Shown here piece after piece: positions 1-64,000 of a DNA stretch of 64,000 nucleotides (positions within the stretch are counted from its first letter, which is position 1; every line of letters begins with the position of its first letter). The DNA is taken from positions 1-64,000 of IMG/VR virus record IMGVR_UViG_3300020198_001494, one strand, 5' to 3'. The DNA comes from a virus. Below the pieces are notes generated by a model. That model was given only the letters and a program-made list of their open reading frames with translations, was not told where the DNA came from and searched no databases. The translations under genes and the position numbers were made by a program.

Positions 1-1543
1 ACTTAAAATCAAATGGCAATCCGGGTGTTGTATTACTAAATGATATCAAATCAGTTAAAGATTTTCCTCCCTCACCAGATATCAAATTTATATTGTTATT
101 ATCTCCACTAATGGCTAGCTCTAGTGGACCACCTTTTGTTTCACCGACATATTCTATTTTAAAACTTATATCTTCATGTATATAGTAAGCATTCTTTAAT
201 CCACTTATCTTTAGTCCTCTTAATATTAAGCCTTCGTATGATTTAGATTTTATCTCTAATTTTTTTACTATTTTTGTATCTTTATTTGTAGTATAATTTC
301 CAGGTGGACTAAAAGTTATAGTAACATTATTTCTATCTTTTTCTCTATATTTATATAATACTTTTACACTTCCACCACTACTAGGTATTTCATTTGTAGG
401 TACATCCCTTCTAACTATACCTAATCGAGTAACGTCTGATATAGAAGTAACAATATCATAATCCTCTTTTAATGTATAAGTAATACTACCATCTAAACTT
501 TTTACTAATATACTATTTAATTCTATTTCTGTTTTTAACAGTAATTTTCTACTAGTGTCCGACAGTGTCACAATTTCTTCAAAATCTTCTATGTCATTTA
601 AGTCGTACTTCAACACTTTTAAAGTAAACCCATAAGTACCGGGTTTACCGGGTGGCGGATCAGATTTTATTTTATCATCTCTAGATACAGAAACTAAATT
701 TGGCTTATCTACAACAAAACTTGGCCACCCTTCCTCTTTTTGTTCTAAATTAGGATTACCATCATCGCCTAAATACTGTAATTTCAAAGAAGGCGACTCA
801 CCATCTTTTATTAGATTAAATGACTGATCAATATAATTTTTTTCATTAATAGTTACACCAGCGAATTCTACTAAAGATAAAAATGCTGGTTTTTGTCGTA
901 CATTTATTTCTAAATCACTAGACTTTACGGAAGGTTGACCTGATTTATAGGCATAAAGAGTATAAGAACCCTCTTCTGATATATTAATTTTATTATTATC
1001 TTTAACGAACCAACCAGTAACATCAGTAACATCAGTAACATCAGTAACATCATTAGTCCGTTTAGTCAACTTAAATATAACTGGATCATCTTTTAGACTG
1101 CCATCTGAATATAAAACTTTAGCACTGATACCTATAGTAGATCCTAAAGAAAAATCTTTAATTGATGCTTCATCAAGTATAACTACACCAACCGATCTAG
1201 CTTTATTTATAGTTACAGTAAAATTTTTAGACTCTAATGATATAGCCCCTTTTTTAACTTCAACTATTATTAATATCTGACTGGGATTACCTACATAATC
1301 TCCAGATAAGCTGAGAATAAACTTACCTCGACGTGAGTCCTCTTCTAGAACAGTAACCTCAGATACACTAAGATTAGAGTTATCTTGACCTACACTAACT
1401 GTAGTAGTGTACCCCCGAGTTTTTAAATCTACATATACTCCTTCAGTTGTTTTTATTGCAAATTCTATACTTTTCTGTTCACCAGCATAAATACTAATAT
1501 CGGTTACACCGCCTGGTCCTATACTTATTTTCTTTTCGTGCAT
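1..1543 (-). CDS. Large Ig-like-domain virion protein, 3'-truncated by window edge (absent from ORF track)
   Basis: ATG at 1543 (MHEKKISIGPGGVTD...) just after the stop of the 3380-aa gene; the frame is open wherever I translated it, including at position 2 (...TTPGLPFDFK); beta-rich with 'VLYSDGS' motif like the upstream Ig-repeat protein. Confidence 0.8.
   Translation of the reverse strand, partial: MHEKKISIGPGGVTDISIYAGEQKSIEFAIKTTEGVYVDLKTRGYTTTVSVGQDNSNLSVSEVTVLEEDSRRGKFILSLSGDYVGNPSQILIIVEVKKGAISLESKNFTVTINKARSVGVVILDEASIKDFSLGSTIGISAKVLYSDGSLKDDPVIFKLTKRTNDVTDVTDVTDVTGWFVKDNNKINISEEGSYTLYAYKSGQPSVKSSDLEINVRQKPAFLSLVEFAGVTINEKNYIDQSFNLIKDGESPSLKLQYLGDDGNPNLEQKEEGWPSFVVDKPNLVSVSRDDKIKSDPPPGKPGTYGFTLKVLKYDLNDIEDFEEIVTLSDTSRKLLLKTEIELNSILVKSLDGSITYTLKEDYDIVTSISDVTRLGIVRRDVPTNEIPSSGGSVKVLYKYREKDRNNVTITFSPPGNYTTNKDTKIVKKLEIKSKSYEGLILRGLKISGLKNAYYIHEDISFKIEYVGETKGGPLELAISGDNNNINLISGEGGKSLTDLISFSNTTPGLPFDFK
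1015..1052. repeat. 9-bp tandem repeat (CAGTAACAT x4), in frame, encodes DVT x4
   Basis: Read directly from sequence. Confidence 0.9.
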
Positions 1544-1549
1544 ATAAAT

Positions 1550-4500
1550 CTATTCCACATAAAAATCTATTCCACCATAACCAGAAGTAATAGATACATG
1601 AAAATTAGCGGATTTATTAATATCTTTAATAGATACTGCCCTAACTATACCAGACTTACCGCTGTTTACCCCCTCAATTAAATTTCCTTGAATTCTAACG
1701 AGACTTTCATTACTTTCATTACTTTTATCAAAAAAAACAAAAGAGTTTATTGTACCGTCAGAATAATAAACATTAGCCCCCAATTCTAAAGTGGCACGAG
1801 AATCTAATGATATAGGATTTGTCGTAGAGCTTTCAATAGATGGCTTAACTTTTATTACCTTAGCTGACCCTTTCGGCCATATTTTACAGACTAAATCGTA
1901 TTTTTTACTTAGATCATCTTTTACAAATATTTCTATATTGACTGTTTCAGGATCAGTAGAAATAGTCATACTTTCATCTATAGTAATATTACCCCCAGAT
2001 ATTTTTATCTTATTTTTATCATATCTATAATCATAGTCTATATTATATTCACTGCCTATAAGCTCTATTAAATTAGTACCAGTTGAATTATTTGAGTATA
2101 AAGCTTTAATATCTATAGGAAGTGTAGAACCAATATCTATCTCTAAGGTATTACTAACTATAAACTCTGATGTAACTGATATAGATTTTGGCCATAACTT
2201 AATATTTACAGGAACATCTAAGTATGGATTTGTTTTACCTGTTTGAGTCAATTTTATATTAGTAACTGTATTTTTAAATTTTGCTCTAAACACAATGTTT
2301 CTTTTAGTAGGATCAACGGAATTGTACTCAGGGCCGGATAGAAATTCTTCTGAAACACTTGCTGCCACATCACCAGACATACTACCATCACTCAAATAAG
2401 TTTTAGCTACTATATCAAATTGTTCATTTGTTTTTGTTACAACGTACTTCGGATTTTGTTCTATATCTATCATATAAGCCTTTTTAGTGTTTCTAGGTAA
2501 TATTTTAACGTTATATACACCGAAAACATTTGTGTCCTTTTCATAAAAGAACCACAATTTTGCTGTATCATCCTCTACATTTATATCTACAATAATATCC
2601 TTTTTTAGATCACTAATTTTACTGCCCATAACAATTACATTATTATCAGCTTTTACTGAACATTTAACTCCTGACATACCTGGGACATATCCAAGATCTT
2701 CCTCTACTGGGAGTACCTTATAGTCATCACTGAGTTTTATTCTAGTCATTTTAACTTTATTAGAGTCATTTTTAAACCCATAAATTATATTATTACCATA
2801 ATATACAAAACTATCTACTTCTATATACTTAACAGTATTGTTAACGCTATATGACATTTTTATAAAACTATCTGTATTATTATCCAATTCGGATATATTT
2901 TTATAAATAGCTAAAACATTTTTACCATTTACTTGTACTAATCCAAACAAATCATCGTTGTTACTTTTAACCACATTAGTTATTGCTTTATCAGTTTTCC
3001 CAAATGGAAATACTGCTTGTGTGTTTATACTAAATAAACAAAACCTGGTATTATTAGTACCATTTACATAAGATAATAATAAAGTCTGACTATCATAATT
3101 AGATATAGATACAATTTTATTAAACTCTACTTGAGGATATAAAACTGAAACTTTATTAATAGAATTAAATTTTATATCAAATATATCAATTTTACTATCA
3201 TCTTTAGTTATCATGTAAAATTTATTTGAGTTAAAAACACCCTCTAAATATTTTCTACCATCTGTGGGAACAAATGGAATTTTATAAAAATCTACAATAC
3301 TAAAATAAATTTCAGGATTGCTAGTATCTGTAAAACTAAATAAACCTATACCTGAGGCATATACTGTAGTAGAAAATTTTTGGTCTGAAATATTTGTACC
3401 AGGATTACTTGTTTCTAAATTAAAACAAAAATCTGGCTCTATCTTAAATTTACCACCCAAATCTGTAACTTTAACATTAGATGATGATTTAATAGTATCA
3501 TTTTTTATTAAATCAGCTAAAGCTACTATCACCTTCCCATAATAATCTCTCACTACAGGTATTAAATCTGAAAAAGTACTTCCTACATCCAATTCCAACA
3601 ATCTTGGATCAAAGCTTATATATTTTGGTTCTTCATTCTGAACTAATACCTCAGCTTTCGCAGTAGACGATGGAATACGTACACTAGCACTAGCGGTTAT
3701 CTTAGCTTCTCCAATACCTAAAGGTATTACAAAAACACCAGTACTACGGTCTATACTTATAGTAGGAGTAGTATTCTCCGACATAGTAGGAGATGTGCTT
3801 GACCATGTGACAGGACCGGCTATCCCCCTTCCATTACGTATCACTGCCCCATCACTATAAGCCACTGTAGCAACAAGTTCAGTTAGGCGTTTAGTTACTA
3901 GATCTATAATACCAGATCCAGTATCATCATCTATAAAAACATAAAATACAGAAAGACCAGATGTCACCCCAACTGGAAAAATAGCCTTAACAGAATTATC
4001 GTGCTTAGCGGCATAAGTTATTTCGGTATCTGATGAACTTAAACTTATTCCTTTTATTTTTCCAGTATTATCTGCCAATAAATTAATACTAGATATATTT
4101 AACACATCCACGGCGGAATCTATATAATCTGAATCAGTGCTTAAAAATTTAGAATAAAAAACCTCAAAGGTAGCGTATAAAGTAACTCCTGGATTTATTT
4201 CTCTTCTTTCAAAATTTCCTGTGTCTAGTTTAGGTATACCCCTAATTTTTAGATCCTTAACAAAAATTATATCAAAATTAATTATACAAGCAGTAGCCTC
4301 AGGGTAATCCTTAGAATATATAATAGATTTTACTCTCTTACTTATAAGAGGATTTGGGGCCGATACATTATTTATTTTAAACCAATCCTTTCCCAAAACT
4401 GTATCTTCAGTAGTTTTATCAAAGGACAAATATTTTGGAATTTTAGTTTCTTTATAGGAATAAGAAACATTTATAGCATCAGAGGAATTTATCCCAATAG

Positions 4501-7500
4501 ATGTATTTTTATCTTTTGATAAAGTTATAATGCTCCCGTCAATTGATAAACCAGCTAAGACATAATCTTTTTCTTTAGTAGTATTAGTTACTTTATTTAT
4601 ATTAAGTCCTTCTAATGTTGAAATTCTATCTAATTTCAATTTATATAAATTAACGTCAAAAACTTTAGCTGTTTCAATTTTAGGGGGTTTTCTTTCAGTA
4701 CTACCTGCATCAGATGTTGTTATATCTTTACTATCTTCATCAACGTATATTATCTCTATTTTACTAAAATCAGCTACAGTATCAAAACTCCCGTTTGATT
4801 TTTGAATGCTAAGCGATGGTTTATACTTATCTTTTTGCCTTAACGTTACTTTATCATCAATAGACGTAACCTGAAATGGTACTATATTAGGAGTTGTACT
4901 TATTATAATTGTTATAGTCTTATCTAAAATTAACGATTTAGCGGTTATTGTGCTTGTGCCCTCTTTTATGCCTAACATGGTACCGCTAGAATCTATAGTA
5001 ACAACTGTCGTATCTGAACTTGTAAATGTAATATACTCTCTATCTTGAATTCTATCTATATTATCTTCATAGCTTCCATAATCATGATATATACTAATTG
5101 GTACGTTTACCCCAATAGTAAGCGGTATTGAATTACTGTTATATCTACTTACTAGATCGGTACCGTCAGGATAAGTAACAATCTGTAAAGTAGTTTGTAT
5201 ATTTTCTGGTAAAACTTTTGCTGTTAATGTTGCCTTACCTTTTAATGCAGTTGCAGATATTTTGTTTTTACTAGTAATATCCTGTATAATAATTTGTGAA
5301 TTATTTGGATTTGTAATAATAAAATCTACTCCAATTCCTGTATCTACTGATGAATCATCATTATAGAATATAGTAGGTATATATGTTACTGCCGTATTTG
5401 TTTTTTGGAAACCTACTAATTTCTCTACCCTTTGCTCAATTGGTGTACTAGAATCACCGGATAAGAATTTTATACTTTCAATTATTTTAGATATCCCTTC
5501 TAAATCTAATCTAGAAGTAAAATGTCTAAACCCATCCACATCTATTATAGCTTTTATAAAAAATTTCTCTGTTTTTAAAACTTTAAGTTTAAAGGTATGT
5601 GGAGTGTCCTCAACAACTACAGCTACTTCTGGATCAGATGTTTCAAATTTTATATTAGGGTATAAATCTTTAGAAATTTCCCCATGTTTAGTCAGTACTT
5701 TAATATTTATATCTACCTTATAATTTCCAGTAGGATCTGCTACAATTCTTTGTCTTGCTATACTAATTTCTATCCCAGTATACACAACATTAACTGTTAC
5801 AGGTAATGTTTTAGTTATATTATCCATATTCAAAGTGAGAGTAACCGGAGTATCTTTTAGGGATGGCAATAAAGAATAGATATTAGGGCCTTGCCCGACA
5901 GCCATAGTATCATTACTACTAGACCACAAACCACCGGCTAAACTAGTAACAGCAGTACTATCTACAGCATTTATAATTATCTTTCTTATAATATTATTTA
6001 CTGAATCAGAAACGTAAAGTGAACTACCGTCTTTAGAAATTACAATACCACGAGGGTAAGAAAACTTAGACTCCTCTTTCTTACCATTTATAAACCCATT
6101 TCCATTACCAGCAAAATTAGATAATACATTACTAGAGGACATTTTTCTAATAACACAATTATTAGTATCAGATATATAAAGTATACCAGTGCTTGATATC
6201 ACTAAATCATTTATGTTATAAAAACTGTAATTATCAGGTATCTCAAATAAATTACCGCCAAATGTATATGTCAAAATAGTTACATTTCCACTAACATCTA
6301 TTTTCTTTATATTATTACTTCCGGCATCAGCTACATACATCAAATCAGAATTACTTATAGTTAATCCCACTGGATACATAAACTTAGCAGATGATCCAAC
6401 GCCTGCTAAATTACCTGGCTCTGAAGATCCTGCAAAATCTGATATATTAGATACAGAACCAGACAGAAAAGATATTTTTCTTATCTTATAGTTATAGCTA
6501 TCTGCTACATATAAATTACCTAAGCTATCAAATGCTAAACCTCTTGGGTTATTAAAAATACCTTTAGGATCTAAACTATCAATTTGAGTAGTTACTATAT
6601 TACTAGAACCCTGTAATCCATTTCCTAAAATAGTAGTTACGTTACCATTAATATCTATTTCTCTTATTGCGTGATTTCCTGTGTCTGATACGTAAATTTT
6701 ATTATCTTTTACTACTACTCCTTCTGGCTTATTAAATTCTGCTAATATACTATTACCGTCTTTTAATCCTGCTGTACCGCTTCCTGCAACAGTAGTTACT
6801 AAACCAGCTACAGTTATCTTTCTTATGACATTATTATCTGTATCACAAACAATTAAATTACCATCAACATCAATTGCTAAGCCAGTAGGGTTTTTAAAAA
6901 TAGCTTTTATTCCAGATGATGAATCTAAATACCCCTCATTTTTTAGAGGATTGTGAGTACCATCCGTATACCACACCTCACTAAACCAAATATCACTAGA
7001 TAAAGACTCTGTAGACGATTTTTCATTTAAAGTTAAGTAAACGGGAAGTTTAACTCCTGAAATTTCTTTAAAAGTGGGTGGAAGTATGTCTACGTATAAA
7101 ATTAAAACCTTGGAAGTATCTTGTTTTGAGGATACAACCAATCTTGTTGGGCTCTCTGTAACTTGTGTGCCACATATTACAGCGCCGTCTCCTAAAATTT
7201 CTACTAAGGGGGGGTTATTTGGATCAGTTACTAAAAACCTTTTGTCCCTTGTACCGTCTGTATACACAACATCTACATCAAGCGGTATATATTTATCTTG
7301 GCTTATTTTAATTTTATCATATTGAGAAGACCCAATAGTAACCTTATCAGTAACATTCAATACTTCTAAATGATCTACCGGAACTAATATACTAAAATCT
7401 AAATATTTTATAACACTTGAATTTTTCTTAGATCTAATAAAAATGGGTACTAACTGTGGCTTATTAAATGTAACAGAAAAATTATTTATAGTAGATTTTG

Positions 7501-10500
7501 GTAAAGACCCCGTATTTACAATCTCTCCTATAGTAAAATCAGCTATTACCGTTGATGTTGTACTGTTACTAATCCACAATTTGGGATTTAATGTAACAGT
7601 ATCAGAAGGATTACCGCCACCGGCTATATGTAATTTTTCTTTTTCAATATCTATTACAGAACGTCCTTTAGTAACATTTACAGTCATAAAAAACGGTAAA
7701 GAGCTTCCTTTAGGCATTATGGTAACTGGAAATTCTAAATAAGTGTCTGGATCTACTCTTGCTGCTATTTTTACTTTAGCTTTAGATTTTGATACGTCTA
7801 CTGAAAACAAAGTTTTCTTGTCACTAGATAAAATATACAACATCTTATCAGCGGTATATGTATAATAATTGTTTTTAGCTAAATTTCCCAATTTTAGTTT
7901 ATTTTTAACTAAAGAGTACTTAGATGAGTCTACACTATCAATAGCTAATTCAAACCCTGACGTTATTATAACAGTGTTACTATTAGTAAGTTTAGCTAAG
8001 TTCCTTCCCGCAGGTTTATTTGGATCTAACCAATAAGAGGCCCCATCCTGGGTAACCCCACAGATACCTCCATCCCCGGATCTATTCATGACGATCCATG
8101 GCTTCTGGTTAGTATTATTAAACGTTAATAAATTAGCTAACGCATAGTCTAACGTATTATCTGCTACCTTTACTTTACTCTTAAGAGAAATTCTAGATAG
8201 TCCTGTATCTCTTGATATATACAAATAATTATCAAAGAACACACCAGAAAGTATTCTACCATTAACCGTCCCCCACTTAACGAAACTTTCCTGATCATTT
8301 AACTTATAAAGCTCTGTTTTAGCGTTAGTAGAATTTCCTATATGTTTATAAAGGATTACTTTATCTGAACTAATACCAATTATACCACTGATACTTAAGG
8401 GAGCATTTTTAAATAATTTAAAATTATTTTCTGTAATCCTCATTACATCTGTTATAATAGTGCCTATATAGCCGTAAACTCCACCGTCCTGATCTGCTGA
8501 TATTCCTTGTAGCTCAAAAGCACTTATAAACATCTTAGACATAGTGGCTGCAATTTTAGCTATAATTGTTTTATTAGTGCCTGTAGTATCTAAAATTAAC
8601 ATGTCTTCAGATACATTACTAAACACTACATCAGTATTTTTAGTGCCATCTTTAAATAAAACTTCACTATTAATAGTAAAAGTAGAGTCTACATCAAGGT
8701 AAAGATCTTGTTCTAGTGGATTCCATGGTATATCTTTAACTGATATACTAAGAGGGCCATCTACCTCAACAGGAATATATTTTACTAAATCCTGATTATA
8801 TTTAGCGATAACCTTTAAATCTACTATACCAGACCTGCCGGGTATTAATAGTCCATTAGATCCAACACTAACTATTCTAGTATCACCGGAAACCCAAGAT
8901 ACATTACTATCATCCCCAACGACATTTGAAGATCTAGTACCATCAGTATTAATTACAACTAGCCTAATATCAAATTTCTTACTTGATAAAGTACCATATT
9001 TTATTGGTAAACTATCTAAATTTTGTAGTACTGATAATGAAACTGGAATAGGGTTAGATAAACTTAATGTCAATATAACTTTAACTTTTGATATTATATT
9101 TGTATCATCCCAAGATGTAGCAGTTATCTCTGCTTCTGGAACGCTGTTCTCTGGATAATCAAGAACATTAAAATTTGCTGTAACATCAACACTTCCATCA
9201 CTGTTTACACTTATAGGAAACTTTTCCGGATCACTAGATACCCAATATACTTTTGAATCAGATTGACCAATAGTATACGTAACGGATGCGTGTAATTTTA
9301 TTGTAGACCAACCTGTGGTTTGGTTATATACAATGGGTATACCTGATGCAACACGTTCCGATATAGTAATAGAAACTGGCGCTCTTATTGGTATTACTTT
9401 TACATTCAAATCATAAGTTATAATGTTACCTATGGTATTTTTAGACCTAAATGTTATTTTAGTATCACCGACACTTTTTGCAGTTATTCTTTGATTTGTA
9501 AAATCTATAATCTGGCTATTAGATCCTAAAGTATAGTCAAAATCAGTGTTTAGCCCATCATCATTATATTTAACAAATACTGAAATATCAACAATATCAC
9601 CATTAGTAATAGTTATTTTATCACTAATAACTCTATTTTCTGGCTCTATAACAAAACTTACTGGAAGTGGATTAGTGTCTACTAATAAAGTAGATACTAA
9701 ATTATTTGAATTTAACGGCATTAATGATACAAAACTATACCCCCTCTTTTTTGCCGTTATTACATTACCAGCTATTCCTATAACATAATCACTGTAGCCA
9801 ATAACATCTACCCTACTATCTGTTTGACTATTACTATATAATACAGTAGGGCTAATATCTACTGTACTACCAACCTGCATACTAATATTCTTATTAGGAA
9901 TATTTAAACTTACTGGAACAGCAGAAAATTCAGGCAAAACTTCTGCTGTTAAGTATAAATAAGTAGAATTATCTTTACTGTGTTGTATTTTAAGTATAAC
10001 TTTATTGTTTAAAGGATCCCAATTAGCTATTTTTTCTACTACAGCATCTAGTAAGCTAACTGGTAAAGATAGCGGTTTAACTGTTTCTACGCCACGGGGC
10101 GGTGTTGGAGGATCACTTGTTTCAGGGCTTTGTATTGGTGGGGTAGGAATCACAACAGACCCAATAGAACTTTCAACATTTTCACTGTTTGGTACAGATT
10201 TAAGAATCATGTATATATCTGGTACAGAAAATGCATTATATATATAATATCCATCAGATATATTACCTAAATTTTTAATAACCTTAGATCCGTTTGTGCC
10301 AAAATCTATTCTATTTGCTTTTACTTTTCCACTATTGTTTTTAAACAAATAGAGACTTCCTTCATAATATACTGCTGCATCTGCTGAAATATTACTATCA
10401 ATCTCTGTAGAAACTCTGGATTTGTATTCAAACACTTTTCCAGATTGATTTATCAAATATAGTGTATTAGATGAACCAATAGTCATATATTTAACTGAAT

Positions 10501-11692
10501 GGTTAACGGTAACATCAGATCTAATACTGCCACTTAATTGAAACTCATGTGGACTAAGTATAAAAATATTTGATGTAACACCCCTAGTAGAAAGATATAA
10601 AATATTATCTTTTCCAATAGTCATCCCGGTTAAACGATCTGACAGTATTTTAATATTTACCACACCTATTGAAAGATCATCTGGGTATATATAAAATATT
10701 CTTGTTGTTTCCCCAACCATACTAGAAAAATAGATCCTATCTGGAGGTAAAGAAGCCATGAACTGTATTTGATTAGAATGTTCGTATAATAAATCTAATC
10801 CACCTGACAATGAATATCTGTAAATATTTTTACCTACAGAAACATACAGTTGGCCGTTTATATCTACAATAGAGGTAACGTTTTCTGGTAAATTGTGTGG
10901 ATGATAAACTATATTAGAAGCCGATATAGCGTTTATCGTATTATTTGTAACAGATATAAGATTAGTATCATTAGATATAACACTAACTTTATCTGTGTAA
11001 TCGTCTGTCCATTTAGCTGTAGCATCTAAAAATAAAGAAGATCCAACATCTATTTTTATATTATTACCAGAATCATGATCAAAAGATAAAGTATCATTTT
11101 CTGATTTTTTTATTTTAACACTAATACTTTCTGGTCCTATTACTCTAACCTTATATGTCCAAGATAGATCTGGCAAATTTTTATATTTTACAGCTATCTC
11201 TGATAACCCGTGATGTAAACCAGAAATTTTCTTTACTAATCTATTTAAACTCTGATCTATTAAATCTTCCCCTTTTACTAACCAGCCATCTATATCAAAT
11301 GTAAAATTAGAATACTCACTGTCAAAATGACCATCACTATAAATAATTACCGGATTAAGTATAATATTACTATCATTAACCAAATTTACAGTTTTTGTTT
11401 CAAATGGTCCAAAATTCTCTAACTTTATGTAGGAGGGAAATCTACTAGAACTTACAACTTTTACATTTATATCATCTAAAACATCGCCACTAACTGAACT
11501 TTTAGCTGATATAATTACCCTACCTGGCTCTTTAATGGTTAGTAAACCGCTGCTGTCAACTGATACAACATCAGAATTACTACTAATCCAGTTTAATGTC
11601 TCGGACCCTCCTGGTACAAAGTCAGTTTGTAATTGAAATGTAAATGAACTAGATCTGTTATTTAAAATTAAGGATTGTGGGTAAATTTTCAC
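1550..11692 (-). CDS. Giant (3380 aa) Ig-like (Big_2-type) repeat and NHL beta-propeller protein; putative tail fibre/adhesin
   Basis: Repeated W-x-S-S-[ND]-x-x-V-x-x-V-D-x-x-G and V-x-Y-S-D-G Ig motifs; clear NHL repeats (FNNPRGLAFDSLGNLYVADSYNYKIRKI) at about 5970-6900; lies downstream of spike; GTG start. Confidence 0.8.
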   Translation of the reverse strand: MKIYPQSLILNNRSSSFTFQLQTDFVPGGSETLNWISSNSDVVSVDSSGLLTIKEPGRVIISAKSSVSGDVLDDINVKVVSSSRFPSYIKLENFGPFETKTVNLVNDSNIILNPVIIYSDGHFDSEYSNFTFDIDGWLVKGEDLIDQSLNRLVKKISGLHHGLSEIAVKYKNLPDLSWTYKVRVIGPESISVKIKKSENDTLSFDHDSGNNIKIDVGSSLFLDATAKWTDDYTDKVSVISNDTNLISVTNNTINAISASNIVYHPHNLPENVTSIVDINGQLYVSVGKNIYRYSLSGGLDLLYEHSNQIQFMASLPPDRIYFSSMVGETTRIFYIYPDDLSIGVVNIKILSDRLTGMTIGKDNILYLSTRGVTSNIFILSPHEFQLSGSIRSDVTVNHSVKYMTIGSSNTLYLINQSGKVFEYKSRVSTEIDSNISADAAVYYEGSLYLFKNNSGKVKANRIDFGTNGSKVIKNLGNISDGYYIYNAFSVPDIYMILKSVPNSENVESSIGSVVIPTPPIQSPETSDPPTPPRGVETVKPLSLPVSLLDAVVEKIANWDPLNNKVILKIQHSKDNSTYLYLTAEVLPEFSAVPVSLNIPNKNISMQVGSTVDISPTVLYSNSQTDSRVDVIGYSDYVIGIAGNVITAKKRGYSFVSLMPLNSNNLVSTLLVDTNPLPVSFVIEPENRVISDKITITNGDIVDISVFVKYNDDGLNTDFDYTLGSNSQIIDFTNQRITAKSVGDTKITFRSKNTIGNIITYDLNVKVIPIRAPVSITISERVASGIPIVYNQTTGWSTIKLHASVTYTIGQSDSKVYWVSSDPEKFPISVNSDGSVDVTANFNVLDYPENSVPEAEITATSWDDTNIISKVKVILTLSLSNPIPVSLSVLQNLDSLPIKYGTLSSKKFDIRLVVINTDGTRSSNVVGDDSNVSWVSGDTRIVSVGSNGLLIPGRSGIVDLKVIAKYNQDLVKYIPVEVDGPLSISVKDIPWNPLEQDLYLDVDSTFTINSEVLFKDGTKNTDVVFSNVSEDMLILDTTGTNKTIIAKIAATMSKMFISAFELQGISADQDGGVYGYIGTIITDVMRITENNFKLFKNAPLSISGIIGISSDKVILYKHIGNSTNAKTELYKLNDQESFVKWGTVNGRILSGVFFDNYLYISRDTGLSRISLKSKVKVADNTLDYALANLLTFNNTNQKPWIVMNRSGDGGICGVTQDGASYWLDPNKPAGRNLAKLTNSNTVIITSGFELAIDSVDSSKYSLVKNKLKLGNLAKNNYYTYTADKMLYILSSDKKTLFSVDVSKSKAKVKIAARVDPDTYLEFPVTIMPKGSSLPFFMTVNVTKGRSVIDIEKEKLHIAGGGNPSDTVTLNPKLWISNSTTSTVIADFTIGEIVNTGSLPKSTINNFSVTFNKPQLVPIFIRSKKNSSVIKYLDFSILVPVDHLEVLNVTDKVTIGSSQYDKIKISQDKYIPLDVDVVYTDGTRDKRFLVTDPNNPPLVEILGDGAVICGTQVTESPTRLVVSSKQDTSKVLILYVDILPPTFKEISGVKLPVYLTLNEKSSTESLSSDIWFSEVWYTDGTHNPLKNEGYLDSSSGIKAIFKNPTGLAIDVDGNLIVCDTDNNVIRKITVAGLVTTVAGSGTAGLKDGNSILAEFNKPEGVVVKDNKIYVSDTGNHAIREIDINGNVTTILGNGLQGSSNIVTTQIDSLDPKGIFNNPRGLAFDSLGNLYVADSYNYKIRKISFLSGSVSNISDFAGSSEPGNLAGVGSSAKFMYPVGLTISNSDLMYVADAGSNNIKKIDVSGNVTILTYTFGGNLFEIPDNYSFYNINDLVISSTGILYISDTNNCVIRKMSSSNVLSNFAGNGNGFINGKKEESKFSYPRGIVISKDGSSLYVSDSVNNIIRKIIINAVDSTAVTSLAGGLWSSSNDTMAVGQGPNIYSLLPSLKDTPVTLTLNMDNITKTLPVTVNVVYTGIEISIARQRIVADPTGNYKVDINIKVLTKHGEISKDLYPNIKFETSDPEVAVVVEDTPHTFKLKVLKTEKFFIKAIIDVDGFRHFTSRLDLEGISKIIESIKFLSGDSSTPIEQRVEKLVGFQKTNTAVTYIPTIFYNDDSSVDTGIGVDFIITNPNNSQIIIQDITSKNKISATALKGKATLTAKVLPENIQTTLQIVTYPDGTDLVSRYNSNSIPLTIGVNVPISIYHDYGSYEDNIDRIQDREYITFTSSDTTVVTIDSSGTMLGIKEGTSTITAKSLILDKTITIIISTTPNIVPFQVTSIDDKVTLRQKDKYKPSLSIQKSNGSFDTVADFSKIEIIYVDEDSKDITTSDAGSTERKPPKIETAKVFDVNLYKLKLDRISTLEGLNINKVTNTTKEKDYVLAGLSIDGSIITLSKDKNTSIGINSSDAINVSYSYKETKIPKYLSFDKTTEDTVLGKDWFKINNVSAPNPLISKRVKSIIYSKDYPEATACIINFDIIFVKDLKIRGIPKLDTGNFERREINPGVTLYATFEVFYSKFLSTDSDYIDSAVDVLNISSINLLADNTGKIKGISLSSSDTEITYAAKHDNSVKAIFPVGVTSGLSVFYVFIDDDTGSGIIDLVTKRLTELVATVAYSDGAVIRNGRGIAGPVTWSSTSPTMSENTTPTISIDRSTGVFVIPLGIGEAKITASASVRIPSSTAKAEVLVQNEEPKYISFDPRLLELDVGSTFSDLIPVVRDYYGKVIVALADLIKNDTIKSSSNVKVTDLGGKFKIEPDFCFNLETSNPGTNISDQKFSTTVYASGIGLFSFTDTSNPEIYFSIVDFYKIPFVPTDGRKYLEGVFNSNKFYMITKDDSKIDIFDIKFNSINKVSVLYPQVEFNKIVSISNYDSQTLLLSYVNGTNNTRFCLFSINTQAVFPFGKTDKAITNVVKSNNDDLFGLVQVNGKNVLAIYKNISELDNNTDSFIKMSYSVNNTVKYIEVDSFVYYGNNIIYGFKNDSNKVKMTRIKLSDDYKVLPVEEDLGYVPGMSGVKCSVKADNNVIVMGSKISDLKKDIIVDINVEDDTAKLWFFYEKDTNVFGVYNVKILPRNTKKAYMIDIEQNPKYVVTKTNEQFDIVAKTYLSDGSMSGDVAASVSEEFLSGPEYNSVDPTKRNIVFRAKFKNTVTNIKLTQTGKTNPYLDVPVNIKLWPKSISVTSEFIVSNTLEIDIGSTLPIDIKALYSNNSTGTNLIELIGSEYNIDYDYRYDKNKIKISGGNITIDESMTISTDPETVNIEIFVKDDLSKKYDLVCKIWPKGSAKVIKVKPSIESSTTNPISLDSRATLELGANVYYSDGTINSFVFFDKSNESNESLVRIQGNLIEGVNSGKSGIVRAVSIKDINKSANFHVSITSGYGGIDFYVE

Positions 11693-11698
11693 AAAAGA

Positions 11699-11869
11699 CT
11701 ATTCCGATTTTTGTTCGTTTTCCTGTGCTATAGCTAAATAATCTCTACAAATCTTTAACTTCTCTTCTTCTCTTTCTAGAACTGATTCAAAATAAAATAG
11801 AGCGTTTTCTAAAATACCTTTAGTTTTTTCTAAAGCATCTGAAATATCTAATTTTTCCCAATTATCCAT
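11699..11869 (-). CDS. Small coiled-coil hypothetical protein (56 aa; below ORF-track cutoff)
   Basis: MDNWEKLDISDALEKTKGILENALFYFESVLEREEEKLKICRDYLAIAQENEQKSE*; GAGGA just upstream; fills the gap between spike and fibre genes. Confidence 0.65.
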   Translation of the reverse strand: MDNWEKLDISDALEKTKGILENALFYFESVLEREEEKLKICRDYLAIAQENEQKSE

Positions 11870-11941
11870 AGGATCCTCTATACATATAAATTTACTGATT
11901 AATCTATCTAAAGTAATTATTAAACCTTAAAAATATAGACC

Positions 11942-14900
11942 TTATACGCTAGGAACTCCTGGTAATTTACCCATACTAATGACCTTAACTACACCAGATA
12001 AAAATTGCATTTTATAAAGAGGAGCCTGTGCTGGTGTACAAGGTACAGGAATTGTTGGGTAACATGGGGGAGAAACCGGGGAACTTGGGGCTGGTGTTGT
12101 TATTAAATGCGTATGATTCATTACCCAATCCAAGAATGCATCGCCCATTATCATACTTTCGGATGCATCATCACCGCCTAATTTAATACCTCCAGGACTA
12201 TTACACTTTAGTACTATTTTACCTAAAAGTGGGGTAACCTCAAGAAGTATATTCTTAAGTGCTTTTAGCTCTACTATCATAGATTCTATTGAAGATAATT
12301 TAGCTGCTTTTAATTTAACATCGCCTAAGGTACACTCTACTTTAACTTCTTGTAACTTAGAGGTAATTTCAATAGGTCCAGTTAATGTATCTAAACTAAT
12401 TTTACCTACTTTTGTAGAGCTTTCTATATTTCCAGCACCTGTAGTATTTTTTATATTACCTGCTAAAGTAAAATTCTCTATATTACCAGCAAGTAAAACT
12501 TTATTTTCTATATTACCAGTAGTAGTCTGATTAAGGAAATCTCCTTTTAAAACAACTACATTTTCTACATTACCATTAGCAATAGTAACTGCATATGCTT
12601 GTTTATTAAGACTAGAATTTAATATTTCAGTACCTTTAAAACTTCCTACAATAGCCTTTGAAATACCCCCTATTGAGTTTTTTACATCCTGGCCGACACT
12701 AGTAACCAGATCTCTAGATACATCTACTGTTTGTTTACCGTTTACTTTACTATTAAAAGATCCATCTACAGTAGACCCAACATTACCTCTAGCAGTTACA
12801 TTATTATCACCGCCAAAGGCCATATCTAAGTCACCTTCAAAAACTCCCTGTAAGCTATGACCGGCTCCAAATCTCCCTACATGAAATTGAACCCCTCCAT
12901 CTAACTGTATCTGCATACTTCTGTTAAGTGTATCTGCGCCAATAGCTGCAACTAATCCCCCATCTAAATCTATTCCCAAACTATTACCATCACCATCTCT
13001 ACCTGATCTTAAAAATATATTACCGCAAGAATGAACATCTAGAGATGTTGCCATATCATCTGGTCTTTTAATCATTGGCAATAATGCCATAAGGTCAGCT
13101 TTTTTATCTCCCTCACTAGCATATTTCTTAGTACTTATTAATTTATCGAAAATCCTGTTAAATAGTTTTCCACCCCTTCCTTCTTTATCATTGGTTTGAA
13201 AAGTCATATCATGAAATCTATAAGTATAATCATCATCAGTATAATATGATCTGCCCGCTTTCATAACATCATTGCCTAATTTATCTACTTCCCTACCTTT
13301 GGCATCAAACCCATTTTGTATAAACTTTCTTCTCACCCCTGGGCTAGATTTTCCTATTCTTAAAGAAATACCACCATCAGTTATAGTTTCTATAGAAATA
13401 CGCTCAATAGACCCGTTACCTATACTTGTTTTTAAAGATTTACTAGTACCAACTAGTGGGTTATCTTTCCCATCTATTTGAGTTTTTCTTCTATACCTTG
13501 AGGCTTTACCATCATCACACCCAAAATGAAAGAAAGATCTCCCTATAGTAGTTACATCTAATGACTCCTCTCTAGCATAGCTTTTATCTATAACCAACCT
13601 TACTCTACCAGCAAAACTGCCATCAACACTTTTACCTATCTCTGAATCTTCCCTAGGGGGAGAAATAATAGGTATAAAATCATCTTGAAATTTAGTAGCA
13701 CCGATATGAAATCCTAAATAACCCTCTTTTGTTATATAAAACCTAGTTTGAGAATACTCAAAAGGCATCTTCCACATCTTAGCTATTGATCTAGTTCTAG
13801 TTAGTCCGGCATTGAATATAGCCTGTCTCTCGGAAGTTTCATTATTAGGAGCTACCCCTAACTCCACTAATTCTTCCTTAATATCAAGATTTATAGAATT
13901 ATCGTCATCAAATATTTTAGGTCTTAGTACTTTACCATAATTTTCTGGAAAATTATAAAAATCATATCCGACTAAAGTACCTTCAACACTTTCTATAATA
14001 TTGCCATTTCTTAAATTAAAATCTTCATTCCAAACATCATATTTTGTTCTGCCGAATCCAGTTATGTCGCTATTTATAGACAGCTTATAATCACCTAATT
14101 CTTTAACTTCTCTCCTGTGCTCAACTAATGGTCTTGACAAACTTCCTAAATTACCGCTAGGGTCACTTACTAAATAGGGATCATCTATAGAATAAATACC
14201 AGATAATGTTCTTACCCATTGATACCTACCGTCGCAATTTACTATTAATCTCTGTCTTAAATCAGGTGTTATTAAGCTTTCATCAAAATCTACCTTACCA
14301 TTTTTTTTAACTACTCTCTTTTCATAAGGGGATATACCAAAAATATCGTACCCCTCACCTTGTCTATTTAATAATCTTCCTTGTTTATCATAACTCATTT
14401 CTAAATATCTAGAAACCACCCCATCAGCCACAGATCCAGCATCAGTTTGTCTGTAGTATTGCAAGGAATTTTGTACTATTGCTTGGTCAAACGACCTTAA
14501 AGTTATCTCATTGGACCTACTACTTGATAACCTTATGTCTTCATCTACCCTAACATCACTGCCCTGAGCGCTAGCTAACATTAACTCGCCCTCATAGAGT
14601 TTTTGATAGCTTAATCTCATTTTATTTGGGACAAAATTAGAATATTGTCCCTGGGCCGTATCTGTCAGATCAAAATTTTTAGCTTTACCTATCTCTCTAG
14701 GAAGATATGCTAAAATATAAGGCTTTGGTAGTGGGTCATTACCACCAGAAAAACCCACAAAACCAATTATGACCCGTGTACCGGGTTGTGGAATGCCTCC
14801 AATTAAGGCTCTTCCAGTAAATAGTGGTAAAGTTATATCAATATTATCTGCTGGTATTTCTCCATTAGGAGTTTGATCATATTTTACTGAGCACTTTAAA

Positions 14901-15109
14901 CTTTCTATATCAACATAAATAATAGTGCCCAACATAAGTCCAAAATATTTGGACTCTTTTGTTCCTTGTGTGGTAACATTTGTTGACATTGGATTAATTG
15001 GAAAATTTCCACCAAAACCCTCTTTAATATCTTTTCTAACATCTGATTTTTGGGGTTTTGGCGGCACCGCACTAGATCTTCTGCTATTTATATCAGGTTC
15101 TCTTTTCAT
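11942..15109 (-). CDS. Baseplate central spike (gp5/gpV/VgrG C-terminal-like)
   Basis: N-terminal OB-fold-like segment (IGGIPQPGTRVIIGF), C-terminal beta-helix repeats (GNIEN..), terminal HxH (NHTH) typical of metal-binding spike tips; follows hub gene. Confidence 0.7.
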   Translation of the reverse strand: MKREPDINSRRSSAVPPKPQKSDVRKDIKEGFGGNFPINPMSTNVTTQGTKESKYFGLMLGTIIYVDIESLKCSVKYDQTPNGEIPADNIDITLPLFTGRALIGGIPQPGTRVIIGFVGFSGGNDPLPKPYILAYLPREIGKAKNFDLTDTAQGQYSNFVPNKMRLSYQKLYEGELMLASAQGSDVRVDEDIRLSSSRSNEITLRSFDQAIVQNSLQYYRQTDAGSVADGVVSRYLEMSYDKQGRLLNRQGEGYDIFGISPYEKRVVKKNGKVDFDESLITPDLRQRLIVNCDGRYQWVRTLSGIYSIDDPYLVSDPSGNLGSLSRPLVEHRREVKELGDYKLSINSDITGFGRTKYDVWNEDFNLRNGNIIESVEGTLVGYDFYNFPENYGKVLRPKIFDDDNSINLDIKEELVELGVAPNNETSERQAIFNAGLTRTRSIAKMWKMPFEYSQTRFYITKEGYLGFHIGATKFQDDFIPIISPPREDSEIGKSVDGSFAGRVRLVIDKSYAREESLDVTTIGRSFFHFGCDDGKASRYRRKTQIDGKDNPLVGTSKSLKTSIGNGSIERISIETITDGGISLRIGKSSPGVRRKFIQNGFDAKGREVDKLGNDVMKAGRSYYTDDDYTYRFHDMTFQTNDKEGRGGKLFNRIFDKLISTKKYASEGDKKADLMALLPMIKRPDDMATSLDVHSCGNIFLRSGRDGDGNSLGIDLDGGLVAAIGADTLNRSMQIQLDGGVQFHVGRFGAGHSLQGVFEGDLDMAFGGDNNVTARGNVGSTVDGSFNSKVNGKQTVDVSRDLVTSVGQDVKNSIGGISKAIVGSFKGTEILNSSLNKQAYAVTIANGNVENVVVLKGDFLNQTTTGNIENKVLLAGNIENFTLAGNIKNTTGAGNIESSTKVGKISLDTLTGPIEITSKLQEVKVECTLGDVKLKAAKLSSIESMIVELKALKNILLEVTPLLGKIVLKCNSPGGIKLGGDDASESMIMGDAFLDWVMNHTHLITTPAPSSPVSPPCYPTIPVPCTPAQAPLYKMQFLSGVVKVISMGKLPGVPSV

Positions 15110-15130
15110 TTACATTTTTCTCCAAAAAAA

Positions 15131-17737
15131 TTAAGAAGTATGTGGATATTTACATTTAGAGCTAACTTTTCCAGATGGGAACATTTTCTCTATATTAACA
15201 CCTACATTAGAGGGACTAACTGATAATATATATGTAGCAGCAGTTGGTAGTGGGTTCAGAACATTAAAATCACCAACGAATCTTCCAGCTTCGCCAAAAT
15301 CTTCCCCAGACATAATAAAAGAAGCCTTGGACTTTCCTAAAAGGATCTCTTTATCTAACTCTTCCATTTTTTTTCTTGATATAGAAAAAAGATTACCTGT
15401 TTTTTCTAAAGAATCTATTTTTTTATTAATATCAATTCCCCCCTCACTTTTTTTAATATTATCATTAACCCACTTTTTATTATCAAAATATAAACCCCTC
15501 CCATAAGGGAATCCGCCAATTAATTCATAACCTTTTTCATCTGATACTGGTATGCCAACAGTTGGATCAGCATAAAAAACACCGGGTTTTGATACTAATT
15601 TAAAAGTTGGGGATATAGTAACATTTACGTTACCAACTTGAGTTATATATCTTCTTATTATATCATTAAGACCTAAACCAGATAAACTCATTCCAGATTT
15701 GCCCTCCAGGTCTTTTAAGTAACTGCCCTTACCTTTCAGACGACTGGCGAACCTATTAATAACTTCTGTTTGTATCTTATCACCTGTATATTTTTTAACT
15801 TTTTTTCCATCTGTTGTAGCATCAGTTTCACTTAAAACCTCATCTAATATAGGGCCTAAATCACTTGACAACTTTTTTCCTAATTCATGATAAGATCCAG
15901 GACGGTAGGTCTCCGTAATAAGGTACCCACCTTTTACTGGATTGATTTTGGCACTAGATTTAAACTGCTCTGAAAAATCTAAAACAACATTAGGATAAAC
16001 CATAAAATTATTTTTATCTTCCTTTATACTTATATCAATAAAATTCCCATTAATAGAACCCTCGGTAACTATATTAGCACCAGATGTATAAGATCCATTT
16101 AATAATGTCTGTTTACTGCTACCGTTATCGTTTACAAAAGCGAAAGATGGTGGTACATATACTCTCCTAGCGCCTTCAATCGTAAGCTGTGTAGTAAAAG
16201 TTCCGCCAAAAGTAAAACTATGGCTAACCCCAGTAACATAGAAGAAAGTGTACATAGACTGGACGTAAATTGGGTAACCTAATCGTATTTCTGGTCTACC
16301 AGCTATTTCTATTGTACCACTAAATCTTTTTGAATTTAATAATGACAAGTGCTGTACCGCATATATATAACACATAACGTCATTAAATAAATAATCTCTA
16401 GATATTGGCTGAGCACTCTTTATGCCATAAGTTTTAGCCAAATTCCAATCTATGTAAAAATTATATGGATTAAGACCCCCTGACCCAGACTCAAAACCAG
16501 GGTAAGGTGATCCAGTAACGTCTACTCTAGTGTAAATCTCATTAATGTTCTCTGTTACATTCCAGTTTATTATATCTATATCATTAATGTGTGATATTGG
16601 ATAATTAGATCTTGAATCCATATTATAAAACGGGGGTTTAAATACTATCTCCCCTGTAGTATCCATGTAAAATTCCCAGCCTATTTTATCTTTAATCATA
16701 TTAGCTATTGCTAAATTATTATCTTTAACGGTTTCCATAGCGTTAGAAGTAGAAGTAAATATAGTATGAAACGGTAAAACTGCCGCAAACAATTCGTCAT
16801 CTAAAGGATAATATGGTAATTTACCTGAATTATCTATATTAGTTACCCTTTTAAGGTTAGCTATTGGTTCTGTTTCAATCGATTTGCCAGTTTGTTGGGT
16901 ATCAAAATTTCCAGACTTAATATCAGTAACTGTCTTAGCTGCTTGGGCTTCATTTATACCAAAAATACGAACACTTGCATCTATCGCACTAAATCTATTC
17001 TTCCAGTAGGATATCGTATCTTTACCAGAAGTTTTATAATCTTCTTTTATCAAATCAAATCTATCTGCTTTAGTAATTAATGTATTTAGTGGGCCTGAAA
17101 ACTGACTCATAGTTGCTTTAGATAAAGCGATTATAATCTCAGTGGGTGAATGATTAGCATATTTATTTGCAACTGCTGATTGTTTTATGTTTTTACCATC
17201 TTGGGCAAGTATACTTTGTGCTGATGAATGAGTTTCATTTTCAGTTATCTCCCACCACTTCAGCATGTCGGCACATTCAATATGAAGCGTATGAGATCCA
17301 TCACTATAACTATATCCTACTGATGTTGTAAGGCCCCAAAAACATCTATAGTATAAAGGCTCTTTCTTATCACTTAAAAATCTTCCCTTAATGAAAATTT
17401 CTACCTCTGACATAGTTCTTATTTTAGAATGACCATTATCTATAAAAACATTAGCACTGTGCCTCGGTATCGACATCGTGAAAGAGGCTGTACCGGGGAC
17501 GCTATTTACATTTAATGATATTTGAATTTCAGTTATTAAGTTATTAATATCTGCTGCCGCATCACAAAAATGACATATTGGAACGGTATTATTCTTATTT
17601 AGCATTACAACTGCATCTGGAGCAAGCATTATAACTGGTCTAGATCTTATTGGATACTTTTTAGCTAATGTATTTATATCAACAATTGCTTCTTTAGCTA
17701 ATTTATGAAATGCATCCCCATCACCAAAAATTGGCAT
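15131..17737 (-). CDS. Baseplate hub protein (T4 gp27/P2 gpD-like)
   Basis: WEFYMDTTGEIVFKPP and IEIAGRPEIRLGYP...FYVTGVSHSF...FTTQLTI hub-type motifs; position between tube initiators and spike. Confidence 0.7.
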   Translation of the reverse strand: MPIFGDGDAFHKLAKEAIVDINTLAKKYPIRSRPVIMLAPDAVVMLNKNNTVPICHFCDAAADINNLITEIQISLNVNSVPGTASFTMSIPRHSANVFIDNGHSKIRTMSEVEIFIKGRFLSDKKEPLYYRCFWGLTTSVGYSYSDGSHTLHIECADMLKWWEITENETHSSAQSILAQDGKNIKQSAVANKYANHSPTEIIIALSKATMSQFSGPLNTLITKADRFDLIKEDYKTSGKDTISYWKNRFSAIDASVRIFGINEAQAAKTVTDIKSGNFDTQQTGKSIETEPIANLKRVTNIDNSGKLPYYPLDDELFAAVLPFHTIFTSTSNAMETVKDNNLAIANMIKDKIGWEFYMDTTGEIVFKPPFYNMDSRSNYPISHINDIDIINWNVTENINEIYTRVDVTGSPYPGFESGSGGLNPYNFYIDWNLAKTYGIKSAQPISRDYLFNDVMCYIYAVQHLSLLNSKRFSGTIEIAGRPEIRLGYPIYVQSMYTFFYVTGVSHSFTFGGTFTTQLTIEGARRVYVPPSFAFVNDNGSSKQTLLNGSYTSGANIVTEGSINGNFIDISIKEDKNNFMVYPNVVLDFSEQFKSSAKINPVKGGYLITETYRPGSYHELGKKLSSDLGPILDEVLSETDATTDGKKVKKYTGDKIQTEVINRFASRLKGKGSYLKDLEGKSGMSLSGLGLNDIIRRYITQVGNVNVTISPTFKLVSKPGVFYADPTVGIPVSDEKGYELIGGFPYGRGLYFDNKKWVNDNIKKSEGGIDINKKIDSLEKTGNLFSISRKKMEELDKEILLGKSKASFIMSGEDFGEAGRFVGDFNVLNPLPTAATYILSVSPSNVGVNIEKMFPSGKVSSKCKYPHTS

Positions 17738-17745
17738 AAACTTAC

Positions 17746-18534
17746 CTACTTAACATGGCCAAAAACAAAACCTGGTTTTTTATCTGGTGGAAACAAGACA
17801 AAAAACTGGAATGAATAATCGAACCTAAACGGTTTATCAGCAGCAGACTCAGATACAGTAAAACTATCGAAAGTACCGTAATAGTAGTTACCCAAATATT
17901 TTATGCCTACTAACCTTCTTGTAGCTGGAACATTCCTAATAGAAGACCCACCTGTTACTGAAAAACTAATATTAGATAAACCCCTAACTGAAGATCCATT
18001 TATTAACTTACTATTAGACTTATTATACAATGCATCATTAAATAAAATTTCAGCTTTATAGTTTTCTTTAGTTAGTATACCATTATTTCTATATAGCATA
18101 ATTAATGACTTAAGGTTTGCATAAGCCAAAGAATTTTTAGCATATTGTCTAGTAAGACCATATTGTTCTGTATAAAAACCGGAAGATGTGCCTGTAACAG
18201 ACATAATATCTATGTCCTCCCCCCAATGTTCTACAACATATCCCGCTCTAGTAAACACTTCATTAGTTAATTTTTTGTATTGTAAAGAAACATTTGATGG
18301 ATTAGCTAATAAAATCAAATTAGTACCAGTAACTGGCTGTCCACTAGAATTAGCTATAAATATATCAAAAGATTTATCAGTAGATTTATCTAAATCCGGT
18401 CTATAGGCTAATGATCCATCTAAAATGTCACCACTACCTATGCCTATTGTATTTTTTATGTCATAAGATAAATTAGCTGGTAAGGGAATATTATTAGAGT
18501 TTTTTTTGATAAAAAATTTATCTTTATTTATCAC
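17746..18534 (-). CDS. Tail tube initiator/baseplate-proximal protein, paralogue 2
   Basis: NP..TRAG.V.HWGE.ID..GT..YYG.F..F.V..KPF.F.YSF.F pattern shared with the neighbouring gene; position after tape-measure genes. Confidence 0.55.
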   Translation of the reverse strand: MINKDKFFIKKNSNNIPLPANLSYDIKNTIGIGSGDILDGSLAYRPDLDKSTDKSFDIFIANSSGQPVTGTNLILLANPSNVSLQYKKLTNEVFTRAGYVVEHWGEDIDIMSVTGTSSGFYTEQYGLTRQYAKNSLAYANLKSLIMLYRNNGILTKENYKAEILFNDALYNKSNSKLINGSSVRGLSNISFSVTGGSSIRNVPATRRLVGIKYLGNYYYGTFDSFTVSESAADKPFRFDYSFQFFVLFPPDKKPGFVFGHVK

Positions 18535-19169
18535 TAACTATAGATCTCCTCTGTCCTTACCGCTTTAAATGAAAAACTATAGGTAAACATGAATGGTTTA
18601 TCATCAGAATAATCTACTGAAAACTCTTCAAAATACCCATAATAATTATAATTATCAAAACTAAAAATTATTGGGGAATAATCTGTAAAAGCTCCAAATG
18701 CTTCTCCACTATCATCATATCTATTACTCAATGATCCGTTATTTCTATAAACATATAATAGCCTTTTAAACGCCTCATAGGCTGCACTAATCTCCCCTTT
18801 TGATATTAACTTTTCATCAATATCGAGAGTTTCTGTGTACGCCTTAAAAATATTTACTGTATACCCACCACTTATAGTAAAAAATCCACCAGTAACCCCT
18901 TCTGCTTTAATGTTATCTATCTCCTCCCCCCAATATTCCTCAACCCACCCCGCTCTAGTTTTAGTTCTAGTGATTTTTTGTTTATATGAAAAATCTATTT
19001 TATTTGGATTAGTATATAAGTAAATTGGTTTAGTAAATAAACTGATATCTGGATTATATAAATGAAAATATGCCCTTAAAGAAACATCTTTTGGCATGTA
19101 ATGACCAAAATTAAAAGTAGCTTCAGTTTTATCTGAAAAAACAGGTTTTTTATTTGGGTCTATTGCCAT
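18534..19169 (-). CDS. Tail tube initiator/baseplate-proximal protein, paralogue 1
   Basis: YTNPNKIDF...TRAGWVEEYWGEEID...YYGYFEEFSV..KPFMFTYSFSF; clearly paralogous to 17746-18534. Confidence 0.55.
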   Translation of the reverse strand: MAIDPNKKPVFSDKTEATFNFGHYMPKDVSLRAYFHLYNPDISLFTKPIYLYTNPNKIDFSYKQKITRTKTRAGWVEEYWGEEIDNIKAEGVTGGFFTISGGYTVNIFKAYTETLDIDEKLISKGEISAAYEAFKRLLYVYRNNGSLSNRYDDSGEAFGAFTDYSPIIFSFDNYNYYGYFEEFSVDYSDDKPFMFTYSFSFKAVRTEEIYS

Positions 19170-19175
19170 ATTAAT

Positions 19176-22100
19176 CTAACTCCAGTAGCCTTCTGATCTA
19201 ACGAACCCGCTAAAAAAAGACTCTACTTCTGATCTAGAAACTGCATCTTTATTATCTGATTCGTATACTACTCCACCAAAACTAGCTGTTATAAATGTAG
19301 ACTTTATTTCGTGTGCTTCTTTAATTTTAGGAGTTAAAAACGCTCCTCTACCACCGCCTGGCATTTTTCGCCCTGGCTGCGGTTCTCCTCGACGTTCATA
19401 TGGTGATATTAAAGTCGGTGTTGATTCTTCATTAAGTTTTGGTACAGACTGAGTCTTAGACTCTGTTTCTGTCGGTCTTTGCCATAAATGAGGTTCATCA
19501 ACATCATGTTGTATTCCACGAACCCTAGTAATAAAACCTCTTTTAAATGTATCAGAGCTAATAAATTCTATTACTTTATCGGCTAACTCATCTGCATTCT
19601 TGACACCGTTTATTTTACCGCTATCTATCATGGCTTGTATATCTACCAAAACCTCTTTCTTAAGGAACAAAGACTTAAGGTTATTTATAAATTCTTTATA
19701 TATAAAATCAATTTTTTCTTTTTCTTTTTCTGCTGTTCTTTCCTTTGGGACAAGAGCAGCATTTGTTGCTGAATCAATCCTATCTGCACTGTTTATAGCA
19801 GCATCAAAAAAAGCTTTAAGAGCTATAGGAAATACTTCTGGACTACCAGTAAGTGAATTTTCATTCAGTGATATCAATAATAACCTTTTAGCTAAATTTC
19901 TAGAAAATTGCAAAGCTTTACTTGCGTCTTGAACTCTTGGTATATTAACGCTTAATAGCTCTTTTGATTTTTTATACTTATCTAAATAATTCGTGTCTAC
20001 CAAATCTCCTAAACGCTTTTCTAACTCTGCTATTCTATATAAAACAGCGTTTATCTCTTTGTCTAAATCCCACTTCTCCCCAGGCTGCGGAACCCTACTT
20101 TTTGTAGCAATCACACCAGCCACCATCTTAGCTAAATCTGGAATACTATATTTAGACAAATACGTTCTCTGTTCGTTACCATCATCAGACAAATAACTGC
20201 CTATAATTTTTTCCATATATGATTTAAAATCTTCCAATTTTTCATAACCAAACTGCCCTTTAGCTAATCTATGAGTCATACGTAATAAAGTTTGTGCTTC
20301 CTTAAACTTATGTAAATCACCTTTTGAATATTTAGATTTAGATTTATTAAAATATCTTAGCAACTGATCATCGGTAGCTCCAACTAATTCTGTATCAATA
20401 AGATCACTATTAAATTTTTTCATAACATGTTTATCTACAATTTCTCTTGAATATGCATCCGACGAAAATCTTAAAGAGTTTTCTAAAATTAAAATATCTC
20501 TTAACTTGTCTAACTGCTCTTTAGTTAACTTCTTTTTTCTATCCCAAGAATTAGCTTCTCTGACGTAATTCTCCCAGAGATCTCTTTTCTTCTTTTCATC
20601 ACCCATTTTATCTACTGCTGGTGATCTTCCATGATCCCCTGTTAGAGCTTTAACTGCTTGAAGAGCAAGGTTACGATAAAGTAATCTCTCTAATCTTCTA
20701 GATATATTATCCAAAGGTTTAGTTATTTTAATTATATAAGATTGTACCGAATTAGCTAATTCGGTAAGTGGCGGTTCCACCTCAGCAGTTAAATCTTTCA
20801 TATCAATCAATATTTTATTTGCAGCATCCACACCTTTATTTAAAGGTAATTTTACACCAAAATAAGCATCTAACTTATTTGATAAATCCTCTCTTGAGGT
20901 GACATGATACTTATCACCAAGTTTTGTAGCACCAAAAGCATAGGCTCTAATTAATTCTGCCGCCTGTGCGCCCCAAAGATTATGTACGTGTACCATTCTA
21001 CTTCTAAGTAAGTTTTCGGTACTTCCCATAGAACTGCTAGTACCTGAAACAATATCAGTAGCAGACAAAAGTATTTTTAAAACTTCATTTGGCCCTAAAA
21101 CAGACTTAACTGATTCAAATAATCCTTTTATATCAAGAGGAGTATTTAAATTATTACTTTCAATAGCATTTATTATTACGTCACATTGATTTTTTTGAAT
21201 AATATCTCCAGGACTATCTGTTAATTCATTTTTTCTTTGATAAATAAGATTCTTTAATTGTGATCCACCATCTTCTCTCAATGTTATTAAAAATGCATTG
21301 AATCCAACTTGATCATCTTCAAACAAACGTTCTACTTTTTGAACAAAATCTTGAGCACCTTCCCCACCAAAGATACCCATTAAATATGCTTCATTCAATA
21401 ATTTAGTCTGTGATACTATTTTTTGACCGAAACCTTTAGTGCCGATTATTATATTAGATAAAGCACCAACGAATTTATTTGAACTTATACCAGAGTTTCT
21501 TAATACTTGATCTATTACACCAAATGTACTAGCCACCTGTTCATAATCCCAACAAAAATTTTCAGACATAGTAGCTATTAATTGACCTAGATCTGCCGCA
21601 TCCATTGTCCAATGTCTTTCAAAACCAATAGCTAAATTAGCCATTCTGTTTAAAGCCATGACATTAGCTGGTGCATCTCCTCCTAAAGATTTGGAAAGTC
21701 TTGGTAAAAAAACATCATTTAAGCTCTTCCAAACTGAATCCATTTTTTCCCTTGGTACACCAAAATAGTTATCGAATAAAGTACCACTCTTTGATAAACT
21801 ATCCCCCATAGTACCATAAAACTCCTCAAAATATTTTGTTAGCTCTTCTGGATCCGTATCTATATCTAAATTGATGCCTAAACCAATTGGTCCTCTTGTT
21901 TCTAAAAGACTTTTATTGAAATCCCTAAATTTTGACGCTGCTTGCATGATCATTACTATAATATTAAATGCACCTACACCAAATGATACAAGTCCAGCCA
22001 TTTTATCAAAAACAGTTGCAACTCCGGATAAAGTTTTAGCTATAGCCGTAGATCCTATTTCAACGGCACCATCATAAGTTACTTTAGCTTTCTCTGAAAA

Positions 22101-22889
22101 AGTACTAGTACTTCTTTTAGTAGCATGACTATCTGAAAGCGCCCTACCGACAGCACCGGATGTTATATTAACTCTTGAAAAATGTGCTTTAGCTTGTGCG
22201 CTTTTGCCATGAAGAGCAGCCATTACTCCAGATTTTAAATAACCCATGGACTCACTGGCCGATTCGGCAAAAGCGACTGGACCTTCCATTAAAATATCTT
22301 TTGATAATTTTATTGATTCATAAAAGTCGTTATATTTATCTACAGACTTATCTAAATCTATTTCCATTTGAGTAACTTCTGCCATTATTTGGTGGAATTT
22401 TATAACATGCTCCTCCAATACCTCTGGGGAAGATTTTTTTAACATATCATCTTTATACTTAACTATAGTATTCATTGCTTCTTCCATGAGGTTTTTAATA
22501 TTGTCGTGTTTCAGAGAAATATCATAAAATTTACTAGCTGGTACCCCTACCCTTGCTGCTACCTCAAGAAAATTAGTAACTTTATTATTTATTCTTTTTG
22601 CTATAATTGATATATTTTTAGTCACCTGAGGCATCATCTCAACATTTAATGACTCAAATTTAATTGTCCTGAGATCTTTTCTTATACTTTCAATATCCCT
22701 TTCTTGGTTTCTTAGTTGTTTTTCCAGATCTTTAATAGCTGTTGGGTCAAATATAGATACTTTTTTTGAAATACTATTTAAAACATCAGCATGCCTTTTT
22801 CCATCTTTTGAAATACCTAAAAACTTATCTATCTTAGATCCAACAGAATTAGCTATTTTAAGTATTATGTTAATGTCTTTCTTAGACAT
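19176..22889 (-). CDS. Tape-measure-like protein 4 (1237 aa)
   Basis: Long helical protein; hydrophobic patch followed by shared core KFRDFNKSLLETRG...SGISSNKF; lies between chaperones and baseplate. Confidence 0.6.
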   Translation of the reverse strand: MSKKDINIILKIANSVGSKIDKFLGISKDGKRHADVLNSISKKVSIFDPTAIKDLEKQLRNQERDIESIRKDLRTIKFESLNVEMMPQVTKNISIIAKRINNKVTNFLEVAARVGVPASKFYDISLKHDNIKNLMEEAMNTIVKYKDDMLKKSSPEVLEEHVIKFHQIMAEVTQMEIDLDKSVDKYNDFYESIKLSKDILMEGPVAFAESASESMGYLKSGVMAALHGKSAQAKAHFSRVNITSGAVGRALSDSHATKRSTSTFSEKAKVTYDGAVEIGSTAIAKTLSGVATVFDKMAGLVSFGVGAFNIIVMIMQAASKFRDFNKSLLETRGPIGLGINLDIDTDPEELTKYFEEFYGTMGDSLSKSGTLFDNYFGVPREKMDSVWKSLNDVFLPRLSKSLGGDAPANVMALNRMANLAIGFERHWTMDAADLGQLIATMSENFCWDYEQVASTFGVIDQVLRNSGISSNKFVGALSNIIIGTKGFGQKIVSQTKLLNEAYLMGIFGGEGAQDFVQKVERLFEDDQVGFNAFLITLREDGGSQLKNLIYQRKNELTDSPGDIIQKNQCDVIINAIESNNLNTPLDIKGLFESVKSVLGPNEVLKILLSATDIVSGTSSSMGSTENLLRSRMVHVHNLWGAQAAELIRAYAFGATKLGDKYHVTSREDLSNKLDAYFGVKLPLNKGVDAANKILIDMKDLTAEVEPPLTELANSVQSYIIKITKPLDNISRRLERLLYRNLALQAVKALTGDHGRSPAVDKMGDEKKKRDLWENYVREANSWDRKKKLTKEQLDKLRDILILENSLRFSSDAYSREIVDKHVMKKFNSDLIDTELVGATDDQLLRYFNKSKSKYSKGDLHKFKEAQTLLRMTHRLAKGQFGYEKLEDFKSYMEKIIGSYLSDDGNEQRTYLSKYSIPDLAKMVAGVIATKSRVPQPGEKWDLDKEINAVLYRIAELEKRLGDLVDTNYLDKYKKSKELLSVNIPRVQDASKALQFSRNLAKRLLLISLNENSLTGSPEVFPIALKAFFDAAINSADRIDSATNAALVPKERTAEKEKEKIDFIYKEFINNLKSLFLKKEVLVDIQAMIDSGKINGVKNADELADKVIEFISSDTFKRGFITRVRGIQHDVDEPHLWQRPTETESKTQSVPKLNEESTPTLISPYERRGEPQPGRKMPGGGRGAFLTPKIKEAHEIKSTFITASFGGVVYESDNKDAVSRSEVESFFSGFVRSEGYWS

Positions 22890-22904
22890 GTATTACTTTC
22901 CGTT

Positions 22905-25900
22905 TTAAACGTAATGATCTTTAGATCTGACGTATTTTGAGGACAACCTAGCTAATTCCTCTCTAGTGACGTATCTGCCAGAGTTTTGATCATAAACATA
23001 ACTAAAACCATTTGTTCTAATGTCTAACACTGTTTTTCTATTCTCTGAAGGGTTTATTGGGTTTACTGTTGATCTAGGTATTACTGGCGAAGCTACATTG
23101 GGTCTAGGCACAGGACTAGTAACAATAGGGCCTTTATTTACTTTAAGACCCGATGTATTTGATTGAGGTGGAATTGGATGAGGCGGTACTTTATCATGAC
23201 CGCGTGTTTTTGCTTTAACACCTTTATCCCTACCTGCTGCTACATTTCTAGCATTAATATCTCTAGAAGCTTGCGTAAGAGTACTGAGTATATCACCGAC
23301 ACCCTCTAAAAATACATTATTATGTTTTACACCAACCTTCGCCTTATCCATATCTGATCTAGGAACCATTAGATTTAATTCATAAACAACATCGTGACGT
23401 TCCCAATTACCCGGCTCCCTCATGTTGCCTATAAATTCTGCCATTTTAGCTTCATCTGATATATCTCCCAGATCATTATTTTTTGCATAGGCTAGTAAAA
23501 AGTTCCTAAGCATAACAGCAAAAAGAGGTTTATTATTTCTATATTTTATAGCCAAAACCTCTAGAAGAAGTCTTCTATGATTTGGCATATCATTTAAGTT
23601 TATATCATTATTTCTTACTAGCTCTGATAATCTATTTCTCTCATCTTGAGAGAAATTTGAATTATTAGCTAGCCATTTATTAATGTCCATAAAAACGCTT
23701 CCCAAAGTTATCGAAGCATCAGACACCATCTTTATTCGTTCATTCATATCATAGATATCTTCACCTTCACTATCTTTAAATATACCAGATCCTGGGATAT
23801 TAGCTAAAAATAGTGATCTCATAAACTCTGGTTTACTTAATCTATCCCCATTCCTAATTTTTCCTTTATTTTCTCTGTCAAATTTATCTAATTTTTTTTG
23901 ATAATCTTCAAAAGCTCTATCTATTGATTTCTTTCCCTCCTCTTTAGTTAATCCTAAAAATATAGATGCAGCGTCTGATAAAGTTGCTTCAACATCCTTT
24001 TGAGGAATACCCCAAATATTTGAGGCAGTTTCAGAAAAACCTCCAGCGAATTTTCTAGGATCAGCAAAACGAAATTCTGGTTTAGCTGTTATACGTGCTG
24101 TACCTGGATACTTATTATTTATTTTTTCATACATTTTATCTATAAGCAATAACTTACCAATAGCCTCTTCTTCTGACCAACCTGGCTGTCTTTCACCAGA
24201 TTCAAAAAATTTTTCTTGAGCTTGCATAAACTCTTGTTGAAGTTTAGCAAAATCAAAACGATCTTGTTTTTCTGGATCTTTAACTACATTAACTAAAAAA
24301 CTTTGTATAGTATCAATTATTCTATACATAGACAAATTTATTCCTGAAATCATAGTTTCAAGAAAGTTTTTAAATGCGGTAGCTGGATTATTCACAGATT
24401 CATTAAATTTAGCTGCCTGATCGCGCAAATCTTCTCCAGCCTTCTCAGCCGCTTTTCTTTTAGCGGCTGAGTCAGTGGCATCTTTTTTAGCACCAGCAGC
24501 AGCGTCTTTTGTTTTAGCTAAAGGCGACATATTACCATCTGGATAAGCCATTTTAGCCAAAAATGGTCTTATTACAGCATTAAAACTTCCTTTAAATTTT
24601 AATGCTAATAATCCTACCTCTTCATTATTTTTCCAGGCAGCGTTTTCAAAATCTTCTTTTGTGCGTAGAGGATGTCCTAAAACACCTTCCAAAACCTTTA
24701 GTAATAAAGGCTCTGCTGTGTCTTCGTTCATAAAATACTTCATGGCGGAAGTTTTAACACCTATACCAAAAGGAGTTTTTCCCTGCCCCGATCTAATTAA
24801 AGACAAAGCATTCTCTAGAGCTTTTCTTGTTAGAGTATTTGTTGGTCCCGGATCTAATTTAGCTAATTGTGTTTCAATAATACTTGCAAAATCATTATCA
24901 CTCACAAATGCTGCTGCCATATGTTCAAAATCTTCATCTTGTAATAAATTTTGTAACCCAGATACATATTCTGCTACTTGTTGACCAGACCCAAAAATTT
25001 TACTCTTATACATAGATGATAGGGCTCTAGCTGCTGCACCGGCATTTGTACCAAATCCCCTGTACCCACTAGTAACTTGCCTAAACCCTTCCATAAATCT
25101 TGGACCACTAACCGCAGATTTTTCCATCTCGCCATATAAATTACCGAAAACAACATCCATATCTTCTCTACTTAAGTTATAATCCATACCCCAAGTAGTT
25201 ATTAGTTTAGCTGCCTCATCACTAGACATTCCAAGCATCCTTCCGACTCCAACAGAATAATTTACTAAATCTGTTAAAGCAAAAGCCTCAGCGTTTACTC
25301 CATCTGACTTCTGTGCAAACCTTGGAAGATAAATCCCTTTTAGGGCTTGTTGAACACTATCAAACTCCTCTTGTCCTATGCCATATCTATTTCCTCTTTT
25401 AGAGAATCGATCACTAAGCCAGGTTTTACAATGTCTGTAAAATCCTTGCATCTTACTTTCTATAGAAGCAGCACTAACATCTGCTGATATACTAATACCT
25501 ATACCTGATGCTCCTCTGCCCTCTATTATATTTCTATTAAACTCCTTAATTTTATTTGTACCGTCTATCATAAAAGCTACTACACTTGCCAATCCACCTG
25601 CGAATGCAATAAATGGAGCGGCTGTCATTACTATAGAGGCAAACCCACCAATTGCATTTGCTGCATGAGTAGCAGTTCGCTCAATATCTCTTTTTGCTCC
25701 TCCAAAAAGTCTACCCATCACACCACTAGCGGGTTTTAGCTCTTCTTGGCGTTTTTTACTAGCCCTAGACATGCCTTTAGCTGTAACTTGAATTCTTTCC
25801 ATTTTTTTACGGGTATCAGATAGGTTACCTCTAAAAGCATCCACTATTCCAGATTTCAGATCAGTAAAAGCCTCTCCAGTGCCTTCAGTAAATCCTTTAG

Positions 25901-26504
25901 CCCCCTTTTTCATTATTTCTGTAGCTTTATCAATAACAGCAGCCTCTATAGAAGCTTTCTTTGTCATCCTACTAAATTTTAGAATTAACTGACTTAAGCT
26001 GCTTTCCTGGTTCCTTAGTGTATCTAATAACTCTGATGCTTTAGCTGGATCGTCTTCACTAAGAAACTTATTTCTTGTTTCTGCTGTTTTATTTAAAAAG
26101 TCCTTTATATGCATCTGTAAATCTAACACTGGTTTTATATTACCGGAACCTACATTTACAGCTACTTTTACATAGTCAGCTACTCTTTTATCAACAAACC
26201 TTCTAGCCTCATCTGCCTCTTCCCCCGCTCTTGGAAATAATTCTATTCCACCAATACTTTCTGCTAACTGCTCTGCTTCACTTTTTAACCTTCTATGCTC
26301 TCTTTCTACTTCCTGTAAACTGTCTATAACACCTTTAAGTTCATCAGTATCTATTGGGGATCCCTTACCCAGGGCGTTAGATAACAATTCGTTTCTTCGT
26401 CTATTCTCCGATAAAGCATCTTTTATATTATCTATATAACTTTTAACACTACTAGCAATGTTAACAGCTATATTAGCATTTTTATTATATCTTTTTTTAG
26501 CCAT
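22905..26504 (-). CDS. Tape-measure-like protein 3 (about 1199 aa; likely start ATG 26504, MAKKRY)
   Basis: Helical, Ala/Gly-rich; core KIKEFNRNIIEGRG...SAVSGPRF; N- and C-termini resemble protein 4; ATG overlaps the previous stop (ATGGCTAA). Confidence 0.6.
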   Translation of the reverse strand: MAKKRYNKNANIAVNIASSVKSYIDNIKDALSENRRRNELLSNALGKGSPIDTDELKGVIDSLQEVEREHRRLKSEAEQLAESIGGIELFPRAGEEADEARRFVDKRVADYVKVAVNVGSGNIKPVLDLQMHIKDFLNKTAETRNKFLSEDDPAKASELLDTLRNQESSLSQLILKFSRMTKKASIEAAVIDKATEIMKKGAKGFTEGTGEAFTDLKSGIVDAFRGNLSDTRKKMERIQVTAKGMSRASKKRQEELKPASGVMGRLFGGAKRDIERTATHAANAIGGFASIVMTAAPFIAFAGGLASVVAFMIDGTNKIKEFNRNIIEGRGASGIGISISADVSAASIESKMQGFYRHCKTWLSDRFSKRGNRYGIGQEEFDSVQQALKGIYLPRFAQKSDGVNAEAFALTDLVNYSVGVGRMLGMSSDEAAKLITTWGMDYNLSREDMDVVFGNLYGEMEKSAVSGPRFMEGFRQVTSGYRGFGTNAGAAARALSSMYKSKIFGSGQQVAEYVSGLQNLLQDEDFEHMAAAFVSDNDFASIIETQLAKLDPGPTNTLTRKALENALSLIRSGQGKTPFGIGVKTSAMKYFMNEDTAEPLLLKVLEGVLGHPLRTKEDFENAAWKNNEEVGLLALKFKGSFNAVIRPFLAKMAYPDGNMSPLAKTKDAAAGAKKDATDSAAKRKAAEKAGEDLRDQAAKFNESVNNPATAFKNFLETMISGINLSMYRIIDTIQSFLVNVVKDPEKQDRFDFAKLQQEFMQAQEKFFESGERQPGWSEEEAIGKLLLIDKMYEKINNKYPGTARITAKPEFRFADPRKFAGGFSETASNIWGIPQKDVEATLSDAASIFLGLTKEEGKKSIDRAFEDYQKKLDKFDRENKGKIRNGDRLSKPEFMRSLFLANIPGSGIFKDSEGEDIYDMNERIKMVSDASITLGSVFMDINKWLANNSNFSQDERNRLSELVRNNDINLNDMPNHRRLLLEVLAIKYRNNKPLFAVMLRNFLLAYAKNNDLGDISDEAKMAEFIGNMREPGNWERHDVVYELNLMVPRSDMDKAKVGVKHNNVFLEGVGDILSTLTQASRDINARNVAAGRDKGVKAKTRGHDKVPPHPIPPQSNTSGLKVNKGPIVTSPVPRPNVASPVIPRSTVNPINPSENRKTVLDIRTNGFSYVYDQNSGRYVTREELARLSSKYVRSKDHYV

Positions 26505-29500
26505 TATTTTTAATATACCTACTAACAATACTATCCCATAAACTTAATAAATCTACTTCATCTGATACTTTAATATAATGTTCTTCATATGAGGTTTTTA
26601 CTGATTTGTCAACTGGTTGTATATTATCATTATTTTGCTGATTACCTAAGATAACTATTGCTTTATCTATACTCCTATCCACATTATTAACATTTTTTAC
26701 CTCATAATCTACTTTAACTAACTCAAGAGGAATTGGTGGGGGTAACACGCTAGGTTTTGAAGATATCTCAGTTTTAGACACACTATTAAGAGACTGTTTA
26801 CCTGATGGTGGTGGGGGCCATGGAGCAAAGGCGGGGGATCCTTTTGTGTCTCGGTAACCTGGCCTCCATCTATCATCTTTTTTATTACGGATCTTTACTG
26901 TATTATTAGGTAATTTACTATCTTTAGGTTTTGAGGAAGCAGAATTCCTAACTTGAGATCTAACATTTTTTCCAACTCTATCTCCAACCCTTTTACCAGC
27001 CCTGCGACCTTCTGCTTTTCCCTCTGAAGCTGCTCTAGTTTTAGTAGTTCCTGCTTTATCTTCCGGTTTTTTAGATCCTGAAGATAACTCTGGTAATGCA
27101 CTTTTACGCCCTACATCAAACTCATAAAGGCCATAAGACTCTATTGCTCCTGTAAGTTTTCTCTTATACCCAATAGATGGTTTTCCGTCAATTAACATAC
27201 CCGGAACATCCTCTGCATAAGTACCCTCTAATCCTGATGCCCAACCAACATAGTCTTTACCCATTAATCCACTATATATTTTCTTAAGTAGTACTTTTGT
27301 ATGATCTCTGATAGAATCCTCTAAACTATCATAAACTCTGTAAACAGAACCTTCCATGGTTATTGTGTTACCCGTCCAACCACTTCCCGCCTTTACGCCA
27401 AAATAATTATTACCTTTGGTAGCTAATTCTGATGAACCTAAACCACTCTCTAATGCCCATTGTCCTACGGTGATAGAAGTAGGTATACCTGTTTCTCTCT
27501 CCTCTTTTTGAGCCATTGCTATTACTTTACGCAACATATCTGATTGTTGTTTTGACAAACGTGATGACCATACTTTCTGTTGCTCCGGTTTTGGTGGATT
27601 TATTTTAGAAAAATCTACTCCACTGGTATCTATATTAGAACCAATTTGAGGGGTACCTGAAGAAACAATAGGATCTATAGAACCAGGAGCGAGCCACCCC
27701 CACTCTAATACTCTTCTTAGACCATAAAAAAAACTATCAAATAAAGTAAGCATGTAATAACCTTTTGTTCTTAATAATATACTCCAAAATTTACCTAAAT
27801 TTTCTGTTACACTTGCTAGAACCTCAGCCATCTTTTTGTACTGATGTATATAGAGATTTACCACAGTCTCATGAGTTGCTTCATCTGAATCTCTTTTCTT
27901 TTTTACTCTATCACTAGAATCAGATTTTAATTTTATATCTGACGATACTACACCGTAATGTTTTGACAAAAATATCTTAAGATCTTCATCTGTATAGTCA
28001 AGCTCTTTCTTAGCTATTTCTACTGCCGCTAATATAGGCATGCCACCCCTCTTATTTACACCGCCTAAATTATTATCCATAAATGACTGAATTACCATAG
28101 GTTTTATTGTTTCGCTATATATGGAAGGGGCCGCCCATGCCACAAAATTCATTATCCCATTTAAATCTGGCATAGATCCTTTATGCCCGGCGAGAGCTTT
28201 CTGTAATGACTCATGCAGTCCTAATTGAGATTCTAATGACTTCTTTTCTTTATCGTCAGAAACACCAGTAAGTTTTTCTCTTAGTTTATTTATAGCAACA
28301 GGTAAAGCACCGCTAACGCTTTCCAAAGCAATTTTTGCCTTATCATCACCTAATACCATAAGATCCTTGGTCACACTTTGTATATCAAGAGATTTAGCAT
28401 GTGAAATTGACTGCTCCACCCAAGAAAACATTTGCTCCATCGTAACATTTTCTTGTTTAGATAAATCTAATACTTGTTTTTTAACTAACCTTGAAGAAGA
28501 CCCAAACATACTATATCTACTACTCAAATCAAGTATTCTACTGGTGAATTCAGCAGAATTTATTTCTCCCTCTTCAGCACCAGAAATTAAATCTACGAAT
28601 ACTTTCTCTGCCTCCTTTACTGACATACCTGTTGCAGATATTAAATTACCAAATTTGTCTGTAGCCTCACCAAAACTCTCACCGGAAACTCTTGCTACAG
28701 CAGCAAAAATTTCAAACGCTTCCTCAAAATTAGGTAATGTATCTCCTAGTATTTCTTTAGTACCAACCATACCAGCAAGATTACCTAAACTGACGCCTCC
28801 TTTAGCTAAAGATTTTATCATTTCAGCAAAGTCATCGGGGTCAATCTGCATCTTAGTATTTCCAGAAAAAATTACGTCTAATTTACTAAACATATTATGT
28901 ATTTTTTCTGGAGTGTCATTCTTTATATCTAACATAAAAGATAAACTATGAGCGCCAGATACTTCTAGTAATTTTTTATTAAAATCATACTGTTTTTCTT
29001 TCCACTTTATTATTTGTTCTATAACTTGCGCTAGTACAACTAAAATTTTTGCTGTAGCTGGCAAAGCTCTGAAAACAGCACCAATAGCTCCACCAATTTT
29101 TTTAGACAACCAAGAAAAAAGTTTAGACATACTACTTATATATAAATTACTATGTTTTTCTCCAGACTCAACTAAATTTTTTGCTTTATTAAAAACAGAT
29201 CCTATTATATCTGAAGCACCCTCCCGATCTGCCTGAGCCCTTCTTTCTTTTAGTTTTTTAACAAAATCAGTGCCATATTCTAAAGCACCTGATATAATTC
29301 TAGAAAAACCTTGGGCTTTACTTGATTTGCTATAACTAATTACTTCATCAACCATATTCCTACCTCTACCGATAAATCCAACAGTAGTTTCTGTAATTGA
29401 GTCATCTGCTTCAGCATTAAATCTATGAAATGCTTTTTCTACTATATCAATTTCATCGCTAAATTTCTCTGTTTCAACATAAAATTTATCTGCTTTAGCT

Positions 29501-30036
29501 TGCATATCATTATTTAATGCAGTTAATCTAGTTATTGCCTCCTTTTCCGTAATAGTACCTTTCTTAAAATCATCAACTATAGAATCAGATAATGATCTGG
29601 CATTATTCAAATGTATTTTTGCTGATTTTAATAAAGGAAATACCTTACTAAGTGACTTAGTTCTTACTACCACTAAATTAGTTAATTTACCAGCAACCTC
29701 ACCAATACCTGTTATTGCTTCATCAACTGAATTATAATAACTATCTATAATCGGATTTCCGGTAGATATTCTTTTTGTATAAGATCTCTTAGCTTCTCTA
29801 AAATCTTCTAAAACACCAAATAATTTATCTAGTATTTGATCTGCTGCTTCACCGTCTACACCATAAACTTTTAATTTTTTCTCAAACTCATTTCTGCTAT
29901 TTTTTATATAATCATTTACAGTATCAGTTAATTCACTAATTTCATCTAAAAACTCGTCTACACCTGTAGGTAACGTACCTGATGTTTTTAACTCTACCTC
30001 AAATTCATGTAATTTATCTTGGAGATTAAATTTCAT
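26497..30036 (-). CDS. Tape-measure-like protein 2 with C-terminal GH73 (FlgJ/glucosaminidase-like) domain
   Basis: GIPTSITVGQWALESGLG...NNYFGVKA...YDSLEDSIRDH...YAED at about 27110-27500; helical core KQYDFNKKLLEVSG. Confidence 0.75.
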   Translation of the reverse strand: MKFNLQDKLHEFEVELKTSGTLPTGVDEFLDEISELTDTVNDYIKNSRNEFEKKLKVYGVDGEAADQILDKLFGVLEDFREAKRSYTKRISTGNPIIDSYYNSVDEAITGIGEVAGKLTNLVVVRTKSLSKVFPLLKSAKIHLNNARSLSDSIVDDFKKGTITEKEAITRLTALNNDMQAKADKFYVETEKFSDEIDIVEKAFHRFNAEADDSITETTVGFIGRGRNMVDEVISYSKSSKAQGFSRIISGALEYGTDFVKKLKERRAQADREGASDIIGSVFNKAKNLVESGEKHSNLYISSMSKLFSWLSKKIGGAIGAVFRALPATAKILVVLAQVIEQIIKWKEKQYDFNKKLLEVSGAHSLSFMLDIKNDTPEKIHNMFSKLDVIFSGNTKMQIDPDDFAEMIKSLAKGGVSLGNLAGMVGTKEILGDTLPNFEEAFEIFAAVARVSGESFGEATDKFGNLISATGMSVKEAEKVFVDLISGAEEGEINSAEFTSRILDLSSRYSMFGSSSRLVKKQVLDLSKQENVTMEQMFSWVEQSISHAKSLDIQSVTKDLMVLGDDKAKIALESVSGALPVAINKLREKLTGVSDDKEKKSLESQLGLHESLQKALAGHKGSMPDLNGIMNFVAWAAPSIYSETIKPMVIQSFMDNNLGGVNKRGGMPILAAVEIAKKELDYTDEDLKIFLSKHYGVVSSDIKLKSDSSDRVKKKRDSDEATHETVVNLYIHQYKKMAEVLASVTENLGKFWSILLRTKGYYMLTLFDSFFYGLRRVLEWGWLAPGSIDPIVSSGTPQIGSNIDTSGVDFSKINPPKPEQQKVWSSRLSKQQSDMLRKVIAMAQKEERETGIPTSITVGQWALESGLGSSELATKGNNYFGVKAGSGWTGNTITMEGSVYRVYDSLEDSIRDHTKVLLKKIYSGLMGKDYVGWASGLEGTYAEDVPGMLIDGKPSIGYKRKLTGAIESYGLYEFDVGRKSALPELSSGSKKPEDKAGTTKTRAASEGKAEGRRAGKRVGDRVGKNVRSQVRNSASSKPKDSKLPNNTVKIRNKKDDRWRPGYRDTKGSPAFAPWPPPPSGKQSLNSVSKTEISSKPSVLPPPIPLELVKVDYEVKNVNNVDRSIDKAIVILGNQQNNDNIQPVDKSVKTSYEEHYIKVSDEVDLLSLWDSIVSRYIKNNG

Positions 30037-30050
30037 TTATATTTTTCTAC

Positions 30051-33000
30051 CTACTGACTAATATGACTAGGTTTACTTTTTGGAGCATGTATTACTTTCT
30101 TAGAAGTATCTGGTTGCCACCTTGGAAAATTCCTCTTCCAAAAAGAGGCACCTTCATTCGGCATTTGAAAATGTGGAGCATCATGCATTGTTGTCCAGTC
30201 GCCGCCGTAATTTTTGTGTGCTCCCCATTCTAACTTATGTTTATGTGCTAAATCCACAATCTTTTTCATAGCAGGATTTTCTGTAATACTAAACAACCTA
30301 CCCATCTTCTTTCTATCACTTTCCACAGAGAATGTCCAACCAGGGGGCCTTATATCTATAGCTCTACCATAATTATGACCACTTTCCCAGGCTCCTGCTT
30401 TAGATACACCTGGAGCTTTTATAGCTTTGCTCCTCTCAGGAGATCTCCACGTCTCAAAAATTATGGGCATTACCCCCTCTTTTCTGCAATCTGACAACCA
30501 AGCATCAACTCTAGACTTAAAATCAGGGTGTAAATGATTTAATGATGTATCTCTTGAATTCGTGTTCTCTCTAAACTTAGATAAATCATCTATTTTAGAT
30601 GTCTCTACTCTATACTCCCCATTTTTACTATCATAAACGATATCAGCATCACCAGAAGCATTACCGTAAAGGTGTCGCAATAACGGACCCCTATCATACC
30701 CGGCATCAGACACTACATCTGATATTGAAGAGGCATACATATTTTGATACCTGGCCATGAGAGTGGTCGCCAGAGACTTAACAGCCTCTGATCCTGTTTG
30801 GCCTTCCACATCTAAATTATAAACAACACTAGCTACCTCAGTTACTGGATTATTATTTGCACTCTGCCACTCTTGATAATGTAAATCTAAATTTTCTTCA
30901 CCAGCATAATGTAATTCTGGACCCTCTACTAAAGTATAGCCCACCCTAGGTAACACATTGGCGTAAATACTCTCTTTTCTAACTACTTCTTGAGAGCTAG
31001 ATAATGATGATGTATTAAATTGGCCTAAATCTAAGTTTAATTGATCTTGTCTAAGCCCAGTAGGAACTTTTATTTCACCAGTTTTTTTATCAACATAATC
31101 TTTTAACGTATCTATTATTCTATTTAAATTACCACCTACTTTTGATTGTATTTTTGGATCTTTTATGCCTTGTGTGGTAACTAACTCTTTCCATATTAAA
31201 TCTTTTTTTACTTGTATTGAATTATAAAAATCAAAATTACTATATTTCTTAAATACTTTCTTCAGATTCCCTGGCAATTTTTCATAAATAGTTTTATATA
31301 TTTTAGAATTTATTTTTCCTAAAATTTCTTTTGTAATCTCTTTTCCTACACCGCTAGCTTTAGTAACTGAAGCCAATTTTTCAGGCGTCATACCTTTTTT
31401 TCTACTATTTAAAAATGGATGAAGAAGAAAAGATCCAGGATCTACTAAAATGCTTCCCCCTGCACGAGTCCCTTGTCCTGGTTTATGCAAACGAATACCC
31501 ATGTGGATATGTGTCGGTCCTATTGACTTTCCACCAACTATCCAGGGATCAACCCAAGCGAGTACCTGACCTGCTTCTATCCTACCCCCTGTTTTAAGAT
31601 TAGCTGGAAATTTCGGACCTAAGTGAGTTATATATATCTCAAATTGCCTACCAGCAGAATCTGGATCAGTTACATAAGTAATACTAGCGCCGTAAGGATT
31701 AACTCCACCCTTAGGTTTAAAAGGGGACCAAGAACTTATTTTTATAATTTTACCCCCTCTTATTGCTAAAACTGGAGAACCGGTTGGTGCCCCTATATCC
31801 TGACCAGGATTACCCCAAAAAGACCCAGGACCGTGACCTCCCCTTTTTTTATGATCTTCCGGACCACCAATATTTTTAATATCCCTTACCTCATTAGAAA
31901 ATGGAAAAACATAATCACCTATATGAACTATTGAATCCGGAGTTACTGATACTGGACCAGTAACAACCCCAACATTACTACTACCACCACTAAAACCAAG
32001 TTTAGCTAACTTTTCTAACCAATCTACTATTGCATCAACACCAACAGCTAAAGCACTATCTTTTGCAATCCATCCTACTAATGTATTAACGAAATATTCT
32101 AGCCCTATTTTAAGTACTTCAGTAAAATCTTTGGTTCCAGACAGTATTCTGGCACCCATAAAGTCGTGTATTTCAGAAAATTTTACTGTAAGAGACTCTA
32201 AACCTTTTTGGTCTTTCTTTAAAAGATCTGCTAAGGAATCTGCATTTTTTGAACCATCCACATTATCTTTAGACTCTGAAAATTTCTCTGCTACAATAAG
32301 TTTTATATAAGCAGGATCCTTACCGTACATCTTTACAACATCTCCTAATCTAGCAACAAGTTCAGCGCGGTTATTTGGAATTTTACCAAACTTTTCTTTA
32401 ACTAAATCTAATAGCTGTTTTTTATCTCTTTCTATAAGAGGTGATATAACAAATTTCTGTGCTGTATACAACATACTAGCAATTTCATCCATATTATTAA
32501 CATCAACGTTCCCGAAAATTTTAAGGAAATGCTTAAGATTACTTATCTCAGTTTCCGCCATTATTATCTTTTCTGTATCATGAGATTTTCTATAATGGCC
32601 AATAGAACTTTCTACCTCTTTTATTTTTGCATGAACTGAAGAAACTATACTATCTACTAGTGCTTGATTATCACCATTGGAAGCTAACAAGCTATCTCTT
32701 AGTAACTCTAACGGATCCTTATCTGTTTTTCTTTCTATCAAATCACCCATTAATTTATTGGCTTGTTCCCAGCCAAATACCCCAGTTCTTACTGCTTTTA
32801 ATAACAGGTGCCCTACTTGAGTAGATTTATTATTAAATAGATTTAGTCTATTTGATATATTAGTAACAGCTTTTAAAAAATCTGAAGGATTAACATCTGC
32901 TAATTCTGACATATTGTATATAGTAACTAAATCATCATTTATAGAATCAAAAGACTGACCAAATCCACTTACCCAATTACCCACATGTTGAGCTAATTCT

Positions 33001-34403
33001 TTTCTATCGAAACCAAATAATGCCGCTAAATTTGCTAATTTTGTTAGCGGCTCTTTATACTCTGGAACATCATATTTTTTATTTAATTTAAAGTAACTAG
33101 GATCTAATTTCATTCCACCTTTAGCTAAAGATGATAACATTTCAATATAATTTTCTGCGCTTAAATTTGTCTCTATATTTTCTAAATCTATCAAATAACT
33201 TCTTACTTTATTAAAAGTCTCTCTCCAAAACTTTTTCTTATCCGGTACATTAATATCTATCGGAATATTATAAGCTCCTACTGCTAACAATATTTCTTTA
33301 TTTAATTTATTAGACCACTCCTGCATTGAAATTATCTTCTGAATGGCCCACGCTGCAACTGTTAATAATTTTAAAAATCCTGGCAATTTAGTAAATACTT
33401 CATTTCCCAGTTTTGTAACAAGCAGTCCAGTTTTTATATATATATTTACTACATTATCCCAACCTTTTGTTTCTGGTGCTCCTTTAGAAATTCTAACTTT
33501 TGCCCTACCGTACCATCCACCTAGTTTTCCTCCTTTTAGAGCAGCGGCAACGGCTTTTCGTTGTCCATATATAATCATTTTAGCTAAAACATCTGAACCA
33601 GATTTTACTACATTATATAAATCACCGCTTTTTGCTGATTTTGAAAAAGATCCTACCTGTCCTGTAAATCCCTTAAATGATTTTATTAAGGAAGTGGAAT
33701 CCTCTGATAGTCCTTCGCTACCTCTAGATAAATCTTCTACTACTCTTTTTGCATGCCAAGAAAAATCTGCTGCACTTTTATTACCCTCTCTTAATGCCGC
33801 AACAAATTTTTCTGCTATATCTAACTGTATAGCTATTTCTTTGTACTTATCCCAGCCTGGAACATTATCATAATCTTTTTTATCTGCTTCAATAGAATCC
33901 TCTAGATTTTTAATATTTGCTTCTGCTTGTTTAGTCTCTACCAAAAATTTTGTTAAGTCCGTCATAGTAACTAAATCTGGGTTTAAAAAAGCTGTTTGTA
34001 TCACCTCTTCCATTAAATTTCTAGTGACAGATTTCATTCTGGAAACTTCTTTTGCTGCGGTACTAGATAAAATATCTAATGAACCGAAAGATTCTATAGA
34101 TTCACCAAGTTTTTCATTAATGTCACCTCTTATCTTTATAATATCATTTACTAGATCATTTACCTCATCTTCAGTTAGTCCCTTTTTATCAAATATTTTT
34201 GAAAAGTCACTTGAATCTCTTGCAGCATATTTTTTTGCAGCGTCTAAAAATCTGCTTAATTCTTCTATTTCATCGTTTACTTTTTTATAAAAAGTGCTAC
34301 CACTGACTTTATATTGTGCCTCAAAGCTCTCTTTACCTTGAGATACATTACTTCTTAAGTCACCAAGATGTCCTAAAAATTTACTAAACTCACTTTTAGA
34401 CAT
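30051..34403 (-). CDS. Tape-measure-like protein 1 with M23 peptidase and C-terminal M15 (L-Ala-D-Glu/VanY-like) peptidase domains
   Basis: M23: GQDIGAPTGSPVLA..YITHL..GQVLA..HIH (about 31430-31930); M15: WRSPE..SGHNYGRAID..DAPHFQ (about 30160-30550); helical core WSNKLNKEILLAVG. Confidence 0.75.
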   Translation of the reverse strand: MSKSEFSKFLGHLGDLRSNVSQGKESFEAQYKVSGSTFYKKVNDEIEELSRFLDAAKKYAARDSSDFSKIFDKKGLTEDEVNDLVNDIIKIRGDINEKLGESIESFGSLDILSSTAAKEVSRMKSVTRNLMEEVIQTAFLNPDLVTMTDLTKFLVETKQAEANIKNLEDSIEADKKDYDNVPGWDKYKEIAIQLDIAEKFVAALREGNKSAADFSWHAKRVVEDLSRGSEGLSEDSTSLIKSFKGFTGQVGSFSKSAKSGDLYNVVKSGSDVLAKMIIYGQRKAVAAALKGGKLGGWYGRAKVRISKGAPETKGWDNVVNIYIKTGLLVTKLGNEVFTKLPGFLKLLTVAAWAIQKIISMQEWSNKLNKEILLAVGAYNIPIDINVPDKKKFWRETFNKVRSYLIDLENIETNLSAENYIEMLSSLAKGGMKLDPSYFKLNKKYDVPEYKEPLTKLANLAALFGFDRKELAQHVGNWVSGFGQSFDSINDDLVTIYNMSELADVNPSDFLKAVTNISNRLNLFNNKSTQVGHLLLKAVRTGVFGWEQANKLMGDLIERKTDKDPLELLRDSLLASNGDNQALVDSIVSSVHAKIKEVESSIGHYRKSHDTEKIIMAETEISNLKHFLKIFGNVDVNNMDEIASMLYTAQKFVISPLIERDKKQLLDLVKEKFGKIPNNRAELVARLGDVVKMYGKDPAYIKLIVAEKFSESKDNVDGSKNADSLADLLKKDQKGLESLTVKFSEIHDFMGARILSGTKDFTEVLKIGLEYFVNTLVGWIAKDSALAVGVDAIVDWLEKLAKLGFSGGSSNVGVVTGPVSVTPDSIVHIGDYVFPFSNEVRDIKNIGGPEDHKKRGGHGPGSFWGNPGQDIGAPTGSPVLAIRGGKIIKISSWSPFKPKGGVNPYGASITYVTDPDSAGRQFEIYITHLGPKFPANLKTGGRIEAGQVLAWVDPWIVGGKSIGPTHIHMGIRLHKPGQGTRAGGSILVDPGSFLLHPFLNSRKKGMTPEKLASVTKASGVGKEITKEILGKINSKIYKTIYEKLPGNLKKVFKKYSNFDFYNSIQVKKDLIWKELVTTQGIKDPKIQSKVGGNLNRIIDTLKDYVDKKTGEIKVPTGLRQDQLNLDLGQFNTSSLSSSQEVVRKESIYANVLPRVGYTLVEGPELHYAGEENLDLHYQEWQSANNNPVTEVASVVYNLDVEGQTGSEAVKSLATTLMARYQNMYASSISDVVSDAGYDRGPLLRHLYGNASGDADIVYDSKNGEYRVETSKIDDLSKFRENTNSRDTSLNHLHPDFKSRVDAWLSDCRKEGVMPIIFETWRSPERSKAIKAPGVSKAGAWESGHNYGRAIDIRPPGWTFSVESDRKKMGRLFSITENPAMKKIVDLAHKHKLEWGAHKNYGGDWTTMHDAPHFQMPNEGASFWKRNFPRWQPDTSKKVIHAPKSKPSHISQ

Positions 34404-34408
34404 ATTAA

Positions 34409-35692
34409 CTATGCCTCAAATGAGTTATTTACAGGTCTTCCGCCTCTATTTATATGTCCTGTATAATTGCCTTGAAGATGTGGGGGTAAATCTATTGGTA
34501 GGATAGTAGATTTAGCTGTAGCCCTCATGGGCGTAATATCCTCATACATTTCTGGGGGAATCTCGAATTCTTTGTCTATCTGATCAAAGATCTCCTTACT
34601 TATACCTAAAGATGAACATAATAGATCCTTTTGCTCATCTTCATCCATATCTCTTTCAGAGTAACTTTGGAATGTAAACAGATTTTGATCCGAAATAGAT
34701 TTCCATTCTAACTCGTGTTTTTTAAATAATTTATCCTCTTCTACTTCCTCACCATTAAAGTAATGTCTTCTTCTTTCTAGCCTTTCTATTTTTAGTTTAT
34801 GTTGTTGACGTTTATATTCTCGATATTCCTCTACAGTTTGATTTTTAACTTCATCCATCATCAATTCATGATCATCTTTTCCGCCACTACAAACTAGCTC
34901 AGCCTCTCTTATTATCTTATCTAGCTCTGAGTCTTTATTCCTAACGTATTGAATTATATCTAGATCATCTTCTTCAATTTCTTCACTAACCTTTCCTAAT
35001 CTCTTATTGTAAATGAACCTAGCCCTTCTTTTTACTACTTCTCTATAGTGTAATTCTTCATTTTTCTGCTCCTGTACTTCTCTTTCTATTTGCTGTGAAG
35101 CTTTAGTGTTCAAGAAAAGACCTAACCACCTAATATAGCTCCACTGTACCTCAAATTTATCTTTTGAATCTTCCTCTACATTAAAACGTGACCACTCTCT
35201 TTGGATAACATTAATACCAAGCATTTCTGTTCCAGGTATAGTAGTCAAAGAAGAAGAGTTAATTTGCAATCCTTTATATGCTTTCCAATACCTTCTAGAC
35301 TCCTGTTCATAACAAAAAGACTCTAACATCTCAATAGCATCTATATGTCTTTTTCTAAGAACTAGCAGCTTAACTAAAGCTCTCTCTAACCCCTTTCTGG
35401 GCCATTTTCTTAAAAAATTATATATTACATCTAAAAAATTTTCTCTATTTTCTAATATATTTATTCCATTTATCTGAGATATCGAATATGCTACAAACCA
35501 AGTATCATATACAATATTTCTATCTTTGATACTAATAGGAGTTCTGTCATCTATTCTTTGCCTTTCAAAATCATTAATAGTTTTAAAGGTTATATCAACA
35601 CCGCCAAAAGTAACTTTTGTTGTTATAAATCCTTTAAATAGAAGCTCCTTCAGATCTATATAAATATCTGATTCTTCTGAAGGTTTTTTCAC
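34409..35692 (-). CDS. Tail assembly chaperone-like protein (long)
   Basis: Position between tube and tape measure; N-terminal domain resembles the upstream 162-aa protein; charged helical tail. Confidence 0.45.
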   Translation of the reverse strand: MKKPSEESDIYIDLKELLFKGFITTKVTFGGVDITFKTINDFERQRIDDRTPISIKDRNIVYDTWFVAYSISQINGINILENRENFLDVIYNFLRKWPRKGLERALVKLLVLRKRHIDAIEMLESFCYEQESRRYWKAYKGLQINSSSLTTIPGTEMLGINVIQREWSRFNVEEDSKDKFEVQWSYIRWLGLFLNTKASQQIEREVQEQKNEELHYREVVKRRARFIYNKRLGKVSEEIEEDDLDIIQYVRNKDSELDKIIREAELVCSGGKDDHELMMDEVKNQTVEEYREYKRQQHKLKIERLERRRHYFNGEEVEEDKLFKKHELEWKSISDQNLFTFQSYSERDMDEDEQKDLLCSSLGISKEIFDQIDKEFEIPPEMYEDITPMRATAKSTILPIDLPPHLQGNYTGHINRGGRPVNNSFEA

Positions 35693-35713
35693 ATTTAATT
35701 ACTTAAGTACAGT

Positions 35714-36202
35714 CTATGCTTCACCATCTTCGGAATCTTCCATATTTTCTAAAACATCAGCTTGTGCTATTAACTCATTTATTATCTGCTCTTCGGTTTT
35801 ATCTGGGTTGATTTCTCTTTCTAACTCTGCTACTAACTCTGCATAAGCAAAGAAAAGTCTATCTACAACTGACTGACCCCACTTTCCTATAATATCCCTG
35901 AAATACTTATGCTTCTCCACCTTCACTGGTTTACCATCAATTTCTTCCGGGGTATCTATAACATCTAGGCTATCTACACGAAAACCGTCAATAGCTTTAA
36001 TTGATCTAACAACGGTTTCTAGCTTCATTTTATATACATAAGAAAGTTTTGTATCATTGGCTAAGAAATCTTGTACAGCAGCCTCTTCATCTGCCCCAAG
36101 TATACCAATAGTTACCTTTATCTTACCTACGGAAACTTCCTTTTCTCTGTAAAACTCTTTGCTAGCTTCTTCAATTTTTCCTAGAATATCTTTAAGATCC
36201 AT
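35714..36202 (-). CDS. Tail assembly chaperone-like protein
   Basis: Small acidic protein directly after the tube gene (canonical chaperone position). Confidence 0.5.
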   Translation of the reverse strand: MDLKDILGKIEEASKEFYREKEVSVGKIKVTIGILGADEEAAVQDFLANDTKLSYVYKMKLETVVRSIKAIDGFRVDSLDVIDTPEEIDGKPVKVEKHKYFRDIIGKWGQSVVDRLFFAYAELVAELEREINPDKTEEQIINELIAQADVLENMEDSEDGEA

Positions 36203-36234
36203 ATTTAAATTTTATTAACCTCATATAAATTTAA

Positions 36235-36260
36235 AAGGCCCGTCTACATAGAAGGGCCTT
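36235..36260 (-). terminator. Intrinsic terminator after tail tube gene
   Basis: AAGGCCC.TCTA/TAGA.GGGCCTT hairpin followed by T-run on minus strand. Confidence 0.7.
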
Positions 36261-36282
36261 AAAAAGAATTTAGAAAATAATG

Positions 36283-37008
36283 TTACGTTGCCTTATTGGC
36301 GTGAACCGGTGCTGTATTACCTCTAATTAGTGTTGATGTAGCCTCAGCCTTCATCAGTTGGTCGCTTCCTTTTATCTTAGCATTTAAATCTCTACCGCCT
36401 GCAAATACATCAGTTACAGAAATTTCGCAGTCTTCATTAACTATAGTAGTTTCAGCTTGTACAGTATAATTATAACCAGTCATCCAACAACCTGCATAAA
36501 AAGTAAGTATAGCTTTAGCATCAGAACCCAACAGTAACGAATCCGAATTTCCTCCTGGATCTACCTGACCGGAACCGAAATCTTTACTAGTGGAGAGTTC
36601 TTTATGTGGTATAATATCAACAGCAGAAGTCAAAATTTCTTGAGCTATATCAAAGGGCCATCTGTGGTGTTTTAATGCCCTAACTAAGCCATCTATACCA
36701 CCTAAATAGCCAAATACTTGGAACATATTAGCTAGATAAAGTGCGGTTCTAGTTACGGAAATAGTAATTGGCTCTGAAGCAGTTGGAACAAGCTCAGCTA
36801 TTTGATCTCCAAACCCAATACCCCTAACTGGCTCAACATTTCTATTGTCTTTGGGATTAAACTGACCTATAACACCTATTATTTCAGGTGCGGTCCCGCC
36901 AGCAGCAACAGCTTTAACCCTATTCCTAGAACTCATAAATGTTCTTGTTTGCGGTGTTACTCCCACCCTATATATGGACGATGAAGGATTGTTTGGTGTA
37001 TACGCCAT
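36283..37008 (-). CDS. Tail tube protein
   Basis: Directly after sheath; AGGAG SD; IGVIGQFNP..R.VEPVRGIG..AELVP and FYAGCWMTGY tube-type motifs. Confidence 0.75.
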   Translation of the reverse strand: MAYTPNNPSSSIYRVGVTPQTRTFMSSRNRVKAVAAGGTAPEIIGVIGQFNPKDNRNVEPVRGIGFGDQIAELVPTASEPITISVTRTALYLANMFQVFGYLGGIDGLVRALKHHRWPFDIAQEILTSAVDIIPHKELSTSKDFGSGQVDPGGNSDSLLLGSDAKAILTFYAGCWMTGYNYTVQAETTIVNEDCEISVTDVFAGGRDLNAKIKGSDQLMKAEATSTLIRGNTAPVHANKAT

Positions 37009-37026
37009 TTTTTATATCTCCTATAA

Positions 37027-39834
37027 TTAAGCTCTTACGCTAAGAGTCAATCTAATCCACGAAACACTGAATACTGGTTTATACTTTGCTACAGCTTGAA
37101 TTATTGTTGGATCTAGTGGATCTACATGAACTTCTACACCAGAATAATCTGATAATATAGAGGAGGATTTTAGGAACTCTAATGTACCTTTTAATGATGA
37201 CTCCATATCTCCAATCAAACTGGGAAGATTCTTCTTACCGATAAACGACTCAAGAGATGCTCTAGAGTCTTGCTGAACTTTATCAATGATCAACGTAACA
37301 TACGGAGTTCTGGTAAGAACGTTGCTCATATCTGATGTAAACCATTGTCTTACTCTTATAGTAGGCTTTAGATCTTCAAGAACTGTAATACCTGCTATAG
37401 CAACTTGATTAGCTTCAACAGCATCTAGAACTCTAGAAAGTCTCTTGAATCCAACAAGCTCTTTTCTGGTCATGTCTGTAGCTACATCATATTGTGGTGA
37501 AACCAACTTACCTGCCATAGCAGCAGCTAACATTGATCCATCCACTAAATACTCATTCTCTACACCCATTTCATCAACAATACCGAGAATTACTCCTTCC
37601 GGATAAAGTAATGTCATCCTGCTAGTGGATAATCCAGGTGCGAGTTGCTGAGCCTTAACTGGTGTAGTACCGATTGGGAAACCTAGTACAGCAACCCTCT
37701 CCGCTTGATACCGCTCTGAGGACATTCTTTCACAATGAGTCTTTAAGTAAGCCTGAACATCACCGGCTGTAGTTAGTGGAACAATAATATCAGCGTTATA
37801 AAGATTTTGAATCTTCTTCTCTAACTCTGTAATAGCATTAATATATGCTGTAGAATTAGCATCGGATTTACCAAACTCTCTTTTAATTTGTTTAATAGCA
37901 ACGGCTTGAGCACCGTTCAAGAAAGCTAAATGAGCGGCTAATGACACTTTATTATCAATAGATATCGTGCCGTATTCAGCTTCGATAGCTTTTTCTTTAG
38001 TCCAAACCTTGGCGCTGTAATCAGTTTTATCCCACTTATAAGAAGTATAGTAAAACTCACCAATAGAGGGCTCAAGGCCAGATTTATTATATGTTTTTAC
38101 TATAGCCGTATCATCAACACCGACATCTTTAGTATTAAGGACATAAAGTTTAATACCTGATATATCTAGAACCGCACCAGGATCAGTTGTATACTCATAT
38201 TCTGAAGTAACTACAAATACTATCTTATCGTCAGCAGCAAAAGTAAGATTTGCATCAGCATCCGGCCATACGGTAAATCTAACCCCAGTTTTAGGATCTA
38301 CGTAGGTACGACCAACCTTACCTTTATTTGCATTATTAGTGGTAACAGAACCAGAACCAGTATTTACATTAGAAGATACTGTAAACTCTGTAGAACTTGT
38401 AAAAGTTAAGGTAACTTTTTCAGTTATTGAATACCCCATAACAGTTTGAAGATCCGAAACACCACCAGGCCATAATTTAGCCTCAGCATAATCGGTATCG
38501 GCAATACTAGTTTCACCGCCAGAACTAGTTTTAGGACTAACTATAGCATGTGCAGGTTTTCCGCTTGTTAAGCTAGATAACTTATATTTACCGGTACCTG
38601 ACGCTCCAGCTACAGTGCATTTAACTGTATAAGTTTCATCCACTAACATGTTATACCAGTAAGTGACTTCAACTACGGCTGTTTTAGCTACAGCAGCCGA
38701 TAAAATGATATTCTTGTTAGCATGATCCACATAGCTAACTTTACTTAAATTTCCGTCTACCCATACAGATACTTTAGAGTAGTCTTTTGTTGGTCTGCCT
38801 AAGCCAGAACCATCAGTCGGTGTATAAGATACCTTCCATGTCATAGTTGTTGCATCATTTACACTCGCTAATACAGCAGTAGCCAACTCTTTATGCATAT
38901 GGTTATCTATAAGGGTGGATAACACCTGAGTATCATCAAAATACTCGGCTTTCGGAGTATGATCACCAAATTTAACTAAATAGGAATGACCCCAATTAAT
39001 ACGATCACCCTCATTTACGTAATCGTATCCTTCAGCATAATCCATCTTACCAGGGAATTTACCCATAGATATCATAGAAGAGACACCTTTATTCGGTAGA
39101 GGATCAAAAGTATCTTGGTAGGTATTTGTCCAATAAGTAACTAAAACTGTTTTTCCATCCGCTGGAGCAGCAGCTAAAGTAATGACGCCATTAGTACCGT
39201 CAACTGAAGAAACAACTACTGCCACACCATCGACTTTTACAGTTACTTTAGAAATATCTGTAGTGGTAACTCCACCGCCTGTACCATCAACTATTCTTGG
39301 GTAAAGAACATAAAAATCTTTTCTAGTACCATTAACTTGATTCGATAGATCTTCATCAATCCTTTGAGTATCACCACGATGATAATAATAAGTAACAGTT
39401 ACGGTATCAGTAGATAGTGGTAATTGAGATAACCAGATATCACCAGTTTCCCCTACTACCTTAGCTACACCAGCAGGCTCATCATTAATCAAAACCTGAA
39501 CACTACTAATACTGTTAGACGTGACCCCCTTGCCTGCACCGTCCACAATTGGAAAATTTCTCACTCGGATACGGTTTAATGTACCGTCATTATCAACAAG
39601 CTTATTTAGCTCATTTACGAATCTACCGGACATATCCTCTTTATTAGAAAGAGTATCAACTGAAGCTGAAGAACCGCGAACCATCTCAAGGTTCAATTTT
39701 GTATAAGTTTCAGAACCAACACCTATAATTACTGGAATTCTCGCACCAGCAGCACCGGAAGCCCCATCGGCAGCTACTATAGTATTGGTATAAACACCTG
39801 GCGGAACATATGAAGTGAAAGGACCGATACCCAT
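37027..39834 (-). CDS. Contractile tail sheath protein
   Basis: N-terminal Y.PPGVY motif; C-terminal sheath domain (DPLDPTII...YKPVFSVSWI); AGGAG SD. Confidence 0.9.
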   Translation of the reverse strand: MGIGPFTSYVPPGVYTNTIVAADGASGAAGARIPVIIGVGSETYTKLNLEMVRGSSASVDTLSNKEDMSGRFVNELNKLVDNDGTLNRIRVRNFPIVDGAGKGVTSNSISSVQVLINDEPAGVAKVVGETGDIWLSQLPLSTDTVTVTYYYHRGDTQRIDEDLSNQVNGTRKDFYVLYPRIVDGTGGGVTTTDISKVTVKVDGVAVVVSSVDGTNGVITLAAAPADGKTVLVTYWTNTYQDTFDPLPNKGVSSMISMGKFPGKMDYAEGYDYVNEGDRINWGHSYLVKFGDHTPKAEYFDDTQVLSTLIDNHMHKELATAVLASVNDATTMTWKVSYTPTDGSGLGRPTKDYSKVSVWVDGNLSKVSYVDHANKNIILSAAVAKTAVVEVTYWYNMLVDETYTVKCTVAGASGTGKYKLSSLTSGKPAHAIVSPKTSSGGETSIADTDYAEAKLWPGGVSDLQTVMGYSITEKVTLTFTSSTEFTVSSNVNTGSGSVTTNNANKGKVGRTYVDPKTGVRFTVWPDADANLTFAADDKIVFVVTSEYEYTTDPGAVLDISGIKLYVLNTKDVGVDDTAIVKTYNKSGLEPSIGEFYYTSYKWDKTDYSAKVWTKEKAIEAEYGTISIDNKVSLAAHLAFLNGAQAVAIKQIKREFGKSDANSTAYINAITELEKKIQNLYNADIIVPLTTAGDVQAYLKTHCERMSSERYQAERVAVLGFPIGTTPVKAQQLAPGLSTSRMTLLYPEGVILGIVDEMGVENEYLVDGSMLAAAMAGKLVSPQYDVATDMTRKELVGFKRLSRVLDAVEANQVAIAGITVLEDLKPTIRVRQWFTSDMSNVLTRTPYVTLIIDKVQQDSRASLESFIGKKNLPSLIGDMESSLKGTLEFLKSSSILSDYSGVEVHVDPLDPTIIQAVAKYKPVFSVSWIRLTLSVRA

Positions 39835-39939
39835 AACTGATATACTCTCCTATATTTTTACAAAAATACCTGTAACATTATCTTTAACATTTAATTTACA
39901 TTTAGTAGGATATAAAACAAAAAGAGCCCACACAATTTA

Positions 39940-39990
39940 CATATAAATGTAAATATAAATTTTTAAACTAATTCTTATTTAAATATAAAT
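39940..39990 (-). promoter_or_regulatory. Three copies of ATTTATAT upstream of the sheath gene (candidate late promoter/regulatory motif)
   Basis: Plus-strand (C)ATATAAAT at 39940, 39953 and 39983; same motif occurs in other intergenic gaps. Confidence 0.45.
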
Positions 39991-40053
39991 TTGGAGAGTG
40001 TATTAAACAGTTATGATACACTACAAGAACAAAAAATAATAAAGATTTAAAAA

Positions 40054-40371
40054 TTATCCTGTAGTGAAATCGCTTCTTGTAAATTCTGTAGTACCACCGG
40101 TACTCGTGGGGTCTTTTAAAACTCCTGGCTGTTCACCTGAGCCCCAATAAGTAGATTCCGATTTAACTCCACCTGGCGGTGATACATGTTTTTCTTTTTC
40201 TGGTAATTTATCATAAGGACACCCACAACCGCATCCCGGTGTACAGTAATTTTTTCCGCACCTACATCTATTTTTAGGGTCTTCAGCATCAGGCACACAC
40301 CCGCAAGCTTTATAAGAAGCCTTTTTAAGCTCTCGGGCTATAGATCTTAACTCAGCTATTATTTTTTTCAT
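40054..40371 (-). CDS. Small Cys-rich protein (metal-binding candidate)
   Basis: 8 Cys: CGC...CRC....C..GCGCGC after an amphipathic N-terminal helix ending KKA; ATGA overlap with upstream gene. Confidence 0.6.
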   Translation of the reverse strand: MKKIIAELRSIARELKKASYKACGCVPDAEDPKNRCRCGKNYCTPGCGCGCPYDKLPEKEKHVSPPGGVKSESTYWGSGEQPGVLKDPTSTGGTTEFTRSDFTTG

Positions 40372-40772
40372 ATTAATTTAACTGAAGGATCTTTTTTAAA
40401 TCCTCTGTCTAAAAGGTCATGAGCCTGTTTTCTTTCTTCAATTCTTTCTTTGCCAACCGGAGTAAAACCCTCTGCCCCAATTTCCATAGCAGTAGTACCA
40501 TATTTTTCTCTAGCCTTTTTTACTTTTTGCTGCCTCTCCTCTATCTTTGTCCACCGTTTATCGGAATCTGATCCAACGATCTGATCTACTGTAGGGGTTG
40601 GTGTTCCATTTTTATATGAAACACCAACTTGTTGTGGTTTATAATACCTTTTTGATTCTTTTTTACATTTACTGCAAGGTGCTTTTAGGCTGTTTAAATC
40701 TTTTGGGAAAGTGTCAAAAATTTTATCAAACAACAAACTGCAATCTGAGCAATAAAATTCATACTTTGGCAT
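40368..40772 (-). CDS. FmdB-family (CxxC_CxxC) zinc-ribbon protein; likely start ATG 40772
   Basis: MPKYEFYCSDC...CSKC, the typical FmdB N-terminus. Confidence 0.75.
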   Translation of the reverse strand: MPKYEFYCSDCSLLFDKIFDTFPKDLNSLKAPCSKCKKESKRYYKPQQVGVSYKNGTPTPTVDQIVGSDSDKRWTKIEERQQKVKKAREKYGTTAMEIGAEGFTPVGKERIEERKQAHDLLDRGFKKDPSVKLI

Positions 40773-40776
40773 AAAT

Positions 40777-42651
40777 TTACATAATCCTCTCAAATATATT
40801 ACTAATCATAGGCATATATCTAGGTTTAAATTCAAATTTCTCGCCAAACACATCTAAATAATACTGTTCAACAGAAACAACATGAATATCTCTCAATTTA
40901 ACTGAAATAGTATTACGTATGTGCCAGTCTGTAACAAATTTTACGGACAGATTAGCCATATACATCTGTTCTGTAGTATTATCTTCATAAACTTGTTCTG
41001 ACTCACCTTGCATAGATACTTCCTCTAATGCCAGCCCCTCAGAATCAAACATTTGCTTTTTAGACAAGAGGAACATATAAGTGAGATCTGCTATTTCTTC
41101 CTGCTGAATAGGGTCTAATGCAACAGCCGTAACATCAAATGATAAATTAAACTTTCCACCAAACTCATCTGCTACCACATCTCTTTTATCAAAAACTATA
41201 ACCATTTGTTTATCGCCTTTAGTAAGCCTTTTACCAAAGGATAAAATTACACCCGGTATAACCTCATTATTATATTGGTAAGGTTTTATCTCAAACGGTC
41301 CTAATGTATTTTGAACGTACATATAACTTGCTGTTACTATATCATTTTCTTGTGGTAATAAATTAAAAGAAATTTCATTTGTTGTACTATCAAAAGAAAA
41401 ATCTCCAGATTCTTTACTTAATAAGTGTCCATTAAATCTAACTTCAAGAGTTTTTGAAAGTATATTAGTATCTGATAGTTTATAACTTCCCTCAATGGCA
41501 AAAACTTCTGATACTGGTACATTATCTCTAACGGTAGTGTTATAATATAAATATGTTGCTAGCAAGCCTCTATTCGGCAGCAATTTTCTAGAAAAATTGA
41601 CTCTTTTCCTGTTTTCTACACTGAAAGTTAAACTCTGTCTTGGGGCGTATTTTTCTAAAGATTCACTTCTAAATATTGGAACATGATCTAAATAAATTTC
41701 TATGGATGATTCTAAAGGTTTTTCATCTGGTAACTCTATGTATGTTTCAAACCCAGATGTATTTTTCTTTAAAATTTTTCTAGTTACTTGAGAAAAAAAT
41801 GTCCACTCTGTACCAGCAATTAAAAGTCTGTTAAGAGATTTAGATAGTATATGAAATGCTCCCGGTCCCGGCTTTTTTAAAAATGTAACTGTTTTTTTAA
41901 TGCTATCATAAGTATAATAATCTTTTCCAAGAATAGTTTCGTCTACTATAAGACTAAAGTCATCATCAGCCACATCCATATTAAAAAATATGTAAGTTCC
42001 CTTAGCTGTCCCATAAGTCAGTGGGACACTATTTTTAGTAATCAATGGATCTACTACAAAATGAGATTCATCTACCATCTCTACGCCATAGTATCCGGCT
42101 AATGCTAAGGCTCTATATCTGTATCTAGCAGTAACAACAGACCCTAAAGGTGGAGGTATTGTTAACTTCACTACTCCTGTTAATCCATCTATATAAGAAA
42201 CGTGTGATTCTCTTCCATCTACCTTTATTTCTATAGAATTCATATCTGGTTTAGTTAAAATAACACTCTCACCATCATTATCTACAGAAACTACCGGTTT
42301 TTTAGATAACTGAAAAGATATATTAGTGCCTAATACTTGATTAGAAAGATCCTCTCTAACCAATGGAAACATATTTTTAGTATCTTCTCTGACCCACTCT
42401 ATAGACTGACCGGGGAAATCTGCTACATTAACTAAAGCCACATGTGAAAGAACTCTGCCGACGTAGTTATTAGCATCAAGCTTAACTTGATCGGCAGAGC
42501 TACTTTTTACTACTAATCCATACTTTGTTTGCTCATCATAAGGGAACTTATTAGATACCCTTACTTTACTATAAATAGGATGAGTTTTAAAAGACTCCTC
42601 TAGTTCGTAGATAAGCCTCCGCTTGACTGAATTAGTAAGCTGAAAGTAAAT
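40777..42651 (-). CDS. Tail terminator/completion-like structural protein; probable ATT start at 42651
   Basis: Frame open 70 codons above the GTG at 42441 (IYFQLTNSVKRRLIYELEESFKTHP...); GGAGG 9 nt upstream of ATT; C-terminal GGKFNLSFDV.A.DP.QQEEIADL; position before sheath. Confidence 0.55.
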   Translation of the reverse strand: MYFQLTNSVKRRLIYELEESFKTHPIYSKVRVSNKFPYDEQTKYGLVVKSSSADQVKLDANNYVGRVLSHVALVNVADFPGQSIEWVREDTKNMFPLVREDLSNQVLGTNISFQLSKKPVVSVDNDGESVILTKPDMNSIEIKVDGRESHVSYIDGLTGVVKLTIPPPLGSVVTARYRYRALALAGYYGVEMVDESHFVVDPLITKNSVPLTYGTAKGTYIFFNMDVADDDFSLIVDETILGKDYYTYDSIKKTVTFLKKPGPGAFHILSKSLNRLLIAGTEWTFFSQVTRKILKKNTSGFETYIELPDEKPLESSIEIYLDHVPIFRSESLEKYAPRQSLTFSVENRKRVNFSRKLLPNRGLLATYLYYNTTVRDNVPVSEVFAIEGSYKLSDTNILSKTLEVRFNGHLLSKESGDFSFDSTTNEISFNLLPQENDIVTASYMYVQNTLGPFEIKPYQYNNEVIPGVILSFGKRLTKGDKQMVIVFDKRDVVADEFGGKFNLSFDVTAVALDPIQQEEIADLTYMFLLSKKQMFDSEGLALEEVSMQGESEQVYEDNTTEQMYMANLSVKFVTDWHIRNTISVKLRDIHVVSVEQYYLDVFGEKFEFKPRYMPMISNIFERIM

Positions 42652-42655
42652 ATGA

Positions 42656-43216
42656 TTAATCCTCCACTTTTTCAGTATTACATTTAACTAAAGAATGTGG
42701 GCAATATCCAAAATGTCCTAAAGAAAAATTACAATTCATACATAAAACTCTTAATCCAATATCTATAGGAAAGTTATTTTTCTTTAGCCATTCATAAAAA
42801 GATCCACCAACTTTATTTTTACCAAAAATAGTTTTTCTATGTTTTGCTCCATCATTATTAACATGATCTATAGATAAAAACTCTAAATTAGTTTCACCAC
42901 AACATTTACATATACACCCACCATAAGTATTAAATACTTGTAATTTTAAAGCTAGCCTTTTTGCTCTTTGATTAGAATTAATCCTATCTCTGTTACTATC
43001 TCTCCACTTTCTCGCCCAATCACGACATTTACAACATTTTTTAAAAAAACCTTCTACTTGATTTCCACACTCGCATAAACCATCTTTACGATTACGTTGT
43101 TTTCTTATTGGATCGTAACTATATCTACATAATCTACAATGTGACGATAGTCTACCTTTATAAGTAGAAAAATACTGATCCTCTTTTTCTACTCCGCACT
43201 TAGTACATTTTTTCAA
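42656..43216 (-). CDS. Free-standing HNH-type endonuclease with zinc fingers
   Basis: KKCTKC..CRLC N-terminus; CKCCGE..FLSIDHVNNDG..LRVLCMNCN nuclease motif; TTG start. Confidence 0.8.
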   Translation of the reverse strand: MKKCTKCGVEKEDQYFSTYKGRLSSHCRLCRYSYDPIRKQRNRKDGLCECGNQVEGFFKKCCKCRDWARKWRDSNRDRINSNQRAKRLALKLQVFNTYGGCICKCCGETNLEFLSIDHVNNDGAKHRKTIFGKNKVGGSFYEWLKKNNFPIDIGLRVLCMNCNFSLGHFGYCPHSLVKCNTEKVED

Positions 43217-43239
43217 AACTACACCATAAAAATTTTTAC

Positions 43240-44478
43240 TTATTTCTTTTTATTCTTTTTAGAAGCGGCTTTTACAGCCTCTTGAGAAATTACTTTCTTT
43301 TTTGGTGACTCTTTCTTTGGGGCTGGCTTAAGTTCTGGTTTTTTAGTAATATTATCAAATTTTACACGTTTCGTAGGATCTGAAGCAATACCAATCGCTA
43401 CATCTTTTAAAAGATCTCTTGATTTCTGACTACCTGGGGTTTTTACCGCCTTTCCTACATCTTTAACACTTTTACCCAAACCAACTTGCTTATCTAAACG
43501 TCTTATAGAAATGTCCTGTTCCGCCCAGTTCTTTCCTAATGATTTAGAAAAATCTGAAGATAGGTTATCTACTCTTTTTCTACTTTTACCTATATTTTTT
43601 ACTTTACTATAATCCTTACTTAGGTCTAAATCAGACTTCTTATTTATCTTCCTCTCTAAAGACTTTCTAGCTACCTTATTACCTTTATTGCAAGAGCAAT
43701 TACCACAACAATTGCCACTACCACAATTATTACCGCAATTAGCACAAATAACCATAGCTAACTTTGGATTCTGTGTACGAATATTATTAAGCATAGCTTT
43801 TCTAGCTACTACAGGCATAAACTCATCTAAAGTTTTACCAGTATCCATCTCAGGAGTAAAGTTAGCGGCATTGCCTGTATAAGTGGTAACACCGTCTTCA
43901 TGGGATAAATACTGTTTTTTATACCAATGTAAGCCTTTATTACTGTCTAGATTGTCTTGAATGAAAGTACCGGAATTCTTATGCTCACCGATAGTGTCTT
44001 CGATACCAGGATGAAGCTGACTGGCTAACTTGATTAAATCTTGAGCTACCTTTAGTAACTTACTATCAACATTTTTTCTAGAAGCTTTCTTAGATACCTT
44101 ATTCTGCATAGCTTTTCTAGCTATCATAGGCTGTCTAGGAGCAGAGCCTCCAGAATAAAGTTCCTGAACTTTTTGATCTACAGTTTTCGGATAAAAATCA
44201 GAATTATGTGTCTGATCACCATAAACATTCATGGCGTCACTGGTGGCTTCCTCTATTGAAGGAGTATAAAACTCATCCTCTGGAATCTCAGCACCATGCT
44301 GTTGTGGTAGATACTGTTGACGATACCAACTATATGTCTTATTGATATCAATATTATCTTGTACTTTTTCACCAGAGTTGATATGTGCGCCAATCTGGTC
44401 TTCAATACCAGGAGCCAAAAGGCTGGCTAATTTTGCTAACTCTGAAGCCATCTCTAATTTTTCGGATCTCTTTGACAT
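43240..44478 (-). CDS. Putative internal head protein with a duplicated ~40-aa module and a Cys cluster
   Basis: Two copies of KLAS.L.PGIED.IG.H.NSG..QDN.D.NK...WY.QQYL; CANCGNNCGSGNCCGNCSC; Lys-rich tail; GAGG SD. Confidence 0.5.
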   Translation of the reverse strand: MSKRSEKLEMASELAKLASLLAPGIEDQIGAHINSGEKVQDNIDINKTYSWYRQQYLPQQHGAEIPEDEFYTPSIEEATSDAMNVYGDQTHNSDFYPKTVDQKVQELYSGGSAPRQPMIARKAMQNKVSKKASRKNVDSKLLKVAQDLIKLASQLHPGIEDTIGEHKNSGTFIQDNLDSNKGLHWYKKQYLSHEDGVTTYTGNAANFTPEMDTGKTLDEFMPVVARKAMLNNIRTQNPKLAMVICANCGNNCGSGNCCGNCSCNKGNKVARKSLERKINKKSDLDLSKDYSKVKNIGKSRKRVDNLSSDFSKSLGKNWAEQDISIRRLDKQVGLGKSVKDVGKAVKTPGSQKSRDLLKDVAIGIASDPTKRVKFDNITKKPELKPAPKKESPKKKVISQEAVKAASKKNKKK

Positions 44479-44578
44479 CTAATAACCCTCTAATACTTGT
44501 TAAAAGCACCTTGGCTTTGTGGTAGATATGAAAAACCTAACATACAATAACAAATAACTATTAATAAATTAAAAAATT

Positions 44579-45976
44579 CTACTCTATAACCTTAATAATT
44601 GGAATCATATCAACGATAAAGGATCTTCTTGATCTATTAAAATCATTAGTAAGTTTATCTTCTAAATCATATGCATCGTCTTCCATTTGTTTTTTACGTA
44701 ATCTTTCTCTCTGACGTTTTTCAGCTTTCTCTAACTCTTTACGCCTTCTTTCATCCTCTTTCTTTATACTGTTATACTCTTTTAACCTTCTCGCTTCTTC
44801 TCTGGCTTTATTGATTTCTTCACGTCTTTTACGTTTAGACTCCTCTAAATCTCGCCTAGTTTTAACACTGCTTTCTAAATCTTTATCTTTTTCTTGCTGC
44901 TTATTTTGTAATCTCTGTTTTTCATCTTTGATAGAATCTGGCTCATCTTTATTATCAGACTCCTCTACTGTGAATTTCTTCTCGGTTTTCCTCTTAGGCT
45001 TTTCTGTCCTCTTGATATCTTCCTCATCTTCTCTAACTTTTATAACCTTTTGCTCAAGCTCACCCTCTGGGGAATCTTTTAAATCTCTAAGGAATGGAGA
45101 TTTTCTCTCTTCGTCTTCTTTTAGCTCTGATCTTTCCAAAGATTCTAAAGGCTCTTCCTTACCTTCCTCAACAGTAAATGGTTTTGTTGGTATTGGTTCT
45201 GGAAGCTCCTCTGGCTCCTCTTTTATCTCAATCTCTTTACCAACATCAGTCTCTTTTACTTCAGCTAAATCTTCCTCACCTGGACGCATTGGAATAGGTC
45301 TTTCATTTAAATCAGCAAGATCATCCGGAGTAAGTATATCCTCTACTTCTTCTACTTTAGTTACTGGCTCTTTTTCTTCCTCTAGAAACTCATCAGTAAA
45401 TGGACCTTTTTCAATAGGCTCTTTTTCTTCAATCTCTGGTTCAAACTCTTCTGGTTTTTTAGCAGTATCCCAATCCATTTTATTTAGCATTCTACGTAAT
45501 GCCACATAAACATGCTTACAAACTAAATTCTTTCCAGCAGGATCTCTTTTATTAGGAGCTACCAAAAGTCCTCTTGGTGGGTTACCTGGGCTTGTATAAA
45601 GAGCACCATCGTTATATAAATGATACTGACTACCGTAATATAGAAAAGCTGGACAACTACAATTCACTTTAGCCCTAATGTCATGCTTATCGAAAACAGT
45701 ATTTGGATCGTCTAATAATTGAACGTTCACAGTATGTCCAGACGGATCGGAGTAATATTCACCACACCTAACATCCCAAGACCAAACACCACTACTTTGA
45801 TTAATTTTCTGTAATGCTGTTGTACAGTTATATGACTTATTTTTAAATTCAGAATTACTATTAGCTAATTCATCTAAAGATAAATAAGCTATTTTAATGT
45901 TTTTTAAATAAACGTCTCCTATCTTTACTATAACACCTAGTAAAGTTTCTGTTTTTACCGCGTATCTAAAAAACAC
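44579..45976 (-). CDS. SWIM zinc-finger protein with charged low-complexity C-terminus
   Basis: CSCPAFLY...VCKH (CxC..CxH) SWIM motif. Confidence 0.7.
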   Translation of the reverse strand: MFFRYAVKTETLLGVIVKIGDVYLKNIKIAYLSLDELANSNSEFKNKSYNCTTALQKINQSSGVWSWDVRCGEYYSDPSGHTVNVQLLDDPNTVFDKHDIRAKVNCSCPAFLYYGSQYHLYNDGALYTSPGNPPRGLLVAPNKRDPAGKNLVCKHVYVALRRMLNKMDWDTAKKPEEFEPEIEEKEPIEKGPFTDEFLEEEKEPVTKVEEVEDILTPDDLADLNERPIPMRPGEEDLAEVKETDVGKEIEIKEEPEELPEPIPTKPFTVEEGKEEPLESLERSELKEDEERKSPFLRDLKDSPEGELEQKVIKVREDEEDIKRTEKPKRKTEKKFTVEESDNKDEPDSIKDEKQRLQNKQQEKDKDLESSVKTRRDLEESKRKRREEINKAREEARRLKEYNSIKKEDERRRKELEKAEKRQRERLRKKQMEDDAYDLEDKLTNDFNRSRRSFIVDMIPIIKVIE

Positions 45977-45977
45977 T

Positions 45978-46988
45978 TTATGACTCTAGCAAAGCTCCTA
46001 CTAATAGTCCTCTAGCAATAGCTGTTAGAGGTTCTTTAGCTAATTTTATATCACTCACTTTAAATGGAAATTTAGATTTATATTCATTAAATGTTTTTAT
46101 AAAAAGATCAACAAACCCAGGAGCCATCGTTGTACCACCGGCTAATACTATTGGAATTGAATCAGGTATCTCAGCTTGTACTTTTTTCATTTCTAATAAC
46201 ATCAAATCTAATGATTTCGATATCATAGCCTGGTAATAAAATGCTATGGCCTCTTCCTCTTTTGTTGCAAAAGAGGAAGAATTAAGATTAACTCCCTTCT
46301 CTTTAATAGCTTGTATTCTAGTTGCTGTGCTGCTAACTGCTTTGCCACTATTAGTGTCTATCCAATCGCCTCCGAGTTGTATACTGAACTGTAGTAAAGG
46401 CATTGTCATATAACTAAGACAGAAATTAAACATTCCTGCCCCTATAGAAATAGAAATACCTGTAAAATTAGTATCTTTAAGCTCTGAGTAGCATATAGCA
46501 AGAGCCTCGTTCATAGGAACCGGGTTAAATCCCAAACCTTGTATTATATTATAAAATACTTTCTCGTGATATATATTATTTACACTCTTATCATCAACTG
46601 GATTAGCTGGAACAGAATAAAAAACCTGTTCACCACTTACAACTGGTTTACCTAAAAGACTTCTTACCATAGCAGTAAGTATTTCTCCAGAAGTATTTAA
46701 CTCCTCTGGGGAAATAATACCTTTACTTAGCGGCCTCCTAGCTTCTCTCTTAAGCAAATTAGCAAAATTTATAGCTTCCTCACCAATTACATAAAGCTCA
46801 TTATCTTTCTCGATAGTAAGAGCGCCTGTCATTTTTATTGTATTTTTAACAAAAGACTCGTTAGATATATCTATAAAAGCATCACGCATTCTACCTATAA
46901 CAATATTACCGTCTTTACTTTTTGCTGCGGAAATAAGATTAGACGTACCTACGTCTAGCCCTCTACCAGGTATAAAATCTGAAGACAC
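45978..46988 (-). CDS. Actin-fold ATPase (MreB/ParM superfamily; volactin-like)
   Basis: Phosphate-1 GLDVGTSN, connect-1 PMNEALA, phosphate-2 SIGAG, GGDWID, adenosine VLAGGT, connect-2 EPLTAIARG. Confidence 0.85.
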   Translation of the reverse strand: MSSDFIPGRGLDVGTSNLISAAKSKDGNIVIGRMRDAFIDISNESFVKNTIKMTGALTIEKDNELYVIGEEAINFANLLKREARRPLSKGIISPEELNTSGEILTAMVRSLLGKPVVSGEQVFYSVPANPVDDKSVNNIYHEKVFYNIIQGLGFNPVPMNEALAICYSELKDTNFTGISISIGAGMFNFCLSYMTMPLLQFSIQLGGDWIDTNSGKAVSSTATRIQAIKEKGVNLNSSSFATKEEEAIAFYYQAMISKSLDLMLLEMKKVQAEIPDSIPIVLAGGTTMAPGFVDLFIKTFNEYKSKFPFKVSDIKLAKEPLTAIARGLLVGALLES

Positions 46989-46998
46989 GAAAAACCAC

Positions 46999-47553
46999 CT
47001 ACTTCTTTTTTATCTTTTTAATTGCTTTAACAGCAGAATCAGTATCTATAATGGATCCAGAGCTTTCTTGTTTTACTGAGCCTATATCGGGTACATTATC
47101 TGTTTTAATCTTAGGAACGAATACAGGAGCGTCTAAAGAAATACCGCCACTATTATCAAGAGGTGCTGAAGGTTTAGCATTTTGTTGTAATGGGGCATGA
47201 ACATTATCTACTTTATTTCTCAAACCTACTAATTGATTAAATACTTCCTCAATTATTCCCGCTAGTCTACCTACTTGAGCTTTTAAATCTTCAAACTCCG
47301 AAACACTAACTGCCGGAGTATTAGATACATTAACTTTAGATGGTGGTTTAGGTCCAATCCTTCTATTGGGATCTGACATAGCCTGTCTTAATTCTGCGCC
47401 AGATACCTCAACTAACCAATGCTTCAGAATAGCTTCTTTAACCATTGGATTACTAATCTGATCGTCATCTAGCCAATTTATGTCGCCGTATTTCCAAATA
47501 TGCCCTGTTTCTAAATCCATTATACCGTGTACTGTAGATCTATATGAAATCAC
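46999..47553 (-). CDS. Coiled-coil protein, candidate partner of the actin homologue
   Basis: GGAGG SD, GTG start; central coiled coil (FEDLKAQVGRLAGIIEE), basic amphipathic C-terminal helix; 10 bp from the actin gene. Confidence 0.55.
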   Translation of the reverse strand: MISYRSTVHGIMDLETGHIWKYGDINWLDDDQISNPMVKEAILKHWLVEVSGAELRQAMSDPNRRIGPKPPSKVNVSNTPAVSVSEFEDLKAQVGRLAGIIEEVFNQLVGLRNKVDNVHAPLQQNAKPSAPLDNSGGISLDAPVFVPKIKTDNVPDIGSVKQESSGSIIDTDSAVKAIKKIKKK

Positions 47554-47587
47554 AAATTAAATCCTCCGTCACATATAAATAAATTAT

Positions 47588-48496
47588 TTATAATCTACTC
47601 TTTATTAAAATTTCAATACATTTATATAACTCCTCATATAAAGGAGAAAAATCAAAAACATTAAAATCTATATTATCATCCTCACTAACAGTATCGTCTA
47701 TTTTTTTAGATATCTTTTTAGTTCCCCATTTTTTATTTAAAACTTTTTCTCTTTCCTCTTTCCAAGAGACTTTTCTACTGCCCCACACTGACACAGTACC
47801 TCTTGCTACTATACGGTTATTATTACCCCATACAGAAGCCTTTCCTGGCACAATAGGAACCTTTTTAGTACCCCATTTTTTTAACCTACCTGGTGGTTTA
47901 ATAACCGTTCTTGTACCACTAACTAAAACCTTACCTTTTTCAATTTTATCTTGCTCTCTTTTTTTTCTAAACTCTTCTGGTGTCTCAATCCTGCCTCTAA
48001 CCCTATTTTTAGGGGTAATTCCTTTCATATACAAAATATCTCTCTCTATAGCATCTATCTGCTCAACTCTTTCTTTACTATTTATCAACCCCTTTCTGTA
48101 TAAATTCTCTACCTCATCTTTTCTAGCATTTAAGCTACCACTAATACGCTTATCTTTACTTGAAACCCTTCCGTACCTACTTAAAACGTCTCTCTGATCT
48201 TTCCCAACACTTCTTTTAGACTTTTTAGTAGGTGTTTTAAATTTAATATCAAAACCTACTTCAAATTTTTGACTACTTTCTGTATTTAACACAATTCTAG
48301 TAAATACACTAATGTTAAGTAAACTTTTTACGTATTCTTTATCCCCAGAAAAATTTTTTGTTCTTTCTATAACTCTAAACGCAAGCATTTTTAATCTATT
48401 TGAGGACATAGTATTAAATGTTTTTCTAAGATCATGATCAGATAAAGCGTCAATTAATAAATCTTCAAGGCTACCCTCTATTTTTATATCAAGCAT
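47588..48496 (-). CDS. Basic hypothetical protein (neck region)
   Basis: 302-aa ORF co-oriented in the operon; K/R-rich with WG repeats. Confidence 0.55.
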   Translation of the reverse strand: MLDIKIEGSLEDLLIDALSDHDLRKTFNTMSSNRLKMLAFRVIERTKNFSGDKEYVKSLLNISVFTRIVLNTESSQKFEVGFDIKFKTPTKKSKRSVGKDQRDVLSRYGRVSSKDKRISGSLNARKDEVENLYRKGLINSKERVEQIDAIERDILYMKGITPKNRVRGRIETPEEFRKKREQDKIEKGKVLVSGTRTVIKPPGRLKKWGTKKVPIVPGKASVWGNNNRIVARGTVSVWGSRKVSWKEEREKVLNKKWGTKKISKKIDDTVSEDDNIDFNVFDFSPLYEELYKCIEILIKSRL

Positions 48497-48500
48497 AAAA

Positions 48501-49709
48501 CTACAGTATTTCCTCCCACACCTTCTTTCTTGCTGCTATTTGCTCTTTCGTAGGAGGTGTAGGAGGATTTGCATTTGGTGGAATTACTAGTTTACCGTCA
48601 AGTGGTACAAAATATCTTATATCCTTAGTCTGTATTAATGATAAAGAAAACTGTTGTTGTAGTGGAGTTCCCCCTACAACAGATAAACTAACTGCACCCA
48701 CTGCAAACCTATCCCCGTTCTTTCTTACAACAAAATCTCTTTGTGAAATTAAGGGGGTTTGTCCAGTCCAAGTATCAAATTGAAAAGTAGGCTTTAATCC
48801 TAAATCAGTAGCTTCTAATGATTTAGGAGCATCTGGGGAAGCAATTGAAATATCATATGGTCCTGTATATCCGCCAACCCATCCAGTACCAAAACATATT
48901 TTGCAATCATTCGTAGACTGTTGATGAGTCGGGTAAAAGGACTCGCACCTATCCCCAGCCCACTTTCTTAAAAAGAGTTTGACCATTTCACCACCTTGTT
49001 CAAGAATGTAACCATTTCTACCCATTGCCTCCTGCCATACAGGATCTACTTCATTTATAACATCTGAGTTTATCGCTATACAAGCATCTAAAGGTGTTTC
49101 TTTTAGTCCCTCATCATCTGATCCAACTGTAGTTAATTTATAATAAACACGCTTGTTAAGCGATATGGATACATAATTTGAATTATAATAATACTTACAA
49201 ACTACAGTACTATTTTCACTCGGTAAAAGAGGCTCTATGTTTCTTTTAGTCCTGTGATCATAATATAAAAAAGTATTAAGATAAACATGTCCTTGATGGC
49301 CAAGAACTTTTAAAGGCTTTACTTCAGTACCATCAATAACAACAGAAACATCTCTACCGTTAGTAACTTCAGTATCTACAGCATCATTTATTACCATAGG
49401 TATATTATCTACCTTAAAAATCCACTCACTATTTGGACTTTTTCCCTTAGTTAAAAACTTAGTAGAAACATCCTCTTGTACTAATGACACCTCATTAGCG
49501 TCTCTATAGTATCCAACGGTTACTGGATTTTTATTTACTCTAATATAAGATCCTTTTGGGTCATCATATGCTCTATAGATATTTACTCCTTTTACTACAA
49601 AAAACCCATTTTCAGGCAGCAACGAAGGGTCATCCCAAGTAAGGTCAAAAGCCCATTGGGTTCCCGGATTATAAAGACCTATATTAACCGGTGATACTGG
49701 AAACGCCAT
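48501..49709 (-). CDS. Neck/head-closure-like protein
   Basis: FN3-like start (LTWDDP..VNIYRA); C-terminal RKW.G.RC...CKICFGTGWVGGY motif of large-myovirus neck proteins; position. Confidence 0.5.
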   Translation of the reverse strand: MAFPVSPVNIGLYNPGTQWAFDLTWDDPSLLPENGFFVVKGVNIYRAYDDPKGSYIRVNKNPVTVGYYRDANEVSLVQEDVSTKFLTKGKSPNSEWIFKVDNIPMVINDAVDTEVTNGRDVSVVIDGTEVKPLKVLGHQGHVYLNTFLYYDHRTKRNIEPLLPSENSTVVCKYYYNSNYVSISLNKRVYYKLTTVGSDDEGLKETPLDACIAINSDVINEVDPVWQEAMGRNGYILEQGGEMVKLFLRKWAGDRCESFYPTHQQSTNDCKICFGTGWVGGYTGPYDISIASPDAPKSLEATDLGLKPTFQFDTWTGQTPLISQRDFVVRKNGDRFAVGAVSLSVVGGTPLQQQFSLSLIQTKDIRYFVPLDGKLVIPPNANPPTPPTKEQIAARKKVWEEIL

Positions 49710-50073
49710 TTACGTTTTCTTGACTTATCTCCCCTGTCATCATATCTATTTCCCAACCACCCTCTTGTGTTGGAATTCCATATTTAAGAGCTAAATCTCT
49801 AGTATACATAGCCTTAGCATTTTTTATTTCAATCAAATTATTAGTGAGAAGTGTTATTCTCTCGTATGTAACACCAACCTCACTTGTAAGATCTTTAATC
49901 TGCATCTCCATTTGAATCAAAGTTTGTAATTCTTCCTTAGATAAAGACTTCTTTGTAGTATTAACTGGAGGGGGAGTTAACTTACCCTCCCTTAATTGAT
50001 TTAATAAAACTAATTCTTCTGAAGATAGCTCTACTAAATTCTGACTTACATTTTTTGTTTGTGTTTTAGACAT
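49684..50073 (-). CDS. Small coiled-coil protein
   Basis: AGGAG SD; ends LALKYGIP..WEIDMMTGEI; paralogous to 51376-51633. Confidence 0.6.
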   Translation of the reverse strand: MSKTQTKNVSQNLVELSSEELVLLNQLREGKLTPPPVNTTKKSLSKEELQTLIQMEMQIKDLTSEVGVTYERITLLTNNLIEIKNAKAMYTRDLALKYGIPTQEGGWEIDMMTGEISQENVNGVSSITG

Positions 50074-50117
50074 ATAAATTTAAATTTCTCCTAATATAAA
50101 TAAATAATACTAACTAC

Positions 50118-51029
50118 CTAAATAGTTCCCCACCCACGACCTAAAAGATTGCGTATTGATAACACTCCGGGGGCGGCTCCTGGGCCTAGATACCCGCTCT
50201 GGAAACCGGCGGTATAACGAGACTGTCTCAATCCCTTTGTTATTTTTATGGTACTTTTTGCTTGAGTAACCATATCAATAAGTCTTTGATCTAGAGAATC
50301 GCGCATTTGCATATACTTACTAGATTTTTCCAGATCTAAACTGACTCCAGATATATTATAACCAAATTCATCTGCAACCCAATTAAGTGCTACCGCTTGT
50401 ATCGCTAAAACTGCTGCCCCTAATACAACCAACAATCTCCAAGACTTAAATCTACCGCTTTCTAAATGATCTATAGCTAATTCTGTTGCTGGTGGTTGTG
50501 TATTTATCCACCCTAAAGCAAGCTCAAGATAATCTACTAATTCTTCATCTTCCCATATAAATCCAAATTGAGTTGTAAAATTTTTAACGTTTTTCTTTTT
50601 AACTGGTGGTCTAAAGTGGTAATTTCTCTCTGGATTATTATCCCTTAAGACATTCCTTAAACTTTTTAAAAGCTCTTGCTGAACTTTAGAAAGTACCGGA
50701 CCTTCTGTTTGAGTGCATAAATCTACTACAGCAAATCTTTCTTCAGCTACAGATGCATCAGCTTGTTCTGTATCTTTTATCTTCCAGCTTATAAAATACT
50801 CTCCGGTAAACCAATCATCTGGAACTTTTAATCCGGCGTAATAATAACCAATTCTTTCTTTTAGTGGTATTTGATTTTGTAAAACTAAGACATCTATGTT
50901 TGTTTCTGTTCTTCTATAAACATCATACCTTATGGAATAAGGATCCGTTATTACCCCGCTATAACTTCTCAGGACAATATTAAGATCTGCACTACTAAGC
51001 TGTTGTCCTCTATGAAACGCTACACTCAT
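50118..51029 (-). CDS. Head-tail adaptor-like protein with N-terminal Ig-like domain
   Basis: Helical C-half (FIWEDEELVDYLELAL..N..PP; YNISGVSL) of adaptor type; N-domain paralogous to 51042-51368. Confidence 0.5.
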   Translation of the reverse strand: MSVAFHRGQQLSSADLNIVLRSYSGVITDPYSIRYDVYRRTETNIDVLVLQNQIPLKERIGYYYAGLKVPDDWFTGEYFISWKIKDTEQADASVAEERFAVVDLCTQTEGPVLSKVQQELLKSLRNVLRDNNPERNYHFRPPVKKKNVKNFTTQFGFIWEDEELVDYLELALGWINTQPPATELAIDHLESGRFKSWRLLVVLGAAVLAIQAVALNWVADEFGYNISGVSLDLEKSSKYMQMRDSLDQRLIDMVTQAKSTIKITKGLRQSRYTAGFQSGYLGPGAAPGVLSIRNLLGRGWGTI

Positions 51030-51041
51030 ATAAAATATTCC

Positions 51042-51368
51042 TTAAGTTACGCGAGGTGTATTAACAATAGCGAATCTATTTTCTACAGCAAAAGCTTTAC
51101 TTGTTTCAGTTTTTTTTATTGACCACCTAATGTAATATGTACCTAAAGGCGCGTCGTTAGGAACTTTTATAGGGGCATAAAATTTACCTGCCTCTATCTT
51201 TATTGGCGGTACCACTAAAGAACTCATATCATCCAAGGCACCTTTATTGTATTTAAATACCTCATAGTAAATAATAGCAGGATCTATAAAAACACCTTTA
51301 TCATCTCTTATATAAATATATAAATCTTTAGGCCCTAAAGTAGATCCTCTTGAATATGCTATAGCCAT
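51042..51368 (-). CDS. Single Ig-like domain protein
   Basis: GKFYAPIKVP..GTYYIRW matches the N-domain of the next gene. Confidence 0.6.
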   Translation of the reverse strand: MAIAYSRGSTLGPKDLYIYIRDDKGVFIDPAIIYYEVFKYNKGALDDMSSLVVPPIKIEAGKFYAPIKVPNDAPLGTYYIRWSIKKTETSKAFAVENRFAIVNTPRVT

Positions 51369-51375
51369 TACACAC

Positions 51376-51633
51376 TTATTCCAAAATTATTTTTCCATTA
51401 GACAAATTTACTGCCCACTCTTTGCCTTTAGGTATACTATATTTATCTACCAAAGATTTAATAAAATTTTCTCTAGAGATCTTTACTTTATTTAAAACAG
51501 TTTGAGAAATATTAAGCCTCTCATAAGCTTTACCTACATTAATATAAGCATCCTCTAGTAAATGCTCGTAGTCTCTTATTTTTTCTAGGTCATCGTCACC
51601 AATATTTAAATTATCTAATATATTTACAGACAT
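51376..51633 (-). CDS. Small coiled-coil protein
   Basis: Ends LVDKYSIP..WAVNLSNGKI; paralogue of 49684-50073. Confidence 0.6.
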   Translation of the reverse strand: MSVNILDNLNIGDDDLEKIRDYEHLLEDAYINVGKAYERLNISQTVLNKVKISRENFIKSLVDKYSIPKGKEWAVNLSNGKIILE

Positions 51634-51634
51634 T

Positions 51635-51970
51635 TTAAAATCTAAAAACCTCTATTTCTATCATCTCGTCTATAGCAGGAGGAGGTGAATTATTAGACCA
51701 TACAATAAATATTTGACCAGATCCTCTAACAGGGCTTTCAGAATAATCTATACCAGCTATCTGTCTTGCTCCGTTTCTAAAAACATTCATCCAATGACCT
51801 TCACCGTCTGGTCCTGCTGATTTAATACCGGCATTAGAATAATAAGACGGAATAGGTATATCCATATCTATAAGAAAAAATACAAATTTTCCAGTACCTT
51901 TACCATAGCCCTCTGCTAATGGCACGTTTGGTTGATTTTGATTACTTAAACCGGATATACCTATAGGCAT
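51635..51970 (-). CDS. Hypothetical virion protein
   Basis: VFRNG.RQ..GIDY.E beta module common in phage structural proteins. Confidence 0.55.
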   Translation of the reverse strand: MPIGISGLSNQNQPNVPLAEGYGKGTGKFVFFLIDMDIPIPSYYSNAGIKSAGPDGEGHWMNVFRNGARQIAGIDYSESPVRGSGQIFIVWSNNSPPPAIDEMIEIEVFRF

Positions 51971-51975
51971 CTCAT

Positions 51976-52371
51976 TTATCTCACTGTAGAAGTAGATAAA
52001 CCGGAACTATCCGCTGGTATAACTGGTGGTGGAATGGGGGGAGGGGGTTGAACCGGATCTGAAGTAGTAGCTTGAGTAACAATAAACATATCATCTATAA
52101 TATCTTCTGTATTTAAAGTAGGATGTTTACTCTTATATGTAACTAAATATGTTACTCCAGTACTATAATTTTCAGTGGTAGGTGTTAATTTATATGTATA
52201 GAACCCCTTAGACTTTCTATACATAGCAACTTTTTCAACATCGGTAACCAAATTAGCTCCATCTACATGCTTTATTTCTATAGTAGCCTCGTTAACATCA
52301 AATAAGATTCTACTCTGATCTAACCAAATCATGGTAAAAACAAATTCTGTATTGAAAACTAACTTTTCCAT
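51976..52371 (-). CDS. Ig-like hypothetical protein with Pro-rich tail
   Basis: Beta-rich, KGFYTY motif, PPPPIPPP C-terminus. Confidence 0.55.
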   Translation of the reverse strand: MEKLVFNTEFVFTMIWLDQSRILFDVNEATIEIKHVDGANLVTDVEKVAMYRKSKGFYTYKLTPTTENYSTGVTYLVTYKSKHPTLNTEDIIDDMFIVTQATTSDPVQPPPPIPPPVIPADSSGLSTSTVR

Positions 52372-53628
52372 TTATTGTATATACCCATCATCAAAGAAAC
52401 TAGCATTATCATCATACCCAATATAATTTTGATGTTTATTCCCTAATACTTCACCACCATTTTTAACAAGAACACCAAAACTTTTTTTAGTATCTCTAAC
52501 ATTTTCTACTGAAAAAGTATTAACTTTATCTACTCCTATAGTACTTAAATTTTCTTCATTAAAAACCACTAATGATTTTCTATTGGAGGTTACCTGACTA
52601 CCACCAAAAGTAGCATTATTAAGTATAGTAGAGTTAGATATTTCTACTGAAGACATAGTATCTGCTAATATTCCGTGTGATTTACTGTCACTGATATAAG
52701 AATTTAATATTAATCCAGTACTATTCCATGAAATATATATAGCGATATCATTATCAACAAAAACAGTTCCGTCACTATCAGTAGCGTCAACAAGAAATGA
52801 AGAACTTCTCTCTACATTTAAACCTACTACGTTACCTTCATTACTACTACCAAAATAAGATCCAAATATCTCAGATCTACTATGGTTAGCTACAAAAATC
52901 CCATTTACATTAGAAAATATTTTACAATCATATAAAGATATATTAGAGCAATAATTAACTAATATACCGCTATTTTTATTATCTTTAAAAACACAGTTTT
53001 CAAAATCTGCTGTAGAGTTCTTATAAACAATGAAACCATCCACATTATTAGAAATAATTGAATTTTTTATATAGTATGTGGATGAATGCTCTTGTAAATT
53101 AACACCAACTTTATTGTTTTTTATTTGACAGCTATCTAACAATATTTTTGAGTAGTTAGTAGAGTTTATAGCGAAATCTTTATATCCGTAAACTAAAATA
53201 CCTTTAAACAAAATACCTTGAATACAATCTACGTTTATTCCAGTGGATATTCCCTCATTTTTACCGTATAAAACAACCTTTAAATCATCTTCGTATATAT
53301 CGGTATATAAATCTCCACTTAAAGTTATAAAACCAGAGGGGCCTACTACGTGTCCAGTAAAGTTTAATGTCTCTTCATACAAGCCATTAGCTATAAATAT
53401 TACTATATTATGGTTAATGACAACAGGAAGATCATTTATAGCCGCTTGTATTGTTTTCTTGGGCTCTAACTCGGATCCACAATTATTATCATCACCAAAA
53501 CTATTATCTACAAAAATAGAGTATTCCGCTACTGTAGTGGTAGCTCTCTTTATAAGATCATCTTCCAATCTAAGTATTTTCCCTTGCGGCAATATCGCAA
53601 TCTGTTCCGGCCTTAAAGGATGACCCAT
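52372..53628 (-). CDS. Right-handed parallel beta-helix (pectin-lyase-like) protein
   Basis: IFVD...GDD.N.GS...PKKTIQAAI start, then repeated I.NN..GI.V..S coils. Confidence 0.8.
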   Translation of the reverse strand: MGHPLRPEQIAILPQGKILRLEDDLIKRATTTVAEYSIFVDNSFGDDNNCGSELEPKKTIQAAINDLPVVINHNIVIFIANGLYEETLNFTGHVVGPSGFITLSGDLYTDIYEDDLKVVLYGKNEGISTGINVDCIQGILFKGILVYGYKDFAINSTNYSKILLDSCQIKNNKVGVNLQEHSSTYYIKNSIISNNVDGFIVYKNSTADFENCVFKDNKNSGILVNYCSNISLYDCKIFSNVNGIFVANHSRSEIFGSYFGSSNEGNVVGLNVERSSSFLVDATDSDGTVFVDNDIAIYISWNSTGLILNSYISDSKSHGILADTMSSVEISNSTILNNATFGGSQVTSNRKSLVVFNEENLSTIGVDKVNTFSVENVRDTKKSFGVLVKNGGEVLGNKHQNYIGYDDNASFFDDGYIQ

Positions 53629-53716
53629 CTCTATTTAATCCTATCTATATAATATAACTTATTTATAATTATAGTTTACTAACCTAAAACAAACATAATA
53701 CAAACATATAAAAAGT

Positions 53717-53746
53717 TAGGAGGGGGGTTTTTTAGCCCCCCTCCTA
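53717..53746 (-). terminator. Intrinsic terminator after the repeat fibre gene
   Basis: 11-bp stem TAGGAGGGGGG/CCCCCCTCCTA followed by ACTTTTT on minus strand. Confidence 0.85.
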
Positions 53747-53758
53747 TTTTAATCTACA

Positions 53759-55132
53759 TTATGAAGGAATACCATAGTATCTTACATATAAGTAATCGCC
53801 GCTAATGGAGCCCTTAAATGTTATTGTTCGACTTTCAGACGTGTAGAACCATTCGCCTGCACTACTACCAGATGCTATTAACTGACCGTTTAGATACGCA
53901 TCAATAAAAGTCCCGTCAAATCCGGTTGTATCGAATGCTGGTAATTGTACCGTATCGTCTGGTTGATTTGCTGTATCAGAAACCATAAGTGGAACACGGA
54001 TATATTGAGAGCCGTACTTAGCATATGAACTACTGTTTAAAGTTAAAGTAGAACCGCTGAGGAAAGCTGTAGCGCCGGATACGTTTACAGCACTGAGGTT
54101 TGTAATATTTGTGTTAGCTACAGCAGCAGAGAAGTTAGTAGCACCGGAAACTGTATTAGTACCCGCTAAAGTTACAGAACCGTTGAAGGTTGAAGCTGCG
54201 TTAGCGTTAGTGGTTAAAGTAGAACCGCTGAGGAAAGCTGTAGCGCCGGAGACGTTTACAGCACTGAGGTTTGTAGTATTTGTGTTAGCTACAGCAGCAG
54301 AGAAGTTAGTAGCACCGGAAACTGTATTAGTACCCGCTAAAGTTACAGAACCGCTGAAGGTTGAAGCTGCGTTAGCGTTAGTGGTTAAAGTAGAACCGCT
54401 GAGGAAAGCTGTAGCACCGGATACGTTTACAGCACTGAGGTTTGTAGTATTTGTGTTAGCTACAGCAGCAGAGAAGTTAGTAGCACCGGAAACTGTATTA
54501 GTACCCGCTAAAGTTACAGAACCGCTGAAGGTTGAAGCTGCGTTAGCGTTAGTGGTTAAAGTAGAACCGCTGAGGAAAGCTGTAGCGCCGGATACGTTTA
54601 CAGCACTGAGATTAACAGTGCCGGTAGCGTTAGTGGTACCGCCTAAAGCAACAGAACCGCTGAAGGTTGAAGCTGCGTTAGCGTTAGTGGTTAAAGTAGA
54701 ACCGCTGAGGAAAGCTGTAGCGCCGGATACGTTTACAGCACTGAGGTTTGTATTATTTGTGTTAGCTACAGCAGCAGAGAAGTTAGTAGCACCGGAAACT
54801 GTATTAGTACCCGCTAAAGTTACAGAACCGTTGAAGGTTGAAGCTGCGTTAGCGGAAGTGGTTAAAGTAGAACCGCTGAGGAAAGTAGTAGCGCCGGATA
54901 CGTTTACAGCACTGAGGTTTGTATTATTTGTGTTAGCTACAGCAGCAGAGAAGTTAGTAGCACCGGAAACTGTATTAGTACCCGCTAAAGTTACAGAACC
55001 GTTGAAGGTTGAAGCTGCGTTAGCGTTAGTGGTTAAAGTAGAACCGCTGAGGAAATTTGTAGCGCCGGATACAGCAACAGTACTTACGCCTGTACTTAAA
55101 TCTAATTGAAAACCTTTAATCTTATTAGCCAT
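53759..55132 (-). CDS. Repeat-rich beta-solenoid fibre-like protein (57-aa units)
   Basis: About 7 full or partial units of NLSAVNVSGATAFLSGSTLTTNANAASTF.GSVTLAGTNTVSGATNFSAAVANTN.T; globular C-terminus. Confidence 0.75.
   Translation of the reverse strand: MANKIKGFQLDLSTGVSTVAVSGATNFLSGSTLTTNANAASTFNGSVTLAGTNTVSGATNFSAAVANTNNTNLSAVNVSGATTFLSGSTLTTSANAASTFNGSVTLAGTNTVSGATNFSAAVANTNNTNLSAVNVSGATAFLSGSTLTTNANAASTFSGSVALGGTTNATGTVNLSAVNVSGATAFLSGSTLTTNANAASTFSGSVTLAGTNTVSGATNFSAAVANTNTTNLSAVNVSGATAFLSGSTLTTNANAASTFSGSVTLAGTNTVSGATNFSAAVANTNTTNLSAVNVSGATAFLSGSTLTTNANAASTFNGSVTLAGTNTVSGATNFSAAVANTNITNLSAVNVSGATAFLSGSTLTLNSSSYAKYGSQYIRVPLMVSDTANQPDDTVQLPAFDTTGFDGTFIDAYLNGQLIASGSSAGEWFYTSESRTITFKGSISGDYLYVRYYGIPS
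54042..55072. repeat. 171-bp near-identical coding tandem repeat, with one shorter 135-bp variant unit
   Basis: For example GGAAAGCTGTAGC at 54061 and 54232 (period 171). Confidence 0.95.
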
Positions 55133-55208
55133 TTTTCTTCAGTCACCCCGTTTATTAAAAAATCTTACCCATCATAACTAATTTTTTATAAACAAAATAA
55201 AACAAAAT

Positions 55209-55451
55209 CTAACTATGTACTAAAGCCTTCAATCCTTGTATACAATCTGCATAATCTAAAGCAACTACTTTACCTCTTCTACCAAAATACTCTATTTTAA
55301 GTTTATCTAACCCACCTGTATCTACAAAGATAAAAAAGAATTTTGACCCTTCTCTATTAGTATCTTTCATGACACAACCGGCGGCTTGTAAGAAAGCAGC
55401 AAAGTATAAATCATTTGTTTTATACTCTTTTTCTATTAATTCGTGTGACAC
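55209..55451 (-). CDS. DUF5659-like small phage protein
   Basis: YKTNDLYFAAFL...G....FFFIF signature; GGGG upstream of GTG start. Confidence 0.6.
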   Translation of the reverse strand: MSHELIEKEYKTNDLYFAAFLQAAGCVMKDTNREGSKFFFIFVDTGGLDKLKIEYFGRRGKVVALDYADCIQGLKALVHS

Positions 55452-55462
55452 TAAACTTCCCC

Positions 55463-55816
55463 CTACTTAATAAACTTATCATATGTAGAAGTGTTATAAC
55501 CCTTGTCAGAAGCCAGTTTTTTAGCTTCTTTCCAAGACCCGACTATTTCACCCTCTACATTAGGAGCTACTTTAGGACTACTATGTTCTTTTCTCTGCCT
55601 TCTATCTAATACTTCAGATCTTTTTTTTCTAAACTCAGTTTCTTTGATTAATTTACCAGACCAATTATCACCTTTTAACATAAAACTGGTAGATCTAACA
55701 AGAACTGACATCTTTAAATTACACATAGTACACGACTGATCATTTCTATCTGACATACTACAATTTACTGTAGTCTCATTTAAACAATTACCACATCTTA
55801 AATCATAATTAGGCAT
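55463..55816 (-). CDS. FmdB-family zinc-ribbon protein
   Basis: MPNYDLRCGNC...CTMC...FMLKGDNW. Confidence 0.8.
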   Translation of the reverse strand: MPNYDLRCGNCLNETTVNCSMSDRNDQSCTMCNLKMSVLVRSTSFMLKGDNWSGKLIKETEFRKKRSEVLDRRQRKEHSSPKVAPNVEGEIVGSWKEAKKLASDKGYNTSTYDKFIK

Positions 55817-55822
55817 AATTTA

Positions 55823-56803
55823 TTATTTCATTCTCTTTAATTTAGCATTTACAAACTTTTTAATAGCTCCTTGCTCAATTCTTGATACTACTTCAAGTAA
55901 ATTTTTATCATTGGAATCATCTACAAAACTCTTTTTTTGCTGAAAACTCATTTTTGTCCAATCTTCTTTAAATTTTTCTGTACTTGATTTTTGGCCTAAA
56001 AATTCAAAACCAGCAAGATCAGATAATTCTACAAATTCTGATACCCCAGCCCCTTTTAAATTTACATTCTCTTCATTACTAGGTAACTTAGACTCTTCCC
56101 CCATTATCTCAAATCCAGTATTCTTAAAAATACCTGTATCATCAATATCATCTACTATTCCAGCGCCTTTTAATTCAGTTTTTGATTCAGTATCTCCTAA
56201 ATTCTTTGGCTCTACTTTTTTTGGCTTTCTCTTTAATTTAGGTGGTTTTTCACCCTCTTCAAATTTAACTTCCATTTTAGGTATCTCTAGTTTAGTACCT
56301 TCTACTTTTTTATTACTTCCAATTTCATCACCGTCAATCTCTGTAACAGGCATATTAATACTCAAATCACTTTTTTTAGAAGCTTTCTTCTTTGAACTTG
56401 GTATATCACCTATATAATCTGGCTCTTGATCAAGTACTGGAAGGTTTATGTTAAATAAAGGTTTTGCTTTTTTAGCTTTACGGGGTCCGGGAGTATCTGC
56501 TACCTCTTCGCCGGATGAGTATTCAACCGTCTCGTATTTATCAAGAACACTGCCGGTATCTAGTCTTTTAAGTAAATTCTCACTAAGATGTACAGTAGAC
56601 TTATCTGTTACAACAACATCGCCAGGATCATCAGATAGATCTCTCATCCAACCCATTTTTAAAATTGGATCAAAAGATGACACCTTAAACTCTTCTTCAT
56701 TTACAACAGCTTTTTTCCCATCATAGTAGACAATATCCCCAGCATACAGGTACTTAGATGCCTCGCCTACCATAAACTTACATTCTACTAAGTATTTTTT
56801 CAT
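55823..56803 (-). CDS. Hypothetical charged protein
   Basis: 326-aa ORF, GAGG SD, long disordered centre. Confidence 0.6.
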   Translation of the reverse strand: MKKYLVECKFMVGEASKYLYAGDIVYYDGKKAVVNEEEFKVSSFDPILKMGWMRDLSDDPGDVVVTDKSTVHLSENLLKRLDTGSVLDKYETVEYSSGEEVADTPGPRKAKKAKPLFNINLPVLDQEPDYIGDIPSSKKKASKKSDLSINMPVTEIDGDEIGSNKKVEGTKLEIPKMEVKFEEGEKPPKLKRKPKKVEPKNLGDTESKTELKGAGIVDDIDDTGIFKNTGFEIMGEESKLPSNEENVNLKGAGVSEFVELSDLAGFEFLGQKSSTEKFKEDWTKMSFQQKKSFVDDSNDKNLLEVVSRIEQGAIKKFVNAKLKRMK

Positions 56804-56900
56804 ATAAATTAACTAACCTCTCATTTACATAGTATCATGTTTACATGAGTATCTATAAATTAAAAATGAGCGGTGGACTACTTCTAAAAATTTGACTTCG

Positions 56901-56924
56901 TGGTATAATGAAGTACGAAAGGAG
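56901..56924 (+). promoter_or_regulatory. Extended -10 promoter (TGGTATAAT) and SD (AAAGGAG) for the endonuclease gene
   Basis: TGnTATAAT at 56901-56909; AAAGGAG at 56918-56924, 9 nt before in-frame GTG 56934. Confidence 0.65.
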
Positions 56925-56933
56925 TACCTCATC

Positions 56934-58196
56934 GTGGATGGAAGTAAATGGTCAGAAGAAGAGTTAAATACATTAAGAGAACACTATGACTCTGATAACA
57001 TTGATCTAGTGACAAACATGCTGCCGAATAGAACCAGGAAATCTGTTATGCACAAAGCTATTGAATTAGGTCTGGTTAGAAAAGATTTTTGGACAGCAGA
57101 AGAAATAAGTATTTTAGAAATGTACAACGGAAACAATATTGATGAAATAACTGAGCTTCTTACTAAGAGAACAAAAAGAGCGGTTATGGGTAAAATAGGA
57201 GAAATTGGTCTTATTTTCAAAAATCGATGGACAGAAGAAGAAATTGAAACTCTTAAGGAAAACTATGATCCTAATGATACAGACTTGATGTTAGAATTAC
57301 TGCCGGGTAGAACAAAAAGATCTATATATGTCCAAGCAAGTAGACTTAATTTAACAAATGGGTGGACAGAAGAAGAAATTGAGACAGTAAAAGAAAATTA
57401 TGGAAAATTAACTAATAAAGACTTGCAGAAATTATTACCTAACAGAACACTGAGGGCAATTCAACACACGGGAAAAGAAACCTTGGGAATTGATAAAGAA
57501 ACTTTTGAAAGACGGTATAAAATAAACGAAGATTTCTTTTCTACCTATACACTGGAAAGTTGTTACTGGGCTGGTTTTATAGCTGCTGACGGAGCAGTAA
57601 GTAAAACTAGAAAAATTAATGATCCGGATAGATTAAGAATAAATCTTCAAGAAAGGGATAAATGTCAATTAGAAAAATTTGCTAAAGTGCTAGACTATAC
57701 TGGACCTATAAATGAATATGAAGTAAAAGAACAGCAGATCTTGGATAATACAAAAAGAACCGAAGCTAAAAAAGCGGTAAATATTACAGTATGTAGTAAA
57801 AAATTAGTAGAGGATTTAAGAAAAAATTTCAACATTACAGAAAAGAAATCTCTAACTTTGGAACCACCGAAACTTCCTAATAGAGAATGTGAGCTATCTT
57901 TCATCAAAGGATATCTTGATGGGGATGGAAGTTTACCTAATAATATTGATGGATCTATTATGATTTGTATTAACGGAACATATAAATTACTAAACTGGAT
58001 AAAGAAAATATTTGATGAAGAAAGTCCTGGTAATAAATATGGTACTGCATCCGAAGTAAGAAAAGATGGAAACATCTATAAATACTCAGTACATTCACAG
58101 AGAGCGGCTAAAATAATAAATATACTAATAAACTTAGAAACTTCAGCATTAAATAGAAAATGGTCTAAATATATGTATATGAAGGATAATAAGTAA
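56934..58196 (+). CDS. Free-standing double-motif LAGLIDADG homing endonuclease with four N-terminal Myb-like HTH repeats
   Basis: YWAGFIAADG and FIKGYLDGDG motifs; 4x W[ST].EE...L...Y...RT..[SA][VI] repeats; the only credible plus-strand gene. Confidence 0.85.
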   Translation: MDGSKWSEEELNTLREHYDSDNIDLVTNMLPNRTRKSVMHKAIELGLVRKDFWTAEEISILEMYNGNNIDEITELLTKRTKRAVMGKIGEIGLIFKNRWTEEEIETLKENYDPNDTDLMLELLPGRTKRSIYVQASRLNLTNGWTEEEIETVKENYGKLTNKDLQKLLPNRTLRAIQHTGKETLGIDKETFERRYKINEDFFSTYTLESCYWAGFIAADGAVSKTRKINDPDRLRINLQERDKCQLEKFAKVLDYTGPINEYEVKEQQILDNTKRTEAKKAVNITVCSKKLVEDLRKNFNITEKKSLTLEPPKLPNRECELSFIKGYLDGDGSLPNNIDGSIMICINGTYKLLNWIKKIFDEESPGNKYGTASEVRKDGNIYKYSVHSQRAAKIINILINLETSALNRKWSKYMYMKDNK

Positions 58197-58266
58197 TGGA
58201 CCCAGGCTAGTATTTCTATGATTAGAAAATACTACCAACCACTAATGTTTAACTAGATCCAAAAAC

Positions 58267-58297
58267 AGAAAGTACCCCCATAAAGGGGGTACTTTCT
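58267..58297. terminator. Intrinsic terminator after major capsid gene, possibly bidirectional
   Basis: 13-bp perfect stem AGAAAGTACCCCC/GGGGGTACTTTCT with 5-nt loop; T-run follows on minus strand; lies between convergent genes. Confidence 0.9.
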
Positions 58298-58310
58298 TGG
58301 CTAGGTATGA

Positions 58311-59186
58311 TTAACGAACAGTAGTAACCTCTAATGTTTGTAATCCTAATGGATTATGCACCCCTATGCCAATGTTCTCGAAGACCGAGAATCCAATGAG
58401 TCTGTTCTTAGGATCGTCAGCAGAAAGTACAGTTAGTTCTGTTCTGACTGGAATTCTACCGAAGAATTCAGGTTCAGCACAAACAAATACTGCACCAACT
58501 GGAACGATTCTTGACACGATTATCTGTGCGCCCCAGAGGTACGCCATCAAACCGGTCTTTAACAGGACTGCCTGGCTCTCGATGTCGAGAATATCTCTTC
58601 CGAATTTCCGGATATCGGTATAATCACGGGCATTCATGAAGATTCTAGAAACACGAAGATCCCACTTCTCGATATCAGCGAAAGCATCAGCTAGAACTGC
58701 CGGAGTAATTGGAGCACCAGTTCTAATCTTCGCATTTGGAGCGCCAGCCGCATCGCGGATAGCTGCCATAATTGCGAAAGATTTGGTGTCCTCTTGCGCC
58801 TGGATTTCAGCCTTAGCTAAGTCTTGCGCTCTTTCGATCAAGTCGAATCTACGCTCTTTAACCTGAGTTAGAGGGATTTCTGGGTTGCTTGCTAACTCGA
58901 ATAGAGGGAATAGGACTCTCGTACTCTTTGTTACGGCAAGAATGCCTTCACCTTCTTCACCGACTACATAGGCGGTGACATCAGGATCTCTGTCGTATAC
59001 CGGAAGGGCACCATCAGGTAGCTGTTCAACTAAATAAGCTTTACGGGCTACTGAAGTGTAATCTCTCCGACGACGGAGGGGCTGAGTCATTGAAGCGGCT
59101 AAACGCTGACGACCCTGGGATGTTCTTAAAAGATCCCCTATGATTTGCTGTTTTAGCTCATTTGAAATTTGTTCTGGCATCTTCAT
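58311..59186 (-). CDS. Major capsid protein (HK97 fold)
   Basis: Strong SD AAGGAGG, high-expression codon usage, terminator downstream, order protease-scaffold-decoration-MCP; P-domain-like RIFMN...LWGAQIIVSR.VP.G..F motif. Confidence 0.85.
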   Translation of the reverse strand: MKMPEQISNELKQQIIGDLLRTSQGRQRLAASMTQPLRRRRDYTSVARKAYLVEQLPDGALPVYDRDPDVTAYVVGEEGEGILAVTKSTRVLFPLFELASNPEIPLTQVKERRFDLIERAQDLAKAEIQAQEDTKSFAIMAAIRDAAGAPNAKIRTGAPITPAVLADAFADIEKWDLRVSRIFMNARDYTDIRKFGRDILDIESQAVLLKTGLMAYLWGAQIIVSRIVPVGAVFVCAEPEFFGRIPVRTELTVLSADDPKNRLIGFSVFENIGIGVHNPLGLQTLEVTTVR

Positions 59187-59194
59187 TTACCTCC

Positions 59195-59698
59195 TTATAT
59201 CGTCAACATGAGGCCGAGCCAAGAATCGGACCCCGCTACTGGCGGTTTAATGACATATCCTACTTGTGCTTGAGTACCAGTTCTTTGCTTCGTTAATAGC
59301 CCATAAGCTGATGAATAAAGTGGATTACCGGCAGCATAAGTTAAGTCATTACCATCAGTATCCTTAGTCTCATAAACATCAACATAGGCTACACCCAAAT
59401 TGCAAACAAATGGACCTTTTTCTGATGCTACTGCTGGGGTATTCTCAAAAGGATTACCAGCGGCATTGTTAATGAACAGTCCCATAGGAACAGTCGCATT
59501 TTGAGCATCAGCGGCACCTACTAAAAGGGTACCTTTAAGGGCCGCTACTGTACCGCCTAACACACCTTTTGGTGTTTGGGCATTTAAAGTAGCGTTTGTC
59601 ATTGTCCGGCCTGCCGGATTTGAGTCGAATGTGAAAGCAGCCGCTTCAAGTGAGAACAACGTGTTGCGGTGCCCCACATATAAAATACGTAGAGCCAT
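59195..59698 (-). CDS. Capsid decoration/cement-like protein
   Basis: Directly upstream of MCP; Y.AG..LY.S..GLLT...VG.V...P beta-clip-like motif; AGGAG SD. Confidence 0.6.
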   Translation of the reverse strand: MALRILYVGHRNTLFSLEAAAFTFDSNPAGRTMTNATLNAQTPKGVLGGTVAALKGTLLVGAADAQNATVPMGLFINNAAGNPFENTPAVASEKGPFVCNLGVAYVDVYETKDTDGNDLTYAAGNPLYSSAYGLLTKQRTGTQAQVGYVIKPPVAGSDSWLGLMLTI

Positions 59699-59723
59699 TT
59701 ACTTTTCTCCTCTAATCAGAAGT

Positions 59724-60863
59724 TTAACCAAAAATATGTCTAACATCTGGAGCACTCTCCCACAAACCACTTAAATCTTTCGTTGTAGAATTAGAACGGG
59801 GTCCAGAAGCAATCTTCTTGACACCTTTCTTTTCTACATTACGATTATTTTTACTCGCGGTTCTTAGAGAACTCATTTTGGGTTTTACATCTTCATCTAC
59901 ATTTTCCTCTTCGCCTTCGGCTGAAGGAACACCCTCTTTACTTTCATCAGTGAAAAGACCTTCAAGGTCTTCATCACTCATGCTATCTGCTGGACCAGAT
60001 TGGACATCCATATCTTGACCATCAAACTCAATTGGAAGCTCATCTTGACCTACAACTTCCTCATCATCACCAAAATCACCCATACCAGCATCTTCAGAAA
60101 GACCTAAAGTATCGTTGTATGGAGATCCTTCACCACCTTTTGTAGACTCAGCATAAGCAGCCTCTTGTTCGGAGGTATTTTGCTCTTTGACACCTGGGGG
60201 TGGTTCTGCTGTTGTGCCACCAGCGGGGGCTGGTGCAATATCAACTGGAGCGGCATCTGTGGCAGGTACTTCCCCTACAGGAGCAGCATCCTCTACATCT
60301 ACCTCATCTTCTTCCTCAACTTCCCCATCGGACTCATCTTCCTCCACTTCCTCATCAGCATCTTCATCTTCCCAACCGTCTTCATCAGTACCCTCATCTT
60401 CGTCTTCATCTTCATTCATGGCCTTTAAAATACGGCCCTCTTCTTCATACTTTGCAATTCGTGAAATAGTGTCTTCAAGAGATTTAAGTGGAAGATCCAT
60501 TAAATCAGTAGCTTGCTTCTCAATAAATAGATCAGTGCCGTCTGGGAATAGCTTCTTAGCGATTCTAATTGACATGGCGCTCTTTTTAGCTAATACTTGA
60601 GCAGTTTTAAGAGCAGCTAGCTTAGCCTGACGGCTTGATGGCATTGGAACATGAAGACTTGGATGACGAATAGTCTGGTCTTCTTTCCAATCGTGTCTCA
60701 TATCTGGCTGTTCAAAATTAACTACAGCCTCCGGATCCCATGTTAAATACTTCTCCATATCAGGATTATATCTCTGTACATTTAATGACCCAGGATCTGT
60801 ATTTTCATACGTGAGAGCCTTTTTGGAAAGACCCTTATCAGTTAATCTTTTTCTTTTTGACAT
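59724..60863 (-). CDS. Acidic scaffold-like head protein
   Basis: D/E-rich tracts, position before decoration/MCP, conserved-looking C-terminus LSGLWESAPDVRHIFG. Confidence 0.55.
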   Translation of the reverse strand: MSKRKRLTDKGLSKKALTYENTDPGSLNVQRYNPDMEKYLTWDPEAVVNFEQPDMRHDWKEDQTIRHPSLHVPMPSSRQAKLAALKTAQVLAKKSAMSIRIAKKLFPDGTDLFIEKQATDLMDLPLKSLEDTISRIAKYEEEGRILKAMNEDEDEDEGTDEDGWEDEDADEEVEEDESDGEVEEEDEVDVEDAAPVGEVPATDAAPVDIAPAPAGGTTAEPPPGVKEQNTSEQEAAYAESTKGGEGSPYNDTLGLSEDAGMGDFGDDEEVVGQDELPIEFDGQDMDVQSGPADSMSDEDLEGLFTDESKEGVPSAEGEEENVDEDVKPKMSSLRTASKNNRNVEKKGVKKIASGPRSNSTTKDLSGLWESAPDVRHIFG

Positions 60864-60886
60864 GATTTTAACTATCTCCCCTTAAA

Positions 60887-61408
60887 TTAACTCTCGTCGT
60901 CCTTATTAAAGACTCTCCGCTCCAACTCATTAGTAACCCTATCGATCTTAGAAGCAATCTTAGGATTAACTTTTTCAGCTTTTCCAGCTAATTCATCTAA
61001 TCTATCTATAATAGAGCTAAACTTTTCTAGTCTATTAACTTCATCTAAAATATCGCTATCGCTCTCACTAAAACTTTCACTATCACTTAAAGAACTAAAA
61101 CTCTCACTATCACTTAAATCACTTAAACTTAGATCACTTAAACTTAGATCGCTAAAATCAAAACTAGTTGACTCACTTTCACTAAGACTTAAACTTTCTG
61201 CCGCTTTCTTAGAACGAACATTACTTGCTCGCGGCATTCCAACGGGCTCTTCAGAAGGGGCCTCACTCTCTTCCTCTTTTGTGCCAGGAAAAGTAACTAA
61301 AAGCTTCGTGTCGCACTTCGGGCAGTTAAATTCAGCTACAGTAGTCCCATCTGCTGCCACTTTGGCGAACCCTTCGTACCATCTATCACGGCTTGCTTTT
61401 CTAGACAT
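60887..61408 (-). CDS. Hypothetical head-region protein with Ser/Asp low-complexity insert
   Basis: GAGG SD; CPKC; SDLSLSDLSLSD.. tract; helical C-terminus. Confidence 0.6.
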   Translation of the reverse strand: MSRKASRDRWYEGFAKVAADGTTVAEFNCPKCDTKLLVTFPGTKEEESEAPSEEPVGMPRASNVRSKKAAESLSLSESESTSFDFSDLSLSDLSLSDLSDSESFSSLSDSESFSESDSDILDEVNRLEKFSSIIDRLDELAGKAEKVNPKIASKIDRVTNELERRVFNKDDES

Positions 61409-61503
61409 AGGTACCTCGAAATGATAAAATATCCGAATACTAAAACTCGGAATAGCGACTAACGAAAAAGAAATTTTTCTAACTTACAAATAATATTAAT
61501 TAT

Positions 61504-64000
61504 TTACAAATAATCAAATCTTCTATTTCGCTTTAAATGGCTCTTTATTATTGTTTCTTCCATAATAGCTGGTCCAGGTAATTGTTGTTTATTAAGTTCT
61601 TCTAAATACTGATCCCAGTCAAATTCTTCTTCGTCATCATCTAAAGGCTCAGCGAAAAATATTCCGGACATATTTGACTTATTAGCAGGAGCGGGTTTAT
61701 ATGGAGGATCTTCTTCCTCCTCATCTAAAGAACCTAAACCGTCATCTACTTCCCCAGAAAGATCTAAATCTGCAAAAGGATCATCACTACTAACTTCATC
61801 GCCACTTTCTTGTTCTGCATCACTTGGATCTTCTGACTGATCCTCATCTTCCATAAAATAATCTAAACCAGCCTCTTCCTCTGCTGGGTCTTTCTTTTTT
61901 TTATCCTCTTCAGCGAATAATAATCTTCCCCCACCTAAGGAAGCTGTTACTGGCATACCCTTAACTAAAGACTGCACTGAACTGTACCCTGGATTTGCTG
62001 CATAAGATAAATAAATTGTGTCCTGCTCCTGATTTAGAACATTTCTCAAAACAGCCCCAGGGAAGGCAGGTTGTGCTACCCAGGAAGCTTCAATGAAACG
62101 AACTGAAGAAGAATCAGACTCATGCCCGCAATTATGAGTAACAATACCATCTATTATATAAGAATGATCCTCTTCTACTTCCAAATTAAATACTTCACCA
62201 ACATATGGTTCAGATTCTATAGAAACAACTTTATGTAAATTATACTTCTCTCCATTATGTTGCCCGCGTGGTTTACTTATCTCTATTTTTCTACAATCGC
62301 CTAGAAAATTACTAAATTGTTTATCGGATAAATCAGAATTTACTGATAAATCATAAACATCTTTTGGAGATAAATAAAGTTGAAAACTTGCTCTCCAATT
62401 TCTATCGTCTTTAACTTCTTCTATATTTCTATTAATGGATCTTAAAGCACTAAGAGTAGTTTTTTTATCGTTAAAAATAACCTGTCCTCTATTCCAAATA
62501 TTTAATCTTGTGGCTATTATCTCAAAATCATGAAATAATTTCTCTGAAGTAGTATAACCCCTAACCCTACCCTGCTCATCTATAGAACCATCACCAGTTA
62601 GCCACCCCTCCAAAAGTTTTCTCTGTATAGAAAGAGGTGATTTAAGTAATTTACTAGAAAGGGATTTTTCCCAGGCTCTTTTTCCAGAACAATGTTTCTT
62701 CACAAAATACCAAAAGTCTTTAGACTCTACCACCACAGATAATTTTTTTGCTGATGCAATAACTGCTCTAGTACTATTATTAAAATCTTTTATTAAATGA
62801 CCAACATTTTTTTCCATTTCTGAACGTTCATAATGATAAATCTTTACTTTACTATCTTCAAAATCTCTCTCAATTATTTCCTTAATCTTATCAGCAATAT
62901 CCATTTCATCATTACCGTTTAAAGTAAAACGTACTTCATAGTTTAATCTAGAGGAATCATCATAATATCCTTCTGCGGCATATAACCCTATAACCCATGC
63001 GGTATCTGCCGTTATTCCGAAGGATCTTCTCGCTGAATCTCTACTTTTTGATATTCTTGGAGCTTGTTTAACTAAAAAATCCCCTACTTTAATATCTTTA
63101 GCTTCTTTAAAAGATAACTCCCCAGTAATTTTATCGTAAACATAATGTGGATGATTGTAAGTAGAGCGTATATTGTTAATGCCACCCTCTATCTTAATGT
63201 TAATTAAATTACCAACAAAATCTTTTCTAAATGTTTTTGTAACTTTTCTCCCAGACCCTTTATGAGTAATTACCATGTCCCCAACATTCACTTCATCGAT
63301 ATATTTATATTCACCATCAGCCATAAGAACTTTGTTATCCCAGGGCAGACAGAGTTCTGCTATCATACGAACATTTCCGTATTTATCTTGGAAATATTGT
63401 CCTTTATTAGCTCTAACACAAATACATAAGCCACTTTCATCTGCCGCTAAATTACCACATTTAGTACAGATCGTATAAGCAGCAATACAACCCATAGACA
63501 TTGCATTATAAGATCCAACTCTTATTTTATTAATAAGATCTCTATGTTTTTTATGAGTAGCTACCAAAATATCTGTATACAATGTATCATTATTTACTTC
63601 TCTTAAAACAGCATCTACGATCTTACCCTTAGACAAAGCAGGAACTTGAACATGCTCCACATAATTTTCTGCTCCTATAAATGTTTTATAGGTTTTTTTA
63701 AGGACTCCACGAGTCCAGCTATCACAGTTATGAACTAAAACACCATTAGCTACATAAGTATGATTATCCTCTACCTCTATGTTATAGACTTTATCAGAAA
63801 AAGGTACTTCTTTAATATTTCTAACTGAATGATAAGTAAAATCTTGGTCTGCTAAATAACGTACAAAATTTCTCTTAGTCACTACCTTGAAAGAATAAGT
63901 AGAGTCACGCATAAGATCTTCTAAATATCCTTGTTGTATATTAATTTGATAAGAGTCATTGTCATAAAAAGTCTTACCAGATAACTTTCCAGACGTTCTT
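61504..64000 (-). CDS. Prohead (capsid maturation) protease-like protein with at least two inteins; 5'-truncated
   Basis: Frame is open to the window end; exteins YKTFIG..YVEH..GKIVDA..SMGC..CTKCGN..IEASWV..PAF.GA match an assemblin/HK97-type protease layout; acidic tail; lies upstream of the capsid genes. Confidence 0.7.
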   Translation of the reverse strand, partial: RTSGKLSGKTFYDNDSYQINIQQGYLEDLMRDSTYSFKVVTKRNFVRYLADQDFTYHSVRNIKEVPFSDKVYNIEVEDNHTYVANGVLVHNCDSWTRGVLKKTYKTFIGAENYVEHVQVPALSKGKIVDAVLREVNNDTLYTDILVATHKKHRDLINKIRVGSYNAMSMGCIAAYTICTKCGNLAADESGLCICVRANKGQYFQDKYGNVRMIAELCLPWDNKVLMADGEYKYIDEVNVGDMVITHKGSGRKVTKTFRKDFVGNLINIKIEGGINNIRSTYNHPHYVYDKITGELSFKEAKDIKVGDFLVKQAPRISKSRDSARRSFGITADTAWVIGLYAAEGYYDDSSRLNYEVRFTLNGNDEMDIADKIKEIIERDFEDSKVKIYHYERSEMEKNVGHLIKDFNNSTRAVIASAKKLSVVVESKDFWYFVKKHCSGKRAWEKSLSSKLLKSPLSIQRKLLEGWLTGDGSIDEQGRVRGYTTSEKLFHDFEIIATRLNIWNRGQVIFNDKKTTLSALRSINRNIEEVKDDRNWRASFQLYLSPKDVYDLSVNSDLSDKQFSNFLGDCRKIEISKPRGQHNGEKYNLHKVVSIESEPYVGEVFNLEVEEDHSYIIDGIVTHNCGHESDSSSVRFIEASWVAQPAFPGAVLRNVLNQEQDTIYLSYAANPGYSSVQSLVKGMPVTASLGGGRLLFAEEDKKKKDPAEEEAGLDYFMEDEDQSEDPSDAEQESGDEVSSDDPFADLDLSGEVDDGLGSLDEEEEDPPYKPAPANKSNMSGIFFAEPLDDDEEEFDWDQYLEELNKQQLPGPAIMEETIIKSHLKRNRRFDYL
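62131..63351 (-). mobile_element. Intein with LAGLIDADG endonuclease (407 aa)
   Basis: N-junction L/CLPWDNKVLMADG, block B TYNHP, motifs IGLYAAEG and LEGWLTGDG, C-junction VFNLEVEEDHSY...THN/C. Confidence 0.95.
63727..64000 (-). mobile_element. C-terminal part of a second intein
   Basis: VYNIEVEDNHTYVANGVLVHN/C C-terminal splice motif; N-terminal part lies outside the window. Confidence 0.9.

Follow-up and report, generated by a model that had tools for sequence, protein, structure and literature searches.

Organization of the tail module

The window analysed here (the whole stretch of 64,000 nucleotides, positions 1 to 64,000 of the record) belongs to IMGVR_UViG_3300020198_001494, the 95-kb and ca. 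49% complete record of an uncultured large contractile-tailed phage. On its minus strand lie four intact, tandem tape-measure-like genes (g1 to g4, or copies 1 to 4), which occupy the slot between the sheath and tube genes and those for the tube initiator and hub. The genes run from sheath and tube through those for proteins of 162 and 427 aa to g1–g4, and on to the tube-initiator-like proteins and the hub:

37027..39834, minus strand: tail sheath, 935 aa, with 33.8% identity over 89% of the protein to gp326 of Tunturi_5, itself annotated as tail sheath (tblastn)
36283..37008, minus strand: probable tail tube, by position only, 241 aa, directly after the sheath gene
35714..36202, minus strand: possible assembly chaperone, by position only, 162 aa, upstream of the array
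34409..35692, minus strand: conserved gene, 427 aa, directly before copy 1
30051..34403, minus strand: g1 (copy 1), 1450 aa, clade A, tape-measure-like, with M23-like and M15 domains
26497..30036, minus strand: g2 (copy 2), 1179 aa, clade A, tape-measure-like, with a GH73 glucosaminidase
22905..26504, minus strand: g3 (copy 3), ~1199 aa, clade B, without an enzyme domain
19176..22889, minus strand: g4 (copy 4), 1237 aa, clade B, without an enzyme domain
18534..19169, minus strand: tube-initiator-like protein, 211 aa, weak PF23980 match
17746..18534, minus strand: tube-initiator-like protein, 262 aa, weak PF23980 match
15131..17737, minus strand: tail/baseplate protein, 868 aa, PHROG 1015 "tail protein with lysin activity" (2e-5)
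11942..15109, minus strand: baseplate hub-like protein, 1055 aa, PHROG 430 "baseplate hub subunit and tail lysozyme" (6e-4)

The four array genes, which sum to ~5070 aa, are all co-oriented and their junctions vary between a gap of 15 nt and an overlap of 8 nt, with no terminator-like site in any of them. The g3 frame is open to 26528; translation probably begins at the ATG of position 26504, in overlap with the stop codon of g2 (ATGGCTAA).

The flanking genes have counterparts in relatives (L003, L012, L014, and G006). The sheath, whose feature and structure neighbours in the ESM Atlas are Phage_sheath clusters, is 53.5% identical to a 972-aa protein of L014. Neither the probable tube protein nor the 162-aa protein has a family match; the former is 46–49% identical to the genes at the same position in L012 and L014 (37% in L003), and the latter 60–64% identical to the 161- and 162-aa genes at its position in L014 and L012. 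Homologues of the 427-aa protein, with 38% identity in L014 (393 aa) and L012 (394 aa) and 25% in L003 (421 aa), are each encoded directly before the tape-measure-like gene or genes. On the other side of the array, the two tube-initiator-like proteins are paralogs of each other (1e-15), that of 211 aa being 36% identical to a 176-aa protein of G006 and 32% to a 255-aa protein of L003, and that of 262 aa 36% identical to a 244-aa protein of G006. G006 also contains relatives of the 868-aa protein (653 aa, 38% identity; 29% to an L003 protein of 1113 aa) and of the hub-like protein (1003 aa, 35% identity).

Shared core, enzyme domains, and hydrophobic helices

The initial annotation had described g1–g4 as four paralogs in the tape-measure slot, forming two sub-pairs, and BLASTP, hhalign, and gene order all agree with this. 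BLASTP aligned g3 with g4 across 594 aa at 2e-42 (a further HSP, in the C-terminal part, scored 0.013) and g1 with g2 at 1e-18 over 546 aa, whereas the cross pairs between the two sub-pairs were weaker (5e-5, 1e-3, and 2e-4, the fourth not significant). When the g1+g2 profile was compared with the g3+g4 profile, hhalign returned a probability of 95.9% and an E-value of 5.7e-9 over columns 294–555 and 265–519, a region that comprises the hydrophobic segment and the FN(K/R)..L.E..G core already quoted in that annotation. Common to the four proteins is a predicted helical core of ~260 aa behind the hydrophobic segment, and its profile has exactly four matches in the 95-kb record. The cores, as placed by the four-copy alignment, and the enzyme domains are:

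32604..33551, minus strand: shared core of copy 1, residues 285–600 (own-genome profile match 1.5e-137)
28282..29229, minus strand: shared core of copy 2, residues 270–585, including the hydrophobic helix at 317–343
24798..25745, minus strand: shared core of copy 3 (own-genome profile match)
21177..22124, minus strand: shared core of copy 4 (own-genome profile match)
31488..31808, minus strand: M23-like domain of copy 1, residues 866–972 (PF01551, 19.7 bits, below the 28.7 cut-off)
30162..30392, minus strand: Peptidase_M15_4 (VanY-like) domain of copy 1, residues 1338–1414 (Pfam PF13539, 32.7 bits, cut-off 25)
27130..27516, minus strand: GH73 (Glucosaminidase) domain of copy 2, residues 841–969 (Pfam PF01832, 3e-23, 83.3 bits)

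The AF2 model of the g2 core had a pLDDT of 76 (~90 over model residues 130–300), and that of g3 placed helices over residues 9–1089 with a mean pLDDT of 53. The earlier description of the proteins as helical stands as a prediction.

The payloads do differ between the copies, as had been claimed. The M15 domain of g1 has an H-x6-D motif at residue 1343 and a further His downstream of it, and the GH73 domain of g2 contains the ALESG, FGVK, and YAED motifs; a Pfam search gave no enzyme domain in g3 or g4. The M23 assignment in copy 1, proposed together with M15, is the one that stays below its Pfam cut-off; this region matches the PHROG 880 endolysin at 8.5e-6 and has the HxH motif, the HxxxD histidine not being at the canonical place. 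A hydrophobic patch had been reported ahead of the core in each copy. With a Kyte-Doolittle threshold of 1.5 it is clear in g2 (1.77, residues 317–343), g3 (2.06, 292–321), and g4 (2.07, 297–315), with the highest scores in the two copies that lack an enzyme, but the g1 segment falls below the threshold. A short C-terminal motif is common to positions 2–4 and to single-copy members of the family and is absent from copy 1 which, having neither this motif nor a strong hydrophobic helix, may be held differently.

Probable tape-measure identity and relatives of the array

Several lines of evidence, each of them weak and all in agreement, point to g1–g4 as putative tape-measure (PF10145-type) proteins. 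In the whole 95-kb record, matches to PF10145 and PF20155 are confined to the g2 and g3 cores and lie below threshold (for PF10145 in g3, at 24972–25247). PF10145 matches three of 37 family members (best 8.8e-6), and P0020 gives a match at 1.2e-3 that spans 170 of 201 profile positions. Of the named entries in the top 50 BFVD fold neighbours of the core model, nearly all are labelled "tape measure" or "minor tail protein", and in the ESM Atlas every one of the 30 neighbours of g4 that bear a name is a PF10145 cluster. NCBIfam and PHROGs gave no significant tape-measure match except for one weak PHROG match in g3, and the family HMM did not match P2 gpT or TP901-1 Tmp.

Since no curated tape-measure model matches g1–g4 above its cut-off and no solved structural relative of their core was found, the four might be thought to lie outside the tail lumen, for instance as internal head or ejection proteins, or as non-virion lysis or assembly factors encoded in the tail module. 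We regard this as hardly probable at all, given that the slot between tube and tube-initiator genes is kept in every relative examined, that the fold and language-model neighbours are tape measures, and that the two models give no other tape-measure candidate elsewhere in the 95-kb record.

The family defined by the core comprises 777 representative proteins from uncultured huge phages, mostly of ~1100 aa (median 1127 aa, interquartile range 1066–1193). A single member is annotated, gp257 of Tunturiibacter phage Tunturi_5, as a tape measure; Bacillus phage G gave no match to the core. The locus had implicitly been taken as unique, but IMG/VR UViG_3300020578_000017 carries the same four-gene array (1196, 1191, 1169, and 1200 aa, with 4/4 matching the core profile) in a tail module that is collinear on both sides, the sheath being 53% identical and the flanking genes 35–60% identical. 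Copy number varies among the other relatives, with at least three copies in L012, pairs of family members on contigs of equal length (P0010 with P0027, P0144 with P0153), and one copy in more distant megaphages. We found no published precedent in the literature for a multi-copy tandem tape-measure array.

In the tree, positions 1–2 of both arrays fall within clade A (SH-aLRT 88) and positions 3–4 within clade B (100), giving the same A-A-B-B order, and the single-copy family members group with clade A, not clade B. AU tests rejected neither the reading in which copies 1 and 2, and likewise 3 and 4, separated before the phages diverged nor its alternative. Relatives have the same division of features, position 1 having an enzyme and lacking a strong hydrophobic helix, and positions 3 and 4, there and in the window, having a helix of Kyte-Doolittle 2.06–2.16 and no enzyme. 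In positions 1 and 2 the hydrolases differ from one phage to another while their place is constant (ca. residues 810–1000); the swapped domains are Amidase_2, M23, GH73, VgrG3-like, and an SLT-like motif that was read by eye in P0161 and that Pfam does not detect.

One possible, although rather doubtful, explanation of this division is that the ruler function resides in just one or two of the proteins, most probably those of clade B, which lack enzymes. The remaining copies would be cargo or ejection proteins derived from tape measures, carried in the tube or at its tip, and would deliver interchangeable wall-cutting domains but have no part in setting tail length. In favour of this are the fixed-place swapping of enzymes and the fact that copy 1 has neither a strong hydrophobic helix nor the C-terminal motif of the other copies, and a precedent exists in Sle1 of Streptomyces, a modular tape-measure-related effector inside a contractile nanomachine (PMC13277306). 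However, it is clade A which groups with the single-copy members that must be the rulers of megaphages, and all the copies are within the narrow length range of the family, barring the added C-terminal M15 of g1, a constraint that pure cargo would have no need of.

A proposed mixed tape measure and its closest known systems

The tape-measure gene that sets tail length is normally single per phage, and in solved tails the tape measure consists of one protein species, usually as a trimer, which speaks against a mixed one. For the array described here, we give an even chance to the reading that its genes are ancient tape-measure-family paralogs, maintained in a fixed A-A-B-B array and co-loaded in one tail. 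Judged from sequence, the data suggest one tail holding a mixed tape measure, made up of enzyme carriers and membrane/ruler subunits. The age of the four-gene array and its co-retention at 35–60% flanking identity argue that each copy is required, rather than being redundant or an alternative to the others. If only one were used per virion, generating subtypes for different cell walls or hosts, the different hydrolase sets would make sense, and single-copy relatives show that one family protein can suffice; we nevertheless consider this very unlikely, as two copies carry no enzyme, the junctions are tight or overlapping and show no promoter or terminator pattern and neither a switch nor an invertible element, and the A-A-B-B order, kept across deep divergence, fits obligate partners better.

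In a mixed tape measure, g1–g4 would be translated from a single late mRNA and packed jointly in the lumen of one tail tube, where the short C-terminal motifs could provide the anchor at the hub and tube-initiator complex, and a common ruler constraint would explain the similar length of the copies. Upon sheath contraction the four proteins would exit first, the GH73 of copy 2 cutting glycan strands and the M15 and M23-like domains of copy 1 cutting peptide stems or cross-links, while the hydrophobic helices of copies 3, 4, and 2 might enter the cytoplasmic membrane and line a DNA conduit. Such a membrane conduit has been proposed for single tape measures, e.g., T5 pb2 and TP901-1 Tmp.

Another arrangement would be end to end in the tube, the four proteins jointly measuring a tail ~4 times the one-copy length. 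Their total length could be so interpreted, as very long tape measures do occur in siphophages (5002 aa for P23-45 Tmp; bioRxiv 10.1101/2022.12.01.518664). Against this, positions 2–4 each keep the C-terminal motif of single-copy type and the same domain order, which fits parallel anchoring, and one-copy and four-copy relatives have similar neighbouring tail genes; we hold it to be more improbable still than alternative tape measures. We know of no contractile tail of ~700 nm.

Among known systems, the Staphylococcus jumbo phage vB_SauM-UFV_DC4 has an adjacent "tail lysozyme" (1962 aa) and M23 "tail tape measure protein" (1990 aa), in this myophage likewise encoded by very long neighbouring tail genes that match in length and include muralytic domains, although they are two instead of four, are not called paralogs in that paper, and are likened here by description (PMC10638138). 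Sle1-type actinobacterial effectors share with the array a tape-measure-like scaffold and an exchangeable domain within a contractile tail-like particle, but belong to a bacterial nanomachine with cargo other than wall hydrolases, so the likeness is by analogy only (PMC13277306). Tunturi_5 gp257 (PP885688.1, 1106 aa), annotated by its depositors as "tail length tape measure protein", is of similar length and belongs to the same core family (4.9e-14 with the deep family HMM, 3.8e-5 with the four-sequence profile). It sits in a similar slot, between annotated chaperone and lytic tail/baseplate genes, and has no wall-hydrolase family in PHROGs; being the only core-profile match in Tunturi_5, it represents one copy in a 309-kb isolated phage versus four in the array. 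Finally, T5 pb2, mycobacteriophage TM4 Tmp, and TP901-1 Tmp are long helical proteins from the same slot that combine hydrophobic, membrane-active segments with embedded or terminal peptidoglycan hydrolase domains (PMC5099701, PMC1796659), with the same roles that would be expected of the array (ruler, wall cutting, and DNA conduit). These phages have one such gene each, whereas the array has four diverged genes among which the functions are apparently split.

Genes of the array and their place in the tail module

The source record is linear, 95,201 bp long and about 49% complete as estimated by CheckV, and the window covers its first 64 kb, with a G+C content of about 32% and almost all of its genes on the minus strand. 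The four tape-measure-like genes (g1–g4) are arranged in tandem, as follows:

30051-34403, minus strand: g1, ORF of 1450 aa
26497-30036, minus strand: g2, ORF of 1179 aa
22905-26528, minus strand: g3, ORF with a listed TTG start
19176-22889, minus strand: g4, ORF of 1237 aa

The TTG start listed for g3 is probably wrong, the true start being the ATG at 26504, which yields a protein of 1199 aa and overlaps the stop of g2 (ATGGCTAA). The remaining array junctions are gaps of 5, 14, 15, and 6 nt, and the terminator scan detected no terminator-like sites within the junctions of the array; sigma-70 promoters and terminators were overall no more numerous than in shuffled sequence. Given these tight or overlapping junctions free of terminators, g1–g4 look co-transcribed and, in part, translationally coupled. 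Alternative tape measures, another reading offered for the four copies, seem to us the less likely arrangement.

The gene order around the array places it where a tape measure is canonically found in a contractile tail module. The 935-aa upstream gene encodes the tail sheath (33.8% identity with the sheath annotated in the Tunturiibacter phage Tunturi_5, and sheath clusters as its ESM Atlas neighbours), followed by a probable tube protein of 241 aa, two conserved genes (162 aa and 427 aa), and then g1–g4. After the array come two tube-initiator-like paralogs (211 and 262 aa), proteins of 868 aa (weak PHROG match to "tail protein with lysin activity") and 1055 aa (weak PHROG match to "baseplate hub"), and an ORF of 3380 aa. 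This slot between the tube/chaperone and the tube-initiator/hub genes is likewise filled in the single-copy megaphage L003, in L011, in the JGI contig L012, in the IMG/VR contig UViG_3300020578_000017 (L014/G006), and in Tunturi_5. A role of the four copies outside the tail is accordingly a less likely reading than one within it.

The two tube-initiator-like paralogs (17746-19169, minus strand; BLASTP 1e-15, weak PF23980) are both kept in UViG_3300020578_000017. Counterparts of both also occur in single-copy L003, one as a protein of 255 aa and the other as the C-terminal part of a 625-aa protein, so the duplication of this pair does not follow the number of tape-measure genes. The giant 3380-aa ORF (1550-11692, minus strand) immediately follows the baseplate hub-like genes; at the same place in UViG_3300020578_000017, a counterpart at least 1792 aa long shows 22% identity in a partial alignment across about 530 aa. 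Elsewhere, an 802-aa ORF (61504-63912, minus strand) contains an intein (Intein_splicing 4e-24, PT-HINT, and a LAGLIDADG_3 homing endonuclease domain), and the virion module includes a 418-aa right-handed beta-helix protein (52372-53628, minus strand; PF13229, 1e-17) and a 554-aa protein (40777-42441, minus strand; DUF2460 match, 1e-10), possible fibre/depolymerase and tail components.

Paralogy and family identity of the array proteins

The initial annotation had described g1–g4 as homologous paralogs forming two sub-pairs, with a shared core that follows a hydrophobic patch, and the comparisons bear this out: BLASTP is significant within pairs, hhalign between them, and g3/g4 and g1/g2 align far better than the cross pairs. 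Between g3 and g4 the match reaches 2e-42 across about 594 N-terminal residues, with a second, weak C-terminal alignment (0.013), and between g1 and g2 it reaches 1e-18 across about 546 residues; across the pairs, matches are weak (5e-5, 1e-3, 2e-4, and one not significant). When the g1+g2 profile was set against the g3+g4 profile, hhalign gave a probability of 95.9% (E 5.7e-9) over columns 294-555 / 265-519, a stretch which coincides with the proposed core, namely the hydrophobic segment plus the motif FN(K/R)..L.E..G, whose N and G are invariant across the four-way alignment. A profile built from the alignment of this core has exactly four matches in the 95-kb record. Identity among the copies is only about 20–23%, and within the array the DNA contains only short, chance-like matches, which rules out a recent duplication or gene conversion; by both observations the duplications are old.

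We defined the family by a significant core-profile match at about residues 200-600 in a protein of about 1000-1300 aa, a definition under which all of g1–g4 fall. At E <= 1e-3, an HMMER search with the four-sequence core profile retrieved 777 representative proteins, of which 246 also passed E <= 1e-10; their lengths were nearly all 1000-1250 aa, and the core fell at about residues 200-550; among the top 146 matches the median length was 1127 aa (interquartile range 1066-1193), and 82% were within 1000-1300 aa. The members looked up were all unnamed metagenomic proteins, some of them from contigs of 288-464 kb. Other searches found little: neither g3 nor the sheath-tube DNA matched GenBank phages (tblastn, blastn), a word-indexed protein search with g4 returned only itself, and viral contig scans with g3 and the core-family proteins P0020 and P0153 gave no match. 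Another member, P0007, matched a single GenBank phage, an unannotated 485-kb uncultured one. With 37 family members aligned, the divergence was too great for the alignment to serve as the seed of a locus scan.

The known tape-measure models recognize these proteins only below threshold. PF10145 (PhageMin_Tail; TIGR01760) has a cut-off of 33.2 bits and reaches 14.6-18.2 in g2 and 14.3 in g3, with no match in g1 or g4, and PF20155 (TMP_3) scores 16.6-16.8 bits in g2 (cut-off 41); these sub-threshold matches occur nowhere in the 95-kb record except in the g2 and g3 cores. Among the 37 family members, three match PF10145 (best 8.8e-6) and none is listed with an NCBIfam tape-measure model, and a PHROGs scan of family members listed no tape-measure family. 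Neither P2 gpT nor TP901-1 Tmp was significantly similar to the family (family HMM, hhalign), and Bacillus phage G had no match to the core. In BFVD, the core model had no match at E <= 1e-3 (best 1.9e-3; Foldseek probability up to 1.0), the named entries among the top 50, all short of that E-value, being nearly all tape measure or minor tail proteins. The ESM Atlas neighbours of g4 point in the same direction, with 30 of 30 named ones being PF10145 clusters at a score of 0.95, with only 121-124 features shared. In the isolated jumbo phage Tunturi_5, the sole core match (deep family HMM, 4.9e-14) is gp257, a tail length tape measure protein by annotation only, located between the annotated chaperone and lytic tail proteins. 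On the basis of these fold and feature neighbours, gp257, and the sub-threshold Pfam matches, we treat g1–g4 as tape-measure-type proteins, outside formal PF10145 membership.

The models agree with the long, mostly alpha-helical build of tape measures. The low-confidence AF2 model of g3 (mean pLDDT 53) is nearly all helix over residues 9-1089, then a Pro/Gly-rich disordered stretch and a short C-terminal hairpin plus helix, and the g2 core, modeled with 75 family sequences, is an all-helical domain of helical-hairpin repeats (pLDDT 76; about 90 across model residues 130-300). A sequence profile search of the PDB gave no meaningful match. Structural comparison with PDB entries, by Foldseek and VIA-align, brought up nothing but designed helical repeats, TAL effectors, and helices of a generic kind (TMq <= 0.28, Z <= 7.4); among solved structures, no relative of the core can be named. 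Hydrophobic segments, the other trait of tape measures, are found just N-terminal of the core, where the Kyte-Doolittle helix is strong in g3 (2.06) and g4 (2.07) and moderate in g2 (1.77); it is not clear in g1, where the same scan detected no hydrophobic helix scoring >1.5.

Arrays in related phages and partition of functions

The chief new result is that the array is not unique to the window. In UViG_3300020578_000017 (116,449 bp, 65% complete), the sheath shares 53.5% identity with that of the window and is followed by a tube protein (49%), genes of 161 aa (60%) and 393 aa (38%), and then four array proteins of 1196, 1191, 1169, and 1200 aa (core-profile E 4.1e-21, 1.6e-9, 7.4e-27, and 7.9e-5, in order). 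Downstream, this contig keeps homologs of the 211-, 262-, 868-, and 1055-aa genes at 35-38% identity. The 12.9-kb contig L012 carries two full copies, a small insert, and the beginning of a third copy; the insert is a 196-aa ORF (10715-11305) between the second and third tape-measure-like genes, absent from the window and from UViG_3300020578_000017. Core-family proteins P0010 and P0027 are suggested, from the equal lengths of their contigs, to share one contig, and likewise P0144 and P0153. In five records from more distant megaphage relatives, some of them fragments (101,637-406,734 bp), a single copy is present, its flanks carrying homologs of the 427-aa, tube-initiator, and hub genes.

In the core trees, positions 1 and 2 of both arrays form clade A (SH-aLRT 88; FastTree 99) and positions 3 and 4 form clade B (100), with the single-copy proteins grouping with clade A. 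As the clades match the positions in both arrays, the order A-A-B-B is conserved, even with the array proteins themselves only 20-25% identical between the phages, the flanking tail genes of the two being 35-60% identical. In AU tests, positional orthology of position 2 was not rejected (p 0.32), nor was a duplication of g1/g2 specific to the lineage (p 0.10), so the splits of 1/2 and 3/4 may have occurred before or after the divergence of the phages.

Muralytic domains in tape measures are well known. The differing hydrolase payloads noticed originally were recovered here: residues 841-969 of g2 are a predicted GH73 glucosaminidase (PF01832, 3e-23; 83.3 bits vs. cut-off 30.2) with the ALESG, FGVK, and YAED motifs all kept, and g1 has a VanY-type Peptidase_M15_4 domain (PF13539) at residues 1338-1414 (32.7 bits vs. 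cut-off 25), with the H-x6-D motif at residue 1343 and a later His as metal site. The M23-like region of g1 (residues 866-972; PF01551 19.7 bits, cut-off 28.7) keeps HxH, with the histidine of HxxxD away from its canonical position; P0010, a g1-like protein from a relative, has canonical M23 motifs. No enzyme domain was found in g3 or g4.

It is evident from the relatives that positions 1 and 2 share an enzyme slot, at about residues 810-1000, in which the type of hydrolase varies by phage: M23-like (plus the extra C-terminal M15) in g1 and GH73 in g2, Amidase_2 in position 1 of both UViG_3300020578_000017 and L012, canonical M23 in P0010, a VgrG3-like C-terminal piece in P0027, and an SLT-like motif, read by eye, in position 2 of L012. 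Position 2 of UViG_3300020578_000017 (13584-17159) has a 45-residue Gly/Ala-rich, strongly hydrophobic stretch at residues 769-813 (Kyte-Doolittle up to 2.07), just N-terminal of the usual hydrolase site, with no enzyme domain detectable in the same protein. In the arrays examined, positions 3 and 4 never have an enzyme and always have the strongest hydrophobic helix (2.06-2.16), which position 1 lacks. Position 1 is also without the short amphipathic motif that positions 2–4 and the single-copy members have at the C-terminus, where it closes with an aromatic and a basic residue. Overall, g1–g4 are old paralogs of one tape-measure-type family, retained together in fixed order, matched in length, and with visibly partitioned functions. 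That they are arranged serially, end to end, is one of the less likely readings of these data.

A proposed composite tape measure and known systems

We tentatively propose, at clearly less than even confidence, that four different chains, two carrying enzymes and two acting as membrane-inserting rulers, make up an obligate hetero-oligomer that serves as the tape measure in the tail of this lineage. In the mechanism that we infer from sequence, all four proteins would be loaded together into a single tube lumen, fixed by their C-termini to the complex of hub and tube initiator, and expelled by sheath contraction; copies 1 and 2 would then cleave the wall in both its glycan and its peptide components, and copies 3 and 4, plus copy 2, would enter the membrane and line the DNA path. 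Piuri and Hatfull reportedly proposed a comparable role for a single tape measure. Another report (PMC5099701) likewise proposes the membrane and DNA-path role for single tape measures. The tube lumen of phiKZ has been reported as about 68 A (PMC13250141), and we speculate that a similarly wide tube could give space for extra chains in the window phage.

The main rival explanation is that only some copies measure length, the others being tape-measure-derived cargo comparable to Sle1. A possible precedent is the Streptomyces contractile particle (PMC13277306), whose Sle1-type CIS effectors are characterized by a CIS effector core-domain partner, Sle2, and by packaging as cargo; the likeness to g1–g4 is an analogy. 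Should the four-chain tape measure be correct, it would be the first made from more than one protein species, and jumbo-type tubes could hold a composite injection kit.

With four diverged copies, of which two have enzymes and the other two the strongest membrane helices, the idea of a mixed tape measure per lumen would become testable, and a conserved four-copy array would make equally testable how stoichiometry and length matching are enforced and how the proteins share out wall cutting and channel formation. Virion-borne lysins, moreover, are naturally catalogued by the slot for exchangeable hydrolases (about residues 810-1000), and the core profile is an annotation handle for a tape-measure family of 777 representatives unnamed in Pfam, PHROGs, and NCBIfam. 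On the other side, all of this is computational inference on uncultured phages.

To our knowledge, the tape measure is regarded as a single-gene ruler in every structurally studied tailed phage and tailocin. We found no precedent for multiple, paralogous, or duplicated tape measures in the literature searched, where the candidate papers proved to concern one-of-two alternative alleles, frameshift pairs of chaperones, or a frameshift in a draft. The closest hint in print comes from a Staphylococcus jumbo phage, in which two neighbouring tail genes are each about 1960-1990 aa long (PMC10638138). The window stands out by its conserved A-A-B-B order and by how clearly enzymes and membrane helices are divided among the copies.
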